Origin: Chloroflexota bacterium
GTDB taxonomy: Bacteria; Chloroflexota; Dehalococcoidia; UBA2979
Reading direction: 5' to 3'
NCBI GenBank assembly: GCA_027593235.1
Contig: JAQCIU010000018.1
Span: forward strand, 1-64,000
DNA: 64,000 nucleotides
Under the pieces are notes generated by a model, which was not told the DNA's origin, did not search any database, and was given only the letters and a program-made list of their open reading frames with translations. Position numbers and translations under genes: made by a program. Position 1 is the stretch's first letter, and the number at the start of each line of letters is the position of its first letter. This document shows positions 1 to 64,000 of the stretch, piece by piece.

Positions 1-970
1 CCGCATCGACCTTCTTCGACGAGACCGATCGCCCGCGCGTTTCACACTCATAGCGATGCCGCTCTCGGTAGTACTGATATCCACGCTGATACTTGCCGTA
101 GCCGCGGTCAACGTGGAGGCGTCTCTCGCAGCGAACGCAATACGCGCGACCATGCAGAGCTCCCGCAGTCCCCACACGGGCCTTCGGTGCCCGTTCACGG
201 CGGCGCGTTTGGACACGAAGGAAGAGGTCAGCGCTAACCAGCGCATCGTGCGCGCCCTCGTACTCCTCGCCGTCGTAGATCACAAAGCCGCAGTAGAAGC
301 GATTCGCCAGCATTTCCCGAACGGCCTCGTAGGACCATGGGTTGCCACGACGGGTTTCGAACCCCAGACGATTCAACTCGTCCGCGATCGATTGGTAACT
401 GGAACCACGGCCTCGCAGTTCGAAGCTCTCTGCCACAGCGTCCCGTTCGGATGGAACTATCGCAGGCACGCTACCGTCCTGCGACGAATAGCCAAAGGGG
501 ACGGGACCGCTGGGCAATCCCTCCCTCGCCCTTTGCCGCTGGGACTTCTTAACGTGCATCCCGAGCTGTCCCGAGAAGAACTCGTTGAAGCTGCCAAGCA
601 TCGACAGAATCAAGCGTCCCTGCGGCGTCGCGTAGTCGATTTGCTCGGTGACGGAGTCGAAACCGACCTGCTGCTTGCCTAGCCGCGCGAGGATGTCGAG
701 TTGAACCCGCAGATTGCGGGCGAGACGGTCGAGCGAGTGAACGACCACAACCATTCCAGGCTCTACCCGATTCAGCATTTCGGTCATCTGAGGGCGATTC
801 GCAAGCGAGTCCTTGTACGCGCTTGCAGCCTCGTCGGCGTAGATACCGGCGAGCTCCCAGCCCTTCAACTCGGAATAGCGTCGAATCTCCTCACGCTGTG
901 CCGAGAGCGAGTGTCCATCGAGTTGCTGATCGCTCGAGACGCGAACGTAACCCACCGCTCGCTCGGTCAC
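1..970 (-). CDS. Large serine recombinase A (3' end runs off the window)
   Basis: My translation of the minus strand from GTG 970 (RBS GGAGG): MTERAVGYVRVSSDQQLDGHSLSAQ...VHSLDRLARN...PFGY...MLANRFYCG...YCVRC...YYR. This covers the resolvase catalytic, recombinase and Zn-ribbon motifs. Not in the ORF track. Confidence 0.95.
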   Translation of the reverse strand, partial: MTERAVGYVRVSSDQQLDGHSLSAQREEIRRYSELKGWELAGIYADEAASAYKDSLANRPQMTEMLNRVEPGMVVVVHSLDRLARNLRVQLDILARLGKQQVGFDSVTEQIDYATPQGRLILSMLGSFNEFFSGQLGMHVKKSQRQRAREGLPSGPVPFGYSSQDGSVPAIVPSERDAVAESFELRGRGSSYQSIADELNRLGFETRRGNPWSYEAVREMLANRFYCGFVIYDGEEYEGAHDALVSADLFLRVQTRRRERAPKARVGTAGALHGRAYCVRCERRLHVDRGYGKYQRGYQYYRERHRYECETRGRSVSSKKVDA

Positions 971-1113
971 TTTGAACCTCCATTCATTGCACTCTCAATT
1001 TGCTCTAGCGCGATACGGGCCAGAACGCTCGCGAACCTGAACTCGCCGGAAAGGCTCTTCTCGCCAGTCGCCCCTGGCGCGACTTCGCCGGGCGGCAGCA
1101 GCGCGAGTGCCAC
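967..1113 (-). CDS. Small ORF (48 aa) translationally coupled to LSR-A
   Basis: GTG 1113 to TGA 967, MALALLPPGE...FASVLARIALEQIESAMNGGSK; GTGA overlap with the LSR start. Confidence 0.5.
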   Translation of the reverse strand: MALALLPPGEVAPGATGEKSLSGEFRFASVLARIALEQIESAMNGGSK

Positions 1114-1114
1114 C

Positions 1115-1345
1115 CTACGCCTCGACCTGATTCTGCATCACGGGGACTCGCTGCCTCGGCATCCGGGGAGTCACAAGAAGTCCAAGGGCAGGCCCCGCGA
1201 TTCGCTGATAGCCACGGCCCCGAGGCGTCACTGCCACAACCCCGAGCCGACGCAGGTCACAGGCGGCGGACTCCCGCGGTTGTGGCTTCGTCAGATACTT
1301 CACCAGTACATCCTTCTCATGTTCCCCGGTCATGGCCTGACTCAC
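1115..1345 (-). CDS. Small hypothetical protein in the element A operon
   Basis: Abuts its neighbours almost exactly (1346/1345 and 1115/1113); no recognisable domain. Confidence 0.35.
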   Translation of the reverse strand: MSQAMTGEHEKDVLVKYLTKPQPRESAACDLRRLGVVAVTPRGRGYQRIAGPALGLLVTPRMPRQRVPVMQNQVEA

Positions 1346-1639
1346 TTACACCGTAAGCCGATCTGCGAAACTCTCAGCCACAAAGATCGACATGGGACAG
1401 CGGTCTCCTGGGCTCGAGGGTCCTTGGACTTTTGACCCACCCCCCTGGTTGCGCGCAGTGCCCTGTGCCCTGCACACCGCTCGACTGGGCGGCCGCGGAT
1501 TGGGCCATGCCCTCGGGTAGCCGAAACGGCCCTCCCCGCACCTGGGAAGCGTCAGGGCGCCCCTCGTAGAGTCCAGCAAAGCGGCGTACGACAGCGCCAA
1601 CAGCTTCGCGAGCCGTGCGTTGGGACTTGGGTCAGTCAT
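1346..1639 (-). CDS. Small hypothetical protein (MTDPSPNARLAKLLAL...)
   Basis: ATG 1639 preceded by GAAGGA; its stop abuts the next start. Confidence 0.35.
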   Translation of the reverse strand: MTDPSPNARLAKLLALSYAALLDSTRGALTLPRCGEGRFGYPRAWPNPRPPSRAVCRAQGTARNQGGGSKVQGPSSPGDRCPMSIFVAESFADRLTV

Positions 1640-1749
1640 GGCTGTTCCTTCTGAAGTCACTGCTGCCGCGGGACAATCTCGGCATTGCTGCCCTTCGGGG
1701 GCTGGCGGGCGCCATCGCCAACACGGCAGATTGGCGTTCCAGCCTGCGA

Positions 1750-1867
1750 TGCAGGGTTGCTGGGTTCTCGGATCGAGATCTGGCGCCATCCGCTAGGGGA
1801 GGTGGTGGCCCACCGATCTTCCCGACGCTGTGATGGGTTTCGAATCACAGAACCCTTCATCCCTGCA
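1750..1867. repeat. Imperfect 19-bp inverted repeat downstream of the primase (candidate origin)
   Basis: tgcagggttgctgggttct (1750-1768) vs reverse complement of agaacccttcatccctgca (1849-1867), 16/19 identical; internal hairpin ctgtgat/atcacag. Confidence 0.55.
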
Positions 1868-1897
1868 GGACGTACTCCTGGTCACGTTGAGAATCAT

Positions 1898-4264
1898 CTA
1901 AGGGGGCCGCTTGCCCGGGGGACCCGTGTCGATTGAGATCCTCCAGGTCCTGACGTTGGTTCGATCCTTCGGACCCCGCTCCAGCCACACCTGGTCGCCA
2001 TCCTCGCCGTAACGGTGGTCAATCTGGCTGGCGAGCGCGTGGCCAACGCTCCGCTTCGCGGACTCGTCCTTTCCATCGAGCACCATCGCTGCGGGCGCCA
2101 ACTCCTGGAAGGTGAGAGCCTCATCGCTTGTCGACCGGAAGTAGCGAAACAGGTCAGAGGTCTTGAAGGGCTCGGGGCCGAGCAGCGCGTACCCGCTTCG
2201 AAGAAATGCCTCCCAGGCAGGACCGTCCTCGTCGGCGTCTTCCCACATCTCTTCGAGCCCCTCGAGGAATCCCTCAACGCGCGCGAACGTGACAATCCCA
2301 CCTACGACTCGCGCCCAGTCCTCGAAGCTGCCAAGCCTATGGCCTGCGTCAGGGCTGCCGGCGCAGTACCAGGCGCGGCACATCGTCAACACGGCTTCGA
2401 GGACCTCTCGGCGATGCTCGCCTGCCCAGCCGATCAAGTCGTCGTGCCGAAAGCCCTCGCGGAGAAATGGCCGAGCGACCCGAGCGTCGAGGGTGATCAT
2501 GTAGGTCCGTCGCGGGATGTCCCCGCCGAACCGGAGGTTGTTCCCCGTGAGGACAACCTGTCCGGTGAAGTCGGACTCCAGCATCTCGCTGGCTCCGAGC
2601 CGGCGCCCCTTTACGCGCCCACTGGTCACGGCACTCGCCAGAGCCGCACTCCGAACGATCTGTTCGACGTTGTCGAAGGTCACGATCAGCGCACCCTCGA
2701 GCGCCTCGGCGTGCATCACCTTCCGCCATTCCTCCTCCGCTGACGGGGCTACCTCATTTGCCGATCGCCGGCCGGTGGCGACCGTCGAAATCACGTCGAT
2801 CAGCAGTGAGCCGCCGGTGCCGGCCTGCGGCTTATTGATCGCCGCAATCGGTAGCGATCCACGGATCGCCGGCCGAATGACGGCTGTGACCAGCAACGCC
2901 AGGGCGTGGGCCCGACTCGCATCGTCCGCGAACGGAAAGTCGTCGAACAATTCGAAGAGAATGAACTGGGCTGCCCGGCGTGCATCCTCCGGGCCTGGGT
3001 CGCTCGCTACCGTGATGCCGGCAAGACCGGCGCCCAGGTGAGCGTAGTAGCCGCTGACGGGGTCGTGGCCTCCGTCGGTGAGGACGGTGCCGTCCAGGCG
3101 AACGATTGGCGCCTCGGTGATTCCCACAAGTTGAGGCAGCCCCCAGCTCGCAAACGCGAGGACGCCACTAGCGATATCGAGCGGTACGAAGGCGTCTGCT
3201 GACCCGTCCCTGGTCGCCCTCAACCAGGTTGCTGCGTCCGCCAGCGAGGTCCTCAGTGCGTCCTTGCCGACCGAACTCACGATCGGTCGCCCTCGCTCAT
3301 CAACCCTGACGCGCACGAGTTCACCGGCCCGCTCGTAGAGTTCCGGTTTGGAGGCCTGGAGCGCCGCCATCGCATCCCGTTGCACGTCCCCGAGCTGGCG
3401 CAAGTTCACCTGGATCTTGGGAAGGCTCTTCTCCGGCGTAACGGGCTCACATTGGCCTAGGATCTCCCGCTTAAGCTCCTCGGACGTGCCCTCGTAGTCG
3501 GCTGCATCCCCTTTGGGCGGCGCGCTCGGCCAGCTGGCTACGCAGATGTCGAACGCTCCGAGGCGGAGTAGCGACTGCGCCACCCGGGTCATGTGGTCGC
3601 CGCCAGCCTGATCGTTGTCGGGCCAGAGGATGATGTGCTCGAAGTTCAGCAGCGGAGTAAGCGACTCGTCCGACGGCGTGCCGCTCGCGCCGGTGACGGT
3701 GCCGACCGCTGTCACGCCCCGATCGCGGAGTGCGTCCGCCGCCTTCTCGCCTTCGACTACGACGACCCGCGCAACCGACGTCCCAAGATCGTGAATGCCA
3801 TAGAGCGGGAGGTTGGCTGTCGAGAATCCGCCGAGGCCCGAGCGTCCGTTCCGGCGCCAGGAGATCTTCTTGGTCGCGGTTCCGTCCTCGAGCAAAACGT
3901 CCTTCCTGACGTGTTCGGCCTCCAGCTCTCCGTCAACACCTCGGACTTGGTAGATCGTGGAGCCAAGCTCCCGGGCGATGGCCACCTTGCCCCCCTTTGC
4001 TCGGCCGTCCTGCCGAGCCGCGAGCTGTTTCGTCATCAATCCCCTCTCGCGAAGTGCCGCCAGCACCTGGTCTTGGGAACAGCCCGCATGGCAGCGAAAG
4101 ACCACGTCCCGCGTCCTACCGGAATCCAGAGATAGCGATGGGGCTCGGTCCTCATGGGCCGGGCAGTGCGAGTTACCACCCGGCTTCGAACAGCTGCACG
4201 ACCGACCACCGCATGCCAGACCTTGCCGGATGCGAGAAACAGCGAGCGACTCAGCAACGGTCAT
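1898..4264 (-). CDS. Element primase-helicase-like replication protein (Zn-binding + TOPRIM + P-loop-like domain)
   Basis: CPAHED...CHAGC Zn module; TOPRIM VVEGEKAAD and WPDND; C-terminal QAGTGGS / FDNV. Start placed at ATG 4264 (ATGA overlap with the upstream mini-ORF); the frame is open to 4375. Confidence 0.85.
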   Translation of the reverse strand: MTVAESLAVSRIRQGLACGGRSCSCSKPGGNSHCPAHEDRAPSLSLDSGRTRDVVFRCHAGCSQDQVLAALRERGLMTKQLAARQDGRAKGGKVAIARELGSTIYQVRGVDGELEAEHVRKDVLLEDGTATKKISWRRNGRSGLGGFSTANLPLYGIHDLGTSVARVVVVEGEKAADALRDRGVTAVGTVTGASGTPSDESLTPLLNFEHIILWPDNDQAGGDHMTRVAQSLLRLGAFDICVASWPSAPPKGDAADYEGTSEELKREILGQCEPVTPEKSLPKIQVNLRQLGDVQRDAMAALQASKPELYERAGELVRVRVDERGRPIVSSVGKDALRTSLADAATWLRATRDGSADAFVPLDIASGVLAFASWGLPQLVGITEAPIVRLDGTVLTDGGHDPVSGYYAHLGAGLAGITVASDPGPEDARRAAQFILFELFDDFPFADDASRAHALALLVTAVIRPAIRGSLPIAAINKPQAGTGGSLLIDVISTVATGRRSANEVAPSAEEEWRKVMHAEALEGALIVTFDNVEQIVRSAALASAVTSGRVKGRRLGASEMLESDFTGQVVLTGNNLRFGGDIPRRTYMITLDARVARPFLREGFRHDDLIGWAGEHRREVLEAVLTMCRAWYCAGSPDAGHRLGSFEDWARVVGGIVTFARVEGFLEGLEEMWEDADEDGPAWEAFLRSGYALLGPEPFKTSDLFRYFRSTSDEALTFQELAPAAMVLDGKDESAKRSVGHALASQIDHRYGEDGDQVWLERGPKDRTNVRTWRISIDTGPPGKRPP

Positions 4265-4353
4265 CGCGGCGAAGCCAGTTCCGGGCGATACAGAGGGCCG
4301 TAGTCCCTGAGGCCCTCCATAGTCTGATTGCACCAGCGTTGCATCTCGTCCAT
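4261..4353 (-). CDS. 30-aa leader ORF coupled to the primase
   Basis: GAGGTGG RBS, MDEMQRWCNQTMEGLRDYGPLYRPELASPR*, ATGA overlap. Confidence 0.3.
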   Translation of the reverse strand: MDEMQRWCNQTMEGLRDYGPLYRPELASPR

Positions 4354-4538
4354 TCTTGCCACCTCTGTAGACCACCTATTGCGTCAGGTATACTGCCACC
4401 GGACCCCGGACTCTACGCACCGACGGGGGGTCCTGTCGAGGCATCTGGGTTGCAACTGACGCAATAACCGCCATACTGAGGCAGGTCCAGTAAAAAATGC
4501 TTGTACCGTGAGTATTTTGCGGGCGTAGTGCGTTTCAG

Positions 4539-5648
4539 GTGGTGCCCATGAAGTGGTGGAGGTCTGCTGAACGGCCCGGCTATCAGATCGTCGACGACAT
4601 ACTGTGCCCGCTGCCGAATGCCAACTTCGAGCCCTACGAGCCGTTGTCCGACTTCACTCCGGTGAGCCGTCGACGGGCGCGGAGCGAAGCCGCGTACGCG
4701 ACCCTCCTCCAACTGATTCCAGGCCGTTTTGAAGACTGGCTCACTCCCGGTGAACACGACCTGACCCTGGAGGGCTGGGCGGGCGGCGGGGAATACGACC
4801 CCAACCCCGACCGGCTGACCACTCGACAGCGGACCGCGCTGCTGCGCTGGGTGTCCGAGCACGGTCCGCTGGGCGTCCTGCAGCACCGCGTAGAGCGGGT
4901 GACCTATCCGCCCGTGTGGGTACATGCGCCCGAAGGGCCAGCTGAGGAGCCGAGAGCCCAGGGGCCATTCTCGATCGAAATCGAGAGGCGGCGCGGGGAG
5001 TGGCATCGGTGGCTGCGGCTGAGCCCAAGCCCCACGCGAATCGGGGCCAGCGATGTTCAGGACTTCCCACGCACCCCGGTCGCGGAGCGCCTGTCATCGG
5101 CCTACGACCCGAGTGCGCGGATCGCCCCCCTGGGCGACTGGGTCGACATTGGTGGTCCCGTGACCGAGCCCCTGGCGGATACATGGGCGCGGTTTTTTAC
5201 TGACGTGCCTCCCGGTGGCGAGGAGACAACCACCTACCCGCTCCTCGACGTCGACGCCGAGGTCTGGATGCGCTACCGGGAACCGCTCAGAGATTTCCTG
5301 CATGGGGCGATCGCGCTACGCGATGCGCTCGAATCTGTCGCCGCTGAGTTGGAGGCGCACGGGGTCGCCGGCGAATCGGCACTCGCGCCACTCGAACAGC
5401 TCATGGAACCGGGGGTGCTCCAGCTGAGCCTCATGGCCACAAGCTCGCAGGAACGCTTCCGCGGCGTGTCGCTGCTCTCATACCTGGCGTTCATGGGCCG
5501 CGAGGATCTCGTTGCCGGCGGCCGACCGCATCATTGCGAATGGTGCGGTGCCATCTTCGTATCGACCGGCGATCGCGCGACCTACTGCAGCAACCGCTGC
5601 CGCACCGCGATCGTCGACTCACGCCGGCGCGGCCCGTCCGATGAGTAG
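4539..5648 (+). CDS. Protein with C-terminal CGNR-type Zn finger (putative element regulator A)
   Basis: C-terminal CEWCGAIF...YCSNRCR followed by a basic tail; divergent from the primase. Confidence 0.75.
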   Translation: MVPMKWWRSAERPGYQIVDDILCPLPNANFEPYEPLSDFTPVSRRRARSEAAYATLLQLIPGRFEDWLTPGEHDLTLEGWAGGGEYDPNPDRLTTRQRTALLRWVSEHGPLGVLQHRVERVTYPPVWVHAPEGPAEEPRAQGPFSIEIERRRGEWHRWLRLSPSPTRIGASDVQDFPRTPVAERLSSAYDPSARIAPLGDWVDIGGPVTEPLADTWARFFTDVPPGGEETTTYPLLDVDAEVWMRYREPLRDFLHGAIALRDALESVAAELEAHGVAGESALAPLEQLMEPGVLQLSLMATSSQERFRGVSLLSYLAFMGREDLVAGGRPHHCEWCGAIFVSTGDRATYCSNRCRTAIVDSRRRGPSDE

Positions 5649-6469
5649 GGCGAGGCGCCCCACAGGCCTTGTCTGGCACGAACATGCCATAGTGTGCGCC
5701 GGCGCCTGTCATAATGATCGTGTTCAGCGGGCCAGTACCCGTGTGGCGTTAGCTAGGCCGATAGCCGATGCCCGAGGCAGTCAGTCAGTCACGCCGCGTG
5801 GACACGGTCATCGACCCGATTGAGGCGAGCTTCAGAGCACTCGGCCGCTCCGTCTCAGCCGGTGTCGTCGCTGGGCTGTTGGTCGGCGGTCTCGGCGACG
5901 GGCACCGCCCGTCGCACCATGTCGATGAGGTAGGTCGGCAGGGTTGCAGTCATCGACGCTCACGTTCTTCCAAAGATCTTTGGCTAGAGCTGGATGTGCA
6001 GCCCTCGTGGACGGTGCGGGGGCAGGCCGCCGGTCCCCACGCGCTGATGCTGCGCGAGGATCATTTCGACGACAAGGTGCCCCGAGGGGCGCGAATTGAC
6101 ACGGGCCCGCGAGGCTGTCGTGGATCCTCCCGACGCCGTCATCAATGAAGCGGAGCTGGTCAGTATGCGGGTCACCGTTTCCCTGGCAGGCGGTGAATCG
6201 AGCCGTCACGGGGATTTGGAATCATCACTCTCCTTAAGGGAGCGAACGGAAATCCGAATTCGACCTGGCGATCGGCTCTCCTACTGGCTGGCCTGGTTCT
6301 AGACGGCCCCGCGGGTCGGGTCTACGCCGGGACCCTTTCGATGGTGGGAGATGATCGGGTGGCGGAGCGGATGCAGCTACTGTCCAGCCTGCGCCCGCCA
6401 GGTCCACGAGGTGATGGGCCTGCAACGTGCTGGTCGCCGCACCTCGCTCGAACCGGTCGGCAAGCGCCG

Positions 6470-6661
6470 TCACGGGCGAGATCGGGTGCTGCGGTACGCG
6501 AGCAGGATTCCTAGCGCGACGGTCGCGATTCCGATGACAAGCCACCGGCGGTCGTCAGTCATGGCGCTGCCACCAAGCAAGCCAGCACCCTGCAGCGACC
6601 ACACCGTCCCGACCACGATGAGGAGCGCTCCCCCGACAAGTAGCAGGCGTGACTTGCTCAT
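6470..6661 (-). CDS. Small two-TM membrane protein
   Basis: Two hydrophobic stretches around WSLQGAGLLGGSAM; directly follows 6664..6846. Confidence 0.7.
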   Translation of the reverse strand: MSKSRLLLVGGALLIVVGTVWSLQGAGLLGGSAMTDDRRWLVIGIATVALGILLAYRSTRSRP

Positions 6662-6663
6662 GG

Positions 6664-6846
6664 TCAGTTCTTCCGCACCATGCGGTACGCGTTGAGGCCG
6701 ACGTAGACGTCGGTGCCTGCCACCAGTTGGTTGCCGCGGCTGGAAGCGACAATGCGGGTCTTCTTGCTCGACGACAGCCCTTCATCGCCGTTGAGCGGGA
6801 AGCGGACCACCACCTCATCACCTTCGACCGCGATCGATACGGACAT
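6664..6846 (-). CDS. Small conserved-looking hypothetical protein (60 aa)
   Basis: MSVSIAVEGDEVVVRF...SSSKKTRIVASSRGN...VGLNAY; RBS GAAGGT upstream of ATG 6846. Confidence 0.7.
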   Translation of the reverse strand: MSVSIAVEGDEVVVRFPLNGDEGLSSSKKTRIVASSRGNQLVAGTDVYVGLNAYRMVRKN

Positions 6847-7047
6847 GTTCTGCACCTTCCGGATGCTCCGCGACTTGATGAAGTGTCGGTCATGCGGCAG
6901 CCGGGCGGCGAGATGACCCTCAAGGCTCCTTTGCGACGCTAGCGGGAGCAACGGCAGTCCGGTGATCGCCCGGGTGGCGCCAAACAGCGTCGTGGAGTGG
7001 GCGATCCAAGCCGGCGCCCACGTCCTGCCCGGAGTGTCGATTTCTGA

Positions 7048-7081
7048 ATTTCCGTAGCTCCCCTAGGGGGCGAGTGGAAAT
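7048..7081. other. Dyad-symmetric att-like or operator site
   Basis: ATTTCC-N6-CCCC-TA-GGGG-N6-GGAAAT, symmetric about TA 7064-7065, in a non-coding gap. Confidence 0.45.
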
Positions 7082-7499
7082 CGAAATTCGAAGTGACGGT
7101 ATCGCCTCTCCCCGTCGCTGGAGCGGTTTCTAGGCGGTGGAGTGGTCCGGATCTGCGCGGAGTACGAATTACCCCGACGAGCGGCGTACGCCGGGCCGAT
7201 GCCTACACGCCTTTAGGGAAAGAGCAAATTGAATTGGCCAAGATGGCGCGAAGCTCGACCGGTGACCGAACGGGCTCTCCGTAAGTCATCCCCCAAGTCT
7301 ACCTAGCGGTCGACCCGCTCCCATGAGTGAGCCTTGGCCGCTCGGGACCCCGGAGCCTCGCCGCGCGTTGGCTGGCGGAATCGTGCCAGGCTGGCGGGAG
7401 CCTCGATGAGGCCAGGCCGTTTCACCGGCGATCAGCTGGGCGAATATGCCCGGCCAATCGGGAGCAGGGCCGTCGGTTCGCAACTAGCCTCTACTCGAC

Positions 7500-8636
7500 T
7501 CAGCTTGCGGCCTGTATTCGCCCAAGCATCCAGTCGAACACCTCGATCATCCGCCCGAGTTCGTTCGCGTCCCGCAGGTCGGCGAGCGACACACCCTGGT
7601 ATTGGGTCTCGGGGGGCAGGCTGACGACCGTCAGCGCGTTGAGACGTTGCCTGAGCTCTTCTCGAGCGTCGCCGCCTTGGAACGGCGCTGGCAGGCGACG
7701 GAAGTCGACGCGGACCCGGCAATTGCCGGCCCACTCGTCGAGGCCAACGATCGGATCACTGCCCAGAGTGAGGCTCACGCCGGCCATGCGATTTCCGCGC
7801 CCTCCACTGACTGCGAGGCCGTGGGCAGCGCCCCAATCCAGGACCACCACCGTGTCATCCGCGTCCGCAGACCCGAGTTCCTCGAGGCGGTTGAGGAACG
7901 ACTCACGATCCCAAGGTTGGTCTCGCCGAGGAACGGCAGCCGACCGGGGCCGCTGTCGCTCGCTGACGCCAATCACCCGGGGAACGAGAGTTTGGATGTC
8001 ACCGCCGGCGAACTGTTGGATCTGGACGGCGAGGACCTCGGCACGCTCCATCTGCTGATTCAGGAACTCCACGATCCTGCGGAGTTCCGCCGGAACTCGG
8101 TCCGCGACGAAGAGCAATCTCACGCGACCGATCTCGAGGTTCACCCGGGCCGTCTCCCAGAACTCAGCCGGGGCGAAGCCGTTCTCGAGGAAGTCGAGCA
8201 GGTCGGCATCAGGATCCCGCCCTTGGGACTCGCGCCCCCGCCGGAACTCGGCCTCCAGTCTCTCGCCGGGCCAATACGCCAGCGCATTAGCCGCGTAGTC
8301 GAGCATCTGTCCGACAATCTCGCGCCGAATGCGTGTGTCGGTGCTCCGCTTCACCTCGACGAAGGTCGGTATCGCGTCCTGGTCGAGGAACAGGTTGTCG
8401 AGCGACCACCTGTCGCCCGACCCATCGGAGTCGGGGACACCGACCTCACGAGCGACGAGCAGCCATCTGCGCGGCGAACTCGGGTCGATCTGGTCGCCTG
8501 CGAGCAGTCGTGGGTGTTCAGCCAAGAGTTCTTGGAACGTCGCCTCGGCGTCGAACGGCGTTTCCTCGAGCTCCTGCAGGCGCCCGTCGGCCCCGATATT
8601 GAAGATGACTCCGCCACTCATCGTGCCCTCCGTCAT
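7500..8636 (-). CDS. PD-(D/E)XK restriction-endonuclease-like (NucS/DUF91-like) protein
   Basis: E...Q..L; SLDNLFLD...FVEVKR...IVGQMLDYAAN motif set. Confidence 0.75.
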   Translation of the reverse strand: MTEGTMSGGVIFNIGADGRLQELEETPFDAEATFQELLAEHPRLLAGDQIDPSSPRRWLLVAREVGVPDSDGSGDRWSLDNLFLDQDAIPTFVEVKRSTDTRIRREIVGQMLDYAANALAYWPGERLEAEFRRGRESQGRDPDADLLDFLENGFAPAEFWETARVNLEIGRVRLLFVADRVPAELRRIVEFLNQQMERAEVLAVQIQQFAGGDIQTLVPRVIGVSERQRPRSAAVPRRDQPWDRESFLNRLEELGSADADDTVVVLDWGAAHGLAVSGGRGNRMAGVSLTLGSDPIVGLDEWAGNCRVRVDFRRLPAPFQGGDAREELRQRLNALTVVSLPPETQYQGVSLADLRDANELGRMIEVFDWMLGRIQAAS

Positions 8637-8800
8637 TCAGGTACCCGGATGCTCGCACGACCGGCCCCGATACGCTCGCCGCATCGGGAACCGCGTGTCC
8701 AGGAGCAGCAACGCCGGACGGCTTCGTTCAATTCGCACCCCGCACCTAAGAGTGCGATCGCTTTCCGCCTCGCACGGCTATGTTCGCTCCCGGAGGAGAC

Positions 8801-9904
8801 ATGCGAGTTCGTATCAGTGCGGCCGTTGTCGTCGCCCTGGCTCTGTGCCTGACCCTCGCGCAGCCCGCGTCGGCTGACGACGGTCTGTTCGCGGCAGGTC
8901 TCTCGGGAGACCTACCAGATTCGGGCGTCGCGCTGCTGCTCTGGGATGGCGGCACTGTCATCGATCTAGGGAGCACCGAGCCCCGGGTCGCTTCGCTTTG
9001 GGTCTCCGAAGCCGGTTCCCTAGTCGGCTACCTGGTCGGGGCACCCGGCTTCGTCAACGCGGCCTTCCTTGCCGGATACCCCGGAGGGCAGGTACCCGGC
9101 CGCACACCTGTTTTAGTCACCGTCCGCGCGTCGGGCGGTCCAACCGCGCCTCCGTTGAATGGGAACCTCGCGGCGGTGGTTAGCGTCACCGACGGAGACA
9201 CACTGAACGCCCGTATCGGTGGTGTCGTCGAAGCGGTGCGCTTGATTGGCATCAACACGCCCGAGCAGGGCGAGTGTTTCGCCGCCGAGGCCACCGCGCG
9301 CCTGAGCCTGCTCGTTGCGGGAGGCGAGGTTCGCCTCGATCGCGACGGGTCAGACCGCGACCAGTTCGGTCGGCTGCTGCGGTATGTCTACGTCGGCGAC
9401 ACCCTCGTGAACGACGTCATGGTGCGCGAGGGCTACGCACTCGCCGTGCGGTACGAGCCGGATACGGCGATGGCCGCCCAGCTCGCATCGGCGCAGGCCG
9501 CAGCGGCGGCCGCCGGTCGCGGCCTCTGGGCATCAAACGCCTGTGGCAGTGCGGCGGCGGGAAGCATCGAAGTGGCCTTCATCCACTACGACGCGGCGGG
9601 TGACGACAACCAGAACAAGAACGATGAGTGGGTCGACCTTCAGAACACCGGTGGTGCGACACTCGACCTGACTGGGTGGAGCGTCAAGGACGAGTCTGCG
9701 TCCCACCGCTACTATTTCCCGGCGGGCTTCACGTTGGCGCCGAACGCGACGGTTCGCCTCTACACAGGCTGCGGGGCAGACAGTGCTGCGGCGCTGTATT
9801 GGTGCTTCGGTCAGTCCGCGATCTGGAACAACGGCGGCGACACCGTCTTCGTCATCGACCCGGCGGGAAATGTTTCCGTGTCCCAGACCTACGCCGGGAA
9901 CTGA
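8801..9904 (+). CDS. Secreted thermonuclease (SNase) with lamin-tail domain
   Basis: Signal peptide; VTDGDT, VRLIGINTPE, DQFGRLLRYV; LTD motifs NDEWVDL, DLTGW, WNNGGDT; RBS GGAGGAG. Confidence 0.9.
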   Translation: MRVRISAAVVVALALCLTLAQPASADDGLFAAGLSGDLPDSGVALLLWDGGTVIDLGSTEPRVASLWVSEAGSLVGYLVGAPGFVNAAFLAGYPGGQVPGRTPVLVTVRASGGPTAPPLNGNLAAVVSVTDGDTLNARIGGVVEAVRLIGINTPEQGECFAAEATARLSLLVAGGEVRLDRDGSDRDQFGRLLRYVYVGDTLVNDVMVREGYALAVRYEPDTAMAAQLASAQAAAAAAGRGLWASNACGSAAAGSIEVAFIHYDAAGDDNQNKNDEWVDLQNTGGATLDLTGWSVKDESASHRYYFPAGFTLAPNATVRLYTGCGADSAAALYWCFGQSAIWNNGGDTVFVIDPAGNVSVSQTYAGN

Positions 9905-9906
9905 CG

Positions 9907-10629
9907 ATGTATCTCTTCTACGCCGACGAGTCCGGGAGGAGCGACGGTAATAACGGCTACTTCGTGGTCGCGATGGTGGCGGTTCCCGTTGAGAATTGGC
10001 GGAACCTACAGAAGCAGACCGTCGCCGCTGCTGGGCCGATCCTCGCGAGTTCGGGCGACGCCAAACTGCACGCCACAGCTCTAAGAGCACTCGGGTTCCG
10101 CGAGTTGGAGGGAACCCCGCTTCCGCCAGATTACCTGGGCTACTCCAGCGTCCCCGGTTGGTTGCTTCAGTGGACGATCGACGGGTTGATGCAGGTCCTA
10201 TCGGCTGATCGAGTGATGATCCTCGCGAAGGCCTTCGACGCTGCCTCGCTCAAGTCCCGCTACGAAAGGCGTGCGCTGTCCCCCTATGTGGTCGGATAGG
10301 CGTTTGCTCGACAGGAGGCATCGGGTCAGCTCGAGGGTCTTGGCGACCTTGGTGCCTTTGTTTTCGAGCACCACCCCCTGTATTCGAGCCAGACCGAGAA
10401 GCTGATTCTCTGGGAATCGATACTTGCGGGACGTTCAGGGCGCGAGGAGTTTCCGGATCGGCTAATCGAAGGGCCCCTCTTCGCGCCGCCGGATGCCTTC
10501 CCAATGCTGTCGCTGGCGGACTTTGTGGCCAACGCGTATCTGTCCGAGGTGCGAGGCGGCGATCAGCTTGGCTGGTGGGCGCGGATTCTCGCTGAGTGCG
10601 ATGTTCGGAGGCCTGAAGTTTGGCCCTAG
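9907..10629 (+). pseudogene. DUF3800-family protein with an in-frame TAG at 10297-10299
   Basis: N-terminal YLFYADESG; the same frame continues after TAG to IEGPLF...MLSLADFVANA...WP*. Confidence 0.75.
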
Positions 10630-10646
10630 TTCACCCGCGCACGGAA

Positions 10647-10667
10647 ACGCCGCCAGGGCGGCGGCGT
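10647..10667 (-). terminator. Hairpin, probable terminator downstream of the tRNA-like 3' end
   Basis: acgccgcc-5nt-ggcggcgt, ending in a short TTT run on the minus strand. Confidence 0.5.
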
Positions 10668-10679
10668 GTTCAGCGGGTT

Positions 10680-10696
10680 ATGGCGACCCCGAGCGG
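10680..10696 (+). repeat. Left attachment-site core of element B
   Basis: atggcgaccccgagcgg, identical to 21485-21501. Confidence 0.85.
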
Positions 10697-10969
10697 ATTC
10701 GGAGTCGTCTGACACAAACGGCTGGCGAGACTTCGTTTATCCGGATTGAGGGCGTTCGGCAACTGCCGCAACTCCGCAACCGTGGCCTCTCGACCTCTTT
10801 CAATGCGATTGGTGTGCGGAGGCCCTGCAACCCGCGAATAGCGAGTGATTTGGGCTGTCCTGCGGTTTCTGGGGCGAAAGGCGCTCGAGGACATAGAAAG
10901 CCTGCATCTCGTTTTTCGAGAGAGGGTGTCCCACGCCAGTGAATGATTCTGAACCGGCGATCCCCACCC

Positions 10970-11112
10970 CCTATGAAGAGCGCGAGAGAGGGTGTCCAGA
11001 CGCCCACGAACAGGCCTTCGTCCTTCTGGTCAGCGACGAATCACAACCCCACCGAGAACACGAAAGATGGGAAGGCTGCGATCAGGATCGCGCCGATGAA
11101 GCGGTCTTCCGG
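10970..11112 (-). pseudogene. Remnant of a small membrane protein
   Basis: RFIGAILIAAFPSFVFSVGL*FVADQKDEGLFVGVWTPSLALF with an in-frame TGA at 11041-11043; no start codon. Confidence 0.4.
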
Positions 11113-11298
11113 TCAGGGCGCAATAGCCCCCGGTCGACCACGCGATCGCCGATCGGCCTCGCGGATGCAACCGGGCACCTGGTCGCTCTGGCACGCGACT
11201 TTCTGATGACCCACGTCGCACTCCGCGAGGAAAGCCTCGCGGAGCACGGCGCCTCTGCCGCGGACGAGTCGTAGCACCCTCGTCCGCCAGCGAGTCCT

Positions 11299-12663
<1,365 letters not shown>

Positions 12664-12840
12664 CTCTGACCTCCGAACTAGCGCTGCACGGAGCCGGTTG
12701 CTCAACATCTGCAGCGGGTATGAGGACAGCTTGACACATGTTTGCATCATTTTCTACATCCTGTGACTAACTTTTGACCACCCCGCTCTGAGGCGACCAA
12801 CAGCAGCGCTCAGCGACACCGAGCCAGACCGGATCAGGCG

Positions 12841-13173
12841 CTATCCGCGGCGTTCGTTCAGACGCTCATCCAGAAACGCCAGGGCGCGTTGCGGTGACCA
12901 CGGCCGAGGCGTGTCGCGCTGCCAGTAGCCCCAATGACCACCTGACGAGGGGTGCTCGAACTGCACCGCGTGCCCCAGCGGCGTGCGATACGGGGCGAAC
13001 GAATCTAGGCGGACGATCGGGTCGTCCGTAGCGGAGAGCACCAGCGAAGGCACCGTGAGCGCACCGAGCTTCGGGCCGGAGCTGGCAGCCTCGTAGTAGG
13101 TGTCGACATCGGGGTGGCCGGCATCCGGCACCGTGAACAGCTCGTCGAACCGGCGCACGCTGCGGAGCTGCAA
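12841..13173 (-). pseudogene. C-terminal fragment of a YheT-like alpha/beta hydrolase
   Basis: FDELFT...YYEAASS...ATDDPIV...GGHWG; the nucleophile-containing N-terminal half is absent. Confidence 0.7.
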
Positions 13174-13271
13174 CCAGCGCGCGGGCGGACCGCCTGGGTC
13201 AGACCTCTCGGTGTCGAAGACCTTCTTCGAGGTGGACTTCGGAGCTTAGGAGTTGCGCTGTTCCTCTGATC

Positions 13272-13790
13272 GTGGCCGCCCCGGGGGTTGTGAACTGGTA
13301 TCAGCGTCACCTGCTCGCTGGCATCAACTACGCCCGGGGGATGGAGTACTCACTCAGCGTCTCGATCATGCTGGTGCTGATCGCGATGCTGACTGGAATC
13401 ATCAACCTCTACGCACTGATCGGTCTCTTCGTTGTAAACGAGACGATGATTGGGTTGGGACGCTCATGGACCGGGTCAACCAGCACCGGGAGCAGGTCAT
13501 CTGGGCGCCCGTTCGTGCTCGGTTTCCTCGCGGGCGCGCTGCCTTGGATCACGATCGCCATCGCAGCCGCGGCGAACGAGGGCGACGGGGTGCCCGGCTT
13601 CGTCTACGGCATCTTCGTGTCGCTCTTCCAGCTCTTCAACTGCTTCGCGATCAATCAGCTCTTGCAGCATCGACACCGCGGCCGATTCGCGGACTACCTC
13701 TAAGGCGAGAAGGTCTACGTCGTGCTCAGTCTGGTCGCCAAGAGCGCGCTGGCGTGGCAGGTCTTCGGAGGCACGCTGGCCGACTCAGCC
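13272..13790 (+). pseudogene. Heliorhodopsin pseudogene (5' truncated, two compensating frameshifts, TAA)
   Basis: INYARGMEYSLS (RWxEYS-like), VPGFVYGIFVSLF..FNCFAINQ; after TAA 13701 GEKVYVVLSLVAKSALAWQVFGG carries the retinal-binding Lys; LMDRVNQ...IWAP lies in a shifted frame. Confidence 0.88.
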
Positions 13791-13933
13791 TTCTATTCTA
13801 GTGGTCTTAGAGCGATGCTCGTGACAGGCGTTCGCTGAGGGACCGCGGCGCCGGCGGCGCCGACGAGGCCCAGGCAACCGCCCGATAGACTCGGACGAGA
13901 AAACGCGAGAAGAGCTCAGGGCGGCTTCGACCA

Positions 13934-15406
13934 ATGACGAAGATCCTCGTTCTCGGTGCGAGTGGGTATATCGGCTCCCATCTGGTGCCCAGGCTGATCT
14001 CAGCTGGACACCAGGTACGAGCCGCGTCCCGGCACCCTGAGGTCCTGGAAGCGCGAGGGTGGCAGGGAGCAGAGGTCGTCGGCGCGGACGCGATGTCCAG
14101 AGAGTCGCTCGAAGTCGCTCTCGTCGGGATCGAAGTCGCCTACTATCTGGTGCACTCGATGGCCAGCGGGAGCGACTACGCTGAGCGCGACCGCCGAGCC
14201 GCTGCAGCCTTTCGCGACGCAGCGGCGAGAGCGGGCGTCCGTCGGATCATCTTCCTTGGCGGTCTTCAGCCGAAGGAGGGGGCGTCGGAGCATCTGCGAT
14301 CTCGGGCGGAGACCGGTGAGGTGCTTCGGACCGGAATCGTCCCCGTCACGGAGTTGCGGGCTGGCATCATCGTCGGCCCCGGATCCGCCGCCTTCGAGGT
14401 GATCCGCGACCTGGTCAACCACCTGCGAGTGATGGTGACGCCACGCTGGGTCCGGTCGCGCACACAGCCGATCGCCCTCGAAGACCTGCTGGCCTACCTC
14501 GAGGGGGTGCTCAGCGTCCCCGAAACCGCCGGCCAGACCTTTGATGTCGGCGGCCCGGAGACGCTGAGCTACCAGGACTTGATGACTGAGTACGCTCATG
14601 AGATGGGGCGCAGGATCCTCGTGATCCCGGTCCCGGTACTCTCACCCCGCCTCTCGTCCTACTGGCTCGACCTTGTCACCGCGGTGCCGGCAAGCGTCGC
14701 GCGCCCGCTGATCGAGGGTCTAAAGCTCGATCTGCTGGCGGACGACCGCGCGATTCGCGCGTTGCTTCCGATCCGACTGCATATGTACCGGGAGGCGGTG
14801 CGGCTGGCGGTGGATGCCGAGCAGCGGGCGAGCCTGAGCGGTCGATGGGCCGACGCAGCGCTTCCCTTTCCCGGCTTCGATGATTCAGCGTCGTACTTCA
14901 GCAAGCATGAGCGCACCGACGCGGTGGCACTCGTGCCCATCGCGGACCTGTGGACCGAGCTCGCCAAGATCGGCGGCGACAACGGGTGGTACGCCTACCC
15001 GTTCCTCTGGTGGCTGCGCGGAGTCCTCGACCGCTTGCTGGGAGGCCCGGGCACGCGACGTCGACGACGGCATGCAGCAGAGCTGCGGGTCGGCGACGCG
15101 GTCGATTTCTGGCGGGTCGTGCAGCTCGAGCCCGAGCGGCGACTCATCTTGCTCGCTGAGATGAAGATGCCGGGCAAGGCGGTTCTCGAGTTCCGCACCG
15201 AGCGACTCGACGACTCGCGGTCAAGGCTCGTCACCGAGGCGCGTTTCCATCCAGCGGGAACGATCGGACTGCTCTACTGGTATGCACTGGTTCCACTGCA
15301 CCCGAGGATCTTCTCAGGGCTCACATCGGCGATCGTGCACCGGGCCGAAGAGCGGGCCAGAGTTGCGTCGAGTGTCGGAGACCTCCGCTTGCCGTCCGAG
15401 GCTTAG
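13934..15406 (+). CDS. SDR/NAD(P)-binding oxidoreductase with DUF2867 (YbjT-like)
   Basis: GASGYIG Rossmann motif, YYLVHSM, C-terminal IGGDNGWY...DFWRV...AEMKMPG. Confidence 0.92.
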   Translation: MTKILVLGASGYIGSHLVPRLISAGHQVRAASRHPEVLEARGWQGAEVVGADAMSRESLEVALVGIEVAYYLVHSMASGSDYAERDRRAAAAFRDAAARAGVRRIIFLGGLQPKEGASEHLRSRAETGEVLRTGIVPVTELRAGIIVGPGSAAFEVIRDLVNHLRVMVTPRWVRSRTQPIALEDLLAYLEGVLSVPETAGQTFDVGGPETLSYQDLMTEYAHEMGRRILVIPVPVLSPRLSSYWLDLVTAVPASVARPLIEGLKLDLLADDRAIRALLPIRLHMYREAVRLAVDAEQRASLSGRWADAALPFPGFDDSASYFSKHERTDAVALVPIADLWTELAKIGGDNGWYAYPFLWWLRGVLDRLLGGPGTRRRRRHAAELRVGDAVDFWRVVQLEPERRLILLAEMKMPGKAVLEFRTERLDDSRSRLVTEARFHPAGTIGLLYWYALVPLHPRIFSGLTSAIVHRAEERARVASSVGDLRLPSEA

Positions 15407-15562
15407 TTCGACCCCTTCTGCAAGTCTCATCCCGCGGGAGCGCGTCGCTACCGCAACACCGGTGCTCTCCGGTGATGTGCGGAATCGCGGCGACTCTCCG
15501 AGCGGGGCGGCAAGCGACCGGCGATAGCCTCCTCACGAAGTCAATTCTCGGAGGAGGAGACC

Positions 15563-16036
15563 ATGTTCCGCTTCGGTATTGGGGCATTCGTATTCGCGAG
15601 TGGACTGCTGGCAACGGTGGCCTGCGGCGGCGCCGGTGACGATGGTGCCGCGAACGGCACAACGACACTCGAAGCCCCAGCTGCCACCGGTCAATCCGCG
15701 CCCGACGAGGTCGAGGTCGATTTCGTGCTGTCGGACTTCGCGATCGATGGTCCGGAGTCGGTGAGCGCCGGCCTCGTGCGATTCAATGTGGCGAACGAAG
15801 GCGCCGCCATCCACGAGCTCGTGATCGTACGGACGGACGCCGAGCCGGCCGCACTGCCCATTGAGGGTGGGGTCGTCGCCGAGACCGAGCTCGATGTGGT
15901 CGGAGAGATCGAGGAGTTCCCAGGCGGAGAAACGCGCTCGGCGACCTTCGAACTCAGCGCCGGTCGGTATCTCCTGATCTGCAACGTGCCGGGTCATTTT
16001 CTCCTCGGCATGGTGACCGAGTTCAGCGTCACCTGA
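15563..16036 (+). CDS. Cupredoxin (blue-copper) lipoprotein
   Basis: Lipobox-like TVAC; type-1 Cu ligands HELV and CNVPGH...GM. Confidence 0.88.
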   Translation: MFRFGIGAFVFASGLLATVACGGAGDDGAANGTTTLEAPAATGQSAPDEVEVDFVLSDFAIDGPESVSAGLVRFNVANEGAAIHELVIVRTDAEPAALPIEGGVVAETELDVVGEIEEFPGGETRSATFELSAGRYLLICNVPGHFLLGMVTEFSVT

Positions 16037-16161
16037 GGTAGCGCGACTGATGGTTGGGGGCGGGCGACCGTGGGCCGGCGTCCGTCCCCCCTTACCCTCC
16101 GAGCGTCTGCGGTGGGACAGAGAGGATGGGACAGTGCAGGCGTCCAGTTCCATCGTGTTGT

Positions 16162-16734
16162 TCAATCGCGATCTTCGACGTCACCGCCACCCATCAGCTC
16201 CTGGACGAGGAAGGGCTGCTTCGAGCCGTCGGCGGTGGTGTGTTCGCCGATGTCGTAGATCGCGACGATGTTCTGGTGGCTCAGTCGGCCCATCGCCTGC
16301 GCCTCGCGCATGATCCGCTCGCGGCCGACCTCGTCGAGGCCATCGGTCTTGATCAAGGAAAAGGCGACGTCGCGGTCGAGCAGGGCGTCGTGGGCGAGGA
16401 AGACACGCTTCTTGCCACCCTCGCCGAGGAAGCGTTGGACGTGGTATCGACCGCCGGCGAAGGATTCAGGCTCACTTGGGCTGGGCGCCGGGGTGTTCTC
16501 CGCCTCGGAGGATTCAGCGGGTAGGCCAGCCGAGGGTGGTTGCGTGTTGCCTGAGACCTCGGCGAGGGCCGGTCTCGCCATGTTCACGAACGCGTTCGCG
16601 TCCTCGTTCGCTTGATCGAAGCCGAGCACCGCGCTGGCTGTCTCGATGACAGCCTGCCAGTCACGCGTTGATGCAGCTGCCTCGGCTTGGTCGAGCAAGG
16701 CCTCGATCTGTCGCTGAACACGTTCGCTTGGCAT
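16162..16734 (-). pseudogene. Truncated Ser/Thr protein kinase (N-lobe only)
   Basis: LGEGGKKRVFLAHD, REAQAMGRLSHQNIV; stops just after ELMGGGDVE, with no HRD or DFG. Confidence 0.8.
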
Positions 16735-16869
16735 GGCAGGCGTGATGATACCGGGGGTGAGGCCCCGCAATGCGAGAAACAAGGGGTCCGGCTGGCAGAC
16801 CGGCGCGGTCACCGTGACATCCAATCTTCCGGAGTGGCCTAAGCCGATTCAATATCGGCCTTCCGGGTT

Positions 16870-17739
16870 CTAGACAGCTGCCTTCCCCACGAACTCCTTC
16901 AGTCGCGCTCGCCGGGCGCGTTGAGCATCCCGAATGGGGATCTTCGCAGTGCGGCACTCGAGGCAATAGTTTCGCCTTCCGACCGAGGGGCGTCGCGCCG
17001 GCGCGTATGCGCGGCCGCAGGACGAGCAGATCGCGAATGATCCCGCACCCGCAATCGACTGGAGCAGGCTGAGACCGATTCGTCCGAAGACGCCGGGGCT
17101 CCTCATCTGAATCAGTGGTCCAGCGTCGCCCCACGACAGCCGTGGTCGAGCGTGCCCGAGCGCTAGCCATCGCCCGACCACCGTCGCGACCGCCTCGCGC
17201 TGTTCTCTTGGCGCGGCAGACGCGAACTCAGAGAGTCCCAGCCATTCCCAGTGCTGCGCGCTCGTTGCTCCCCCCATCGTGAGGTCGGACGTGATCCTGA
17301 GCAGCGCCTCGGCACGCCTCGAATAGATCATCCACCGAGCAAGCGGTTCGAACGCGTACCGGTGACCGCCTTTCGTCCGAGACCCAAGCGGCGGGCAGCC
17401 TTGAAAGCCTCGCTTCCTCGTTGAGGTACGAACCGCGGTGTGCTGCCGAGGAGTTCCGTGCTCACAGAGCTCGAGAACTCCGTGCTTGAGGGCGAATTCC
17501 GGGATCGCCTCGAGCGTGCTCTGCGAATGAAGCCCTGCGAACGTCTCGAGGAGCCCGGGACCGACTGTCGCTAGCGGGCCATCGCTGTCAATCGGATACC
17601 GGTAGTGGAGATCTTCGCCGTCGATGGACGCGTCGTCCGGTGCCGGCACTGGATCTGGATTGAGTGGCTCCGGGAGGAACCCGCTCTCAGGACCCGCGAT
17701 CCCCGAGAGCTGCATTGCGAGGACGATATCGTTGGTCAT
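16870..17739 (-). CDS. Protein with C-terminal CGNR-like Zn finger (putative element regulator B)
   Basis: CSSCGRAY...NYCLECR plus basic tail; divergent from primase B. Confidence 0.72.
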   Translation of the reverse strand: MTNDIVLAMQLSGIAGPESGFLPEPLNPDPVPAPDDASIDGEDLHYRYPIDSDGPLATVGPGLLETFAGLHSQSTLEAIPEFALKHGVLELCEHGTPRQHTAVRTSTRKRGFQGCPPLGSRTKGGHRYAFEPLARWMIYSRRAEALLRITSDLTMGGATSAQHWEWLGLSEFASAAPREQREAVATVVGRWLALGHARPRLSWGDAGPLIQMRSPGVFGRIGLSLLQSIAGAGSFAICSSCGRAYAPARRPSVGRRNYCLECRTAKIPIRDAQRARRARLKEFVGKAAV

Positions 17740-17862
17740 ATTGAAATCATACTGTAATTCAAAACGGGATACCAGAAAGCGAGATGCTTGGGGTGATCGC
17801 CGCCGAGATGCGGGGCGACGGTCCAAGCACGAGCCGCATCAAAACGAAAGGATCAACAAACT

Positions 17863-19917
17863 ATGTTGGTCAGAATTGACCCCTTCGGGGACCGTGATGG
17901 GATGCGGATCGGCTCGGCAGGCGCACAGCCAGCAGATGCGGGCGCCAGCGATCGGAGTGAGGGAGCGACAGATGCCGGAGGTGGAGCAGGGGCGCTACCT
18001 GCCTCCGTCCCAAACGGCGCACCTGCGATTCGCAGAACCGAGGCACGTAGTCCCCGAGTTGGAGGATGCCCGCTGCGGGAACTGCTCCGCGAATACCGAA
18101 TCAGCGGCGAAGTTGCCAGAAAGGAGCAGCTTGAATCCTCTAAGAAAGGCGGCATCGAGCAGACGAAGATTCCCTACTTCGACGAGTATGGCTGTCGCCT
18201 GGGTGACCGGGTCCTGATCGACCTGAGTGAGCCCTCGCAAGGGCGCTGGACGGGCCAGTCACCGAACGTTCTCTACGGTCTCTCCCGATCTCGTGATGCG
18301 ATCCAAGCTGGTGTCGTGTTTCTGTTCGAGAGTGAAGCTGGGTGCTTGCGGTTCTGGTCGGAGGGATTCCCTGCGCTCGCGGTTCCGGGATCCGGTGCGT
18401 GGGAGATTGCGAGGAATTCCCCGGTTCTCGATGACGTTCAGATGATCTATGTCGTTGGTGACAGCGAAACCCTTGCGTCGGCAGCCGATTCGCTGGAAGG
18501 GGCGAGCTTCTTGGATCGTCTCGGCTTCCTGGTGCTCTCTGAGGAGGCGGATCTTCTCGGGCCAGAGATCACGGGGGTCGAGTTTCAGCAGCTGCTGGGC
18601 AACTGCATGGAGCGAGCCGTCAGCTGGAATGACTATCAGGAGAGTCGGTCCTCGGAGATCCGTGCGACTACCTCGAGTGAGTGCGAGGACCTGCTGCAGT
18701 CAACGTCAATCCTCGACGAATTCGTCGCGGACCTCTGGCAGTGTGGCGTTGTAGGAGAGGAGCGTGGTGGGAAGCTTCTCTACCTAGCCTTGGTCAGTCG
18801 ATTGACAGACCGGCCGGTCTCAGTCGTCGTGAAGGCAGCTTCTTCGTCCGGGAAGTCGTTCCTGGCGAAGAAGGTGCTCACATTCTTTCCTGAGGATGCC
18901 TTCCAGTGGCTCAGCGGAATGTCGGAACGGGCTCTCGCGTACTCCAAGGAACCCCTTCGCCACCGGTTCCTTGTGATCGCCGAGGCTGATGGGGCTCAAG
19001 GCGATTTTCAGGACTACTTGCTCCGTACGCTTCTTTCCGAAGGGAGGATTAGATACGAGACCGTCATGGATACGGGGAATGGTCTTGAGACGGTGATCAT
19101 CGAGCGGGAGGGGCCAACGGGGCTGCTCCTCACGACGACCAGAATCACACTGCACCCCGAGAATGAGACGAGGCTCTTTTCCCTGCCCGTAGACGAGTCG
19201 ATCGAGCAGACGCGGGACGTCGTTCGCGAGCTCGTGAGGGAGGATCGTCCTGAGGTCGACCTGTCCCGTTGGCATGCTTTACAGCATTGGCTGGGGGCTG
19301 GCTCGACCGCGGTGAGTGTGCCGTTCGGTCCCGCTCTTGCGGAAATGGTGGATGTGCGGGCGCTCCGAGTTCGCCGCGACTTCTCCGCGGTCATCAGTCT
19401 GATTCGCTCCAACGCCTTGCTGCATCAACAGCACCGCGAGGTGACCGCTGATGGGCAGGTCGTGGCCGACCTCGACGACTATGCGGTGGTCTACGAACTG
19501 GTGGCGGATCTCATGGCCGAAGGCATCGGAGCGACCGTCCCGCCCGGCGTTCGGCGTGTGGTGGACGCCGTGGATGAGCTCACGTCGGGGCCGCAGCATT
19601 ACGGGGATGACCCCGTTGCCGTGAGTAACAACGAGCTCAGTGAGCACCTGCAGTTGGACAAGTCCACCATCTCGCGACGAGTGGCTGAAGCGCTCCGCAG
19701 CGGATACTTGCACGACCTTGTCGATCGACGGCGGCGAGAGAAGCAGCTCGTCATCCACGATCCGATGCCTGGCGACACGTCGGTGCTCCCATCACCTGAG
19801 GAGTTGGGAGTTGCATGGTTGCAGTCGGTTGCACCCACCCGCCCGCGCCGGGTCGGTCCTAGGCGGCCAGCAGCGGCCGCGCCGGCAGCCGCTCCGATCG
19901 GCGACTACGTTGATTGA
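17863..19917 (+). CDS. Primase-related P-loop ATPase with C-terminal HTH (element B replication protein); start uncertain
   Basis: Degenerate TOPRIM-like segment, LLYLALVSR, ASSSGKS Walker A, HPENETR, HTH LSEHLQLDKSTISRRV. Confidence 0.75.
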   Translation: MLVRIDPFGDRDGMRIGSAGAQPADAGASDRSEGATDAGGGAGALPASVPNGAPAIRRTEARSPRVGGCPLRELLREYRISGEVARKEQLESSKKGGIEQTKIPYFDEYGCRLGDRVLIDLSEPSQGRWTGQSPNVLYGLSRSRDAIQAGVVFLFESEAGCLRFWSEGFPALAVPGSGAWEIARNSPVLDDVQMIYVVGDSETLASAADSLEGASFLDRLGFLVLSEEADLLGPEITGVEFQQLLGNCMERAVSWNDYQESRSSEIRATTSSECEDLLQSTSILDEFVADLWQCGVVGEERGGKLLYLALVSRLTDRPVSVVVKAASSSGKSFLAKKVLTFFPEDAFQWLSGMSERALAYSKEPLRHRFLVIAEADGAQGDFQDYLLRTLLSEGRIRYETVMDTGNGLETVIIEREGPTGLLLTTTRITLHPENETRLFSLPVDESIEQTRDVVRELVREDRPEVDLSRWHALQHWLGAGSTAVSVPFGPALAEMVDVRALRVRRDFSAVISLIRSNALLHQQHREVTADGQVVADLDDYAVVYELVADLMAEGIGATVPPGVRRVVDAVDELTSGPQHYGDDPVAVSNNELSEHLQLDKSTISRRVAEALRSGYLHDLVDRRRREKQLVIHDPMPGDTSVLPSPEELGVAWLQSVAPTRPRRVGPRRPAAAAPAAAPIGDYVD

Positions 19918-20266
19918 GAAGAAGGGGCCGGGCGAAGTCCCCCCTGAGGTCGAGAGGGTCTGCGTGCTTCTAGCAGCAGTCGTCAGACGGCTCAGTGGGG
20001 CGATTGTTGTCGAGGCAGAGGAGCAGTCGGATGAGAGTCGCGATCTACCTGAGGGTGTCGTCGGAAGAGCAGACGAAAGGGCACTCGCTGGACACCCAGC
20101 GGGACGCTCTGACGGAGTGGGCAAGCCGCGAAGGCTGGGACGTCGTCGAGACATTCGAGGACGCGGGGATCAGCGCCACGAACGCCACGAAGCGTCCGGC
20201 GTTCATGAGGATGATCCAGGCTGCGAAGGAGGGTCAATTCGAGATGGTCCTCGTGAAGCGTCGTGA
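19910..20266 (+). CDS. Small ORF between primase and LSR-B, overlapping both
   Basis: TTG 19910 overlaps the primase 3' end; IEKKGPGEVPPEVERVCVLLAAVVRRL; positional counterpart of 967..1113. Confidence 0.35.
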   Translation: MIEKKGPGEVPPEVERVCVLLAAVVRRLSGAIVVEAEEQSDESRDLPEGVVGRADERALAGHPAGRSDGVGKPRRLGRRRDIRGRGDQRHERHEASGVHEDDPGCEGGSIRDGPREAS

Positions 20267-22310
20267 TCGCTTCGCGAGGAACCTGGCCGACGCGGGTGCC
20301 TACGAGCAGCTCCTCGGAGAGTGCGGCGTCCGCGTTTGGTCGCATGACGAGTCGGCAACCAACGAAGACACCCCTGCGGGCTTCTTGATGAAGGGGATGC
20401 TAGACGTCTTCGCGGCCCACTACTCAGTGGAATTGTCGAAGAAGACGGCGGATGGCTGGCGGAAGCGCGCTGAGAAGGGCCTCCCTGTTGGCGACGTCCC
20501 GTTCGGGTATCGCTCCGTGGGCCCCCAAAGCGCCCCTGAGCTGGTGTCGGACGAGGCGGAGGCAGTGTTCGAGGTCTTCAAGCGCTACGCCTCCGGCGAA
20601 GCCAGCATGGTCGACCTGGCTCAGTACCTGGATGGCCTCGATTTTCGACCCCGATCGAAGCGCGGTCTGGCTCGGTTCACTAAGGACAACGTCGGAGGGA
20701 TGCTTTCGAACCGCTTCTACGTCGGCGAGGTGGCCTACAAAGACGAATTCGTCAGCGAAGGGCAGCACGAGGCGATCATCGATGAGCAGCTCTGGGCAAG
20801 AGTCACGGAGGCCCGTCACCGCCGCGCCTCCCGACAGGGGCTATCGTCACCCGGGAAGCATCCGTACTTGCTGCGTGGAATCGGGACTTGCTCCGCCTGC
20901 TCAGCAATCCTGTGGGGGAACCGCTCGCGTCACCACCACTACTACCGTTGTGCTGGGCAACGGCGTGGAACCGGCTGCGCGAACGGTTCACGGGGAGTTC
21001 GCGCTGAGGTACTGGAAGAGAAGGTCGCTGCACTGTTCAGGGACGTGAGGATTCCCGACGACTGGCACGCTCTCGTTCGTCGGATGCTCGACGACCAGGG
21101 ATTCGACCGCGACGGCCTTGAGGCGGAACGGGCTCGGATCCAACGTCGCATCGAACGGGTCCGGGAGGCTCTCTTCGAAGGTCTCGTTGACATCGCTACC
21201 GCCCGAAACGAGTTCGGAGCCGCTCGAGTTCGTCTGAAGGAGCTCGAGCAGCTGCTGGCTGCAGACCCCCGGTCGCCAAGCCTCTCAGATGACTTCATCA
21301 ATGTACGGCGGCTTTGGCCTCACATGACGTCCGAGGAGCGTCAGGCTGTTGTCCAGGCGTCGCTCGAAGCGGTTGAAGTCGACCTCGAAGAGCAGAGGGT
21401 CGTCGGGTTCAAGCCTCGGCCCGAAATGGAGCCTCTTTTTGAGGCCCTGGAGGAGGCCGGATCGAACGTGAATAATGTTTGTGCATGGCGACCCCGAGCG
21501 GCGCAAGTCCACCCGATCCCCACGCTACCGGCCGTGCACGCCCAGGCCCTTGGGTTGCTGAGCGACCCGGCAACGTCGATCCCGCAGCTCGGCAAGGTCG
21601 TCGAGACCGATCCGGCACTGACGGTATCCGTCTTGCGGGCCGCGAACTCGGCGGCCTCGGCCCCCGTCTCGGCGATTGGCACGCCAGCCGAGGCGATCGT
21701 GCGGATTGGCCTGAACACCACGCGGAAGATCATCACCGCCGCGGTGGTCAGCGAATCGTTCAACCGGCTCGACTACGCCGGCATCGACTCCGCGGAACTC
21801 TGGCGTCACCTCTTTACGACCGCCCTTGTCGCGGATGCGTCCGCCTGGGGCGCCGAGCAACGCTCGACCGCCTTCACCGCCGGACTGCTCCACCTGATCG
21901 GCCGCATGGCGATGGCGCAGTCCGATCCGCAGCGCTACACGCAGGTCGCTGCAATCGCCCGCACCGGCCGCTCCGTCCTCGACTCCGAAGCCAGCGTCTT
22001 CGGCTACGACAGCCAGTCCTGGGGCGTCGAGGTCGCACGTGCCTGGGACGTGCCGGACGAGATCGTCGAGGCCATTGGTGGCTTCTCCGACGGTTCGCTT
22101 GGCCCGCTCGCCTGGGTTGCCTGGAACGGCCGTCGCGTCGCCGCGGCGCTCGGCATCGGCGACGGCGTGCACGCCGCGGAACAGATGGACATCTACGGCG
22201 AACTGGCTCCCGAGGATGACCAGCTACTCAACGGCCTCGGCGGCGCCGAATCGCTGCTGAAGCAAGCGGATTGGATGCTCGGCTCGGTGACCAAGGCGCG
22301 CGCTGCGTAG
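20031..22310 (+). CDS. Large serine recombinase B fused in frame to an HDOD domain (759 aa)
   Basis: RBS GAGGAG; YLRVSSEEQ, DRFARN, PFGY, CSAC..YYRC Zn ribbon, coiled coil; after WRPRA at the att core, IPTLP...DPALTVSVLRAANS...LWRH...AFTAGLLHLIG. Confidence 0.93.
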   Translation: MRVAIYLRVSSEEQTKGHSLDTQRDALTEWASREGWDVVETFEDAGISATNATKRPAFMRMIQAAKEGQFEMVLVKRRDRFARNLADAGAYEQLLGECGVRVWSHDESATNEDTPAGFLMKGMLDVFAAHYSVELSKKTADGWRKRAEKGLPVGDVPFGYRSVGPQSAPELVSDEAEAVFEVFKRYASGEASMVDLAQYLDGLDFRPRSKRGLARFTKDNVGGMLSNRFYVGEVAYKDEFVSEGQHEAIIDEQLWARVTEARHRRASRQGLSSPGKHPYLLRGIGTCSACSAILWGNRSRHHHYYRCAGQRRGTGCANGSRGVRAEVLEEKVAALFRDVRIPDDWHALVRRMLDDQGFDRDGLEAERARIQRRIERVREALFEGLVDIATARNEFGAARVRLKELEQLLAADPRSPSLSDDFINVRRLWPHMTSEERQAVVQASLEAVEVDLEEQRVVGFKPRPEMEPLFEALEEAGSNVNNVCAWRPRAAQVHPIPTLPAVHAQALGLLSDPATSIPQLGKVVETDPALTVSVLRAANSAASAPVSAIGTPAEAIVRIGLNTTRKIITAAVVSESFNRLDYAGIDSAELWRHLFTTALVADASAWGAEQRSTAFTAGLLHLIGRMAMAQSDPQRYTQVAAIARTGRSVLDSEASVFGYDSQSWGVEVARAWDVPDEIVEAIGGFSDGSLGPLAWVAWNGRRVAAALGIGDGVHAAEQMDIYGELAPEDDQLLNGLGGAESLLKQADWMLGSVTKARAA
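21485..21501 (+). repeat. Right attachment-site core of element B (inside the LSR ORF)
   Basis: Exact 17-bp copy of 10680-10696 at the recombinase/HDOD junction. Confidence 0.85.
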
Positions 22311-22335
22311 CCTCCACCGGCGTCTAGACACAGCA

Positions 22336-22359
22336 CGGGCGCGTCGAAAGACGCGCCCG
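22336..22359 (+). terminator. Intrinsic terminator hairpin
   Basis: cgggcgcgtc-gaaa-gacgcgcccg between convergent genes. Confidence 0.75.
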
Positions 22360-22397
22360 CTCTGTTTGGCTCGCGAGCGTTGAGTGGTGGCGACCGC

Positions 22398-23150
22398 CTA
22401 CCACTGACCGCCGATGCCACCACGACCGGAGAAGAAGCCGACCGGCCAGTTGCGGCCGGTGATCATCATCCGATCGATCTCCTGCTCGGTGGCGATGCCA
22501 TCCTCGACCAGCTTCACCGCCTCACGCCGCGCGGCCCCGAAGATGCGGTTCACGATGAAGCCGTAGCTGCCCGGCATGTCCTTCACCTGGCCGGTGACCT
22601 TCCCAGCCTTCTCGCCCACCTTCGTTACCGTGTCGGCCGTCTCGGCCGTGGTGTGCGTCGTTGAGACGACCTCGACCGCCTTCATCACCGGCACCGGGTT
22701 GAAGAAATGCATCCCGGCGAACAGCTGCTTGCGGGACTCCAGCACGTTCGCCGCCAGCTCTTCGATCACGAACCCGGAGGTGTTGCTGGTGAAGATCGCT
22801 TCCGGCTTGATGATCTCGTCCAGCTCCTGGAAGACCTGCTGCTTCAGCTCGAGCTTCTCTGGCACCGCCTCGATCACCATGTCGACGTCCGCGAGGTCCT
22901 GCAGGTTGGTTGTGAAGCTGACCCGCGCCATCGCCTCGTTGCACTGATCGAAGCCAAGCTTGCCGACCTCGACGGAGCGCTTCATGCCCCACTTGCTTTC
23001 GAACATCGAGTCCTTCGTGGCCTCGATGATCTCGTCGTTGAGATCGCGGACGATCACCTGGAATCCGCCGATCGCCATCACCTGAGCGATCCCGCCGCCC
23101 ATCACGCCGCCACCGACGACGCCGATCTTCTTCACGTCCTCGAACTTCAT
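22398..23150 (-). CDS. 3-hydroxyacyl-CoA dehydrogenase family protein
   Basis: GGGVMGGGIA, IEAVPE, SNTS, GMHFFNP, GFIVNR. Confidence 0.93.
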   Translation of the reverse strand: MKFEDVKKIGVVGGGVMGGGIAQVMAIGGFQVIVRDLNDEIIEATKDSMFESKWGMKRSVEVGKLGFDQCNEAMARVSFTTNLQDLADVDMVIEAVPEKLELKQQVFQELDEIIKPEAIFTSNTSGFVIEELAANVLESRKQLFAGMHFFNPVPVMKAVEVVSTTHTTAETADTVTKVGEKAGKVTGQVKDMPGSYGFIVNRIFGAARREAVKLVEDGIATEQEIDRMMITGRNWPVGFFSGRGGIGGQW

Positions 23151-23225
23151 GCTGGGTCCTTTCGCTTTCGAGCGGTCAGCCCGCTTCGAGTGCCTGCTAC
23201 TTCGTTCATCTACCGGGTCCGCTTG

Positions 23226-23969
23226 TTAGAGGTATCGCTCCAGGAATTCGGCCTGGACCTCGAACGCCTCCGGGCCGTTGTCCACGTGGAGCCCGGGGTA
23301 GGCGTGCAGTCGCTTGTCCTCCGACCCGATCCGGTCGAAGAGATCGAGTTGCCCGTCTCGCTCGAAGCGTTCGTCGTCCCACTGGATCGTGAACAAGACG
23401 GGGATATCGACGTTCGGCGCGTGCTTCTCGAAATGCGGCGCAATGCCGCTGCGGTCGACGCTCGAGCCGGTCATCCCCGCCTTGCCCAACACGGCGACGA
23501 CGATCCGATCGTCGTTCGCGACGTACGGGAGCCCGAACATCGTGCCCATCGACAGCCCCCAGTAGCCGATGCGTGCGCTATCAACCTCGCCAAGCTTCGA
23601 CAGCGCATCGAGGGTGGCGCGCCAATCCTCGATCGTCGATTCCACGATGCCGTCGCGTTGCCACATCGCGCGGTACTCGGGATCGGTGGCGTCGGTGATC
23701 GAGCCGCGTCCGCCGTGGTCCGGGCCATCGATGGCCGCCGCGCACCAGCCGTAGTCGCCGGCGAACATCTGACCGAGTTGGAGCATCCGCTCGTTGCGCT
23801 TGTGCCCACTGCCGCCGTGTCCCATCAGGATCAACGGCTGCGCGCCGCGGATGCCTTCCGGGTACCAGAAGACGCCGGGGATCGTGTCACCGTCCCGCAA
23901 GATTTTGAAACCGCGTTCCCGCGATCCGGACGCGCTTGCGGAGTCCTCGGTCCAGCGAATCTCAGCCAT
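23226..23969 (-). CDS. Alpha/beta hydrolase (dienelactone-hydrolase-like)
   Basis: GHGGSGHK, GYWGLSMG nucleophile elbow, HAYPGLH. Confidence 0.88.
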   Translation of the reverse strand: MAEIRWTEDSASASGSRERGFKILRDGDTIPGVFWYPEGIRGAQPLILMGHGGSGHKRNERMLQLGQMFAGDYGWCAAAIDGPDHGGRGSITDATDPEYRAMWQRDGIVESTIEDWRATLDALSKLGEVDSARIGYWGLSMGTMFGLPYVANDDRIVVAVLGKAGMTGSSVDRSGIAPHFEKHAPNVDIPVLFTIQWDDERFERDGQLDLFDRIGSEDKRLHAYPGLHVDNGPEAFEVQAEFLERYL

Positions 23970-24090
23970 ATGCCCGCCTCTCCGGTCCGCGATCAGCGCG
24001 GAGCAAGCGCAGCGTGCGTGTGTCCGGGCGTGCTGTCCAGACCGCGAAGGCAGCGCCGCCCGCCGAGGAGTGCGCGACGGCGCGCTTCCG

Positions 24091-25353
24091 CTACTCGTTG
24101 CGGAGCGCCGCGATCGGGTCGACCGAGGTGGCGCGGACCGCCGGATAGATGCCGCTGACGAGGCCGACCCCAGCCGCGACGGCAAAGGCGAGCACGATGC
24201 TCCAGAGCTGCACGACGGTCGTCATCTCCTGACCGCCGACCTCGCGCCCCCCGAGGCCAATCGAGATGCCGACACCGAGGACGATGCCAACGACGCCACC
24301 AGCCGTGCAGAGCAGCAACGCCTCCGTCACGAACTGCTTCACGATGTCGCTCGCCTGCGCGCCCACCGCGCGGCGAATGCCGATCTCACGCGTTCGTTCG
24401 GTGACGGAGACCAGCATGATGTTCATCACGCCGATCCCACCGACGACCAGCGAGATCCCCGCGATGCTGCCAAGCAGCAGCGACAGTGTGTTGCTGACGG
24501 AGGAGGCGGCGCTGATCAGATCGTCCTGGCTCTGGATGGTGAAGTCCGCCTCGGCCACCCCGTGTTTGAAAAGCAGCACGTCGCTGATTAGCTGCTTCGT
24601 CAGCTCCTGATCGGTCCCCGGTGTGGTCTTCACCGTGATCTGGCTGACCGGAACGTCGCCGCCGCTCCCTCGCAGGAACTGCAGGCGGCTCAGCAGCGAC
24701 GTTACCGGTACGTAGGCCTGCGCATCGAACTCGGACCCATCCGCACCGCCGCGCGCGAGCATCACGCCGACGACCGTGAACTCGAAGGTGACGCGCCCGC
24801 CGGCGAGCGAGATACGGACGCTCTCGCCGATCGGATCCGCTTCGCCGAACAGTTCGCTCGCGGCGGTCGCTCCGAGGACGATCGTCAGTTCGCTCTCGGT
24901 CACGTCGGTCGAGCTGAAGAAGGCGCCGCTCGCAACCGCGGCATCGCGGACGAACGGCCACTCCGCGGTGGTGCCGACGATCGTGGCCCCGACGTTCTCC
25001 GCGCCGGCGACGAGTTGCGCCTCGAGCGTTAGCTCACCGGCGAGGTCGGTGACGCCGGGCACGCCAGCCGCCGCGATCGCGTCGACGTCGCTCAGCACCA
25101 ACGTGTTCGCCGAGCCCGGTCCCCCCTGCGTCCCGGTCGCCGTGTCCGTCGAGGTGCCCGGTTCGATGAAGACGAGGTCGGTGCCCAGTCCCTGGATCTG
25201 GTCGGTGATCCCCTTCTGCGTGCCTTGGCCGACGGCGATAAGCACGATCACCGAGGAGACCCCGATGATCAGGCCGAGCGCGGTGAGGCCGCTGCGCAGC
25301 CGGTTGCCACCGATCGCACGCAGCGCGATCGCGGCCGCATCGAGGATGCTCAC
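24091..25353 (-). CDS. ABC transporter permease (MacB/FtsX family)
   Basis: ISLVVGGIGVMNIMLVSVTERTREIGIRRAVGA. Confidence 0.95.
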   Translation of the reverse strand: MSILDAAAIALRAIGGNRLRSGLTALGLIIGVSSVIVLIAVGQGTQKGITDQIQGLGTDLVFIEPGTSTDTATGTQGGPGSANTLVLSDVDAIAAAGVPGVTDLAGELTLEAQLVAGAENVGATIVGTTAEWPFVRDAAVASGAFFSSTDVTESELTIVLGATAASELFGEADPIGESVRISLAGGRVTFEFTVVGVMLARGGADGSEFDAQAYVPVTSLLSRLQFLRGSGGDVPVSQITVKTTPGTDQELTKQLISDVLLFKHGVAEADFTIQSQDDLISAASSVSNTLSLLLGSIAGISLVVGGIGVMNIMLVSVTERTREIGIRRAVGAQASDIVKQFVTEALLLCTAGGVVGIVLGVGISIGLGGREVGGQEMTTVVQLWSIVLAFAVAAGVGLVSGIYPAVRATSVDPIAALRNE

Positions 25354-26072
25354 GCCGGCACCTCGCGGCTGATCGTCCGCGCCGCTGGCCCCGCCGGCGC
25401 CGCGCGCCCCGTGTCTTCGATGATCGCGCCATCGCGCATGCGGATCGTCCGCTGCGCGTGGTCCGCCACCTCTTGTTCGTGGGTGACGAGGATGACGGTG
25501 ATGCCCTGATCCTCGACGAGCCGGGTCAGCAGTGCCATCACCTCCTCGCCGGTGCGGGTATCGAGGGCGCCCGTCGGTTCGTCGGCGAGCACGAGCCGCG
25601 GGTTCACCACCAGGCTGCGCGCGATCGCGACGCGTTGTTGTTCACCGCCCGACAGTTCGCTGGGACGGTGGTGGATCCGATCGCGCAGGCCGACGCGGAT
25701 CAGCGCCTCGGCGGCGCGGCGGCGGCGGTTGGGCACCTGCTGGTAGACAAGCGGTAACTCGACCTGTTCCAGCGCCGTCATCCGTGGCAGCAGGTTGTAG
25801 GACTGGAACACGAACCCGAACACCCGTCCGCGCAGCCGCGCGCGGTCGCGGTCCGGAAGCCGGCCAACCTCGATTCCCTCGAAGCGGTAGTCCCCGGCGG
25901 AGGGGCGGTCCAGGCACCCGATGATGTTCATCACCGTGCTCTTGCCGGATCCGGATGGCCCCATGATCGCGACGTACTCGCCGTGCCCGATCTCGAGGTC
26001 GACGCCGGCCAGTGCGGTCACGAGGCTGGTCTCGCGGCCGTAGGTGCGGGTCACGCCGTCGAGCCGGATCAC
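25350..26072 (-). CDS. ABC transporter ATP-binding protein (LolD/MacB-like)
   Basis: [26 protein letters not shown]; GTGA overlap. Confidence 0.95.
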
Positions 26073-28354
26073 TGGGCGCCGCCCGGCGCGACGAAGCCGC
26101 CGCCTCCGCCAGCGAATCCACCGGGGCCAAACTGCTGGCCGGCCGCGGCCGTTGCCTGGGTGACATCGACGTTCGCGAGCGAAAACTCCTCCGTCGCAGG
26201 AGCGCTCGCGTTCAACCACACGGTGTCGCCCGCTTCGAGCCCGGAGACCACCTCGACGTTCGCGCCACTGCTGTCGCCGGTGACGACGACCCGCCGCTCA
26301 AAAGCGCCCTCGGCGTTTTCGACGATCACGTAGGAGGTGCCGCCCTGCGACCGCACGGCGACGCTCGGCACGAGCAGCACGCCGTCACGGACGCCGAGCA
26401 GTACCTCGACGCTGCCGCTCATGCCGGCGAGCGGCAGTTGGCGGTCGGGGTTCGCGAGGGCGCCTGCGCCCGCTCCGCCCTGCCCCGGTGCACCGCCAGT
26501 GGCGAGCCGATCCGCGAAGCCCGCTGGCAACTCGAAGCCTTCGGGCAGCACGACGCCATCGGGCAGCGCCTCCCCGGCCGAGAGGGCGGCGAACACCTCC
26601 TGGATCGTCACGCCGTCTGGCAACTCGATACCCGCGAGGAGTCCACCTGCCCCACCCGGACCGCCGCCCGCCGCTCCCCTGCCGTCGCTGGCGGCGCCGG
26701 CGCCCCCGAGGCCCGCGGCGCCACCGAGACCAACGAAGCCACCGGCGGCGCCGCTCGTGAGCGATTGGAGGTCCGCTGCCACCTCCGGGATCTCGTCGAT
26801 CTCGAGGATCACCGCGGCGACTGCGTAGGTGACGACGCCCTGCGAGACGCTGGGGATCGTGCTCACACTGGTGATGCGGACCGGGAACTGCGTGTCGCCG
26901 ACCGCGCTGAACGTCGCGAGGCCGATCTGTCCGACTTCGAGATCGAGTACCTCCGCCTCGGAGACCGTGAGCTCGATCGTCATCCGCTCCGGGGTGCTGA
27001 TGGCGATCGCGACCGTGTTGGTTCCAACGGAGTCGCCGACGGCGATGTTCACCGCACCGACAACACCGTCGAATGGTGCGATCACCCGCGCGTCGTCCAG
27101 ACCCTCGCGCGCTCGTTCGAGTCCGATCTCGGCAAGCCGCACGCTCTGCTGCTGCCGCTCGAGGTCGCTGACATCAGCGCCGCCGACGAGTTCGGCGTAC
27201 CGCGCCTGCGCGCTGGTGAGGTTCGCGCGGGCGGTGGAGGCGCTGGCTTCCGCCTGGTTCACGGCGGTGTCGGTCGCGGGTGCGCGGAGATCCTGCAGGC
27301 GGCTCACGGCGATCTCGTAGTTGGCCCGCGCGGACTCGAGTGTCTGGTTCGCGCGGAACCAGTCACTCGCATCCGGTCCGCCCTCGGTCGAGGCGAGTTT
27401 GTCTTCGGCCTGCGCGAGCGCGGCAGCGGCGGACTCCTCGGCCGCCACCGCGGAGAGGTAGCGAGCGTTGCTCTCGAGGAACGCCTCCCCGTTGGCGACG
27501 AAGGAGTCTTCGCCGTCGGTCAGCGATGCGCGGACACGCGCACTATCGCCTTCGCGGAGCGGGAGCAGCGTCTTCGAGCAGAGCCCGCTGACGTGCCCTT
27601 CCCAGGAGCAGTAGCGGATCTGATCCGCGATCGCGGTGTCCCGTGCCGTGCTCGCCTCATTGGCGGCGCTGTTCAGCTGCGCCTGCGCCTGGGTCACCGT
27701 GGCGCCGGCGCTTGCCAGCTCCGCAGCCGTTGCGGGATCGGAGAGCGCGTTGACGGCATCCTCCGCGCTGGACACCTGCGAGAGCGCCGTCTGGACCGTG
27801 GTCGTGGCGCTGAGGATGTCCGCGCTCGTCGCGCCGCCCAACAGCTCATCGAGGCCGTCATCCGCGGAGAGGACCTGCGCCTGCGCGCTGGAGACCGAGG
27901 CGAGCGCGGCGGCGAGGTCTGCCGTCGCCGGATCCTCGAGCAGCGTGGCAAACGCGGCCTGCGCCTGGTCGAGCGAGATCTGCGCCGTCTCCACCTGGCG
28001 CGCGGCCTCGCTGTCATCGATGGTCGCAAGGACATCGCCGGCGCTGACCACGTCGCCGACGGAGACGCTGACCGCCGTCACCACACCGCTGCTCCCGAAC
28101 GACAGATCGGCAGCCTGGGCGGCGGCGGCCGTCCCGGAGAGCGCGGTGGTGCTGGTCACCGTGCCGACCGTCGCCTCTGTCGGCTCCGGTTCTACCGACG
28201 CCACTGTCTCGCCGCCGGCCGTCAGCACGTAGGCGATCAGCGCCACCACGAGGACCAACGCGATCGCGGCCGCCCACGGAGCGAAGCGCCGCCACTCCTA
28301 TCCGCCGCCGAGCAGCGCATCCAGCTCGGCGGCCGTGGGATCGTGTGTCGTCAT
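26069..28354 (-). CDS. Efflux periplasmic adaptor (MacA/HlyD-like) with an in-frame TAG at codon 19
   Basis: Lipoyl halves GDVVSAGDVLA / APFDGVV and a long coiled coil; RBS plus ATG 28354 MTTHDPTAAELDALLGGG*EWRRFAPWAAAIALVLVV. Confidence 0.88.
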
Positions 28355-28397
28355 ACCTCGTCCTCTCGCGTGTGGGCCGAGGACGAAGCTAGGTATC

Positions 28398-28444
28398 GGC
28401 GCATAAGACGGCGGTAAGCACGAACGCCCGCCGCTTATGCGCCG
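28398..28444. promoter_or_regulatory. Inverted repeat in the divergent promoter region (candidate response-regulator site)
   Basis: cggcgcataag ... cttatgcgccg, perfect 11-bp arms. Confidence 0.5.
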
Positions 28445-28486
28445 CTGACACCTGCTCGGCTAGCCTCGATGGCGGAGGATCGAGCG

Positions 28487-29140
28487 ATGCGCATCCTGGT
28501 GGTCGAGGACGAGGCCGATCTGGCGAACGCGGTCGCGCGCGGGCTGCGCCGTGAGGGCTTCGCGGTCGACATCGCCGGTGACGGTGGCAGCGCCCTCGAG
28601 AAAGCCTCGATCAACGACTACGACGTGATCCTCCTCGATCGCGATCTGCCGCGCATGCACGGCGACGACGTCTGTACCGAGCTGCGGGCGGCAGGCGACG
28701 GCGCGCGGATCCTCATGCTCACCGCTGCGGCGTCGGTTCGTGACCGCGTGCAGGGGCTGGACCTCGGCGCGGACGACTACCTCGGCAAGCCGTTCGACTT
28801 CGAGGAGTTGAAGGCGCGCATCCGGGCGCTCGGCCGGCGGGTCGGTGTCACGCGCGCGCCGTCGTTGGAGCGCGCCGGGATCGTGCTTGATTCGGCGTCG
28901 CGACTGGTCACGCGCGATGGGCGCCCGCTCGAGCTGACGCCGAAGGAGTTCGCGGTGCTGCGGATCCTCCTCGAGGCCGACGGTGCGGTCGTCAGCCTCG
29001 AGGACCTCTTGGAGCGCGCCTGGGACGAGCAGGCGAACCCGTTCACCAACTCGGTGCGGATGACGATCGTCACGTTGCGGCGTCGGCTCGGGGACCCACC
29101 GGTGATCGAGACGGTCGTCGGCGCCGGATACCGGCTATGA
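28487..29140 (+). CDS. OmpR-family response regulator
   Basis: MRILVVEDE, LLDRDLP, GADDYLGKPF, winged helix ETVVGAGYRL. Confidence 0.95.
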   Translation: MRILVVEDEADLANAVARGLRREGFAVDIAGDGGSALEKASINDYDVILLDRDLPRMHGDDVCTELRAAGDGARILMLTAAASVRDRVQGLDLGADDYLGKPFDFEELKARIRALGRRVGVTRAPSLERAGIVLDSASRLVTRDGRPLELTPKEFAVLRILLEADGAVVSLEDLLERAWDEQANPFTNSVRMTIVTLRRRLGDPPVIETVVGAGYRL

Positions 29141-30363
29141 CCGCCCTGCTGGGGCGGCGGCGGTGGAGTATCCGTCTGCGTCTGACGCTCTGGTACGGCG
29201 CACTCTTCCTCGTTGCCGGCTTCATGCTGCTGGCGATCAACTACTTCCTCATCGAGCGGAGCTACCCCACCGGGCGTAACGAGGTGCGCATCTCGGCGGT
29301 CGAGCGTCTCGGGCTCCCCGTCACCGTGCTGAACCCGGACCGCGAGCTGTTCCAGCCGCCCCCCGACTTTCGAGGCGACCGCGGCCGTGGCTTCGGCTTC
29401 GTCGAGGTCTTCGATGGCATCGCGCTCGAGTTGCGCCACGAGGCGCTCAAAGAGCTGCTCATCCAGTCCAGCCTCGCGCTCGGCATGATGGCGTTCGTGT
29501 CCGTGGGGCTCGGCTGGTTCGTCGCTGGCCGGATGTTGCAGCCGGTGCACGCGATCTCGGCGACCGTCCGCGAGATCTCCGATCAGCAGCTGGATCGTCG
29601 GATCGAGGTCGGCGGCCCGCACGACGAGCTGTCGGAACTCGCCGATCAGTTCAACGTGATGCTTGATCGGCTGCAAACAGCGTTCGAGGGCCAACGTGAG
29701 TTCGTCTCGAACGCGGCGCACGAGCTGCGCACGCCGCTGGCGATCATGCGCGCGGAACTCGACGTTGCTGAGCCCGAGGCTTCCGAGGCCGAGCGCGCCG
29801 AAAGCAGCGCGGTCCTGCGTCGCGCCGTCGGTCGCTCCGAGGAACTGATCGATCGGTTGCTGATCCTCGCGCGTGCCGATGCGGGTGTGGATACCGCGGA
29901 GCCGGTCGCGCTCGCCACGCTCGTCGAGGCCGCGCTCGCCGACATGGCGCCCGCGGCCGCGGCGCGTGGCCTCGACGTCCACGTGACGCCAGCGGATATC
30001 GAGGTGCGCGGCGACCGAGTGCTCCTCGGACGCATGGTGGCGAACCTGATCGAGAACGCTGTGCTCTACAACCGCGACGGAGGCGCGGTCGCAGTCGCGG
30101 TGATGTCGGACGCGGCCGGGACGCGCCTCGAAGTGTCGAACGATGGCCCGGCGATCGACGAGGCCGAGGTCGAGCGGCTGTTCGCGCGCTTCGCCCGCGG
30201 GGAGCGGTCACGTTCCCGCGAGACCGGTGGCACCGGGCTCGGTCTGGCGATCGTGCGCGCGATCGCCGGCGCGCACGGCGCCTCGGTGCGTGCAGTCCCT
30301 CGACCGCAGGGTGGGCTGACGGTGACCGTCACTTGGCCCGTGGAAGACCCCGCCGGCCACTAG
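29137..30363 (+). CDS. HAMP sensor histidine kinase
   Basis: Two TMs, AAHELRTPL, NLIENA, GGTGLGLAI. Confidence 0.95.
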   Translation: MTALLGRRRWSIRLRLTLWYGALFLVAGFMLLAINYFLIERSYPTGRNEVRISAVERLGLPVTVLNPDRELFQPPPDFRGDRGRGFGFVEVFDGIALELRHEALKELLIQSSLALGMMAFVSVGLGWFVAGRMLQPVHAISATVREISDQQLDRRIEVGGPHDELSELADQFNVMLDRLQTAFEGQREFVSNAAHELRTPLAIMRAELDVAEPEASEAERAESSAVLRRAVGRSEELIDRLLILARADAGVDTAEPVALATLVEAALADMAPAAAARGLDVHVTPADIEVRGDRVLLGRMVANLIENAVLYNRDGGAVAVAVMSDAAGTRLEVSNDGPAIDEAEVERLFARFARGERSRSRETGGTGLGLAIVRAIAGAHGASVRAVPRPQGGLTVTVTWPVEDPAGH

Positions 30364-30965
30364 ACGGCGACTTCGCCGACCACCCGCTCTTTTGTTTGCG
30401 CAGCAGTCCCCGGTCGACCCTCGATCGCCGCGACGCGTGGCTTCGAGGCACCGATCGTGGTGTAGAGCCGCGAGGCGAACTCGGCGATCGCCCGCTGCAC
30501 GTCCTCGTCGGCGACGGTCGAGCCACGCCCGACGAAGTTGAGCCGGACGGTCATCCCGTCGGCGACGGCGTCGTCGTCCCCCCACTCGATCTCGAACGAA
30601 GCGAACTCGCTGCGCCAGTGTTCGAACTCGCGGATCGCGTCGTTCGGCGCGAAGTCCCCGTCGGGCGCCTGCTCGGGCAGGTTCTCGCAGCTACCGAGGG
30701 TGGCGCGGTGCCCCGCGGTGAGCAGGAGGCCGTCGCAGAAGCCGGCGATACCGCCCTCGCGGGTCCAGCGGAGGACCACGGCGTCTGGGTCGACGGGAGC
30801 GGCGGTCGGCTCTCCATCCGCGGGCGTCGCCGTGGCGGTGGCGGCCTCGGGCGCCGCGCTGGAGCACGCCGAGAGGCCGAGCAGCACCAGGACGGCGAGC
30901 GCCGCGAGGAGGCTCGTCACGCGAGGGCGCCCGGGCGACTGGCAATGCGGCGGGGTGAGTTGCAC
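30360..30965 (-). CDS. Hypothetical lipoprotein
   Basis: LGLSACSS lipobox, WTREGGIAGFCD; start uncertain. Confidence 0.7.
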   Translation of the reverse strand: MQLTPPHCQSPGRPRVTSLLAALAVLVLLGLSACSSAAPEAATATATPADGEPTAAPVDPDAVVLRWTREGGIAGFCDGLLLTAGHRATLGSCENLPEQAPDGDFAPNDAIREFEHWRSEFASFEIEWGDDDAVADGMTVRLNFVGRGSTVADEDVQRAIAEFASRLYTTIGASKPRVAAIEGRPGTAAQTKERVVGEVAV

Positions 30966-31011
30966 GGCGCCAGTCTCGCATCGGCGCGAAGGAGGCGTGC
31001 GGTTCGCATAA

Positions 31012-31027
31012 GTAACGATATAGTTAC
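31012..31027. promoter_or_regulatory. Palindromic operator-like site
   Basis: gtaac-gatata-gttac in an AT-rich divergent gap. Confidence 0.4.
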
Positions 31028-31059
31028 CGTAACGAAATGGTATCGCGAAGGAGCTCACC

Positions 31060-31374
31060 GTGAACGGGGTACTGGTCCAGTACAAGGTCAAAGCCGACCG
31101 AGTCGAAGAGAACGAAGCCAAGGTGCGAGCCGTGTACCGGGAACTGGCCGAACGGAACGACCCGGCGATCCACTACGCCACCTTCAAGCTCGAGGATGGC
31201 CAGACCTTCGCGCACCTGGCGATCTGGGCGCACGACGCCGCCGATGCCGGCCTCGGCAAGATCGAGGCCTTTCGCGCCTTCCAGGAGAACATCGCCGGTC
31301 GCTGCGAGGTGCCACCGCACCCCGCTTCGCTTGAGTTGATCGGCAACTGGAAGCTGCTACCGGACGGCGTCTAG
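31060..31374 (+). CDS. Small ABM/dimeric alpha-beta-barrel-like protein
   Basis: VQYKVK...LEDGQTFAH...AFRAFQ; RBS AAGGAG. Confidence 0.75.
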   Translation: MNGVLVQYKVKADRVEENEAKVRAVYRELAERNDPAIHYATFKLEDGQTFAHLAIWAHDAADAGLGKIEAFRAFQENIAGRCEVPPHPASLELIGNWKLLPDGV

Positions 31375-32310
31375 CCCCACCGGCACGGCGACGTTCGCGT
31401 ACGGGCGCAGCGCTTCCAGGTGCTCGTGCGAATCGAAGACCGGGTTCAGCAGCAGGTGCGACGCGCCCGCCTCGATCAACCGATCGAGGTAGGCGGTCAC
31501 GCGCTCGTGTGAGCCCCAGACGGCGACCCGCTCGGCCATCGAGGCGTCACCGTAGTTGTGGGCGAACCACTCACGGAGGCGCGTGAGCGCGCGCTCCTCG
31601 TCGCTGTCGATCGCGAGGTAGACGCGCTTCGACATCGGGAACGTCGCCGGGTCCTTGCCGGCGCGTTCGAGTTCGTCGCGGAGCAGCGGGACGAGGCCCT
31701 CGAAGGTCTCGATGCTGGAAGAGCCCGGGCCCATCCAGCCGTCGCCGTGGCGCGCCGCCCGCCGCACCGCGGCCTCGACGCGTGCGCCGAACCAGATCGG
31801 CGGTCGCGGCGTCTGGAGCGGCTTCGGTTCCATCGGCGTGCCATCGAGGTTGAAGAAGTCACCGGCAACCGTCGCTCGCGGGTCGCGCCAGAGCGCATCA
31901 ACGGCGTTCAGCACGTTCATGAACCGGCCGAGCCGCCGGCCCTCGGGAATCCCGAGCGCGCCCTCGTCCCACTTCCCCCCGAGCCCAACGCCCGCGATCA
32001 ACCGCCCCTCGCTCAACACGTCGAGCGAGGCGAGCCGCTTTGCGAGGTGCAGCGGGCTATGCACCGGCAGCACCAGCACCGACACCCCGAGGCGAATCCG
32101 CTCGGTCACCGCGGCGACGTACGAGAGCAGCGTCAGCGGCTCCAGGCTCTGCGCCGTCCCGATCAGCTGCTCCTGCGTCCAGAGGTCTGCGAAGCCGGCC
32201 GCCTCGGCGGCCCGCGCCACCGACCGAATCTCTGCGACATCGATCTGTCCGCTCGGGAAGACCTGCGGCAAGGCGAAGCCGGCGCGGAAGTTCGGAGGCA
32301 AGTTTGGCAT
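31357..32310 (-). CDS. LLM-class flavin-dependent oxidoreductase
   Basis: EPLTLLSYVAAVTERIRLG, LDVLSEGR, PKPLQTPRPPIWFG. Confidence 0.92.
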   Translation of the reverse strand: MPNLPPNFRAGFALPQVFPSGQIDVAEIRSVARAAEAAGFADLWTQEQLIGTAQSLEPLTLLSYVAAVTERIRLGVSVLVLPVHSPLHLAKRLASLDVLSEGRLIAGVGLGGKWDEGALGIPEGRRLGRFMNVLNAVDALWRDPRATVAGDFFNLDGTPMEPKPLQTPRPPIWFGARVEAAVRRAARHGDGWMGPGSSSIETFEGLVPLLRDELERAGKDPATFPMSKRVYLAIDSDEERALTRLREWFAHNYGDASMAERVAVWGSHERVTAYLDRLIEAGASHLLLNPVFDSHEHLEALRPYANVAVPVGLDAVR

Positions 32311-32494
32311 TGGTGTTGTCCTCGGGAGCTGCGATTGGGCTTTGAGAGTAGCGGGAGGCGGTGCTGGCCGGGTCGGCAGTAGTCGCGACTGTCGATCCGA
32401 CCGGGTCTCGCTCGTCATCTTGATGTCGACGGGTTGACGAGGTGCGTACGTTAGTACGTACTTACCAATCCGGAGACCTGAGAGGGAAACGACC

Positions 32495-33001
32495 ATGGAC
32501 GCGACCGAGACGATCCGTACGGCGATCGATCACGCGCACGGCTGGTTCGAAGGCACCTGTGCGGATCTGACCGCTGAGCAGGCGGCGTACGTGCCGGCTG
32601 GGACCGCGCACCCGATTTCGGAGATCGTGACGCACGTCGTGCAGTCGGAGGACTTCATCGTGAACTCGATGATCCTCGGCCAGCCGTCCGTCTGGGACAC
32701 CGGTGGCTGGGAACAGAAGCTCGGGCTCCCGAACGTTTCACGCCACACGCAGGAACAGGCGAAGAGCTTCACGGCGGATCTGGCAGCGCTGCAGCCGTAC
32801 AAGGAGGCCGTCTACGTCAGTGTCGCCTCGTTCGTCGACGGACTCACACCGCAGGAGTTGGAGCGCGAAATCCAGGGGCCGGCGGGACCAATGCGTGTCG
32901 TCGACGCGTTGACCAACGCGTTGCTCGGTAACACGCTGGCGCACACCGGTGAAATCTCCGCGCTGAAGGGCGTTCAGGGCGCCACCGGCTACCCGTTCTA
33001 A
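32495..33001 (+). CDS. DinB family protein
   Basis: HVVQSED ... HTGEISALKG four-helix pattern. Confidence 0.85.
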   Translation: MDATETIRTAIDHAHGWFEGTCADLTAEQAAYVPAGTAHPISEIVTHVVQSEDFIVNSMILGQPSVWDTGGWEQKLGLPNVSRHTQEQAKSFTADLAALQPYKEAVYVSVASFVDGLTPQELEREIQGPAGPMRVVDALTNALLGNTLAHTGEISALKGVQGATGYPF

Positions 33002-33037
33002 CGAGGCGTCGACCCGGCGCTGCGAGGAGAGACCCGT

Positions 33038-33721
33038 ATGTCGAACTTCACCGGCTTTTCGCCGGAGGCGCTGGGTCTCCTCGGTGCGCTGCCGCTGGGC
33101 AACCCGGCCTGGTACGCCGAGAACAAGTCCGAGGTGACCGCGCGGCTGATCACCCCGGCGCGCGCGCTGGTCGAGGACCTCGGCGCGCGGTTGCGCACCG
33201 ATCTATCGCCGGGCATCGAGGCCCAACCGAAGGTCAACGGATCGATCTCGCCGCTGAACGAGGATCTACGGTTCGCTCCGGACAAGCCGCCCTACCGCGA
33301 CTACCTGATGCTGAATTTCTGGGACGGCTCGCCGAAGAAGCGGGCACCCACCGTCCGTGTCCGCATCCACCCCGAGGGCATCGGGTTCGGCGGTGGTGCG
33401 GCGTTCGATCCGCGCGGCCTCGAGCGGTGGCGCGCCGCCGTCGCTGACGACCGCACCGGCGCAGCCCTCGAGGCCGCACTCGCGCCGCTGCGGACGCTGC
33501 CGGATGCCGAGATCGCCGGCGAGGGGCTGAAGCGGGTACCCGCGCCCTACCCGGCCGATCATCCACGCGGCGATCTGCTGCGGTACAAGATGGTCCAGGC
33601 GCGCTGGCAGGAACCGGTCCCGGCCGAGTTCCAGGACGCCCGGTTCGTCGAGTGGTGCCTCGAGCGGCTGCTGCGGTTCGAGGCGTTGCATCACTGGTTG
33701 CTCAAGCACGTGTCCGGATAG
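33038..33721 (+). CDS. DUF2461 family protein
   Basis: FTGFS...WYAENK, DLRFAPDKPPY, LKRVP..Y..DHP..DLLR. Confidence 0.88.
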   Translation: MSNFTGFSPEALGLLGALPLGNPAWYAENKSEVTARLITPARALVEDLGARLRTDLSPGIEAQPKVNGSISPLNEDLRFAPDKPPYRDYLMLNFWDGSPKKRAPTVRVRIHPEGIGFGGGAAFDPRGLERWRAAVADDRTGAALEAALAPLRTLPDAEIAGEGLKRVPAPYPADHPRGDLLRYKMVQARWQEPVPAEFQDARFVEWCLERLLRFEALHHWLLKHVSG

Positions 33722-33735
33722 CGGAGGGCCTGGCG

Positions 33736-34077
33736 ATGGCGGCGAAAGCAACGACCGGCGAGGAGCTCTTCTGGGAGCTGGCGGCCCCACACCTGGCCAG
33801 CGCCGAGGCGGACGAGGGCACGATGATGGGCTCTCGCTGCCTGCGTGTCGGCGGCCAGTTCACTGGGATGATTCACGTGAAGACCGGCGAGTTGATCCTC
33901 AAACTGCCCCGCACCCGCGTCGACGAACTGGTCGCCTCCGGTAGGACCGAGGCCTTCGCGCCGAACGGGCGCGTGTTCAAGGAATGGACGCTGGTGCCGC
34001 GCGGCGATCGTCGCAGTTGGAAGAAGCTCATCGACGAGGCCGTCCAATTCGCTCAGGGGTCTTCGACCCCTTCTTGA
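33736..34077 (+). CDS. TfoX/YjbR-like small protein
   Basis: GTMMGSRCLRVGG...KLPRTRVDELV...PNGRVFKEW. Confidence 0.75.
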   Translation: MAAKATTGEELFWELAAPHLASAEADEGTMMGSRCLRVGGQFTGMIHVKTGELILKLPRTRVDELVASGRTEAFAPNGRVFKEWTLVPRGDRRSWKKLIDEAVQFAQGSSTPS

Positions 34078-34166
34078 CGCTTCGCGCTGCGCGATCGGCG
34101 GGTCGGTGGACAGCCGCTTGTCCGATCGCCGAGGTAGGGCTGGAGTGACGGCCCTCCGCGCACTAG

Positions 34167-35482
34167 CAGGCTGCTGAAAAAGCCTCCCACGGGGATCGCC
34201 GTGGAGGATCGCGGCCGGTACGATCGTGGCTGGCGGGAGGCGCGAGGAGGCACCCGATGCGAGGAGACCGCGAACACCAGGCGGAGATGTTGCTGGCGCT
34301 CACGCCGGACCAGCTCGTCCCCGCCGACCACCCGATCCGGCGCATCAAGCCGATCGTGGAGGCGGTGCTGACCCGGCTCTCGCCGCTCTTCGACGAGATG
34401 TACGCCGAGCGCGGACGCCCGTCGATCCCACCCGAGCACCTGCTGAAGGCGAGCCTGCTGATCGCACTCTTCTCGGTGCGCAGCGAGCGCCAGTTCTGCG
34501 AGCGCCTGCAGTACGACCTCCTCTTCAAGTGGTTCCTCGACCTCAACGTCGCCGACCCTGCCTTCAACCCGACGACCTTCTCGAAGAACCGCGAGCGGCT
34601 GCTGCGCCACGAGGTGGCGGACGCGTTCTTCGCCGAGGTCGTGGCCGAGGCGCGCAGCCGACGCTTGCTCTCTGCCGATCACTTCACGGTGGACGGCACG
34701 CTGCTGGAGGCGTGGGCTTCGCTCAAGAGCTATCGCCCGCGCGACGAGCACGACGACCCGCCCCCGGGCGGCGGTGGACGCAACCCTGACGTGGACTTCC
34801 GTGGCCAGCGCCGTAATCGGGAGACGCACGCCTCACGCACCGATCCCGAGGCGCAGCTCGCCACGAAGGGCTCCGGCCAGGCAGCGAAGCTGTGCTACAT
34901 GGGGCACGTGCTGACCGAGAACCGCAATGGGCTGATCGTCGGCGTCGAGCTCACGCAGGCCGATGGCTTCGCCGAGCGGAAGGCAGCGCTGCGGCTGCTC
35001 GACCGCTGTGTTGCTGGCCGGGCGACGCTCGGGGCCGACCGCGGCTACGACACGCAGGACTTCGTAGCGGACCTGCGCAAGCGCCGGATCACACCGCACG
35101 TCGCCCGGAATGACCGCAGACGGCGCAGCGCCATCGACGGGCGCACCACGCGGCATCCCGGCTACGCCGTCAGCCAGCGGCGACGCAAGCGGGTGGAGGA
35201 GGTCTTCGGCTGGGCGAAGACGGTGGGCGGCCTGCGCAAGCTGCGCTACATCGGGCAGGCACGGAACGCGCTCTGCGCCACGCTCACCGCCGCCGCCTAC
35301 AACCTGGTGCGTATGGCCAAGCTCGAACTCGCCACGCCATAGGCTCAGTGCGCCCACCGCCACCGCCAGCCGCCCGGACCGACGAATCGAAGCCCTGATC
35401 AGGTCGAGTGGCATGTGACGGACCGCGCTCAGACGTTCGTGACCCTCGCTCCCTTCGCTCAGAGCGCTTCTTCAGCAGCCTG
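34167..35482 (+). mobile_element. IS5-family insertion sequence (1316 bp) with CTAG target duplication
   Basis: TIRs caggctgctgaaaaag / cttcttcagcagcctg (15/16); CTAG at 34163-34166 and 35483-35486. Confidence 0.93.
34257..35342 (+). CDS. IS5-family DDE transposase
   Basis: GRPSIPPE, FTVDGT, LGADRGYD, RKRVEEVFGWAK. Confidence 0.95.
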   Translation: MRGDREHQAEMLLALTPDQLVPADHPIRRIKPIVEAVLTRLSPLFDEMYAERGRPSIPPEHLLKASLLIALFSVRSERQFCERLQYDLLFKWFLDLNVADPAFNPTTFSKNRERLLRHEVADAFFAEVVAEARSRRLLSADHFTVDGTLLEAWASLKSYRPRDEHDDPPPGGGGRNPDVDFRGQRRNRETHASRTDPEAQLATKGSGQAAKLCYMGHVLTENRNGLIVGVELTQADGFAERKAALRLLDRCVAGRATLGADRGYDTQDFVADLRKRRITPHVARNDRRRRSAIDGRTTRHPGYAVSQRRRKRVEEVFGWAKTVGGLRKLRYIGQARNALCATLTAAAYNLVRMAKLELATP

Positions 35483-35496
35483 CTAGAGTCGCTCGC

Positions 35497-36429
35497 ATGA
35501 CAGTGCTCGTCCTCGGTGGCGTGAACATGGACTTCATCGTCGAAGCGCCGGTGATCGCCGGGCGCGGCGAGACCCGCGAGGGCTCCGCCTTCTACACGAC
35601 CCCGGGCGGGAAGGGCGCGAACCAGGCGGTTGCCGCCGCGCGCATCCTCGCGGGCCGCGTCGCCGTGGAGATGGCGGGGATGCTCGGCGACGATCGCTAC
35701 TCCGAGGAGATGCGCTCGGCGCTTGAGGCGGCCGGTGTCGGCACCGCGCACCTGGGAACGGCGGTCGGCGCCCACTGCGGCGTGGCCGTGATCCTGATCG
35801 ACGGCACCGGCGAGAACTCGGTCAACGCGGTCTACGGCTCCAACCTGCTCGTCGACGAGGCGCTGGCACGCGCCGCTGCGGCCGCGCACCTCGATGCCGG
35901 CTCCGTGCTGTTGGTGCAGCAAGAGACGCCGTTGCCGGCGACCGTCGCGGCGATGCACCTGGCGCGCGAGCGCGGCGCGACGGTCATCCTCGATCCCGCA
36001 CCGACGCGCGAGCACGCCGCGCACCTGTTGTCGCTGGCCGACATCGTCACGCCGAACGAGCACGAGGCCGCGGAGTTGGTTGGGCACCCCGTCGACGACG
36101 CCGATTCAGCGCGCGAGGCCGCGCGGGCGTTGCGAGCGCGTGGCGCCGGAGCGGTGATCGTGACGCTGGCGGCGCTCGGCGCCTGGGTCGAGGCGGACGG
36201 TATCTCCGAACTGGTGCCGTCGTTTCCCGTGACGCCGATCGCCACGGTCGGCGCAGGCGACGCCTTCAACGGCGGGGTCGCCTCGGGGCTCGCGCTTGGC
36301 CTCGGACTCCGCGAGGCGGCCAGGATGGGCGCTGCGGCGGGGGCGCTCTGCGTGACGCGGCGTGGCGCGCAGGAGGCGATGGCGCCGCGCGCCGAGGTGG
36401 AATCGCTGCTGGCCGCGTCCGGCGGCTGA
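35497..36429 (+). CDS. rbsK: Ribokinase
   Basis: GGKGANQAVAAA, TPNEHE, TVGAGDAFNG. Confidence 0.88.
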   Translation: MTVLVLGGVNMDFIVEAPVIAGRGETREGSAFYTTPGGKGANQAVAAARILAGRVAVEMAGMLGDDRYSEEMRSALEAAGVGTAHLGTAVGAHCGVAVILIDGTGENSVNAVYGSNLLVDEALARAAAAAHLDAGSVLLVQQETPLPATVAAMHLARERGATVILDPAPTREHAAHLLSLADIVTPNEHEAAELVGHPVDDADSAREAARALRARGAGAVIVTLAALGAWVEADGISELVPSFPVTPIATVGAGDAFNGGVASGLALGLGLREAARMGAAAGALCVTRRGAQEAMAPRAEVESLLAASGG

Positions 36430-36442
36430 GCGAGGGCTTGAG

Positions 36443-37024
36443 TTACGGCTGCAGCAACCGCGTCGTCCACTCGCCATCGACCGCCTCGCGCTTGAACTCC
36501 AGCCGCTCGTGCAGCCGGTTGTCGCGGTGCGTCCAGAACTCGATGCGTAGCGGAACGAGGCGGTAGCCACCCCAGTGCGGCGGTCGCTCGATCGCGCCCT
36601 CGCCCACGCGCGCGACCTCGGCGGCGGTACGCGCCTCGAGGTCCGCGCGGGAGGCGACCGGACGCGACTGTGACGAGATGCGGGCGCTGATCCGGCTACC
36701 GCGTGGGCGGCTGTTCCAGTAGCCGTCGGACGCCTCCGGCGGCAGGCGATCGGCGTCGCCCTCGATGCGGACCGACCGCCCGAGGGACTTCCAGTGATAG
36801 GTGAGCGCGGCGGCCGGATTCGCGGCGAGATCGTCGCCTTTGCGTGATTCGTAGTTGGTGAAGAACTCGAAGCCCTCGTCGCTGACGCGCTTCACGAGCA
36901 CGACGCGATTCGACGGACGCCCCTCGGCACTCACCGTCGCGAGCGCGGCGGCGTCGGGCAGGCCAGGCTCCGCGGCTTCGGCCTCGGCGAACCACTGCTC
37001 GAACTGGGCGATCGGGTCCGTCAC
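36443..37024 (-). CDS. pdxH: Pyridoxamine 5'-phosphate oxidase
   Basis: RVVLVK, FFTNYESRK, WGGY, IEFW..R..RLHER, LQP. Confidence 0.95.
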   Translation of the reverse strand: MTDPIAQFEQWFAEAEAAEPGLPDAAALATVSAEGRPSNRVVLVKRVSDEGFEFFTNYESRKGDDLAANPAAALTYHWKSLGRSVRIEGDADRLPPEASDGYWNSRPRGSRISARISSQSRPVASRADLEARTAAEVARVGEGAIERPPHWGGYRLVPLRIEFWTHRDNRLHERLEFKREAVDGEWTTRLLQP

Positions 37025-37140
37025 GACGGCGCCTCCGGGATTCGTGTCGCTGAACACCGATCGTACGAGCCGAGGCGCGATACCGTACCGCTGTCGAGCA
37101 CGCCGCGAGCTGTTCGTCCGATCGACGAGGGGGCAAAAAG

Positions 37141-37467
37141 ATGGGTGCGAGCGGTGCACGGTATTCGGACGAGGTGGGCGGCTTCGCCGCGGAGCTGGTC
37201 GAGTCGCTCGGTGAGCTGGGCGACGTGTCGTGGAAGAAGATGTTCGGTGGTGCTGGCATCTTCATCAGCGGGTCGATGTTCGCGTTGGTCGATTCGGATG
37301 CGCAGCTCCACCTCAAGGTGAACGACAGCAACCGCGCCCGGTTCGAGACGGCCGGTTCGGAGAAGCACGGCCGCATGCCGTACTACGCCGCGCCCGCCGA
37401 CATCCTCGAGGACCCGGCGCTGCTGCTCGAGTGGGCGCGGACCTCGGCAACGATCGCGACCAGCTAG
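37141..37467 (+). CDS. TfoX N-terminal domain protein
   Basis: KKMFGGAGIF, LHLKV, MPYY. Confidence 0.85.
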   Translation: MGASGARYSDEVGGFAAELVESLGELGDVSWKKMFGGAGIFISGSMFALVDSDAQLHLKVNDSNRARFETAGSEKHGRMPYYAAPADILEDPALLLEWARTSATIATS

Positions 37468-37639
37468 GCGAGTTCCCGGGCGACCGGGGGACCGCCGTCC
37501 ACCCGCCGAGCGCTGAATCCCCTCCGAGGGGCGGTCGATTCGCGCTCGATGGAGGCCGTGCCCGACACTGGATGCGCGGCGACCCTCGGTGTCGCTCCTG
37601 CTCCCGGCGTCGATCGGATGCTCTGACGAGGTGGTAGGT

Positions 37640-38779
37640 GTGTCGGAGCTGAGTCGCCAACGGCGGGCGGTCGCCGCCGTGTTTTTCACGCACGGGGTAC
37701 TGCTGGCCTCGTGGGTGCCACACATCCCCTTCGTCAAGGAACAGCGTGCCCTCAGCGATGGCGCCCTCGGCCTCGTGCTGCTCGCGCTTGCGGGTGGCGC
37801 GGTCGTGGCGATGGCGCTGTCCGGCCCGCTGATCAGGCGTGTCGGACCGCACCACGTCGTGCGCTGGACCGGGCTCGCGATGGCGCTGACGCTCCCGCTG
37901 CCCGTGATCGCACCGAACGTGGCACTCCTCACGGCCGCGCTCGTGCTGTTTGGCGGCGCGCTCGGGTCGTTGGACATCGCGATGAACGCGGTCGCGGCTG
38001 ACGTCGAGGTCGCCTTCCGCCGCCCGATCATGTCCTCGTTTCACGGGATGTACAGCCTCGGCGCGCTCGCCGGATCGCTACTCGCCGGCGCGCTGATCGA
38101 GGTAGGCGTGGCGCCGTCGACCCAAGTGCTCGTCGTTGCGGTGATCGCGATGGTTGCCGTGCTGTTGGTGATGCGCGCGCTGCGCACGCCGCACCGGCCC
38201 GTCGCGCAGGCACGGCTGCGGCTTCGCATCCCTCGAGGGCGCCTGCTGGCGCTGGGCGCGATGACGTTCGCCGTCTTCCTCGCCGAGGGCGCGGTTGCCG
38301 ACTGGAGCGCGACGCTGCTCCGCGATGACCTGGGCACCTCGGGCGCGGTCGCCGCGCTCGGCTTCGCGGCCTTCTCCACCACGATGGCGATCGGGCGCCT
38401 CACCGGCGACTGGATCAACGAGCGGGTTGGTGCGGTCAACCTCGTCCGACTCGGCAGCCTCGTCGCCGCGATTGGCCTCGGTGTCGGGTTGGCCCTCGAC
38501 AGCCCGATCGCGGTGATCATCGGGTTCGCGCTCACCGGCGCCGGGCTGGCCAACGTCGTGCCGCTGGCGTTCACTGCCGCGGCTTCGGCTGGCGCGACAC
38601 CGTCGGAAGGGATCAGCTCGGCCGCGACGCTGGGCTACTTCGGACTGCTGGTCGGTCCGCCGATCATCGGCTTCATCGCCGAGGCGACAAGCCTCGCCGG
38701 CGGGCTGGCGGTGGTCGCCGCGCTGGCGGCGCTCACGGCATCGCAAGCGCGGATCGTTCGCACTCCGCTCAGGACGTGA
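37640..38779 (+). CDS. MFS transporter
   Basis: About 12 hydrophobic segments; DIAMN, IMSSFHG, EGAVADWS, GRLTGD. Confidence 0.92.
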   Translation: MSELSRQRRAVAAVFFTHGVLLASWVPHIPFVKEQRALSDGALGLVLLALAGGAVVAMALSGPLIRRVGPHHVVRWTGLAMALTLPLPVIAPNVALLTAALVLFGGALGSLDIAMNAVAADVEVAFRRPIMSSFHGMYSLGALAGSLLAGALIEVGVAPSTQVLVVAVIAMVAVLLVMRALRTPHRPVAQARLRLRIPRGRLLALGAMTFAVFLAEGAVADWSATLLRDDLGTSGAVAALGFAAFSTTMAIGRLTGDWINERVGAVNLVRLGSLVAAIGLGVGLALDSPIAVIIGFALTGAGLANVVPLAFTAAASAGATPSEGISSAATLGYFGLLVGPPIIGFIAEATSLAGGLAVVAALAALTASQARIVRTPLRT

Positions 38780-41075
38780 GCCGCAGCTCCGCTTCCGCGT
38801 TCGCCTCGATGTCCGCCCACTCCACGAAGAGCGGGTGGTACTCGCCGTTGAGCCAGCGATCGATGTTGTCCGCATAGTGCGCTGAGCCGGGCTGGCCGCT
38901 GTTACCCGGCGGAATCACGATCCGCGCGCCATTGAGGTCGCCCATATCGAGCACCTGCCGATAGCTCACGCCGTGCACGCCGGCCCCGCCGACTGGCGTA
39001 CCGGCGTTCCAGATCGTGTTTCGGTCGCCCTGCATCGGCAACGGTTCGAGGTCAAAGATCGGCTTCAGCTCCGGATCGCGACCGAGGTTGTGCGACCACT
39101 CGATCTGGTGTTCTGGCGCCCAGCGCCACGCCTGCGGATCCGCGCCCTGGCGTTCCGTCAGGGCGTCGGCTGCCTCGACCAGCGCCTGCTCCATCGCGGC
39201 ATCCCATGATGGGAACGCGCCCAGCATCACCGGCGACCGGCTCGCGAGCTGCGTGAGCAGGGTGAGGTGGGAGACTGGCCGCTGCGGCGGCAGGCCCGGC
39301 ACCTGCTGGTAGTACGCCTCGATCGTGATCGCGGCGAGGCGGTTGCGCGCCTCGTTCGCCGCGGCGGCGCCGGCGCTGTCCGCCGTCATCCGGCTGTCCC
39401 AGCCGCGGAGCAGCGCCTGCATCGCGCGGGCACGGTCGTCGCTCGCCTCGAAACTCACGAGGTGCGCGACCGCCTCACGATGCGCGATGCTCACGAGGTC
39501 CTGCTGCAACCGCGGCATGTCGTCCAGCGAGAACGTTTCGACGTCGTCCATCAACTCACGCAGGCGATCGGCGCGGAAACGGGAGGCGACCGCGGAAAGG
39601 AAGTGCGGGTAGTCCGGCGTGGTCGTCTTGTTGTTCGCCGTCACGAAGAAGCCGTTCGCCGGGTTCTCGTCGGTCGGCAGTTCGTCCTTCGGAACGTCGC
39701 CATCCCACTCGTGATCGCCATCCCAGCCCGGGACGGGCACCAGCCATGCCGGTCGCTTCGGAATCCGCCCGGCGTACTGGTACCCGATCGTCCCCGCCTG
39801 ATCCGCGAAACAGTAGTTGCCGCTGATCGAGTCGTAGAGACGGATCCCCTCGCGCAGCTCGCTCGCATCCGTCGCGGTGATCACGCCCCACAGCGCGTCC
39901 ATGTCGTGCGCCGGCTCGGCGAGGCCGTAACGCGTCGAGACGACCTCGTCGTCCGACTCCGGGTTGCCGGCGATCACCGGACCGTGCCGCGTGTCCCACA
40001 TCGTCATCTCGACGCTGTCGCCGTTGCGCACCGCGAATCGCTCGTCCCGGCGGGTCAGCGGCTCCGCGACGCCTCGAAACTCCGCCCGCGGCTGCGAGGG
40101 CGTCGAAGCGCCGTTCGTCGCGCGGGTGATGCGCTCGCGGTAGAGGTCCCAGCGGTCGCCCTGGGCGTGGGTCATCGTCCAGGCGATCTTCGTGTTGTGC
40201 CCGTAGTACACCGGGCCGGGATAGCCGGGCGAGCAGGGGCCGGCGACCGTGAATTCGGGGCACTGCATCGTCATCACGTACCACTGCCCCGGCACGCTGA
40301 TCGCGAGGTGGGGGTCGCCGCAGACGATCGGACGGCCGGTCGCCGACTTCGTTCCATCGATCACCCAGCAGTTGGATCCGCCGCCCGCCGCCACGATGCC
40401 GTCCGGCTCGCCGCCGGCGGATTCGGTGTCGTCGTGGAACGGGTGTGAGTCCTCGGTCCAACGCGCCCCCGAGGGCGTGATCAACGCCGAGCCCTCGGGG
40501 ATGTCGGTGACGAGGGCGGCCACCGCCTCCGGCCCCAGCGTCGCGGCGATCTTCGCGTAGCTGAGCTTCGTCGCCCAGGTCGCGCCGGCCGCAACCATCT
40601 TCAGGATCGCCAGCGAATCTATGGGATGCCACGGCTGCATCTCGTGCGGTGCCTCCGCGTCGTCGAGCACGTGGAACTCATAGGGCGTGGGGTTCGAGGT
40701 GATCGCCGCGTTTACTCCATCGGCGTAGGCCTGGAGGATCATCCGCGCGCGATCGGTTTGCGCGTCCCACTCGCGCGCCGCGTCCGCGCCGAACCGGAGC
40801 CGTCGGTTCTGCTGGTCGCGCCGAAGCAGCCCCTTGCCGAGCAGTTCCGCACCGCGCCCATGTGCGAGGTGGCGGTACAGCTCGAGTTGCCACAACCGGT
40901 CCTGCCCGAGGCAGTACCCCTGCGCGAAGAATGCGTCGCGTGCCGAGCTCGCCTCCGCATGGGCGATGCCCCAGCGATCGCGCACGATCCGAACCGGGCC
41001 ATCGAGGCCGCTGACCGACAGGTCGCCCTCGTGCTGCGCGAGGCAATCCTCGGGGCGTACGGCGGTCATCGTCAT
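38769..41075 (-). CDS. Penicillin acylase (Ntn-hydrolase) family protein
   Basis: RDRWGIAH, QDRLWQLE, GSNCWV cleavage site, DPHL, PGNSG. Confidence 0.93.
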   Translation of the reverse strand: MTMTAVRPEDCLAQHEGDLSVSGLDGPVRIVRDRWGIAHAEASSARDAFFAQGYCLGQDRLWQLELYRHLAHGRGAELLGKGLLRRDQQNRRLRFGADAAREWDAQTDRARMILQAYADGVNAAITSNPTPYEFHVLDDAEAPHEMQPWHPIDSLAILKMVAAGATWATKLSYAKIAATLGPEAVAALVTDIPEGSALITPSGARWTEDSHPFHDDTESAGGEPDGIVAAGGGSNCWVIDGTKSATGRPIVCGDPHLAISVPGQWYVMTMQCPEFTVAGPCSPGYPGPVYYGHNTKIAWTMTHAQGDRWDLYRERITRATNGASTPSQPRAEFRGVAEPLTRRDERFAVRNGDSVEMTMWDTRHGPVIAGNPESDDEVVSTRYGLAEPAHDMDALWGVITATDASELREGIRLYDSISGNYCFADQAGTIGYQYAGRIPKRPAWLVPVPGWDGDHEWDGDVPKDELPTDENPANGFFVTANNKTTTPDYPHFLSAVASRFRADRLRELMDDVETFSLDDMPRLQQDLVSIAHREAVAHLVSFEASDDRARAMQALLRGWDSRMTADSAGAAAANEARNRLAAITIEAYYQQVPGLPPQRPVSHLTLLTQLASRSPVMLGAFPSWDAAMEQALVEAADALTERQGADPQAWRWAPEHQIEWSHNLGRDPELKPIFDLEPLPMQGDRNTIWNAGTPVGGAGVHGVSYRQVLDMGDLNGARIVIPPGNSGQPGSAHYADNIDRWLNGEYHPLFVEWADIEANAEAELRLTS

Positions 41076-41156
41076 CGTGGGCCTCCTCGGGCGGGTTGCG
41101 GGCGCATAGTAGCGCGCAGTGCCGCGCGCTCCCCCGTCCGAGGTAGCCGGCAGGCG

Positions 41157-41621
41157 CTACTCCGCGGCGGACTCGCCCTTCAGCTCGGCCAACTCCGCCT
41201 CCAGATCGCGCAGCCGGCGCCGCGTTTCGCGATCGCGGTCCCAGCGTTCGCTGATGTCGCGCGCGGTCGCGAGGGCGCCAACCGCCTCGCCCTCCTCGTC
41301 GACGACGATCGCGAACCCGAGTTCGATCGTGATCGGGCTACCGTCCGCGCGTTCCGCCCGGGTCGGGACCGATTGACCGACATATTTCGTCTCACCGGCG
41401 GCTAACGCACGGTCCCAACCTGACCAATGAGCCTCGCGATACTGGTCCGGAACTATCAGATTGAGGCTTTGGCCGATCGCATGGGCCTGCGCATGGCCGA
41501 AAATGCGTACTGCCGCGGCATTCCAGGTGCGGATAATTCCTTCGCGATCTGCGAAGATCATCGCATCTGGACCCTGCGCGATGAGCTCATCTGGCGTGAT
41601 CGGGCTGTGTTCTGTTGTCAT
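41157..41621 (-). CDS. Stand-alone PAS-domain protein with coiled-coil tail
   Basis: DAMIFADREGIIRTWNAAA..IFG, RDISER. Confidence 0.9.
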   Translation of the reverse strand: MTTEHSPITPDELIAQGPDAMIFADREGIIRTWNAAAVRIFGHAQAHAIGQSLNLIVPDQYREAHWSGWDRALAAGETKYVGQSVPTRAERADGSPITIELGFAIVVDEEGEAVGALATARDISERWDRDRETRRRLRDLEAELAELKGESAAE

Positions 41622-41717
41622 GACTGAATCATAAGGCGCACACCGTCTGACACGGTCGAGCAGCGACGCTCAACCGGCCACCGAAAGATTCCCGCGATTC
41701 GATTGGTTGATGGAGCG

Positions 41718-42236
41718 ATGAGTCGTCGATCGGCCGCACCACAATGGATGGAAGAACTCACGACCGCCGTCTGGACGGCCGAAGGGCTGGTCGCTGCCAC
41801 GCGCCCGGTACTGCTCGTCGGGCCGCCCGTTCGCCGTACCCGCGGCTACATCAATTACGCGCAGATCCCCTACCGGATCGTCGTGCGCCGTGACGGCGAA
41901 CGCACGCTGATGCGCAGCACCCTGCTTCACGAACTGGCGCACGCCGTCCACCGGTTGCACTCCACGGACAAGCGGAGCTGCCGTTGTGGCACCCGCTGTA
42001 TCTGGGACGGGCACGGCGCCCAGTTCAAGACGCACCTCGCACGCCTCGAACACCACTTCTCCCCCGGCACCCATTCGCGCTGGGGGATTGCCGGCTGCCG
42101 AGGGCTGACGCGGGTACCGGCCGGAACACCGTGGCACGCCGACATCCCCTGCCTATCGCCGCCCGCGCTCGTCGGCGGCGGCGCCTCCGCCTCACCCGGC
42201 CGGCGGAACCGCGCCGCGAGCCCACGCCAGCGGTAG
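41718..42236 (+). CDS. SprT-like zinc metalloprotease
   Basis: STLLHELAH ... HGAQFK. Confidence 0.65.
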   Translation: MSRRSAAPQWMEELTTAVWTAEGLVAATRPVLLVGPPVRRTRGYINYAQIPYRIVVRRDGERTLMRSTLLHELAHAVHRLHSTDKRSCRCGTRCIWDGHGAQFKTHLARLEHHFSPGTHSRWGIAGCRGLTRVPAGTPWHADIPCLSPPALVGGGASASPGRRNRAASPRQR

Positions 42237-42342
42237 CTCCGCCGCCGTCTCCGCGTGCAGTCTCGAGGTCGTGTGTTGTGGCGTGCCTGCGGAGCCGGTC
42301 GGCGGGACGTGCGCTGCGTCCCGGCGGCTACGCTGCGCCTGA

Positions 42343-42432
<90 letters not shown>

Positions 42433-42485
42433 ACCTGCGATTCTACGAGGTGCGCCCGTCGGCGGCTCGCCACGCGCCCCCTGCG

Positions 42486-43040
42486 CTACTCCGAGGGCGT
42501 CAGGAACAGCGCCTGGCCGCGGCTGATCGCGTCCTGTACCGCGTCCGCCGACTCGCGTGCGTTAGCGTGCGCGCTGGTATCGAGGACCGCGCCAGGGATC
42601 GAGCCGGCCGCGATCTCGGTGCTGAGTTGAGCGCGGAGCGCAGCCGCTCGCTCCTCCATCGCGCCGTCGCGATCCGCGTTGCCGCTGCGCGTGACCTCAA
42701 GGCTCGGAAGCAGCGTCACCAGCTCGACCGCCACTGGCGTGCCCGCAAGCGCGTCGCGGTACCACGTGACGGCCTCGGCGGTCACCACATCGGCGATCAC
42801 GACGGAGTAGCGTGCCGCGACGCTGACCAGCGCAATCGCGGCCGCGTTGCCGGCGCCGAGTGCGAGCTGTTCGCGGGCCTGCTGGTCGCCAACCCACGGA
42901 TGTCGATATCCCGCTCGCACCATGTGGCGCAGGTCATCGACCTCCACCAGCAGCATGCGATCGAACCGTTCGCAGAGCGCGGCGCCGACTGAACTCTTGC
43001 CCGCGCCCGGCGGTCCGGACACCACGATGATTTGATTCAC
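42486..43040 (-). CDS. P-loop kinase / AAA_33-like protein
   Basis: SGPPGAGKS. Confidence 0.85.
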   Translation of the reverse strand: MNQIIVVSGPPGAGKSSVGAALCERFDRMLLVEVDDLRHMVRAGYRHPWVGDQQAREQLALGAGNAAAIALVSVAARYSVVIADVVTAEAVTWYRDALAGTPVAVELVTLLPSLEVTRSGNADRDGAMEERAAALRAQLSTEIAAGSIPGAVLDTSAHANARESADAVQDAISRGQALFLTPSE

Positions 43041-43195
43041 GGTCTCGTCGCTCTCACGCTCTCTCGCCTTTCACGGTTCGGGCGCCCTGTCGCGCGGTTC
43101 TGACGGTTTCGGATCGGCGGCGGGTAGACACAACCTACCGGTGGCGAAGCGACCCCCACACGGTAATACTCAAATGACGGGGAAGTGGTGGGGGC

Positions 43196-44056
43196 GTGAA
43201 CACCGAATCGGCTGAGGGTGAGCAAACGGCGCCGCAGCAGCCGCTGCTCGGTCCGCACGGGCTGGTGCTCGATCCCCGAACTCGGCGCGGCTTCATTCTC
43301 GAGCGCGAACTCGACCTCACCCGGCAGGGATTCGATTTCCTGGCGTACCTGTTGCGCCATCGCGGGCGCGTGGTCCCGACCGACGAGCTGATCCGCGAGG
43401 TGTGGGGCCACAGCGTCGTCGTCGACCGACACTTTGTTCAGACCGCCGTCTATCGGGTGCGCGGCACCCTGCGAGCAGCCGGCGTCGAAGATATCATCGA
43501 GGTCACGCGTGGCGTCGGCTACGGCGTCGCCGCCGAGGATCCCCAGTCGATGCCGCCCGGGTCGGTCGGGCGAAACGCGATCGAAGCCGCGTTGCGGGCC
43601 TCCGTGCTCCCCTCGGTGATCGTCGGCGCCCAACGTCGAATCCTCTTCGCCAATGACGCGATGGCCCGTTTCACCGGCTACTCCGTGGACGAACTCGAGG
43701 CGCTGCCAACCACCGAGGCGTTGTCCCCGCCGGGACTCCGCGATCGCCGCCGCCAGGATCTCCGCGCGGTGACCGCCGGCGTCGCCGTCGTGAGCTGGGG
43801 CGAGCCGCTGGTTCGTCGCGACGGAACCGTCGTGTACGCGGAGATGTTCGTCGAGCCGATCGAGGTTATGGGTGGCGTCACCACGGTCCTCGTCCAGTTC
43901 TGGTCGCGGCGGGGGGAGTCGTCGCCGCTCGAACAGCTCGGCGAACTCGGCCCGAGCAGCACCCCATCCCGCCCATCTCCAGGCTCGCCAGGGCGGGAGC
44001 CGCGGAAGCCCGCCGGCGAGGGCGATGACGACGAGGCGGTTGCCCACTCCCACTAA
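43196..44056 (+). CDS. Winged-helix (OmpR-type) + PAS transcriptional regulator
   Basis: LTRQGFDFL...EVWG...VTRGVGY followed by ILFANDAMARFTGYSVDEL...RRDG. Confidence 0.8.
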   Translation: MNTESAEGEQTAPQQPLLGPHGLVLDPRTRRGFILERELDLTRQGFDFLAYLLRHRGRVVPTDELIREVWGHSVVVDRHFVQTAVYRVRGTLRAAGVEDIIEVTRGVGYGVAAEDPQSMPPGSVGRNAIEAALRASVLPSVIVGAQRRILFANDAMARFTGYSVDELEALPTTEALSPPGLRDRRRQDLRAVTAGVAVVSWGEPLVRRDGTVVYAEMFVEPIEVMGGVTTVLVQFWSRRGESSPLEQLGELGPSSTPSRPSPGSPGREPRKPAGEGDDDEAVAHSH

Positions 44057-44922
44057 CCCGGTCGCACGTCCAGCGAGATGTCCAGCGCCGGCGCCGAGTG
44101 CGTCAGCGCACCGACCGAGACGAGCTGAACCCCCGTCGCCGCGATCGCCCGGATCGTTTCGAGGTTCACCCCGCCGCTCGCCTCGAAGATGACGGACGGC
44201 GACCCCTCGACGATCGGTCGCATCGTCTCCGGATCCATGTTGTCCAGCAGCACCACGTCCGCGCCGGCGGCGATCGCCTCCGCGGCCTGTTCGGGCGTGT
44301 CGACCTCTACCTCGATGCGAAGCGTGTGCGCGGCGCCATCGCGGGCCGCGCTGACCACCGAGGCCAGGCTCACGCCGCGTGCGGCGGCGGCGGCCAGGTG
44401 GTTGTCCTTGACCAGCACCCCGTCTTGCAGATTGTCGCGGTGGTTGTGCGCCCCGCCGCAACGAACCGCGTAGCGTTCGAGGGCGCGCAGCCCCGGGGTC
44501 GTCTTCCGCGTGTCGACGACGCGTGTGCCGCCACCGCGCGCGGCTTCCTCCACGTAACGACGGGTCATCGAGGCGATGCCTGACATCCGCTGTGCGAAGT
44601 TCAGCGCGACGCGCTCTGCCGACAACATCGCCGCCAGTGGCCCATCGATCGTCGCCACCACCGTGCCGGCCTCGACGTAGCTCCCGTCCTCGTACGCAGC
44701 GCCGAAGCGCAGGTTCGGGGAGAGCTGTTGAAACGCCTCGCGCGCGACGGCGAGCCCGCACACCACGCCCGACTCCTTGAACAAGAACTCGCCGTGCCCC
44801 TGCTGCTCCAGCGGGACGGTCGTGCGCGTCGTTACATCGAAGGCGGCGCGGTCCTCGAGGAGGGCGGCCGCCACCACGGCGCGGATCGTCTCGTAATCGG
44901 GATGTCCGGGGTCGCTCGTCAT
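44053..44922 (-). CDS. nadC: Nicotinate-nucleotide pyrophosphorylase (quinolinate phosphoribosyltransferase)
   Basis: DTRKTTPGLR, VKDNH, IEVEV, LLDNM, EASGG, GALTHS. Confidence 0.97.
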   Translation of the reverse strand: MTSDPGHPDYETIRAVVAAALLEDRAAFDVTTRTTVPLEQQGHGEFLFKESGVVCGLAVAREAFQQLSPNLRFGAAYEDGSYVEAGTVVATIDGPLAAMLSAERVALNFAQRMSGIASMTRRYVEEAARGGGTRVVDTRKTTPGLRALERYAVRCGGAHNHRDNLQDGVLVKDNHLAAAAARGVSLASVVSAARDGAAHTLRIEVEVDTPEQAAEAIAAGADVVLLDNMDPETMRPIVEGSPSVIFEASGGVNLETIRAIAATGVQLVSVGALTHSAPALDISLDVRPG

Positions 44923-46502
44923 GCCGGCAGCTCCTGGCGAAAGACCGTGGCGTCAGCCTGTCGAAAGAACAGGTGGCGTCGCCACTCGTCGCGCGTTTCG
45001 GGGAAATCGGTGCGGTAGTGCGCGCCGCGCGACTCCTCGCGGGCGAGCGCCGCGCTTGCGGCGAGCCGCCCGCAGGTCAGGATCGCACGCAGCTCGTAGC
45101 CCGCGCGGTCGGTCGGCTCGGCGATCGCCGCCGCCCAGCCGTTGAGCCGCTCGAGGGCGCTCGCGAGTTGAGCGCCGTTGCGCTCGATGCCTACGTCGGT
45201 CCACAGCAGCTCCTGCACCTCCTCGAGCGTCGGCGGAGCCCCGTTGTGCGTCACCTCGAGGTGGCGCACAACGGCGGTGAGCGCTGGCGGTGGCGGTGTG
45301 GGTTGCGGCGGATCGAAGAGCCGCTGGACCATCCGGTTCGCGAAGATCACCGTTTCGAGGAGTGAGTTGCTCGCGAGGCGGTTCGCGCCGTGCACGCCGG
45401 TGCAGGCCACCTCGCCGACCGCGAACAGCCCCGGCAGCGTCGTTTCACCCCACGTGTTCGTCCGCACGCCGCCCATCGTGTAGTGCGCGGCCGGCGAGAC
45501 CGGGATCCGGTCCTTTGCCATGTTGAGACCGAGGTCCAGACACGTCTGGTAGATCGTCGGGAAGCGCGCGGCCAGCCACGCGCCGTCGTGATCCGTGATG
45601 TCCAGTAGCACATGGTCCGAGCCGGTCTCGCGCATCTCGCGATGCGTCGCGCGCGCGACGACGTCCCGCGGCGCCAGCTCGTTGCCCTGGTGGTACTTCG
45701 GCATGAAACGCTCGCCGCGCGTGTTGAAGAGCTGCGCACCCTCGCCCCGCACCGCCTCGGAGATCAGGAACACCGGCGCACCCTCCAGGTGGAGCGCCGT
45801 CGGGTGGAACTGGCTGAACTCCATGTCCATCACCTCGGCCCCGGAGTCGTATGCCAGCGCGACCCCGTCGCCGGTGGAGACCACCGGGTTCGTCGTCGCG
45901 CGGTACATCTGCCCGGCGCCGCCGGTCGCGAGCACGATCCGGTCGGCGGCGTAGCTGCGGTGCTCACCCGTCGCCGTGTCCAGAACCTCCAGGCCGGCGG
46001 CCCGACCGTCCTCGACGATCACGCGGTCGGCAAGCGTGTGTTCGAGGATCGTTACGCCTTCCTGCTGAGCGAGCGTCGACAGCGACAGCTCGATCTCGAG
46101 CCCGGTCTGGTCCCCCCGCGCGTGCAGGATCCGCGGCGCCGAGTGCGCCGCCTCGGTCGTCAGCGCCACCTCGCCGCCCGTCGCGTCGAACTGCACCCCG
46201 TACCGCACGAGGTCCGCGATCCGCTCCGCCGCCCCCTCAACGAGGATCCGCGCCGCCTCCTCGTCCACAAGCCCCGCGCCCGCCTCGATCGTGTCGCGCA
46301 GATGCGCGTCGGGCGTGTCGTTGTGCCCGACGGCGGCGGCAATGCCACCCTGCGCGTACCGGGTACTGGCCTCCTCGATCCCGCCTTTGGTCACCAGCAG
46401 CACCGTGCCGCCGCGCTCATGCGCCTGAATGGCCGCGTAGAGGCCGGCGATGCCGGACCCGACAACGAGCAGGTCATAGCGGCGGCTTGTGGAGCTAGTC
46501 AT
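44919..46502 (-). CDS. nadB: L-aspartate oxidase
   Basis: GSGIAGL, AQGGIAA, QFHPT, HYTMGG, GVHGANRLASNSLLE, ESRGAH. Confidence 0.97.
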   Translation of the reverse strand: MTSSTSRRYDLLVVGSGIAGLYAAIQAHERGGTVLLVTKGGIEEASTRYAQGGIAAAVGHNDTPDAHLRDTIEAGAGLVDEEAARILVEGAAERIADLVRYGVQFDATGGEVALTTEAAHSAPRILHARGDQTGLEIELSLSTLAQQEGVTILEHTLADRVIVEDGRAAGLEVLDTATGEHRSYAADRIVLATGGAGQMYRATTNPVVSTGDGVALAYDSGAEVMDMEFSQFHPTALHLEGAPVFLISEAVRGEGAQLFNTRGERFMPKYHQGNELAPRDVVARATHREMRETGSDHVLLDITDHDGAWLAARFPTIYQTCLDLGLNMAKDRIPVSPAAHYTMGGVRTNTWGETTLPGLFAVGEVACTGVHGANRLASNSLLETVIFANRMVQRLFDPPQPTPPPPALTAVVRHLEVTHNGAPPTLEEVQELLWTDVGIERNGAQLASALERLNGWAAAIAEPTDRAGYELRAILTCGRLAASAALAREESRGAHYRTDFPETRDEWRRHLFFRQADATVFRQELPA

Positions 46503-46947
46503 CACCGTCCTCGATCTCCACATCGACCTCGTACCTACGAATCGCATCGACGATCGCCGGCCAGTCGGCCGGTACCTCCGCACGACCGCTCGAGGCGTTC
46601 ACATACGCATAGCGGTGCGTGAACTCGGCGACCAGACGACCGTCCGAGGCGGCCTCGACGCGGGCCTCGAAGACGAGCCGGCCGGGCCGCGCGTTTGTGC
46701 AGCGCAACCGCACGAGGGCTGCGTCGTCCCAGCGCAGCGGCGCGCGGTAGCGCACCTCGCTGTGGCTCTGCATCCGGAGCACGTCGCGGTGTGATGGGAT
46801 CCCCGTCTCGCGGTCGTAGCCATCGAGGGCGATCTCGGTCAGGGCGAGTAGCACGCCGCCGTGCACAAACGGCGTGCCGCCGAAGCTGTCGGTGTGACGG
46901 AGTGGTAGCCGCGTCTCGAAGCGGAAGGCGCTGCCGTCGTCGCTCAT
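46495..46947 (-). CDS. Hotdog-fold acyl-CoA thioesterase-like protein
   Basis: HTDSFG...VHGG, VRYRAPLRWDD, C-terminal VPADW. Confidence 0.8.
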   Translation of the reverse strand: MSDDGSAFRFETRLPLRHTDSFGGTPFVHGGVLLALTEIALDGYDRETGIPSHRDVLRMQSHSEVRYRAPLRWDDAALVRLRCTNARPGRLVFEARVEAASDGRLVAEFTHRYAYVNASSGRAEVPADWPAIVDAIRRYEVDVEIEDGDD

Positions 46948-46967
46948 CCTCGCGGTCGTGCTTCGCG

Positions 46968-48224
46968 CTACTTGAGGGCGAGCATGCGTTCGAGGGCGAT
47001 CTTGGCGTTCGCCTTGATGTCGGCCGGAACCTCGATCCGGTTCACCACCTCGCCCCGTTCAAGTGACTCCATCACCCACGCGAGGTAGGCGGGGTGGACG
47101 CGGTACATCGTGCTGCAGGGGCAGACGACCGGGTCCAGGCAGAAGACGGTCTTGTCCGGGTTCTCCTTCGCGAGGCGGGAGACGAGGTTGATCTCCGTGC
47201 CGATGCCGATCACCGAGCCGGGCGCGGCCTCGGCGACGTACCTCGCGATGAAGGCGGTCGAGCCGTTCGCGTCCGCGGCCTGGACGACCTCGTAGCGGCA
47301 CTCCGGGTGCACGACGATCTGGACTTCCGGGAAGCTCGCACGCGCCTGTTCGATCTGCGTCAGCGAAAAGCGCTGGTGCACTGAGCAGTGACCCTGCCAG
47401 AGGATGATGCGGGAGCCCTTGAGCTGCTCATCGTCGAGGCCACCGAGGTTCCCGGCCGGCTGCCGCCAGTCCCAGAGCACCATCTCCTCAAGCGGGATGT
47501 CCATCGCGTGGCCGGTGTTACGGCCCAGGTGCTGGTCCGGGAAGAAGAAGACGCGCTTCCCCTGCTCGAAGGCCCATTCGAGGACCTTCACGGCGTTCGA
47601 GGACGTGCAGACCACGCCGCCGTGCTCGCCGCAGAACGCCTTCAGCGAGGCGGCCGAGTTCATGTAAGTGACGGGGATGATGTCCTCGGTCGTCCCGAAG
47701 AAGTCCTCCAGTTCGCGCCACGCGGAGTAGACGTCCGGCGCGGCGGCCATGTCCGCCATCGAGCAGCCGGCCTCCATGTTCGGGAGGATCACCTGCTGGT
47801 GTGACCCGGCCAGGATGTCCGCCGCCTCGGCCATGAAGTGCACGCCGCAGAAGACGATGTACGGCGACTCCTGCCGCTCGGCCGCGTACTGCGCGAGGGC
47901 GAACGAGTCTCCGCGCTCGTCGGCGAACTGAACGATGTCCTCGCGCTGGTAGTGGTGACCGAGGACGACAACCTTGTCGCCGAGCCGCGCCCGCGAGGCG
48001 CGCACCCGCCGCACTAGCTCGTCGGCCTCCAGGTTCCAGTACTCCTCGGGAATCTCCGGCTGCCAGGAGCCGAACGACACCTCCTCGGAGAGTGGGATCG
48101 TTGCGATTCCGGTGTCGGTCTCGCACTGAAGCTGCGGCGTGGTGAACTCCGCGAGGATCTTGTCGACCTCGATGTAAGGGTTCGCGCGCTGCTTGGCAGT
48201 CGTAGCTGTGGTGTCAGTGGTCAT
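46968..48224 (-). CDS. nadA: Quinolinate synthase
   Basis: LGHHYQR, FCGVHFMAE, AGCSMA, CTSSNA, VHPEC, CSTM. Confidence 0.97.
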   Translation of the reverse strand: MTTDTTATTAKQRANPYIEVDKILAEFTTPQLQCETDTGIATIPLSEEVSFGSWQPEIPEEYWNLEADELVRRVRASRARLGDKVVVLGHHYQREDIVQFADERGDSFALAQYAAERQESPYIVFCGVHFMAEAADILAGSHQQVILPNMEAGCSMADMAAAPDVYSAWRELEDFFGTTEDIIPVTYMNSAASLKAFCGEHGGVVCTSSNAVKVLEWAFEQGKRVFFFPDQHLGRNTGHAMDIPLEEMVLWDWRQPAGNLGGLDDEQLKGSRIILWQGHCSVHQRFSLTQIEQARASFPEVQIVVHPECRYEVVQAADANGSTAFIARYVAEAAPGSVIGIGTEINLVSRLAKENPDKTVFCLDPVVCPCSTMYRVHPAYLAWVMESLERGEVVNRIEVPADIKANAKIALERMLALK

Positions 48225-48290
48225 CTGGCGTCCGATCCGTCGGAGCGGGGCCGCTCGCGCCTGGAAGGTCGGCGGCGAGGGCGGGTTCGA

Positions 48291-48340
48291 CACTTTGTGT
48301 ATTTCGTACGCAAAGTGACTTCGTGTGCACTTTACGCTTA
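48291..48340. promoter_or_regulatory. Tandem NrtR-type operators upstream of nadA
   Basis: cactttgtGTatttcgtACgcaaagtg (10/11 arms) and ttcgtGTgcactttACgctta, both GT-N7-AC; nrtR lies 2.3 kb away. Confidence 0.75.
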
Positions 48341-48358
48341 GTCGCGCCGAGGTGTCAA
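48329..48358 (-). promoter_or_regulatory. Sigma-70 promoter of the nad operon
   Basis: TTGACA-N18-TAAAGT on the minus strand; the -10 lies inside the second operator. Confidence 0.65.
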
Positions 48359-48432
48359 TCGGTGTTTTCCGACTGTCCCCGTAGGGACCGTTCCGGGCTG
48401 TCGATCAGCCGCGAGCGTTCGACGATCGAGCT

Positions 48433-48639
48433 ATGGACGGCCCTCAGCCTCGTTCGATGACGGCAAGCGAGCGACTCCTGCTCGGATTGTTCGTCGTGCT
48501 GCTGATCGGCGTCGCGATCACCTGGCAGCTCACGAAGATCCTCGGCTTCGAACTCTGGATGCTCGCGGCGGGGCCGGCCGCTGGCGCCGTGCTCGTCCCC
48601 TCGGTCTGGTACCAGACCCGCCCGAACTCAGGCCGCTAG
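48433..48639 (+). CDS. Small two-TM membrane protein
   Basis: Two hydrophobic helices; fills the intergenic gap. Confidence 0.55.
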   Translation: MDGPQPRSMTASERLLLGLFVVLLIGVAITWQLTKILGFELWMLAAGPAAGAVLVPSVWYQTRPNSGR

Positions 48640-49250
48640 CGCCGCTCGAACAACACCAGGTATGCGTCCATCGACCCGCCGTGGGACTGCATGACGTACG
48701 GCACGACCGCGCCCCGCGTGAACTCCGAGGCGAACACGCGATCCATCGAGGCCGTATCGGCAGCCTCGCCCTCGTGCCCCCCGGAGTGGCGGCCACCGCA
48801 GAGCAGGAACCGCGCGCCGGGCACCAGCACGCGTGTTAGCTCGTCGGCGTAGCGCTCGCGCTCCGCGTCCGGGACGTGGTGGAAACAGCCGCGGTCCTGC
48901 GCAAAGTGGACCGACGCGTCGCTGAACGGCAGTTCGAGGACCGAGCCTTCACGCCAGTCCACCATCACGCCCGCGTCGGCCGCGCGCGTCCGCGCGACCT
49001 TGATCGCTTCGCTGCTGAGGTCGAGCCCGATCGACCTGAACCCGAGGCTCGCGAGGAAGATCGCGTCCGTCCCGGCGCCACACCCGAGGTCAAGCGTCAC
49101 GCCGCCGGTGGGGATGTGTCCGGCCGCGACGATCGCCGCGAGATCAGGCGACGCCGCAAGCGGTTCTCCGTGCTCGCGGGCAGCCGCGCTGGCGTACCGC
49201 TCGTCCCAGAACGCCGCGTCCTGATCCGGCTCGTTCGCTTCTATGGGCAT
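48636..49250 (-). CDS. Class I SAM-dependent methyltransferase
   Basis: FWDERY, LDLGCGAG, DRGCFHH. Confidence 0.92.
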   Translation of the reverse strand: MPIEANEPDQDAAFWDERYASAAAREHGEPLAASPDLAAIVAAGHIPTGGVTLDLGCGAGTDAIFLASLGFRSIGLDLSSEAIKVARTRAADAGVMVDWREGSVLELPFSDASVHFAQDRGCFHHVPDAERERYADELTRVLVPGARFLLCGGRHSGGHEGEAADTASMDRVFASEFTRGAVVPYVMQSHGGSMDAYLVLFERR

Positions 49251-49253
49251 CGC

Positions 49254-50168
49254 CTACTCCGCCCGTGCCTGCACGGCTGGCACCACCTCGGCGGCGATCC
49301 GCGCGAGCTGTGACAGCCGGTTGCCGCCCGCAAACACGATGTTGAAGTGCCGCACCCCCGCGTCGACGAACTCACCGAGGCGCGCGGCCCACATCGAGGC
49401 GTCGCCGTACACCGTGTAGCGCTCGAAGCGGTCGAACGGCACGCGATACGTCTGCTCGATCCGCGCCGCGATCGTCTCGAGGGCGACCGCGAGGTCGTCG
49501 TCGAACATCCCCCAGAGCTGGAGCGCGGGCGTCAGCGTGTCGGGGTCGCGTCCGAGTGATTCGGCCTGGCCTCGGACGTTCGCCCAGCCCTCGGCGAATC
49601 GCTCCGGCGTGATCACGAACGGCATCCAGGCGTCGCCAAACTTTGCTGCGCGACGCTGGGCGGGGGCGGAGCGGCCGCCAACCCAGACCGGGATCGCCGG
49701 CTCCGGCACCACATCAAGGACCGCGGCATCGAGTTGCACGACTTCGTTCGCGAGGGTGACCGGCTCCCCCGTCCAGAGCGCCCGCACCGCCTCGAGCGTC
49801 TGATCGAGGTAAGCGCCGCGCTGGTCGAGCGGAACTCCCGAGGCCGCGAACTCGCTGGCGAACTCGCCACCGGCCCCGACCCCGAGTCGGAACCGCCCGC
49901 TCGAGAGCCACTGCAACGTCGCCGTCTGCTTCGCGAGCGCGGCCGGCTTCCGGAGCGCCGCCAGCAGCACGCCACTCCCGAGGGCAATCCGCTCGGTCAC
50001 GGCCGACGCCGCACCCAGCATCGTCAGCGGCTCCGGCCAGAAGACGTGCCACAGCACGTGGTCGCCGACCCACACGGAGTCGTAGCCAAGCGTCTCGGCG
50101 GTCTGCGCCCCAGCAAGGAATTCCTCCGGCGTCCCGCCGCCGGGCAGGACCCCAAACGTGACCGTCAC
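49254..50168 (-). CDS. LLM-class flavin-dependent oxidoreductase
   Basis: GYDSVWVGDH, LSSGRFRLGVG, PVWVGG. Confidence 0.92.
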   Translation of the reverse strand: MTVTFGVLPGGGTPEEFLAGAQTAETLGYDSVWVGDHVLWHVFWPEPLTMLGAASAVTERIALGSGVLLAALRKPAALAKQTATLQWLSSGRFRLGVGAGGEFASEFAASGVPLDQRGAYLDQTLEAVRALWTGEPVTLANEVVQLDAAVLDVVPEPAIPVWVGGRSAPAQRRAAKFGDAWMPFVITPERFAEGWANVRGQAESLGRDPDTLTPALQLWGMFDDDLAVALETIAARIEQTYRVPFDRFERYTVYGDASMWAARLGEFVDAGVRHFNIVFAGGNRLSQLARIAAEVVPAVQARAE

Positions 50169-50623
50169 GCGCCCCCCTCGAGGGCCGCGCGGGCGAGGTC
50201 GAGCCACGGCTGCTGGCGGTGGTCGAGGCGGACCGTCGCGAACGAGGCCCAGTAGAGCGTGATCTCGTCACCGCAATCGCACGGGTACGGCCAGCGATCC
50301 ACGACGACCTCGTTTGGTTCGAAGTGAAAGAGGTGGCGGTGGAACGGATTCCCCGCCTCGGAGATCTCGTCGAGGTAGCCCAACTCGCGATGCAGGGTGA
50401 CGTCCGCCAGTCCGGTCTCCTCGGCGAGTTCGCGAATCGCCGCTTCCTCGAAACTCTCGTGGGCCTCGACGGTGCAAGCGGGAAGCTGGAGCCCGGTGCG
50501 CGCGTGCTCGAAGACCAGCAGTTCGTGCGCGTCGCCGTCACCGCGAGTGACGACCGCCGTCGCCTTGCGGACCACGTCACTTCCTTCGAAGGCGGCGTTT
50601 GTGGGAGGTGGGGCGCCACTCAC
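50165..50623 (-). CDS. NUDIX hydrolase
   Basis: AAIRELAEETGL Nudix box (its first part reads PACTVE); GTGA overlap with nrtR. Confidence 0.85.
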   Translation of the reverse strand: MSGAPPPTNAAFEGSDVVRKATAVVTRGDGDAHELLVFEHARTGLQLPACTVEAHESFEEAAIRELAEETGLADVTLHRELGYLDEISEAGNPFHRHLFHFEPNEVVVDRWPYPCDCGDEITLYWASFATVRLDHRQQPWLDLARAALEGGA

Positions 50624-51258
50624 AGGAACACCGGTTCTCTCGAGGTGAAGCGGAACAGCTCCGCGGGCCGGTGCGCGCCCTCGCGCCGAACCTTTCCGGT
50701 CGCCTCGATCAGGCTGGTGGAGATCATCCGCTTCCGGAAGTTCCGCCGGTCCAACGGTTCGCCGAGGATCGCCTCGTACGTTCCCTGCAACTCGCGGACC
50801 GTGAACTCCGAGGCCATCAGCCCGAAAGCGATGTTGGTGTAATCGAGTTTCGCGCGGATCCGCTCGACCGCCTGATCGATCAGCCGGTTGTTGTCGAACG
50901 CCAGCGGCGGCAGCTCGTCGACCGCGAACCAGGCGGGGCGCCACGCCTCCTCCTCGCGCAGCCGCACGGTGCCCGCCTCGACCAGCGCGAAGTAGGCGAC
51001 CGCGACCGCGTCCCGGCTTGCGTCGAGCCCCGAGGTGGTGAAGAGCTGTTCGAGGTAGACGTCGGTCGCGCCCGTCTCCTGGACCAGCTTCCGCGTCGCC
51101 GATTCGTTCAGCGACTCGTTGCAGTCCCAGAGACCGCCGGGTAGCGCCCAGGTGCCGGCCTCCGGCTCGCCAGTGCGATGCACAAGCAGCACCTGCAAGC
51201 GCCCTTCGGCAACGGCGAAGATCGCGACGATCGTGGCGACGGTGGGTGAGCGGTTCAT
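50620..51258 (-). CDS. nrtR: NrtR-type Nudix transcriptional regulator
   Basis: WALPGG, YLEQLFT, LAFD, winged helix LDRRNFRK...HRPAELF; near the nad operon. Confidence 0.9.
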   Translation of the reverse strand: MNRSPTVATIVAIFAVAEGRLQVLLVHRTGEPEAGTWALPGGLWDCNESLNESATRKLVQETGATDVYLEQLFTTSGLDASRDAVAVAYFALVEAGTVRLREEEAWRPAWFAVDELPPLAFDNNRLIDQAVERIRAKLDYTNIAFGLMASEFTVRELQGTYEAILGEPLDRRNFRKRMISTSLIEATGKVRREGAHRPAELFRFTSREPVFL

Positions 51259-51304
51259 CTACCTCGACGGTACGACGCAGCCGACCGTCGCTGCTACCGG
51301 CGAA

Positions 51305-51360
51305 CGCCCGAGGGCCAGACGATCGCCCGAGGCCAGACGAAATCGCCCGAGGCTAGACGA
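51305..51360. repeat. Three imperfect tandem units of about 19 bp overlapping the miaB stop
   Basis: cgcccgagggccagacgat / cgcccgaggccagacgaaat / cgcccgaggctagacga. Confidence 0.8.
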
Positions 51361-52669
51361 GAGGAAGCGCGAGCGAGTTTGCCTCGCGGCCGCGCAGCGA
51401 CCACGACGTGACCTCGTCGATTGTCACGTCGACCAGCTTGCCGATACGCCCGACCCCGTCGAAGTGGACGAGCTGCCCGTGCCGCGTGCGTCCGGTCGAG
51501 CGACCGTCGGCTTCGCGCTCCACGAGGACCTCGGCGGTCAGCCCGAGCAGGCGCTGGTTGATGCGCTCCGAGGATGCTGCGTGGATCGCCTCGATCTCGT
51601 GCAGGCGTTCCTTCTTCAGCTCGCGCGGGACGTCGTCCTCGAGCTTCTTGAAGGCGTAGGTGCCCGGCCGCGGCGAGTAGGCGGCGACGTGGATGATGTC
51701 GAACTGCGTGCGGTTGAGCAGATCGAGGGTGTCCTGGAACTCCGCCTCGGTCTCGCCGGGGCAACCGACGATCACGTCGGTCGCGATCGCGGCGTCCGGC
51801 ATCCGCGAGCGGATCTTCGCGACGCGTTCCTCGAAGTTCTCGATGGTGTAACCGCGCCGCATCCGCTCCAGCATCGACTCGGACCCCGACTGGACCGGGA
51901 TGTTGAAGTGCTCGCAAACCTTCGGCAGGTCGGCGACCGCGTCGATGATGCGGTCCGTCATGTCCTTCGGGTACGAGGTGAGGAATCGCGTCCGCGCGAT
52001 CCCATCGATCGCCTCGATGCCCTCGAACAACGTCGCGAGGTCGGCCTCCTCGTTCTCGAGGTCGTGCCCATAGGCCTCGACCGTCTGCCCGAGCAGCGTC
52101 ACCTCGCGCACCCCATGGTTGGCGAGGTGTTGGACCTCGGCGAGGACGTCCGCGCTGGCGCGTGACTCCTCGCGCCCGCGGCGCAGCGGCACGATGCAAT
52201 ACGTGCAGAACTTGTCGCAGCCGTGGATCACCGGCACATAGGCCGTCGGCCCGGTCGGCGTCCCGAACGTCGTGCTCATCTGGATCAGCGAGCTACCGAG
52301 TTCACCCTCGGACACATCGCGCTGCATCGAGGCGAGATCGAGGATCGGGTCGAACTGCTGCGGCCGCGCCCACGCGTCCACGTACGGGAAGCGCCGCTCA
52401 AGCTCGTCCGTCTTCGGCCCGACCATGCAGCCCATCACCGCGATCTGCAGCTCCTTGCCCGCCGCGCGCTGCTTCCGCAGCACGCCCAGCTTGGAGTAGG
52501 CGCGGTCCTCGGCATGCTGCCGCACAGAGCACGTGTTGATCACGAACAGGTCGGCGTCGTCTTCCGAGGGCGCCTCGTGGTACCCGAGCTGCTCAAGCCC
52601 AGCCGCCAGCTTCAGCGAGTCCGCCTGGTTCATCTGACAGCCGAGAGTCCAGATATGGAAGGTCGCCAT
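51353..52669 (-). CDS. miaB: tRNA methylthiotransferase
   Basis: TLGCQMN, NTCSVR, GCDKFCTYCIVP radical SAM motif, TRAM domain. Confidence 0.96.
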   Translation of the reverse strand: MATFHIWTLGCQMNQADSLKLAAGLEQLGYHEAPSEDDADLFVINTCSVRQHAEDRAYSKLGVLRKQRAAGKELQIAVMGCMVGPKTDELERRFPYVDAWARPQQFDPILDLASMQRDVSEGELGSSLIQMSTTFGTPTGPTAYVPVIHGCDKFCTYCIVPLRRGREESRASADVLAEVQHLANHGVREVTLLGQTVEAYGHDLENEEADLATLFEGIEAIDGIARTRFLTSYPKDMTDRIIDAVADLPKVCEHFNIPVQSGSESMLERMRRGYTIENFEERVAKIRSRMPDAAIATDVIVGCPGETEAEFQDTLDLLNRTQFDIIHVAAYSPRPGTYAFKKLEDDVPRELKKERLHEIEAIHAASSERINQRLLGLTAEVLVEREADGRSTGRTRHGQLVHFDGVGRIGKLVDVTIDEVTSWSLRGREANSLALPLV

Positions 52670-52723
52670 GGTGGTTCCGATTGAGGGCTCGCTGTGCCGA
52701 CCGATGGGTCGCGTGGCGCGTGC

Positions 52724-52813
52724 TGGCGGAGGGGGAGGGATTCGAACCCTCGATCCCCGTGAAGGGATAAGCGCTTAGCAGGCGCCCGCACTAGGCCACT
52801 ATGCGACCCCTCC
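52724..52813 (-). tRNA. tRNA-Ser (anticodon GCT)
   Basis: GGAGGGG...GGCGC-CTGCTAA-GCGCT, long variable arm, GGTTCGAATCC, CCA end. Confidence 0.96.
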
Positions 52814-52917
52814 GGAGCATGGCACGCCTCGGTCCTTGCGGGCCGCGACGCTCGACGATGGTAGGAACGACCGGAGGGCCACGCAATGCGAAGGTCACCG
52901 ACCGGCTTCCGGAGACG

Positions 52918-53997
52918 CTATCGAGTGGCGCGCCGTCGCGTCACCAGCAAGCCGACGGCGGTGCTGATCAGGATCGCCGTGAGGATTGCTCCTCGAGCGA
53001 TTTCGACGCTGGCCAGGGCTGTCGATTGCGGCGGCAGAGGCTCCGATTCCGTTCGTACCAGCGGCGAGATTCGTATCGTCAACACGTCGGGTTCCGGCGC
53101 GGCGCGGTGGTTCACGCGAGGTGGACCAACCAGCTCGTCGATGACGCTGAGCAGTTCTGGAGGAGCGTTCCAGGCCGGCCACGATGGCCAGCCTTCGGGA
53201 GCGCGCGCGAGAAATGCCTCGGGGCGGAACAGCGTGTACTCGACGCGTCGCCCCTCGGGCAGCGTGAGTTCGATGCGAACGTCTTGATCGCGATAGACCG
53301 GCCAGTAACCTCCCTGCCACTGCCCGAAGTGTGTCCCTTCGCCACCCTCAAAGTCGGCGGGAACGAGTTCGGCTCGCGGGGTTGCCGAGAGAAACTCCGG
53401 CCAGAACCAGTCTGCTTGATCCGCATGGAGCAGCGTCATTTGCACGTCGACACGGAGACGAACGTCCACCCGCTCGCGCCGCGTTTCGCGGGCGACTTGC
53501 AGCACGTCAAAGAAGGATGGATCGGTGAACCCTTGCGCCAGGAGTACGACGTAGCGCTGAAGAAAAGCGTTCCGCCCAGAGTCGAGCTGGAACCAGAATT
53601 GGTCGCCCCTGGCCGAACTCAACTCGACGATTCCGGTCGCGGGCTAGTACGTGGCTCTCCCGTACGCGATGTTCTCCTCGGCCGTTCCGGGGAGTTGGTG
53701 ATGGCGGGCCAGTTCGTCCCAGTAGCCGTCAACGACCTCGAACGCTGGACCTGGATCGACGGGCAGCGACGCGAGTGGCTGCGGACTGAGGTCGGTTTGC
53801 CAGAACCGCTGTGAGCTGGCGGAGAACCCGTAGGTGATGCCGAGACGAGCGACGTCCTCGCGCGCGACGGTCACGGTTTCGTGCGACTCGAGCGAGCGGA
53901 TCGTCGTAGCGGGAACCTTCGCCTCGGTTCGAGTGGGTGCCATGATCAGCAGCGCTACGCCGAGCAAGACGATCAGTCGTGCCGGTGGTCGGTTCAT
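52918..53997 (-). CDS. Secreted, C-terminally membrane-anchored hypothetical protein with an in-frame TAG at 53644-53646
   Basis: Signal peptide MNRPPARLIVLLGVALL..EA; GRATY*PATGIVEL is continuous in frame; C-terminal TM + RRR. Confidence 0.7.
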
Positions 53998-54031
53998 CTG
54001 GTGCTCCCGGGGTTCGGTAGCAGTACCCCGG

Positions 54032-54565
54032 TCAGCCCCCTTCGGTTCCCGTTTCGAGGTCATCCCGTAGCGCCGCCACCTCCTCGGGGTGCCGCGCCAC
54101 GAACCAATCGGCGAGCAGCGGCAAGTATTCCCGCTGCTGATCGAGGGGCAGCGTGAAGAAGCTGACGCCGGTCATGCCACGGCAGCGCTCCGCGCCGCAG
54201 TGGCACGCCCAGCTCTCGCCGCCGCTGTTGTTCACGAGGTAGTCGACCCGAATCTCCTCGCCGGCGGGGATCGCCCGGCGCGCCACGATCTCGGCGTGCC
54301 CGTCGACGTAACGCCCCCAGGCATTCGGATCGCACGAGTGGTTGTAGTAGCGGTCGGGCTCGCCGTAGAGCACAACCTTGCCGTCGGGATACGCGCAGTG
54401 CTCGGACCGCTCGCCCTGGTCGGGGCGGAGCGGTGCGTCGTCGGTCACCTCGCGGATCACGTTGACTACGCGGACCCGCTCGCCGGCCGCGAAGTCGCGC
54501 CTCGCGAACACGCCGAGTCCTTGCACCGGTGATTCGCGCACCTCGACATCGCCGAAGGTCGTCAT
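54032..54565 (-). CDS. SET-domain protein with post-SET Zn motif
   Basis: GLGVFA, YNHSCDPN, GEEIRVDY, CHCGAERCRG. Confidence 0.92.
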   Translation of the reverse strand: MTTFGDVEVRESPVQGLGVFARRDFAAGERVRVVNVIREVTDDAPLRPDQGERSEHCAYPDGKVVLYGEPDRYYNHSCDPNAWGRYVDGHAEIVARRAIPAGEEIRVDYLVNNSGGESWACHCGAERCRGMTGVSFFTLPLDQQREYLPLLADWFVARHPEEVAALRDDLETGTEGG

Positions 54566-54625
54566 CGTCGTCTCGCGTTTACACGCAGCCGTTACGCTCA
54601 GCCGCAGGATAAGGAGCGGGGCAAC

Positions 54626-55612
54626 ATGGCGGATGAAATGCTCGAACGACGCACCCTCGGACGGACCGGCCTCGAGGTGACCGCGATCGGCTTCGGCGCC
54701 GGTGGCTTCAGCCGCGCCGGCCTCGGTGACGGCGTCGACCACGCCGCCGGCGTCGTCGCCCAGGCGATCGACTCCGGCATCAACCTCATCGACACCGCCG
54801 AGATGTACCGCACCGAGCCCGCCGTCGCCGCGGGCATCGCTCGCTCCTCGAAGACGCGCGACGAGGTCGTGATCGCGACCAAGGTCGGCTACCGCGAGCG
54901 TGGCGCTGATCGGCTGCGCACCCCCGAGGAGCTTGAAGCCGCGCTTCGCGCCCGCCTCGATGCGCTGGAGAGCGACTACCTCGACGTCGTCCAGCTCCAC
55001 GGACTGACGCCCGAGGACTACGAGCAGGTGCGCGACGATCTGCTCCCCGTCTTGGAGCGCGCCCGCGACGCCGGCACCGTCCGCTGGATCGGGGTCACCG
55101 AGGCGTTCCGGTCCGACCGAGGCCACGCGATGCTCGCCCGCGCCATCGCCGACGGCTGCTGGGACGTCGTCATGGTCGGCTTCAACCTGCTCAACCAGAG
55201 CGCCCGCGAGCGCGTGCTCGCGCCGGCAATCGCGGCGAACATCGGCGTGATGGACATGTTCGCCGTCCGCCAGGCGCTCCGCGACCTCGAGGTGGTGAGC
55301 CCGCACCTCCGCGAGGAAGCAGCCGCTGGTGTGTTGCCCTCGGACCTCGATGTCGAGGGGACGCTCGCGCTCCTGGCTCGCCACATTGGCGGCGCGGTGC
55401 CAACCCTGCCAGACCTCGCCTACCGCTTCGTCCGCGCCGAGCCGGGCGTCTCGACCGTCCTCGTTGGCACCGGGAACCCGGAGCACCTGCGCGACAACCT
55501 CGCGTCGTTCACCCGACCCGCCCTCGACGCGGCCGTGCTCGAAGAGCTGCGGCTTGTCTTCGACGGCGTCGAGGCGCTGAACGGCGAAACGGGAGCACGA
55601 GCGCGCCGCTGA
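54626..55612 (+). CDS. Aldo/keto reductase
   Basis: LGRTGLEV, IDTAEMY, IATK, YLDVVQLH. Confidence 0.93.
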   Translation: MADEMLERRTLGRTGLEVTAIGFGAGGFSRAGLGDGVDHAAGVVAQAIDSGINLIDTAEMYRTEPAVAAGIARSSKTRDEVVIATKVGYRERGADRLRTPEELEAALRARLDALESDYLDVVQLHGLTPEDYEQVRDDLLPVLERARDAGTVRWIGVTEAFRSDRGHAMLARAIADGCWDVVMVGFNLLNQSARERVLAPAIAANIGVMDMFAVRQALRDLEVVSPHLREEAAAGVLPSDLDVEGTLALLARHIGGAVPTLPDLAYRFVRAEPGVSTVLVGTGNPEHLRDNLASFTRPALDAAVLEELRLVFDGVEALNGETGARARR

Positions 55613-55695
55613 AGTCGCCGACTCTCGTGAGCTTCCGGAACTCGGTGCGGTCGTTGTCCGGTTGCTCACGAGATCAGGGCTCGTAGGATGCTCTG

Positions 55696-58647
55696 GTGCC
55701 AGAGGGGGACTTGGTGACCGCACGTCACGGACTGATCGCAACGCTGCTGCTCGGGATGCTCGTCGCTGCCGCGATGCTTGGCCCGTCCCTGTCTGGTTCG
55801 TCCCCCGCTCTAGCGCAAACCGCGGATGAGCCGCTCCTCCTCGCCAGTGGCGATTGCCGCGACTACATGGGACGCCAGGTCCCGTTCGACGGGTCCCGCG
55901 ATCCGGGGTTCTGGACCTCCGTGTGGAACGCGGCGATCGAGAACGGTTACGCGTGCGACATGCTCTCCGGTGTCGGCAATGTCGAGTTCACCGTCGTCGA
56001 GGGCCAGCTCGAATCCGGGCCCAACGGCGTCCCCCAGGTCGCGCAGGGCGACGTGGTGCAGGCCACCACAACCATCCCAGCCGGTACCACCGCCACATGG
56101 TCGTGGGTGCCCGGCACCGCGATCGAGGGGTGCGGAACCAGCGACGCCACCTGTCGCTTCGAGGTATCCGGCGTCGGCTACAAGCAGGTCGGGGTCTATC
56201 AGCGCGGCGCCTGCGGCGCGATCCGCTGCCTCGAAGGAGCGGCCTGGACGGTCCTCTTCATCCCGGGCACGGGAACCATCCGCGGCCACATCACGAACAG
56301 TGATGGCGAACCGGTCGCGAACATCCTGCTCACCGTCGTCGGCGACGAAACCAACGAGCAGGTCATCACAGACGACGACGGCGAGTACAAGATCGACGTC
56401 CCCCAAGGCGACTACGTCGTCACACCCCGCGACTACGCAGACGCCTACGATCCGGACGCGCCCCAGTTCCTCCACTTCGATCCGCCCGCCGAGAACGTGA
56501 CGCTGACTGACGAGGCCACGGCCGACTTCGAACTGCGCGGCTGGTCACTCTCCGGCGTCATCACCGAGGATCGCGAAGACACCCCGCTCGCGGGCGTGCG
56601 CGTCAAGGTCTGGCGTGGCGAACGCGCGTTCATCGCAACCACCGAGGCGAATGGCCGCTACGAGATCACGCTGCCCGAAGGCAGCTACACCGTGGAGCCG
56701 CGAACGCCGATCCCACACGACGACGCGGCCGTCTCGGGCGGTGCGTTCGAGCCCCGTCGACTCGCGGTCAGCCTCAGCGCGGACATCGAAGACGCCAACT
56801 TCGAGGTCGATACGACGCTCGACCTCGAACTGACGATCGAATCGGCCGGTGGCAATCGCAAGCTGATCCAGGTCACGGTACGCAATCAGGATGGCGATCC
56901 GGTGCCCGAACAAGACGTCGAGCTCATCGGTTGGACCTTCCCACCCTGGGCGCTTGTCTGCCGGACCGACGGCCGGCGGGTCTGGCCCACGGTGCTGCCG
57001 CACCACGGCGACGGATTCATCCCAACAGCCAACGAGGACAATCCAATCACCGCAGTCACCGATAGCTCCGGCGTCGCCGAGCTGTACCTGCTCGCCGGAA
57101 CGCAGGCGGGCGAGTACTCGATGGAGGCACGGATCCCCGACTCCGATCGGGAAGATGAAACCGACGTCGCCTCCGTGTCGCTGAGCGCCGGGCCCAGCGG
57201 ACTGCCGAGCGCGAGCGCGCTAGCCGACGAGCTGGCGATCTTCTTCCGAACGACCCAGACCCGCGCTGGCAGTCCAACCCAAGGCGCGAGCGGCGGGCAG
57301 ACCTCGTTCCTCATGGCGATGGCGGAACACAACTACAACCTCGCGCCCTACGCCCCGATCTATGCAGCCGACGGCAGCGGCGCTGGCATCATCTTCTATC
57401 GGTCCTCCGACGCCGCCACGACGGACGCGATCCTCGACACCCTGCTCGGCGCAAGCGCATCCGGTCAGGGCTCGATCCAGGCCTTCGTGCTCGACGCCGA
57501 CCCAATGCAGCTCGTCGGACAGGGCAACCCGGTGCCACCCGAACTCCCCACGCTCCGCCAATGGGTCGAGGGCTACTCCGGCCAGCTTCGCGCTCGGATC
57601 AGCGATCTGAGCAACCCCAACGCCACGCCGCCGGCTGGCTTTGCCGCGGTGGCGCACGGAGCGGCACGCCCCGGACGGCTCGGCGCTGGCTAGGACGAAA
57701 CGCAGCTCACCTTCTGGGGCTGGCCGCCCCCGCCCGCCCCCAGCAGCGGTGAAGCGTGGAGCCTCTTCTCCCGCTGCACCGGCGCGAGCTGGGCCGCCTC
57801 CGCGAGCAGCGTCTACTCGCCGGTCAACCTGCTCTACGTCGATCCCGAGGGCAATCGGCTCGGCTACGACGCCACCGGTGAGTTCTTCGGCGAGATCCCC
57901 GGCGGTTTCGTCTCCGGTGAACCGGGCGACGAGCCCGTGACCTACATCCTCCCGACTGGTGACTACGAGGTGCAGGTCTTCGGGACCGGTTCCGGTCCCG
58001 CGACGATCCGCTTCGAAACACCCGGTGACGATGGCCCCGGCTTCGCCGCGTTCAGCTTCGATGCGACCGAGGGCGTCAACGGCACCGTGTCGCTGACCGG
58101 CAACGTTCCCGCGGCGGTCCTCTCCTACGGCAGCGCCTTCGTCCCGTCGACCGCCGGCTTGATGCTGTCGATCGCCGGAGCCCCGGCCGCGCTCCCGCTC
58201 GATACGTGGACCGAAGTCACCGTCGAGGTCGCCACCAGCACCGGTCAGCCCGCGCCCGGCGCCACCGTCCACGCGACCACGCCCGACGGAACCGTCGACG
58301 CCAGGCCCGTCGCCGGACCCGACGGCAGCGCGACGTTCTCGATCCGGCCGATCACCCCGGGGCTCCCGATCACCCTCGAGGTCTCCGGCCCCGGCTACGC
58401 GCCCGCGACCGTGACCATCGAAACCGCCCCCGACGCACCGCCCCCGCCTGATGCCGCTGCCGAGGTGACCGCGACCGCCACGCCATCCAGCGCTGTCACC
58501 GCGACACCCACGACCGACGGTTCTGGCGCGTCCGAGGATGGCGGCGGTTCGTCGAGCACCTTGTTGATCGTGATCGGCGCAGCGGTCGCGCTGGTGGCCG
58601 CGGGTGGCTTCTTCGTCTGGCGTCGTCGGAGCGGAGCACCCGAATGA
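55696..58647 (+). CDS. Large secreted surface protein with carboxypeptidase-regulatory-like/Ig repeats and a C-terminal anchor; in-frame TAG at 57691-57693
   Basis: Signal peptide; TDDDGEY / TEANGRY repeats; the frame continues past TAG through SPVNLLYVDPEGNRLGY into ORF 57937..58647; TM + RRRS. Confidence 0.8.
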
Positions 58648-59903
58648 TCAACGCTCGAGTATCGATATCCACCCGCCTGCTTGCGCTGGCGTTGACTGCG
58701 CTGGTCGTGTCGTTCGCCGCTGCCTGCGGTGGCGGCGATGGAGACGCGCCCCCACCTGACGGTGACCCCGGAAACGGGTCCGCCGGATCAGGCGGCGCGG
58801 CACCCTCCGATCGGGGCGGCTCCGGCGGCAGCCCGAACGTCGGCGGCGGTGGTGGCGGCGCCCCATCGATGACGCTCGAGGAGGCGGTCGCGGCTGGCCA
58901 GACGACCGTCCTCCGGCGAACGACGATCCTCGACACCGATCCCCTCGGCATCGCCGGCCCCGCGTTCACGCTCCTCGTGCCCGAAGGCTGGACCGCCGCC
59001 GGTGGCCCCGTCTGGCGGCACCAGTACTCCAACCTCGTCACCTTCGAGGGCGGCGTCTCGAGCCCGGATGGCTTCCACGGCGTTCAGTTCTTCCCGATCT
59101 TCCCGCAGATCTGGCAGGACGGCGGCATCCCGTTCTTCCCCGAGGGAACGACCTACCTCGGGAACGACGTGCGCCCGCCTATCCGCGACGCCGCGCTGTT
59201 CCTCGAAACGTTGATCTTGCCGAACTACCGCGCCGCCTTCGCGCCCCGGATCATCGCGCGCGAAGCGCTGCCGGACGTGGCCGCGCTCTACGTCGCGCGC
59301 ACGCTCCCCGGCACCGATGTGATCGCCGAGCGCCTGCTCACGGAGCACAACGCCAACGGCGTGACGATGTACGAGGAGTTCACGATCGTCCTCTCGTTTA
59401 CGCCGAACCCGGGGATCCCCGGCGCGCTGATCTGGAGCCCGGAGCAGATCTTCGCGTTGCGTGCCCCGGCCGCGGACTTCGACGAGGCCCGTCCCGTCCT
59501 CCACGCGATCGCCTCGTCGGTGGCGATCAACCTCGAATGGTTCGCCGGCTACCAGTACGCGCTCGGGCTGTCCGTTCAGAACGGCTTCGACGCAATCAAA
59601 GCGGCAGGCGAGGCGTCGCGGATCATCTCCCAGTCGAACGCCGAGATCAGCGACATCATCATGAACACGTACAACGAGTCGCAGGCCTCGAGCGACCGTA
59701 TCAACGACGCCTTTAGCCAGACGATTCGCGGTGTGGACACCTTCGTCGACCCGTTCGACGGCGGCACCTTCGAACTGCCGAACGAGTTCAACTACGCGTA
59801 CGGATTCGAAGACGGCAAGGTGATCCTGACCAACGAGCCGGGTCTCGACCCGAAGGATCTCTTCCCCGGCGAGGTCTTCCAGCTACTCGAGGTGAGTCGC
59901 TAG
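58644..59903 (+). CDS. Hypothetical lipoprotein
   Basis: FAAAC lipobox, Gly-rich linker, C-terminal FSQTIRGVDTFVDP; ATGA overlap. Confidence 0.85.
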   Translation: MINARVSISTRLLALALTALVVSFAAACGGGDGDAPPPDGDPGNGSAGSGGAAPSDRGGSGGSPNVGGGGGGAPSMTLEEAVAAGQTTVLRRTTILDTDPLGIAGPAFTLLVPEGWTAAGGPVWRHQYSNLVTFEGGVSSPDGFHGVQFFPIFPQIWQDGGIPFFPEGTTYLGNDVRPPIRDAALFLETLILPNYRAAFAPRIIAREALPDVAALYVARTLPGTDVIAERLLTEHNANGVTMYEEFTIVLSFTPNPGIPGALIWSPEQIFALRAPAADFDEARPVLHAIASSVAINLEWFAGYQYALGLSVQNGFDAIKAAGEASRIISQSNAEISDIIMNTYNESQASSDRINDAFSQTIRGVDTFVDPFDGGTFELPNEFNYAYGFEDGKVILTNEPGLDPKDLFPGEVFQLLEVSR

Positions 59904-59945
59904 CTGATCGCTCGGCCGCGCCGGGCGATCAGACCGCTCGGCACT

Positions 59946-59997
59946 AGCCCCGCGCTAGAGCGCTTGGAACCAGCCCCGCGCTACAGCGCTTGAAACC
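59946..59997. repeat. 26-bp tandem duplication spanning the MBL gene stop
   Basis: agccccgcgctagagcgcttggaacc / agccccgcgctacagcgcttgaaacc. Confidence 0.8.
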
Positions 59998-60829
59998 AAC
60001 GCCGGCCCTCGGCACGCACCACATGCCCGAATCCCGGCTCCGGGAAGTGCTCGGCGATCAGCACCATCCCCTCCGCTTCGATCCGTTCGAGGAGTCCTTG
60101 CCGCGTCGCGATCCCCTGCGCGCGATCCAGGTCCGAGCTGAACTCGCGCCACGGCTCGCTCACGTAGAGCGGATGGTTGAAGACGTCGCCGCTGATCACC
60201 GCGCGCTCACCCTTCGAGGCGATCACGATCGCCATGTGCCCCGGCGTGTGCCCCGGCGCCTCGATCGCCGTCACCTCCGGCGTCAGCGCCGTCTCGCCCG
60301 GCAACAGATCGAGGACATCGAGGCTCCGCAGCGGCCGGACGAATCGCTCGACATAACGCGATACGGGGTCGCGGCCGGTGAACTCCTGCCAGTCGCGTTC
60401 GTGCAGCAGGTAACGGGCATTGGCGAAGCGGGCGCGACCCTCCTCTTCGACCATGCTCCAGGCCACGTGGTCGGGATGGCAGTGCGTGAAGAAGACGGTG
60501 TCGACCTCGTCAAACCCCGCGCCCACGTCCGTCAGCGCGTCCGGTAGGCGGCCGTGCATGCCGCGGTAACGCGGGTAGGGCCCAACGCCCACACCGAGGT
60601 CAACGACGATCGTCCGCCCCGCGGATCGAATCAGGTAGTTGTTGTTGTGGATCCGCCAGTGGTGATCCACCCCGTGCACCGACTCCGGATTCCGCTCCGC
60701 GATCGGCGCCCAGTCGATCGGCGCTTCGCCGTCAGCCGCGTACCCGGCGTGACCTCCGAGGTCGGCCGGGCCGTCCGGCAACGCCCACACCTCGACATTC
60801 CCGACCTGCAGTCGGGCGCCACGGCTCAT
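59981..60829 (-). CDS. MBL-fold metallo-hydrolase
   Basis: THCHPDH, PGHTPGH, GDV, HFP. Confidence 0.92.
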   Translation of the reverse strand: MSRGARLQVGNVEVWALPDGPADLGGHAGYAADGEAPIDWAPIAERNPESVHGVDHHWRIHNNNYLIRSAGRTIVVDLGVGVGPYPRYRGMHGRLPDALTDVGAGFDEVDTVFFTHCHPDHVAWSMVEEEGRARFANARYLLHERDWQEFTGRDPVSRYVERFVRPLRSLDVLDLLPGETALTPEVTAIEAPGHTPGHMAIVIASKGERAVISGDVFNHPLYVSEPWREFSSDLDRAQGIATRQGLLERIEAEGMVLIAEHFPEPGFGHVVRAEGRRWFQAL

Positions 60830-60845
60830 CGCCTGACCTCGGAGG

Positions 60846-62207
60846 TCACGCGGGCGGGGTCACGTCGCGCATGCTCGCCTGGGCGAGTTGGATGATGTCG
60901 CCGAAGCCGCGTGCCGCACGCCAGAACAGGTACGCCAGGGTCACGATTACCCCGAGCGCCAGCGACCCCGCAATCGCCATCATCCAGTAGTAGGCGTCGC
61001 CCGAGAGGCTGTCGACGAAGAGGCGCGCGCCCGCGCGCAGCGCGGTCGCGACCGCGAGGGCGATCGCCAGACCAGTGCCGCGCCACGCGGCCGGCGGACG
61101 GCGCAGTCGCTCCCCGGCGAACTCCGGGAGGATGAGTTGCGCCATCCCCACGATCGCGGTCGTGACGACCCCGAGGCCGATGATGTGCCGCACCGCATCG
61201 AACGTCCCGAACTCGACCGGTCGTCCGTTCGCGAGCGCATTCAGCGCTGCCCCAATCAAGAGCAGGTTCGCAATCGTGCACCACGCCATCGCCAGTTGGA
61301 GCGTCAGCGCGAACGGTTGCGAACCGGGCCGCAGCCGGATCGGACTGCGCCACCAGCCGGTGAAGAACGTCAGCCATACAAACGCCGCGCCAAGCAGCAC
61401 GAGCCCGATCGCCTCCAACGCCCACGGCCGCGGCCCCACCGCGACATCGATCACTGCGGCCGTGCCCGCCATCGCCAGCCCGACCTGCGCGAGGGCGATC
61501 GCCGCCCGCTGTGGGCGGGGGCCACGGCGTGTTGCAGCGAAAAACACCGGGAACGTACGTAGCCCCACCGCGAAGATGAACATCAGGTGCAGCCCAAAGA
61601 ACTGCAGGAGCAAGATCGCCTCGTCCCGATCCCCCGCCAGGATCGTGCGGTCGTTCTGCCACAACTCGGTCAGCCAGACCGCGTTGTGGATCGCCGCCAC
61701 CAGGAACCAGAGCCCGCCCGCCGTGAACAACAGCGCGCTCGGATCGCCGCGCCGCACGGCCGGCCCGGCGGTACCGAGGATGATCGCCGCGAAGCAGGCG
61801 ATGCCCGCCAACTCCATCCACCCGCTGAGCGCCATCAGCACCGCGAACGCCTCCACATCGGCGACCGGCTGCCCGACGAAGCGCGCGAGCACGCCCCCAC
61901 CGAGGAGGTAGAACCACGGCGCGACCAGCCGGGGCAGCGCCAGCGCGTGACCACAGAACCGCGGCACGATCCGGTAGCTGACGCCCACGATGAAGAAGCC
62001 GGCGAACCCGACCGCCTGCAGGTGGCCGTGCACCTGTGCGTGCTCCACCCAGCTCAGGCCGACCCCTCGCAGCAGCGCGTCCAACGGGAGCGCCAGTGCC
62101 AGCGAGAAGCCACCGAGGAGCGCGATCACGAACGCGCCGATCACAAACGGCAGGTGCACGCGCTCGACAAAGAGCGCGCCACCTTGCCCGCTGGTCGGCG
62201 GTTGCAT
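60846..62207 (-). CDS. NnrS-like polytopic membrane protein
   Basis: QVHGHLQ..GF...G..YR..PRF, DAVRH...LG; many TMs. Confidence 0.75.
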   Translation of the reverse strand: MQPPTSGQGGALFVERVHLPFVIGAFVIALLGGFSLALALPLDALLRGVGLSWVEHAQVHGHLQAVGFAGFFIVGVSYRIVPRFCGHALALPRLVAPWFYLLGGGVLARFVGQPVADVEAFAVLMALSGWMELAGIACFAAIILGTAGPAVRRGDPSALLFTAGGLWFLVAAIHNAVWLTELWQNDRTILAGDRDEAILLLQFFGLHLMFIFAVGLRTFPVFFAATRRGPRPQRAAIALAQVGLAMAGTAAVIDVAVGPRPWALEAIGLVLLGAAFVWLTFFTGWWRSPIRLRPGSQPFALTLQLAMAWCTIANLLLIGAALNALANGRPVEFGTFDAVRHIIGLGVVTTAIVGMAQLILPEFAGERLRRPPAAWRGTGLAIALAVATALRAGARLFVDSLSGDAYYWMMAIAGSLALGVIVTLAYLFWRAARGFGDIIQLAQASMRDVTPPA

Positions 62208-63040
62208 CACTCGAGGACGAGCGGCGTGTCTTCCTGGTTCGACCATTCACCCATCGATCCGTCGTAGTTCCGCGCCTGCTCGTTGCCAAGCAACGCCAGC
62301 ACGAACGGCGCGAAGGCGCCGCGGATCCCTGACTGGCAGTAGGTCACTGCCGGGGCGGTCGGATCGATCCCGGCTCCCACGATCTGCGCACGGATCTCGT
62401 CGAGCGGCCGGAAGCGGCGCGCCGGAGGGCCCTGCATCAGGTGACGCCATTCCAGGTGGATCGCACCGGGCACCCGGCCGACCCGCTTGTTGCCGCGGCT
62501 CTCGGTGCCCGCCCATTCCTCGTCGCTGCGCGTGTCCCAGATCTGCGGCCCGCCACCGTTGCCGGCGAAGCTCTTCAGCTCGTCCAGCATGCAGACCGTC
62601 GAGTCATCCACCTTCGAGGCGAAGTTCCCCGCCTCGGGGCGTGGCGCGCGCGAGGTAAGTGCGCGGCCCTCGTCGAGCCAGGCGTTGAATCCGCCATCCA
62701 CGACTCGGACGTTCCGGTGGCCGTGGTAGCGCAGCACCCACCACACACGCGCGGCGTGCAGCGACGCGTTGTCGTCGTAGATGATCACTTCCTGATCGTT
62801 CGAGAGGCCCCATGAACGAGCCAGCGGCTCGAATTCCTCCGGTGGCATCACCAGGTTCCGGTTGCCGTGGCTCTTCAGGTACGGGTGCGGCAGGCCAACC
62901 GCGCCGGGAATGTGCACGCGCCGGTAGGCGACCGCCTCGCCCGCATCGATCAGCACGAACTCGGGGTTCTCGAGGCGGTCCGCCAGCCACTGCGTGGTGA
63001 CGAGCATCGGACTGGTGGCGTTCGGGTCGAGGTCAGGCAT
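62207..63040 (-). CDS. Sulfurtransferase (two-domain rhodanese, SseA-like)
   Basis: LVTTQWL, HIPGA, YCQSGIR, YDGSMGEW. Confidence 0.93.
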   Translation of the reverse strand: MPDLDPNATSPMLVTTQWLADRLENPEFVLIDAGEAVAYRRVHIPGAVGLPHPYLKSHGNRNLVMPPEEFEPLARSWGLSNDQEVIIYDDNASLHAARVWWVLRYHGHRNVRVVDGGFNAWLDEGRALTSRAPRPEAGNFASKVDDSTVCMLDELKSFAGNGGGPQIWDTRSDEEWAGTESRGNKRVGRVPGAIHLEWRHLMQGPPARRFRPLDEIRAQIVGAGIDPTAPAVTYCQSGIRGAFAPFVLALLGNEQARNYDGSMGEWSNQEDTPLVLE

Positions 63041-63162
63041 GGCTGGGTCCTTCATCGCGATCGAGGGGTGCCGGTGATCTGTAGCAGAAAACCTGCCGCG
63101 TCGGCCGTTGTCCACCTGTGCGCACGATGGTGCCGAACCGCAACGTCAGGCGCGAGCGCGAA

Positions 63163-63555
63163 TCAGGCGGGATCGAGGTCGATCGCGACGATCACCGCCC
63201 GATCGCCAAGGCGCGACAGACCTCGTTCGAGCGAGCTGCCGCGAAATGCGGCCAGCGCCGGAGCAGCAGCGTCAGCGCTGGCGGGCAGCGCTCGGGCGGT
63301 CCCGCTGCGAGCATCGCCTCGGATCCGCAGCGTCACCGGGGCAGCCTGTCGCACGTTCCTCCACCAGCTCCACCCGCGCCGGCTGAGCACGTAGACGTGC
63401 TCGCCGGACCGCGCGTACTGCACCGGGGTCGTGTAGCGGCGACCGCTGCGCTGGCCGGTAACGGTAATCAACATCACCCCGGGTATCAGCCGTTGCAGCG
63501 GGCTGCGCAGGATCTGCACCACCACCGGGTTCACGAAACGGTTCATCAGGCCCAT
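63163..63555 (-). CDS. Nitroreductase / deazaflavin-dependent oxidoreductase (DUF385-like)
   Basis: ITVTGQRSGRRYTTPV, WWRNV. Confidence 0.85.
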   Translation of the reverse strand: MGLMNRFVNPVVVQILRSPLQRLIPGVMLITVTGQRSGRRYTTPVQYARSGEHVYVLSRRGWSWWRNVRQAAPVTLRIRGDARSGTARALPASADAAAPALAAFRGSSLERGLSRLGDRAVIVAIDLDPA

Positions 63556-63672
63556 CCGGAAAAGCTACCGCTGGCAGCCCGGTCGAACAGGGCCAAACCG
63601 CCCGCTCGGATGGGACCGGCGGCGGCTGATCGACCGGTCGGCGGTTGGTGTTGGTCCTGTTAGGTTGCGCCG

Positions 63673-64000
63673 ATGGAGATGACCAATCGCGCTGCGCCCG
63701 TCTCCGAGCGTCGGTTGCTGGTCGGCGTCCCGCTGCCCGTCATCGCCGTCGCGCTCGCCGTCGCCGCCACCCTCCTCGGCGACTCGATGCTCTACGCCGT
63801 GATGCCCTCCCGGCCCGACGCCTGGGCGCTCTCCGTGCCGGCTGTCGGCATCCTGCTCTCCGCGAATCGATTCGTGCGGCTCGTGACCAACTCGGTCGCG
63901 GCCGTCGTCTTCGAACGGTTCGGACCGCGCGCCCCGTTCACCTTCGCGCTCGTGCTCTCCGTCGTCGTCACGTTCTCCTACGGCTGGGCAACGGCGTTCG
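63673..64000 (+). CDS. MFS transporter (5' part; runs off the window)
   Basis: My translation: LLGDSMLYAVMP...VGILLSANRFVRL. Confidence 0.8.
   Translation, partial: MEMTNRAAPVSERRLLVGVPLPVIAVALAVAATLLGDSMLYAVMPSRPDAWALSVPAVGILLSANRFVRLVTNSVAAVVFERFGPRAPFTFALVLSVVVTFSYGWATAF

What the first reader, a model, noticed from the sequence alone, without database searches (positions are those of the whole stretch)
20031..22310. Integration-switched C-terminus: serine recombinase fused to an HDOD domain through its own att site
Seen: the LSR ORF has no stop at its end and passes through the att core (VCA-WRPRA) in frame into a complete-looking HDOD domain. That domain has no start codon of its own, so the fusion is about 490 + 269 aa. 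Seen: joining the right end to the left end (a 10,805-bp circle) gives WRPRA-DSESSDTNGWRDFVYPD* (stop 10747-10749), a normal-sized 507-aa LSR. Seen: the empty site has an in-frame GTG at 10666 that could yield a 279-aa stand-alone HDOD (MFSGLWRPRAAQVHPIPTLP), though that GTG sits in a hairpin arm. Known precedents: attP-in-gene C-terminal switching in some mycobacteriophage repressors, and excision-restored genes (Bacillus skin/sigK, SPbeta/spsM). Inference: this is either a recombinase whose domain content depends on integration state, or an accidental fusion that leaves HDOD expression dependent on the element.
Basis: partly seen in the sequence, partly recalled or inferred. Interest (0 to 1): 0.85.

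Follow-up and report, generated by a model that had tools for sequence, protein, structure and literature searches.

The report
Accidental recombinase–HDOD read-through fusion
A mobile element's recombinase gene has no stop codon of its own, and because the element landed on the start codon of a signalling (HDOD) gene the two now read as one long protein, most likely by accident.

Summary
The fused ORF is real. ORF 19995-22310 (771 aa; 759 aa from ATG 20031) carries Resolvase, Recombinase, Zn-ribbon and a complete HDOD domain. Contigs from two different studies bridge the junction without a mismatch.

The reading as an integration-switched or excision-restored gene is not supported.
- Same-genus relatives start HDOD with ATG (M-AQVHPIPTLP, 270 aa). 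The window has GCG at that codon.
- The DNA left of the left repeat is unrelated accessory DNA, not the HDOD 5' side.

The recombinase belongs to a clade whose ORF always runs across its own att site. That site mimics the 3' end of tRNA-Asp(GTC). Of the 6 relatives found at E<=1e-70 in 400 other class-level genomes, 5 stop inside an intact tRNA-Asp read antisense. This stop-outside-the-island layout was described for Dehalococcoides ssrA islands (PMC3146451).

Here the crossover (GG 21500-21501) fell on HDOD codons 1-2, in frame (1 in 3 a priori).

No other recombinase-HDOD fusion stood among the best 150 hits from 1.84 billion representative proteins.

Verdict: an off-target insertion by a new, tRNA-Asp-type member of a known island family. 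Modest interest.

The parts
20031..21500 (+). Large serine recombinase proper (490 codons, up to ..VCAWRPRA). It has no stop codon inside the element.
   Evidence: Pfam Resolvase, Recombinase and Zn_ribbon_recom. Homologues of 486-507 aa at 39-55% identity. Homologues begin M[KR]VA[IL]Y, which fits ATG 20031 as the start.
19995..22310 (+). The whole fused open frame: 771 aa from GTG 19995, 759 aa from ATG 20031, stop at 22308-22310.
   Evidence: The stop-to-stop open frame is 778 aa.
21485..21501 (+). Right copy of the 17-bp repeat (attR core). It encodes ..(A)WRPRA. The inferred 2-bp crossover is GG at 21500-21501.
   Evidence: Similarity to relatives begins at 21488-21500. Contigs of runs X4 and X5 match only from 21500 onwards. 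The dyad centre is shown.
21498..21500 (+). GCG codon at the place where the native HDOD gene has its ATG start.
   Evidence: Comparison by eye of the G001, G003 and G023 loci with the window.
21501..22310 (+). HDOD coding part: 269 codons plus stop, intact, 91% identical in protein to same-genus orthologues.
   Evidence: G001 and G003 91%, G023 80%, residues 1-269 aligned without stops; stand-alone proteins of 270 aa.
22336..22359 (+). Terminator-like hairpin just behind the HDOD stop.
   Evidence: This is a consensus scan only.
10680..10696 (+). Left copy of the 17-bp repeat. Positions 10681-10701 match the last 21 nt of the genome's own tRNA-Asp(GTC), read antisense, at 20 of 21.
10697..10749 (+). 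Left end of the element (P' arm). In the circular form it would supply the last 17 codons and the stop of a 507-aa recombinase.
   Evidence: frame-1 translation; its reverse complement matches the P arm at 16 of 26 positions, including a perfect 7-bp outer block.
10697..20030 (.). Cargo of the 10.8-kb element:
- sigma-70-type factor, 11299-12750 (-)
- NmrA/DUF2867 protein, 13934-15406 (+)
- protein-kinase N-terminal fragment, 16162-16824 (-)
- two ORFs without a family, 16870-17826 (-) and 17863-19917 (+)
   Evidence: Pfam and PHROGs (no hit for the last two). The cargo genes have only scattered matches of 66-84% nucleotide identity in relatives and in G000 itself, and no synteny.
1..10679 (.). 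Unrelated accessory DNA to the left. It holds a second serine recombinase cut by the contig end (23-958, -), a primase/polymerase-like gene (1898-4375, -) and an SNase+LTD nuclease (8780-9904, +). It is not the HDOD upstream region.

Best explanation
Window 10697-21501 is a 10.8-kb integrative island. It is moved by a large serine recombinase of a Chloroflexi clade built like the DsiB recombinases of Dehalococcoides ssrA islands.

In this clade the recombinase gene sits at the very edge of the element and has no stop codon inside it. Its last conserved codons (W-R-P-R) are the antisense of the CCA end and acceptor stem of tRNA-Asp(GTC). Its attP therefore overlaps its own 3' end.

Normally the element inserts into tRNA-Asp and the ORF stops inside the tRNA gene, read antisense (tail WRPRxDSNRRSPP). 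Here the recombinase-side arm is joined, at the central GG (21500-21501), to codons 1-2 of a stand-alone HDOD gene. This removed the HDOD gene's ATG, ribosome-binding site and promoter side.

Because the ORF always runs on until the first outside stop, and the frame happened to match (1 chance in 3), it now reads through all 269 HDOD codons.

Shown:
- the fusion itself;
- the native HDOD start in relatives;
- the clade's tRNA-Asp habit;
- the crossover position.

Inferred:
- the joining was an off-target recombinase event;
- the fusion has no designed function;
- HDOD is now made only as a recombinase tail, or from an untested internal start.
For: Fusion and repeat.

Native HDOD:
- G001, G003 and G023 start with ATG-GCx-CAA-GTC (M-A-Q-V..) behind a GGAG.
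- Database orthologues are 270 aa and carry PF08668 only.
- Synteny with relatives starts at 21488-21500 and continues rightwards for more than 10 kb.

Clade behaviour:
- 11 of the 13 homologues fetched carry WRPR near the C-terminus, and 7 of 13 continue with [D/E]SN (13 fetched out of 123 found).
- The antisense of G000's own tRNA-Asp reads W-R-P-R-S-D-S-N-R-R-S-P-P-stop (sequence, read by eye).
- In G014 the recombinase (47% identical) ends in GWRPRTDSNRRSPP inside an intact tRNA-Asp, and a 28-bp repeat of the tRNA 3' end lies 11.5 kb away.
- In a sample of 400 class-level genomes plus G000, 6 non-self loci matched at E<=1e-70. Five of the 6 have tRNA-Asp(GTC) antisense at the recombinase 3' end, with the stop inside it.
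- A more distant clade does the same with the tmRNA 3' end (7 of 11 loci).

[quoted passage not shown] att anatomy:
- The attP arms are inverted repeats, 16 of 26 positions, centred on GG.
- The last 8 nt of the HDOD site's left half in G001 match the inverted P' arm at 7 of 8 (both; the 7 of 8 was read by eye from its printout).

Reality of the junction:
- A 14,687-nt contig of run X1 covers 11837-22800 with 0 differences.
- A 654-nt contig of run X3, from another study, covers 21363-22016 with 0 differences.

Uniqueness:
- The best 150 of 80,519 phmmer hits match either residues ~13-503 or ~507-767, never both.
- All 8 hits of 700 aa or more, plus 2 longer homologues, lack HDOD (0 of 10).
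Against: - The left junction is not the reciprocal product expected from a simple insertion into the HDOD site. It carries the tRNA-type 17-mer next to unrelated DNA instead of the HDOD upstream arm. At least one further event, or another order of events, must be assumed.
- The right half of the HDOD site resembles neither attP nor the tRNA site (5 of 26 positions). 'Off-target' is therefore argued from one half-site and the shared GG only.
- The same junction occurs without a mismatch in a sample taken seven years later in another study. The arrangement is thus stably kept. That is compatible with neutrality, but does not exclude a use.
- The HDOD part is intact.
- No RNA or protein data were available.
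Confidence: 0.8

Rival explanations
1. Designed switch. The recombinase gains or loses a functional C-terminal domain with integration state. The integrated form is a bifunctional recombinase-HDOD protein, for example one that couples excision to a signalling input. The excised form is a plain 507-aa enzyme.
For: - The frame is kept and the HDOD domain is complete.
- The tail after WRPR does differ between the integrated and circular forms in this clade.
- The junction persists unchanged in a second study.
Against: - It is a single case. None of the 150 best hits from 1.84 billion representatives spans both parts, and 0 of 10 long homologues carry HDOD.
- The clade's regular target is tRNA-Asp (5 of 6 loci).
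- Tails after WRPR are not conserved. PMC3146451 makes the same point for DsiB.
- Relatives keep HDOD as a stand-alone 270-aa protein.
Confidence: 0.06
2. Assembly artefact. The recombinase-HDOD junction is a chimeric join made by the assembler.
For: - The genome is a 78-contig assembly at 89.7% completeness.
- The neighbourhood is full of repeats and contig ends.
- Depth differs between the left flank (17.8) and the element plus HDOD (28.1) in run X1.
Against: - Contigs built separately from single runs bridge the junction with 0 differences: 14,687 nt in X1 and 654 nt in X3, the latter from a different study.
- The repeat is only 17 bp. I judge that too short to mislead an assembler (inference).
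- The left junction is also bridged, by an 11,469-nt contig of X1.
Confidence: 0.03
3. The junction did not arise from a single off-target insertion. The element first sat in a tRNA-Asp-type site next to the left-flank DNA. A second event then gave the HDOD junction. Candidates are:
- homologous recombination between two copies of the element, one at the tRNA-type site and one at HDOD, deleting what lay between;
- insertion into the hybrid site left by an older tandem island.
The fusion is still accidental.
For: - The left junction is of the canonical kind: tRNA-Asp 3' end at 20 of 21, followed by the element arm.
- It lies next to DNA with no counterpart in 24 relatives.
- The HDOD paralogue that lies upstream in relatives was not found in syntenic position in G000, whose syntenic contig C61 begins with a transposase-like ORF.
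- Run X3 holds the HDOD junction but has zero depth over 9800-10667.
- Tandem islands, some without recombinase genes, are described for the ssrA islands (PMC3146451).
Against: - No second copy of the element, no orphan tRNA-Asp 5' part and no reciprocal junction is present in the G000 assembly.
- In X1 the contigs pass both junctions without a break.
Confidence: 0.3

Closest known systems
DsiB serine recombinases of Dehalococcoides ssrA-specific genomic islands (McMurdie et al. 2011, PMC3146451; passages read)
   Same: - A large serine recombinase sits at the edge of a roughly 10-kb island.
- The ORF overlaps the att repeat at its 3' end, and the stop codon lies only outside the island.
- The target is the 3' end (T-loop region) of a small stable RNA gene, which is duplicated as a short direct repeat.
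- Islands can stand in tandem.
- Relatives of the window's genome carry such tmRNA-end recombinases.
   Different: - The window's clade mimics tRNA-Asp(GTC), not ssrA.
- The recombinase query found no second, small (DsiA-like) recombinase gene inside the element.
- Here the outside DNA is a protein-coding gene read in frame, which that paper does not report in the passages I saw.
Excision-restored genes: skin/sigK and SPbeta/spsM of Bacillus (recalled, not looked up)
   Same: A serine-recombinase element sits inside a host gene.
   Different: In those cases excision rebuilds the host gene. Here the left junction lacks the HDOD 5' end and start codon, so excision would not rebuild the 270-aa native gene.
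Integration-dependent immunity of mycobacteriophages, with attP inside the repressor gene (recalled, not looked up)
   Same: attP lies inside a coding region, so integration changes the C-terminus of the product.
   Different: - Those systems use a tyrosine integrase and a repressor whose two forms have shown, different activities.
- Here the changed protein is the recombinase itself. The tails are unconserved and no functional difference is shown.
Stand-alone HDOD proteins (Pfam PF08668)
   Same: The C-terminal 269 residues are a full HDOD domain, 91% identical to same-genus 270-aa proteins.
   Different: The start codon and upstream region are lost, and the domain is attached to a recombinase.

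Membership tests
Large serine recombinase (serine integrase) | N-terminal resolvase catalytic domain followed by a recombinase domain and a zinc-ribbon domain | tested here: met
   PF00239 (6.9e-34), PF07508 (2.7e-14) and PF13408 (2.2e-06), all above their curated cut-offs. The serine-bearing motif YLRVSSEEQ is present; that this is the nucleophile motif is recalled.
Large serine recombinase (serine integrase) | att sites with imperfect inverted-repeat arms around a 2-bp crossover | tested here: met
   Arms of the reconstructed attP match as inverted repeats at 16 of 26 positions, with a perfect 7-bp outer block, centred on the GG that ends the 17-bp repeat. Recombination itself was not tested.
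DsiB-type islands targeting a stable-RNA 3' end | Recombinase ORF overlaps att at its 3' end, with the stop codon only outside the island | tested here: met
   There is no stop between 20031 and 21501. The stop is at 22308-22310 in the integrated form and at 10747-10749 in the circular form. The same holds in G014 and in 5 of 6 class-level relatives.
DsiB-type islands targeting a stable-RNA 3' end | Short direct repeat of the RNA gene's 3' end at the far boundary | tested here: met
   17-bp repeat. Positions 10681-10701 match tRNA-Asp positions 57-77 at 20 of 21.
DsiB-type islands targeting a stable-RNA 3' end | Integrated next to the intact target RNA gene (ssrA in the published family) | tested here: not met
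   No tRNA or tmRNA at the recombinase end: ARAGORN finds only two tRNA-Ser on the contig, at 42343 and 52724. The neighbour is HDOD.
DsiB-type islands targeting a stable-RNA 3' end | Six-gene integration module including a second small serine recombinase (DsiA) | tested here: not met
   The recombinase query matches only 20031-21482 and 23-958 in the window. Neighbouring ORFs 16870-17826 and 17863-19917 have no Pfam or PHROG family. The other module genes were not searched one by one.
Excision-restored host gene (sigK / spsM type) | The two junctions carry the two halves of one host gene, so excision rebuilds it | tested here: not met
   The left flank is unrelated DNA. The native ATG is replaced, and the ATG inside the 17-mer is out of frame.
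HDOD domain protein | Full-length match to PF08668 | tested here: met
   2.8e-40, profile positions 1-190 of 196.

The most novel reading that the evidence does not exclude
In this recombinase clade the swap of the C-terminal tail at the att site may be a working sensor of integration state. The tail made in the circular form and the tail made in the integrated form would set stability or direction of recombination. The HDOD fusion would then be an extreme natural case, in which the integrated enzyme carries a signalling domain and the host's HDOD function has come under control of the element.
Probability: 0.06. Interest if true: 0.75.

Novelty: new member of a known kind. Interest (0 to 1): 0.3.

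Why it matters
- It shows how an island whose recombinase gene lacks its own stop can create chimeric proteins when it lands in a coding region. This is a natural route to domain fusion and to silencing of a host gene.
- It points to a tRNA-Asp-specific branch of the serine-recombinase islands. Within the papers I searched, only the ssrA-specific type was described.
- For annotation, such long recombinase ORFs should not be read as new domain architectures without checking the att site.
- For recombinase engineering, the pair of a canonical tRNA-Asp site and a natural off-target site with one good half-site may be a useful specificity datum.

Tried and rejected
- Native N-terminus at GTG 10666: rejected. 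Relatives start at the ATG that is GCG in the window.
- Left flank as HDOD upstream: rejected. No synteny. The last left-flank gene has no homologue in 400 class-level genomes, so I could not test whether that flank normally lies beside a tRNA-Asp.
- Remnant of a recombinase gene left of 10680: none seen.
- A second copy of the element, an orphan tRNA-Asp 5' part, or a reciprocal junction in G000: none found.
- The second 'tRNA-Asp' call on contig C61 lies in what looks like coding sequence, and I set it aside as a likely false call.
- Circle junction or a deletion joint from 10697 to 21501 in reads: none was listed among the joints. That table and the loose-end table were cut (232 loose ends not shown), and all runs were contigs, so this says nothing about absence.
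- Parts of the stretch without cover in X3-X5 are likewise no evidence of absence, except that X3's junction contig exists.
- A loose end in X1 joins other DNA to position 10685. A 16-nt motif taken from it is not in the G000 assembly. It remains unexplained.
- Closer copies of the element in public collections: genome contigs and metagenome contigs gave only relatives at 33% identity or less. An exact 29-nt stretch of the P' arm is not in viral contigs.
- Promoter scan of 19700-22500: no sigma-70-type site. This is uninformative for this phylum.
- An in-frame GTG at 21468, eleven bases behind a GGAGG, could give a separate 280-aa HDOD. This was read from the sequence and is untested.
- Supplementary files of PMC3146451 were not opened. 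They may hold alignments of DsiB tails that bear on the tail question.
Full report
**The observation.** Window 19995-22310 is one open frame of 771 codons, or 759 from ATG 20031, where homologues begin. Pfam places Resolvase, Recombinase and the recombinase zinc ribbon in residues 15-347, and a full HDOD domain in residues 508-694. The 17-mer ATGGCGACCCCGAGCGG occurs exactly twice in the window, at 10680-10696 and 21485-21501. None of 100 shuffles gave two matches. Read in the recombinase frame, the DNA behind the left copy gives DSESSDTNGWRDFVYPD and a stop at 10747-10749. A circle closed at the repeat would therefore encode a 507-aa enzyme.

**The native HDOD gene.** Three relatives hold the orthologue: two of the same genus at 91% protein identity and one of the same family at 80%. 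In all three the gene starts ATG-GCx-CAA-GTC.. (M-A-Q-V-H-P-I-P-T-L-P) behind a GGAG. The nearest database proteins are 270 aa and carry HDOD only. In the window the codon at that place (21498-21500) is GCG. Nucleotide similarity to the relatives begins at 21488-21500 and runs on to the right for more than 10 kb. To the left nothing matches:
- In relatives the upstream side is a divergent HDOD paralogue, followed by DNA that in this genome lies on another contig, C61. C61 begins with an ORF that I read by eye as an IS6-type transposase.
- Window 1-10679 has no syntenic counterpart in 24 relatives.

**The recombinase clade.**
- I fetched 13 of the 123 homologues found. Eleven carry W-R-P-R close to the C-terminus, and seven continue with [D/E]SN, typically ..WRPRSDSNRRSPP.
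- That tail is the antisense reading of tRNA-Asp(GTC), from its CCA end to the anticodon loop. The genome's own tRNA-Asp on contig C37 reads exactly W-R-P-R-S-D-S-N-R-R-S-P-P-stop on its opposite strand (read by eye).
- In relative G014 a recombinase 47% identical ends GWRPRTDSNRRSPP inside an intact tRNA-Asp. A 28-bp copy of the tRNA 3' end lies 11.5 kb away, marking an element of the same size class.
- In a sample of 400 genomes of the class plus G000, six non-self loci matched at E<=1e-70. Five of the six have tRNA-Asp(GTC) on the opposite strand at the recombinase 3' end, with the stop codon inside it. The sixth has its own stop and no tRNA.
- More distant recombinases in relatives do the same with the 3' end of tmRNA: 7 of 11 loci share the tmRNA-end motif at their stop, and ARAGORN calls the tmRNA itself in 3 of them.

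This layout is in print. [quoted passage not shown] **Anatomy of the sites.** Taking the GG that ends the repeat as the centre, the element's right-end arm and the reverse complement of its left-end arm agree at 16 of 26 positions, including a perfect 7-bp outer block. This is what a serine-recombinase attP looks like.
- The recombinase-side arm matches the tRNA-Asp site at 13 of the inner 14 positions.
- In the same-genus relatives the HDOD start has the same central GG (the G of ATG and the first G of codon 2).
- In G001 the last 8 nt of its left half match the inverted left-end arm at 7 of 8 (read by eye).
- Its right half matches nothing (5 of 26).

The window's right junction is exactly the recombinase-side arm, the GG, and the HDOD right half. 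Contigs of runs X4 and X5, which carry HDOD at about 99% identity, match the window only from 21500 onwards. I therefore place the crossover at 21500-21501.

**The left junction does not fit a simple story.** A single insertion into the HDOD site should leave the HDOD upstream arm joined to 10697. Instead, 10680-10696 is the tRNA-type 17-mer; positions 10681-10701 match tRNA-Asp at 20 of 21. It is preceded by a hairpin and the end of an unrelated gene. It looks like the ordinary left junction of an insertion into a tRNA-Asp-type site. Three routes are open:
- insertion into a hybrid site left by an older tandem island (tandem islands, some without recombinase genes, are described in PMC3146451);
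- recombination between two copies of the element;
- later arrival of the left-flank DNA.

The assembly holds no second copy, no orphan tRNA half and no reciprocal junction. I leave this open. It does not affect how the fusion itself arose.

**Is the junction real?** Contigs built separately from single public runs were laid on 9800-22800.
- In X1, which may be the source sample, one 14,687-nt contig covers 11837-22800 and one 11,469-nt contig covers 9800-10957, both without a difference. Both junctions are therefore bridged.
- In X3, an estuary sample of another study seven years later, a 654-nt contig covers 21363-22016 without a difference. X3 has no depth at all over 9800-10667.

The recombinase-HDOD junction is thus not an assembly artefact, and it exists apart from the left flank. 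Mean contig depths in X1 differ: 17.8 for the left flank and 28.1 for the element plus HDOD. One X1 contig joins other DNA at 10685. Both hint at more than one left-end arrangement in the population.

**Is the fusion a recurrent architecture?** A phmmer search of the 771-aa protein against 1.84 billion representatives gave 80,519 hits. Among the best 150, every hit aligns either to the recombinase part or to the HDOD part. All eight hits of 700 aa or more, and two longer close homologues, have no HDOD or other foreign Pfam domain (0 of 10). The library holds no closer copy of this recombinase than 66% (over a half-length protein), and the word-index search none closer than 67%. No paper in the searched library combines 'HDOD' with 'serine recombinase', or 'serine recombinase', 'tRNA-Asp' and 'genomic island'.

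**Mechanism and consequences.** The element's recombinase gene always reads on into whatever lies outside. Here that is a gene in the same orientation, entered one codon after its start, in frame (1 chance in 3). One of the other two frames is also open for about 240 codons in this G+C-rich DNA.
- The product would be a 759-aa recombinase with an HDOD tail.
- The catalytic and DNA-binding domains are untouched, and the clade's tails are unconserved, so the enzyme may well still work (inference).
- The host gene has lost its start, its ribosome-binding site and its upstream side.
- HDOD can now be made only as that tail, or from an internal start such as the in-frame GTG at 21468 behind a GGAGG. 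This is untested.
- No promoter-like site was found, and a terminator-like hairpin follows the HDOD stop.
- With the left junction as assembled, excision would not rebuild the native gene.

**Verdict.** The broader point, a recombinase ORF that crosses its own att site and changes its tail on integration, is a known property of DsiB-type islands. What is new is modest:
- a tRNA-Asp-mimicking branch of that family in other Chloroflexi;
- a natural off-target event that produced an in-frame chimera with a host signalling protein.

The genomic contexts of the closest database homologues, and of the near-identical HDOD proteins, could therefore not be read.

Noticed in passing
window 23-958 (-), continuing on contig C31 of the same genome: A second large serine recombinase is cut by the contig end. 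Its continuation on C31 runs antisense through a 3' fragment that matches the 3' end of the genome's tRNA-Ala(GGC) in all 25 positions compared. It appears to follow the same stop-outside rule with another tRNA. C31 shares short end overlaps with several contigs, which suggests an assembly tangle around insertion sequences.
   Followed up: partly
loci L011-L017 (relatives G005, G024, G016, G004, G022, G038, G001): Recombinases 29-35% identical to the window's end inside the antisense of the tmRNA 3' end, with tails such as ..LVETGEN or ..WWRRGR. ARAGORN calls the tmRNA in 3 of these 7 loci. This fits the published ssrA-island type.
   Followed up: partly
window 10917-10997: Two exact 15-nt copies lie 66 bp apart. 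One X3 contig 'goes back 66' between 10987 and 10922, which suggests a variable copy number of a 66-bp tandem unit near the element's left end.
   Followed up: no
window 10685: In run X1 one contig joins unrelated DNA to position 10685, inside the left repeat. A 16-nt motif from that DNA is absent from the G000 assembly. It may be an alternative left junction or another organism's tRNA-like site.
   Followed up: partly
window 11299-12750 (-): A complete sigma-70-type factor (regions 2, 3 and 4) is carried inside the element. Its conserved core (11536-11969) collects very high depth from other organisms in all four runs. The best match in a relative is 75% nucleotide identity (G003).
   Followed up: partly
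window 12841-13173 (-) and 16162-16824 (-): The cargo holds gene fragments. By eye, the first looks like the C-terminal piece of a hydrolase-like ORF. The second is a protein-kinase N-terminal fragment (Pfam Pkinase, profile positions 1-87 of 263). Relatives carry several matches of 74-84% to the kinase stretch.
   Followed up: no
contig C61, positions 1-1218 of the same genome: The contig that carries the DNA syntenic with the relatives' HDOD upstream side begins with an ORF that I read by eye as an IS6-type transposase. The HDOD paralogue that lies between them in relatives was not found in syntenic position in G000.
   Followed up: partly
window 1898-4375 (-) and 8780-9904 (+): The left accessory region encodes a primase/polymerase-like protein (PHROG hits down to 1e-65) and a protein with staphylococcal-nuclease and lamin-tail domains.
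   Followed up: no
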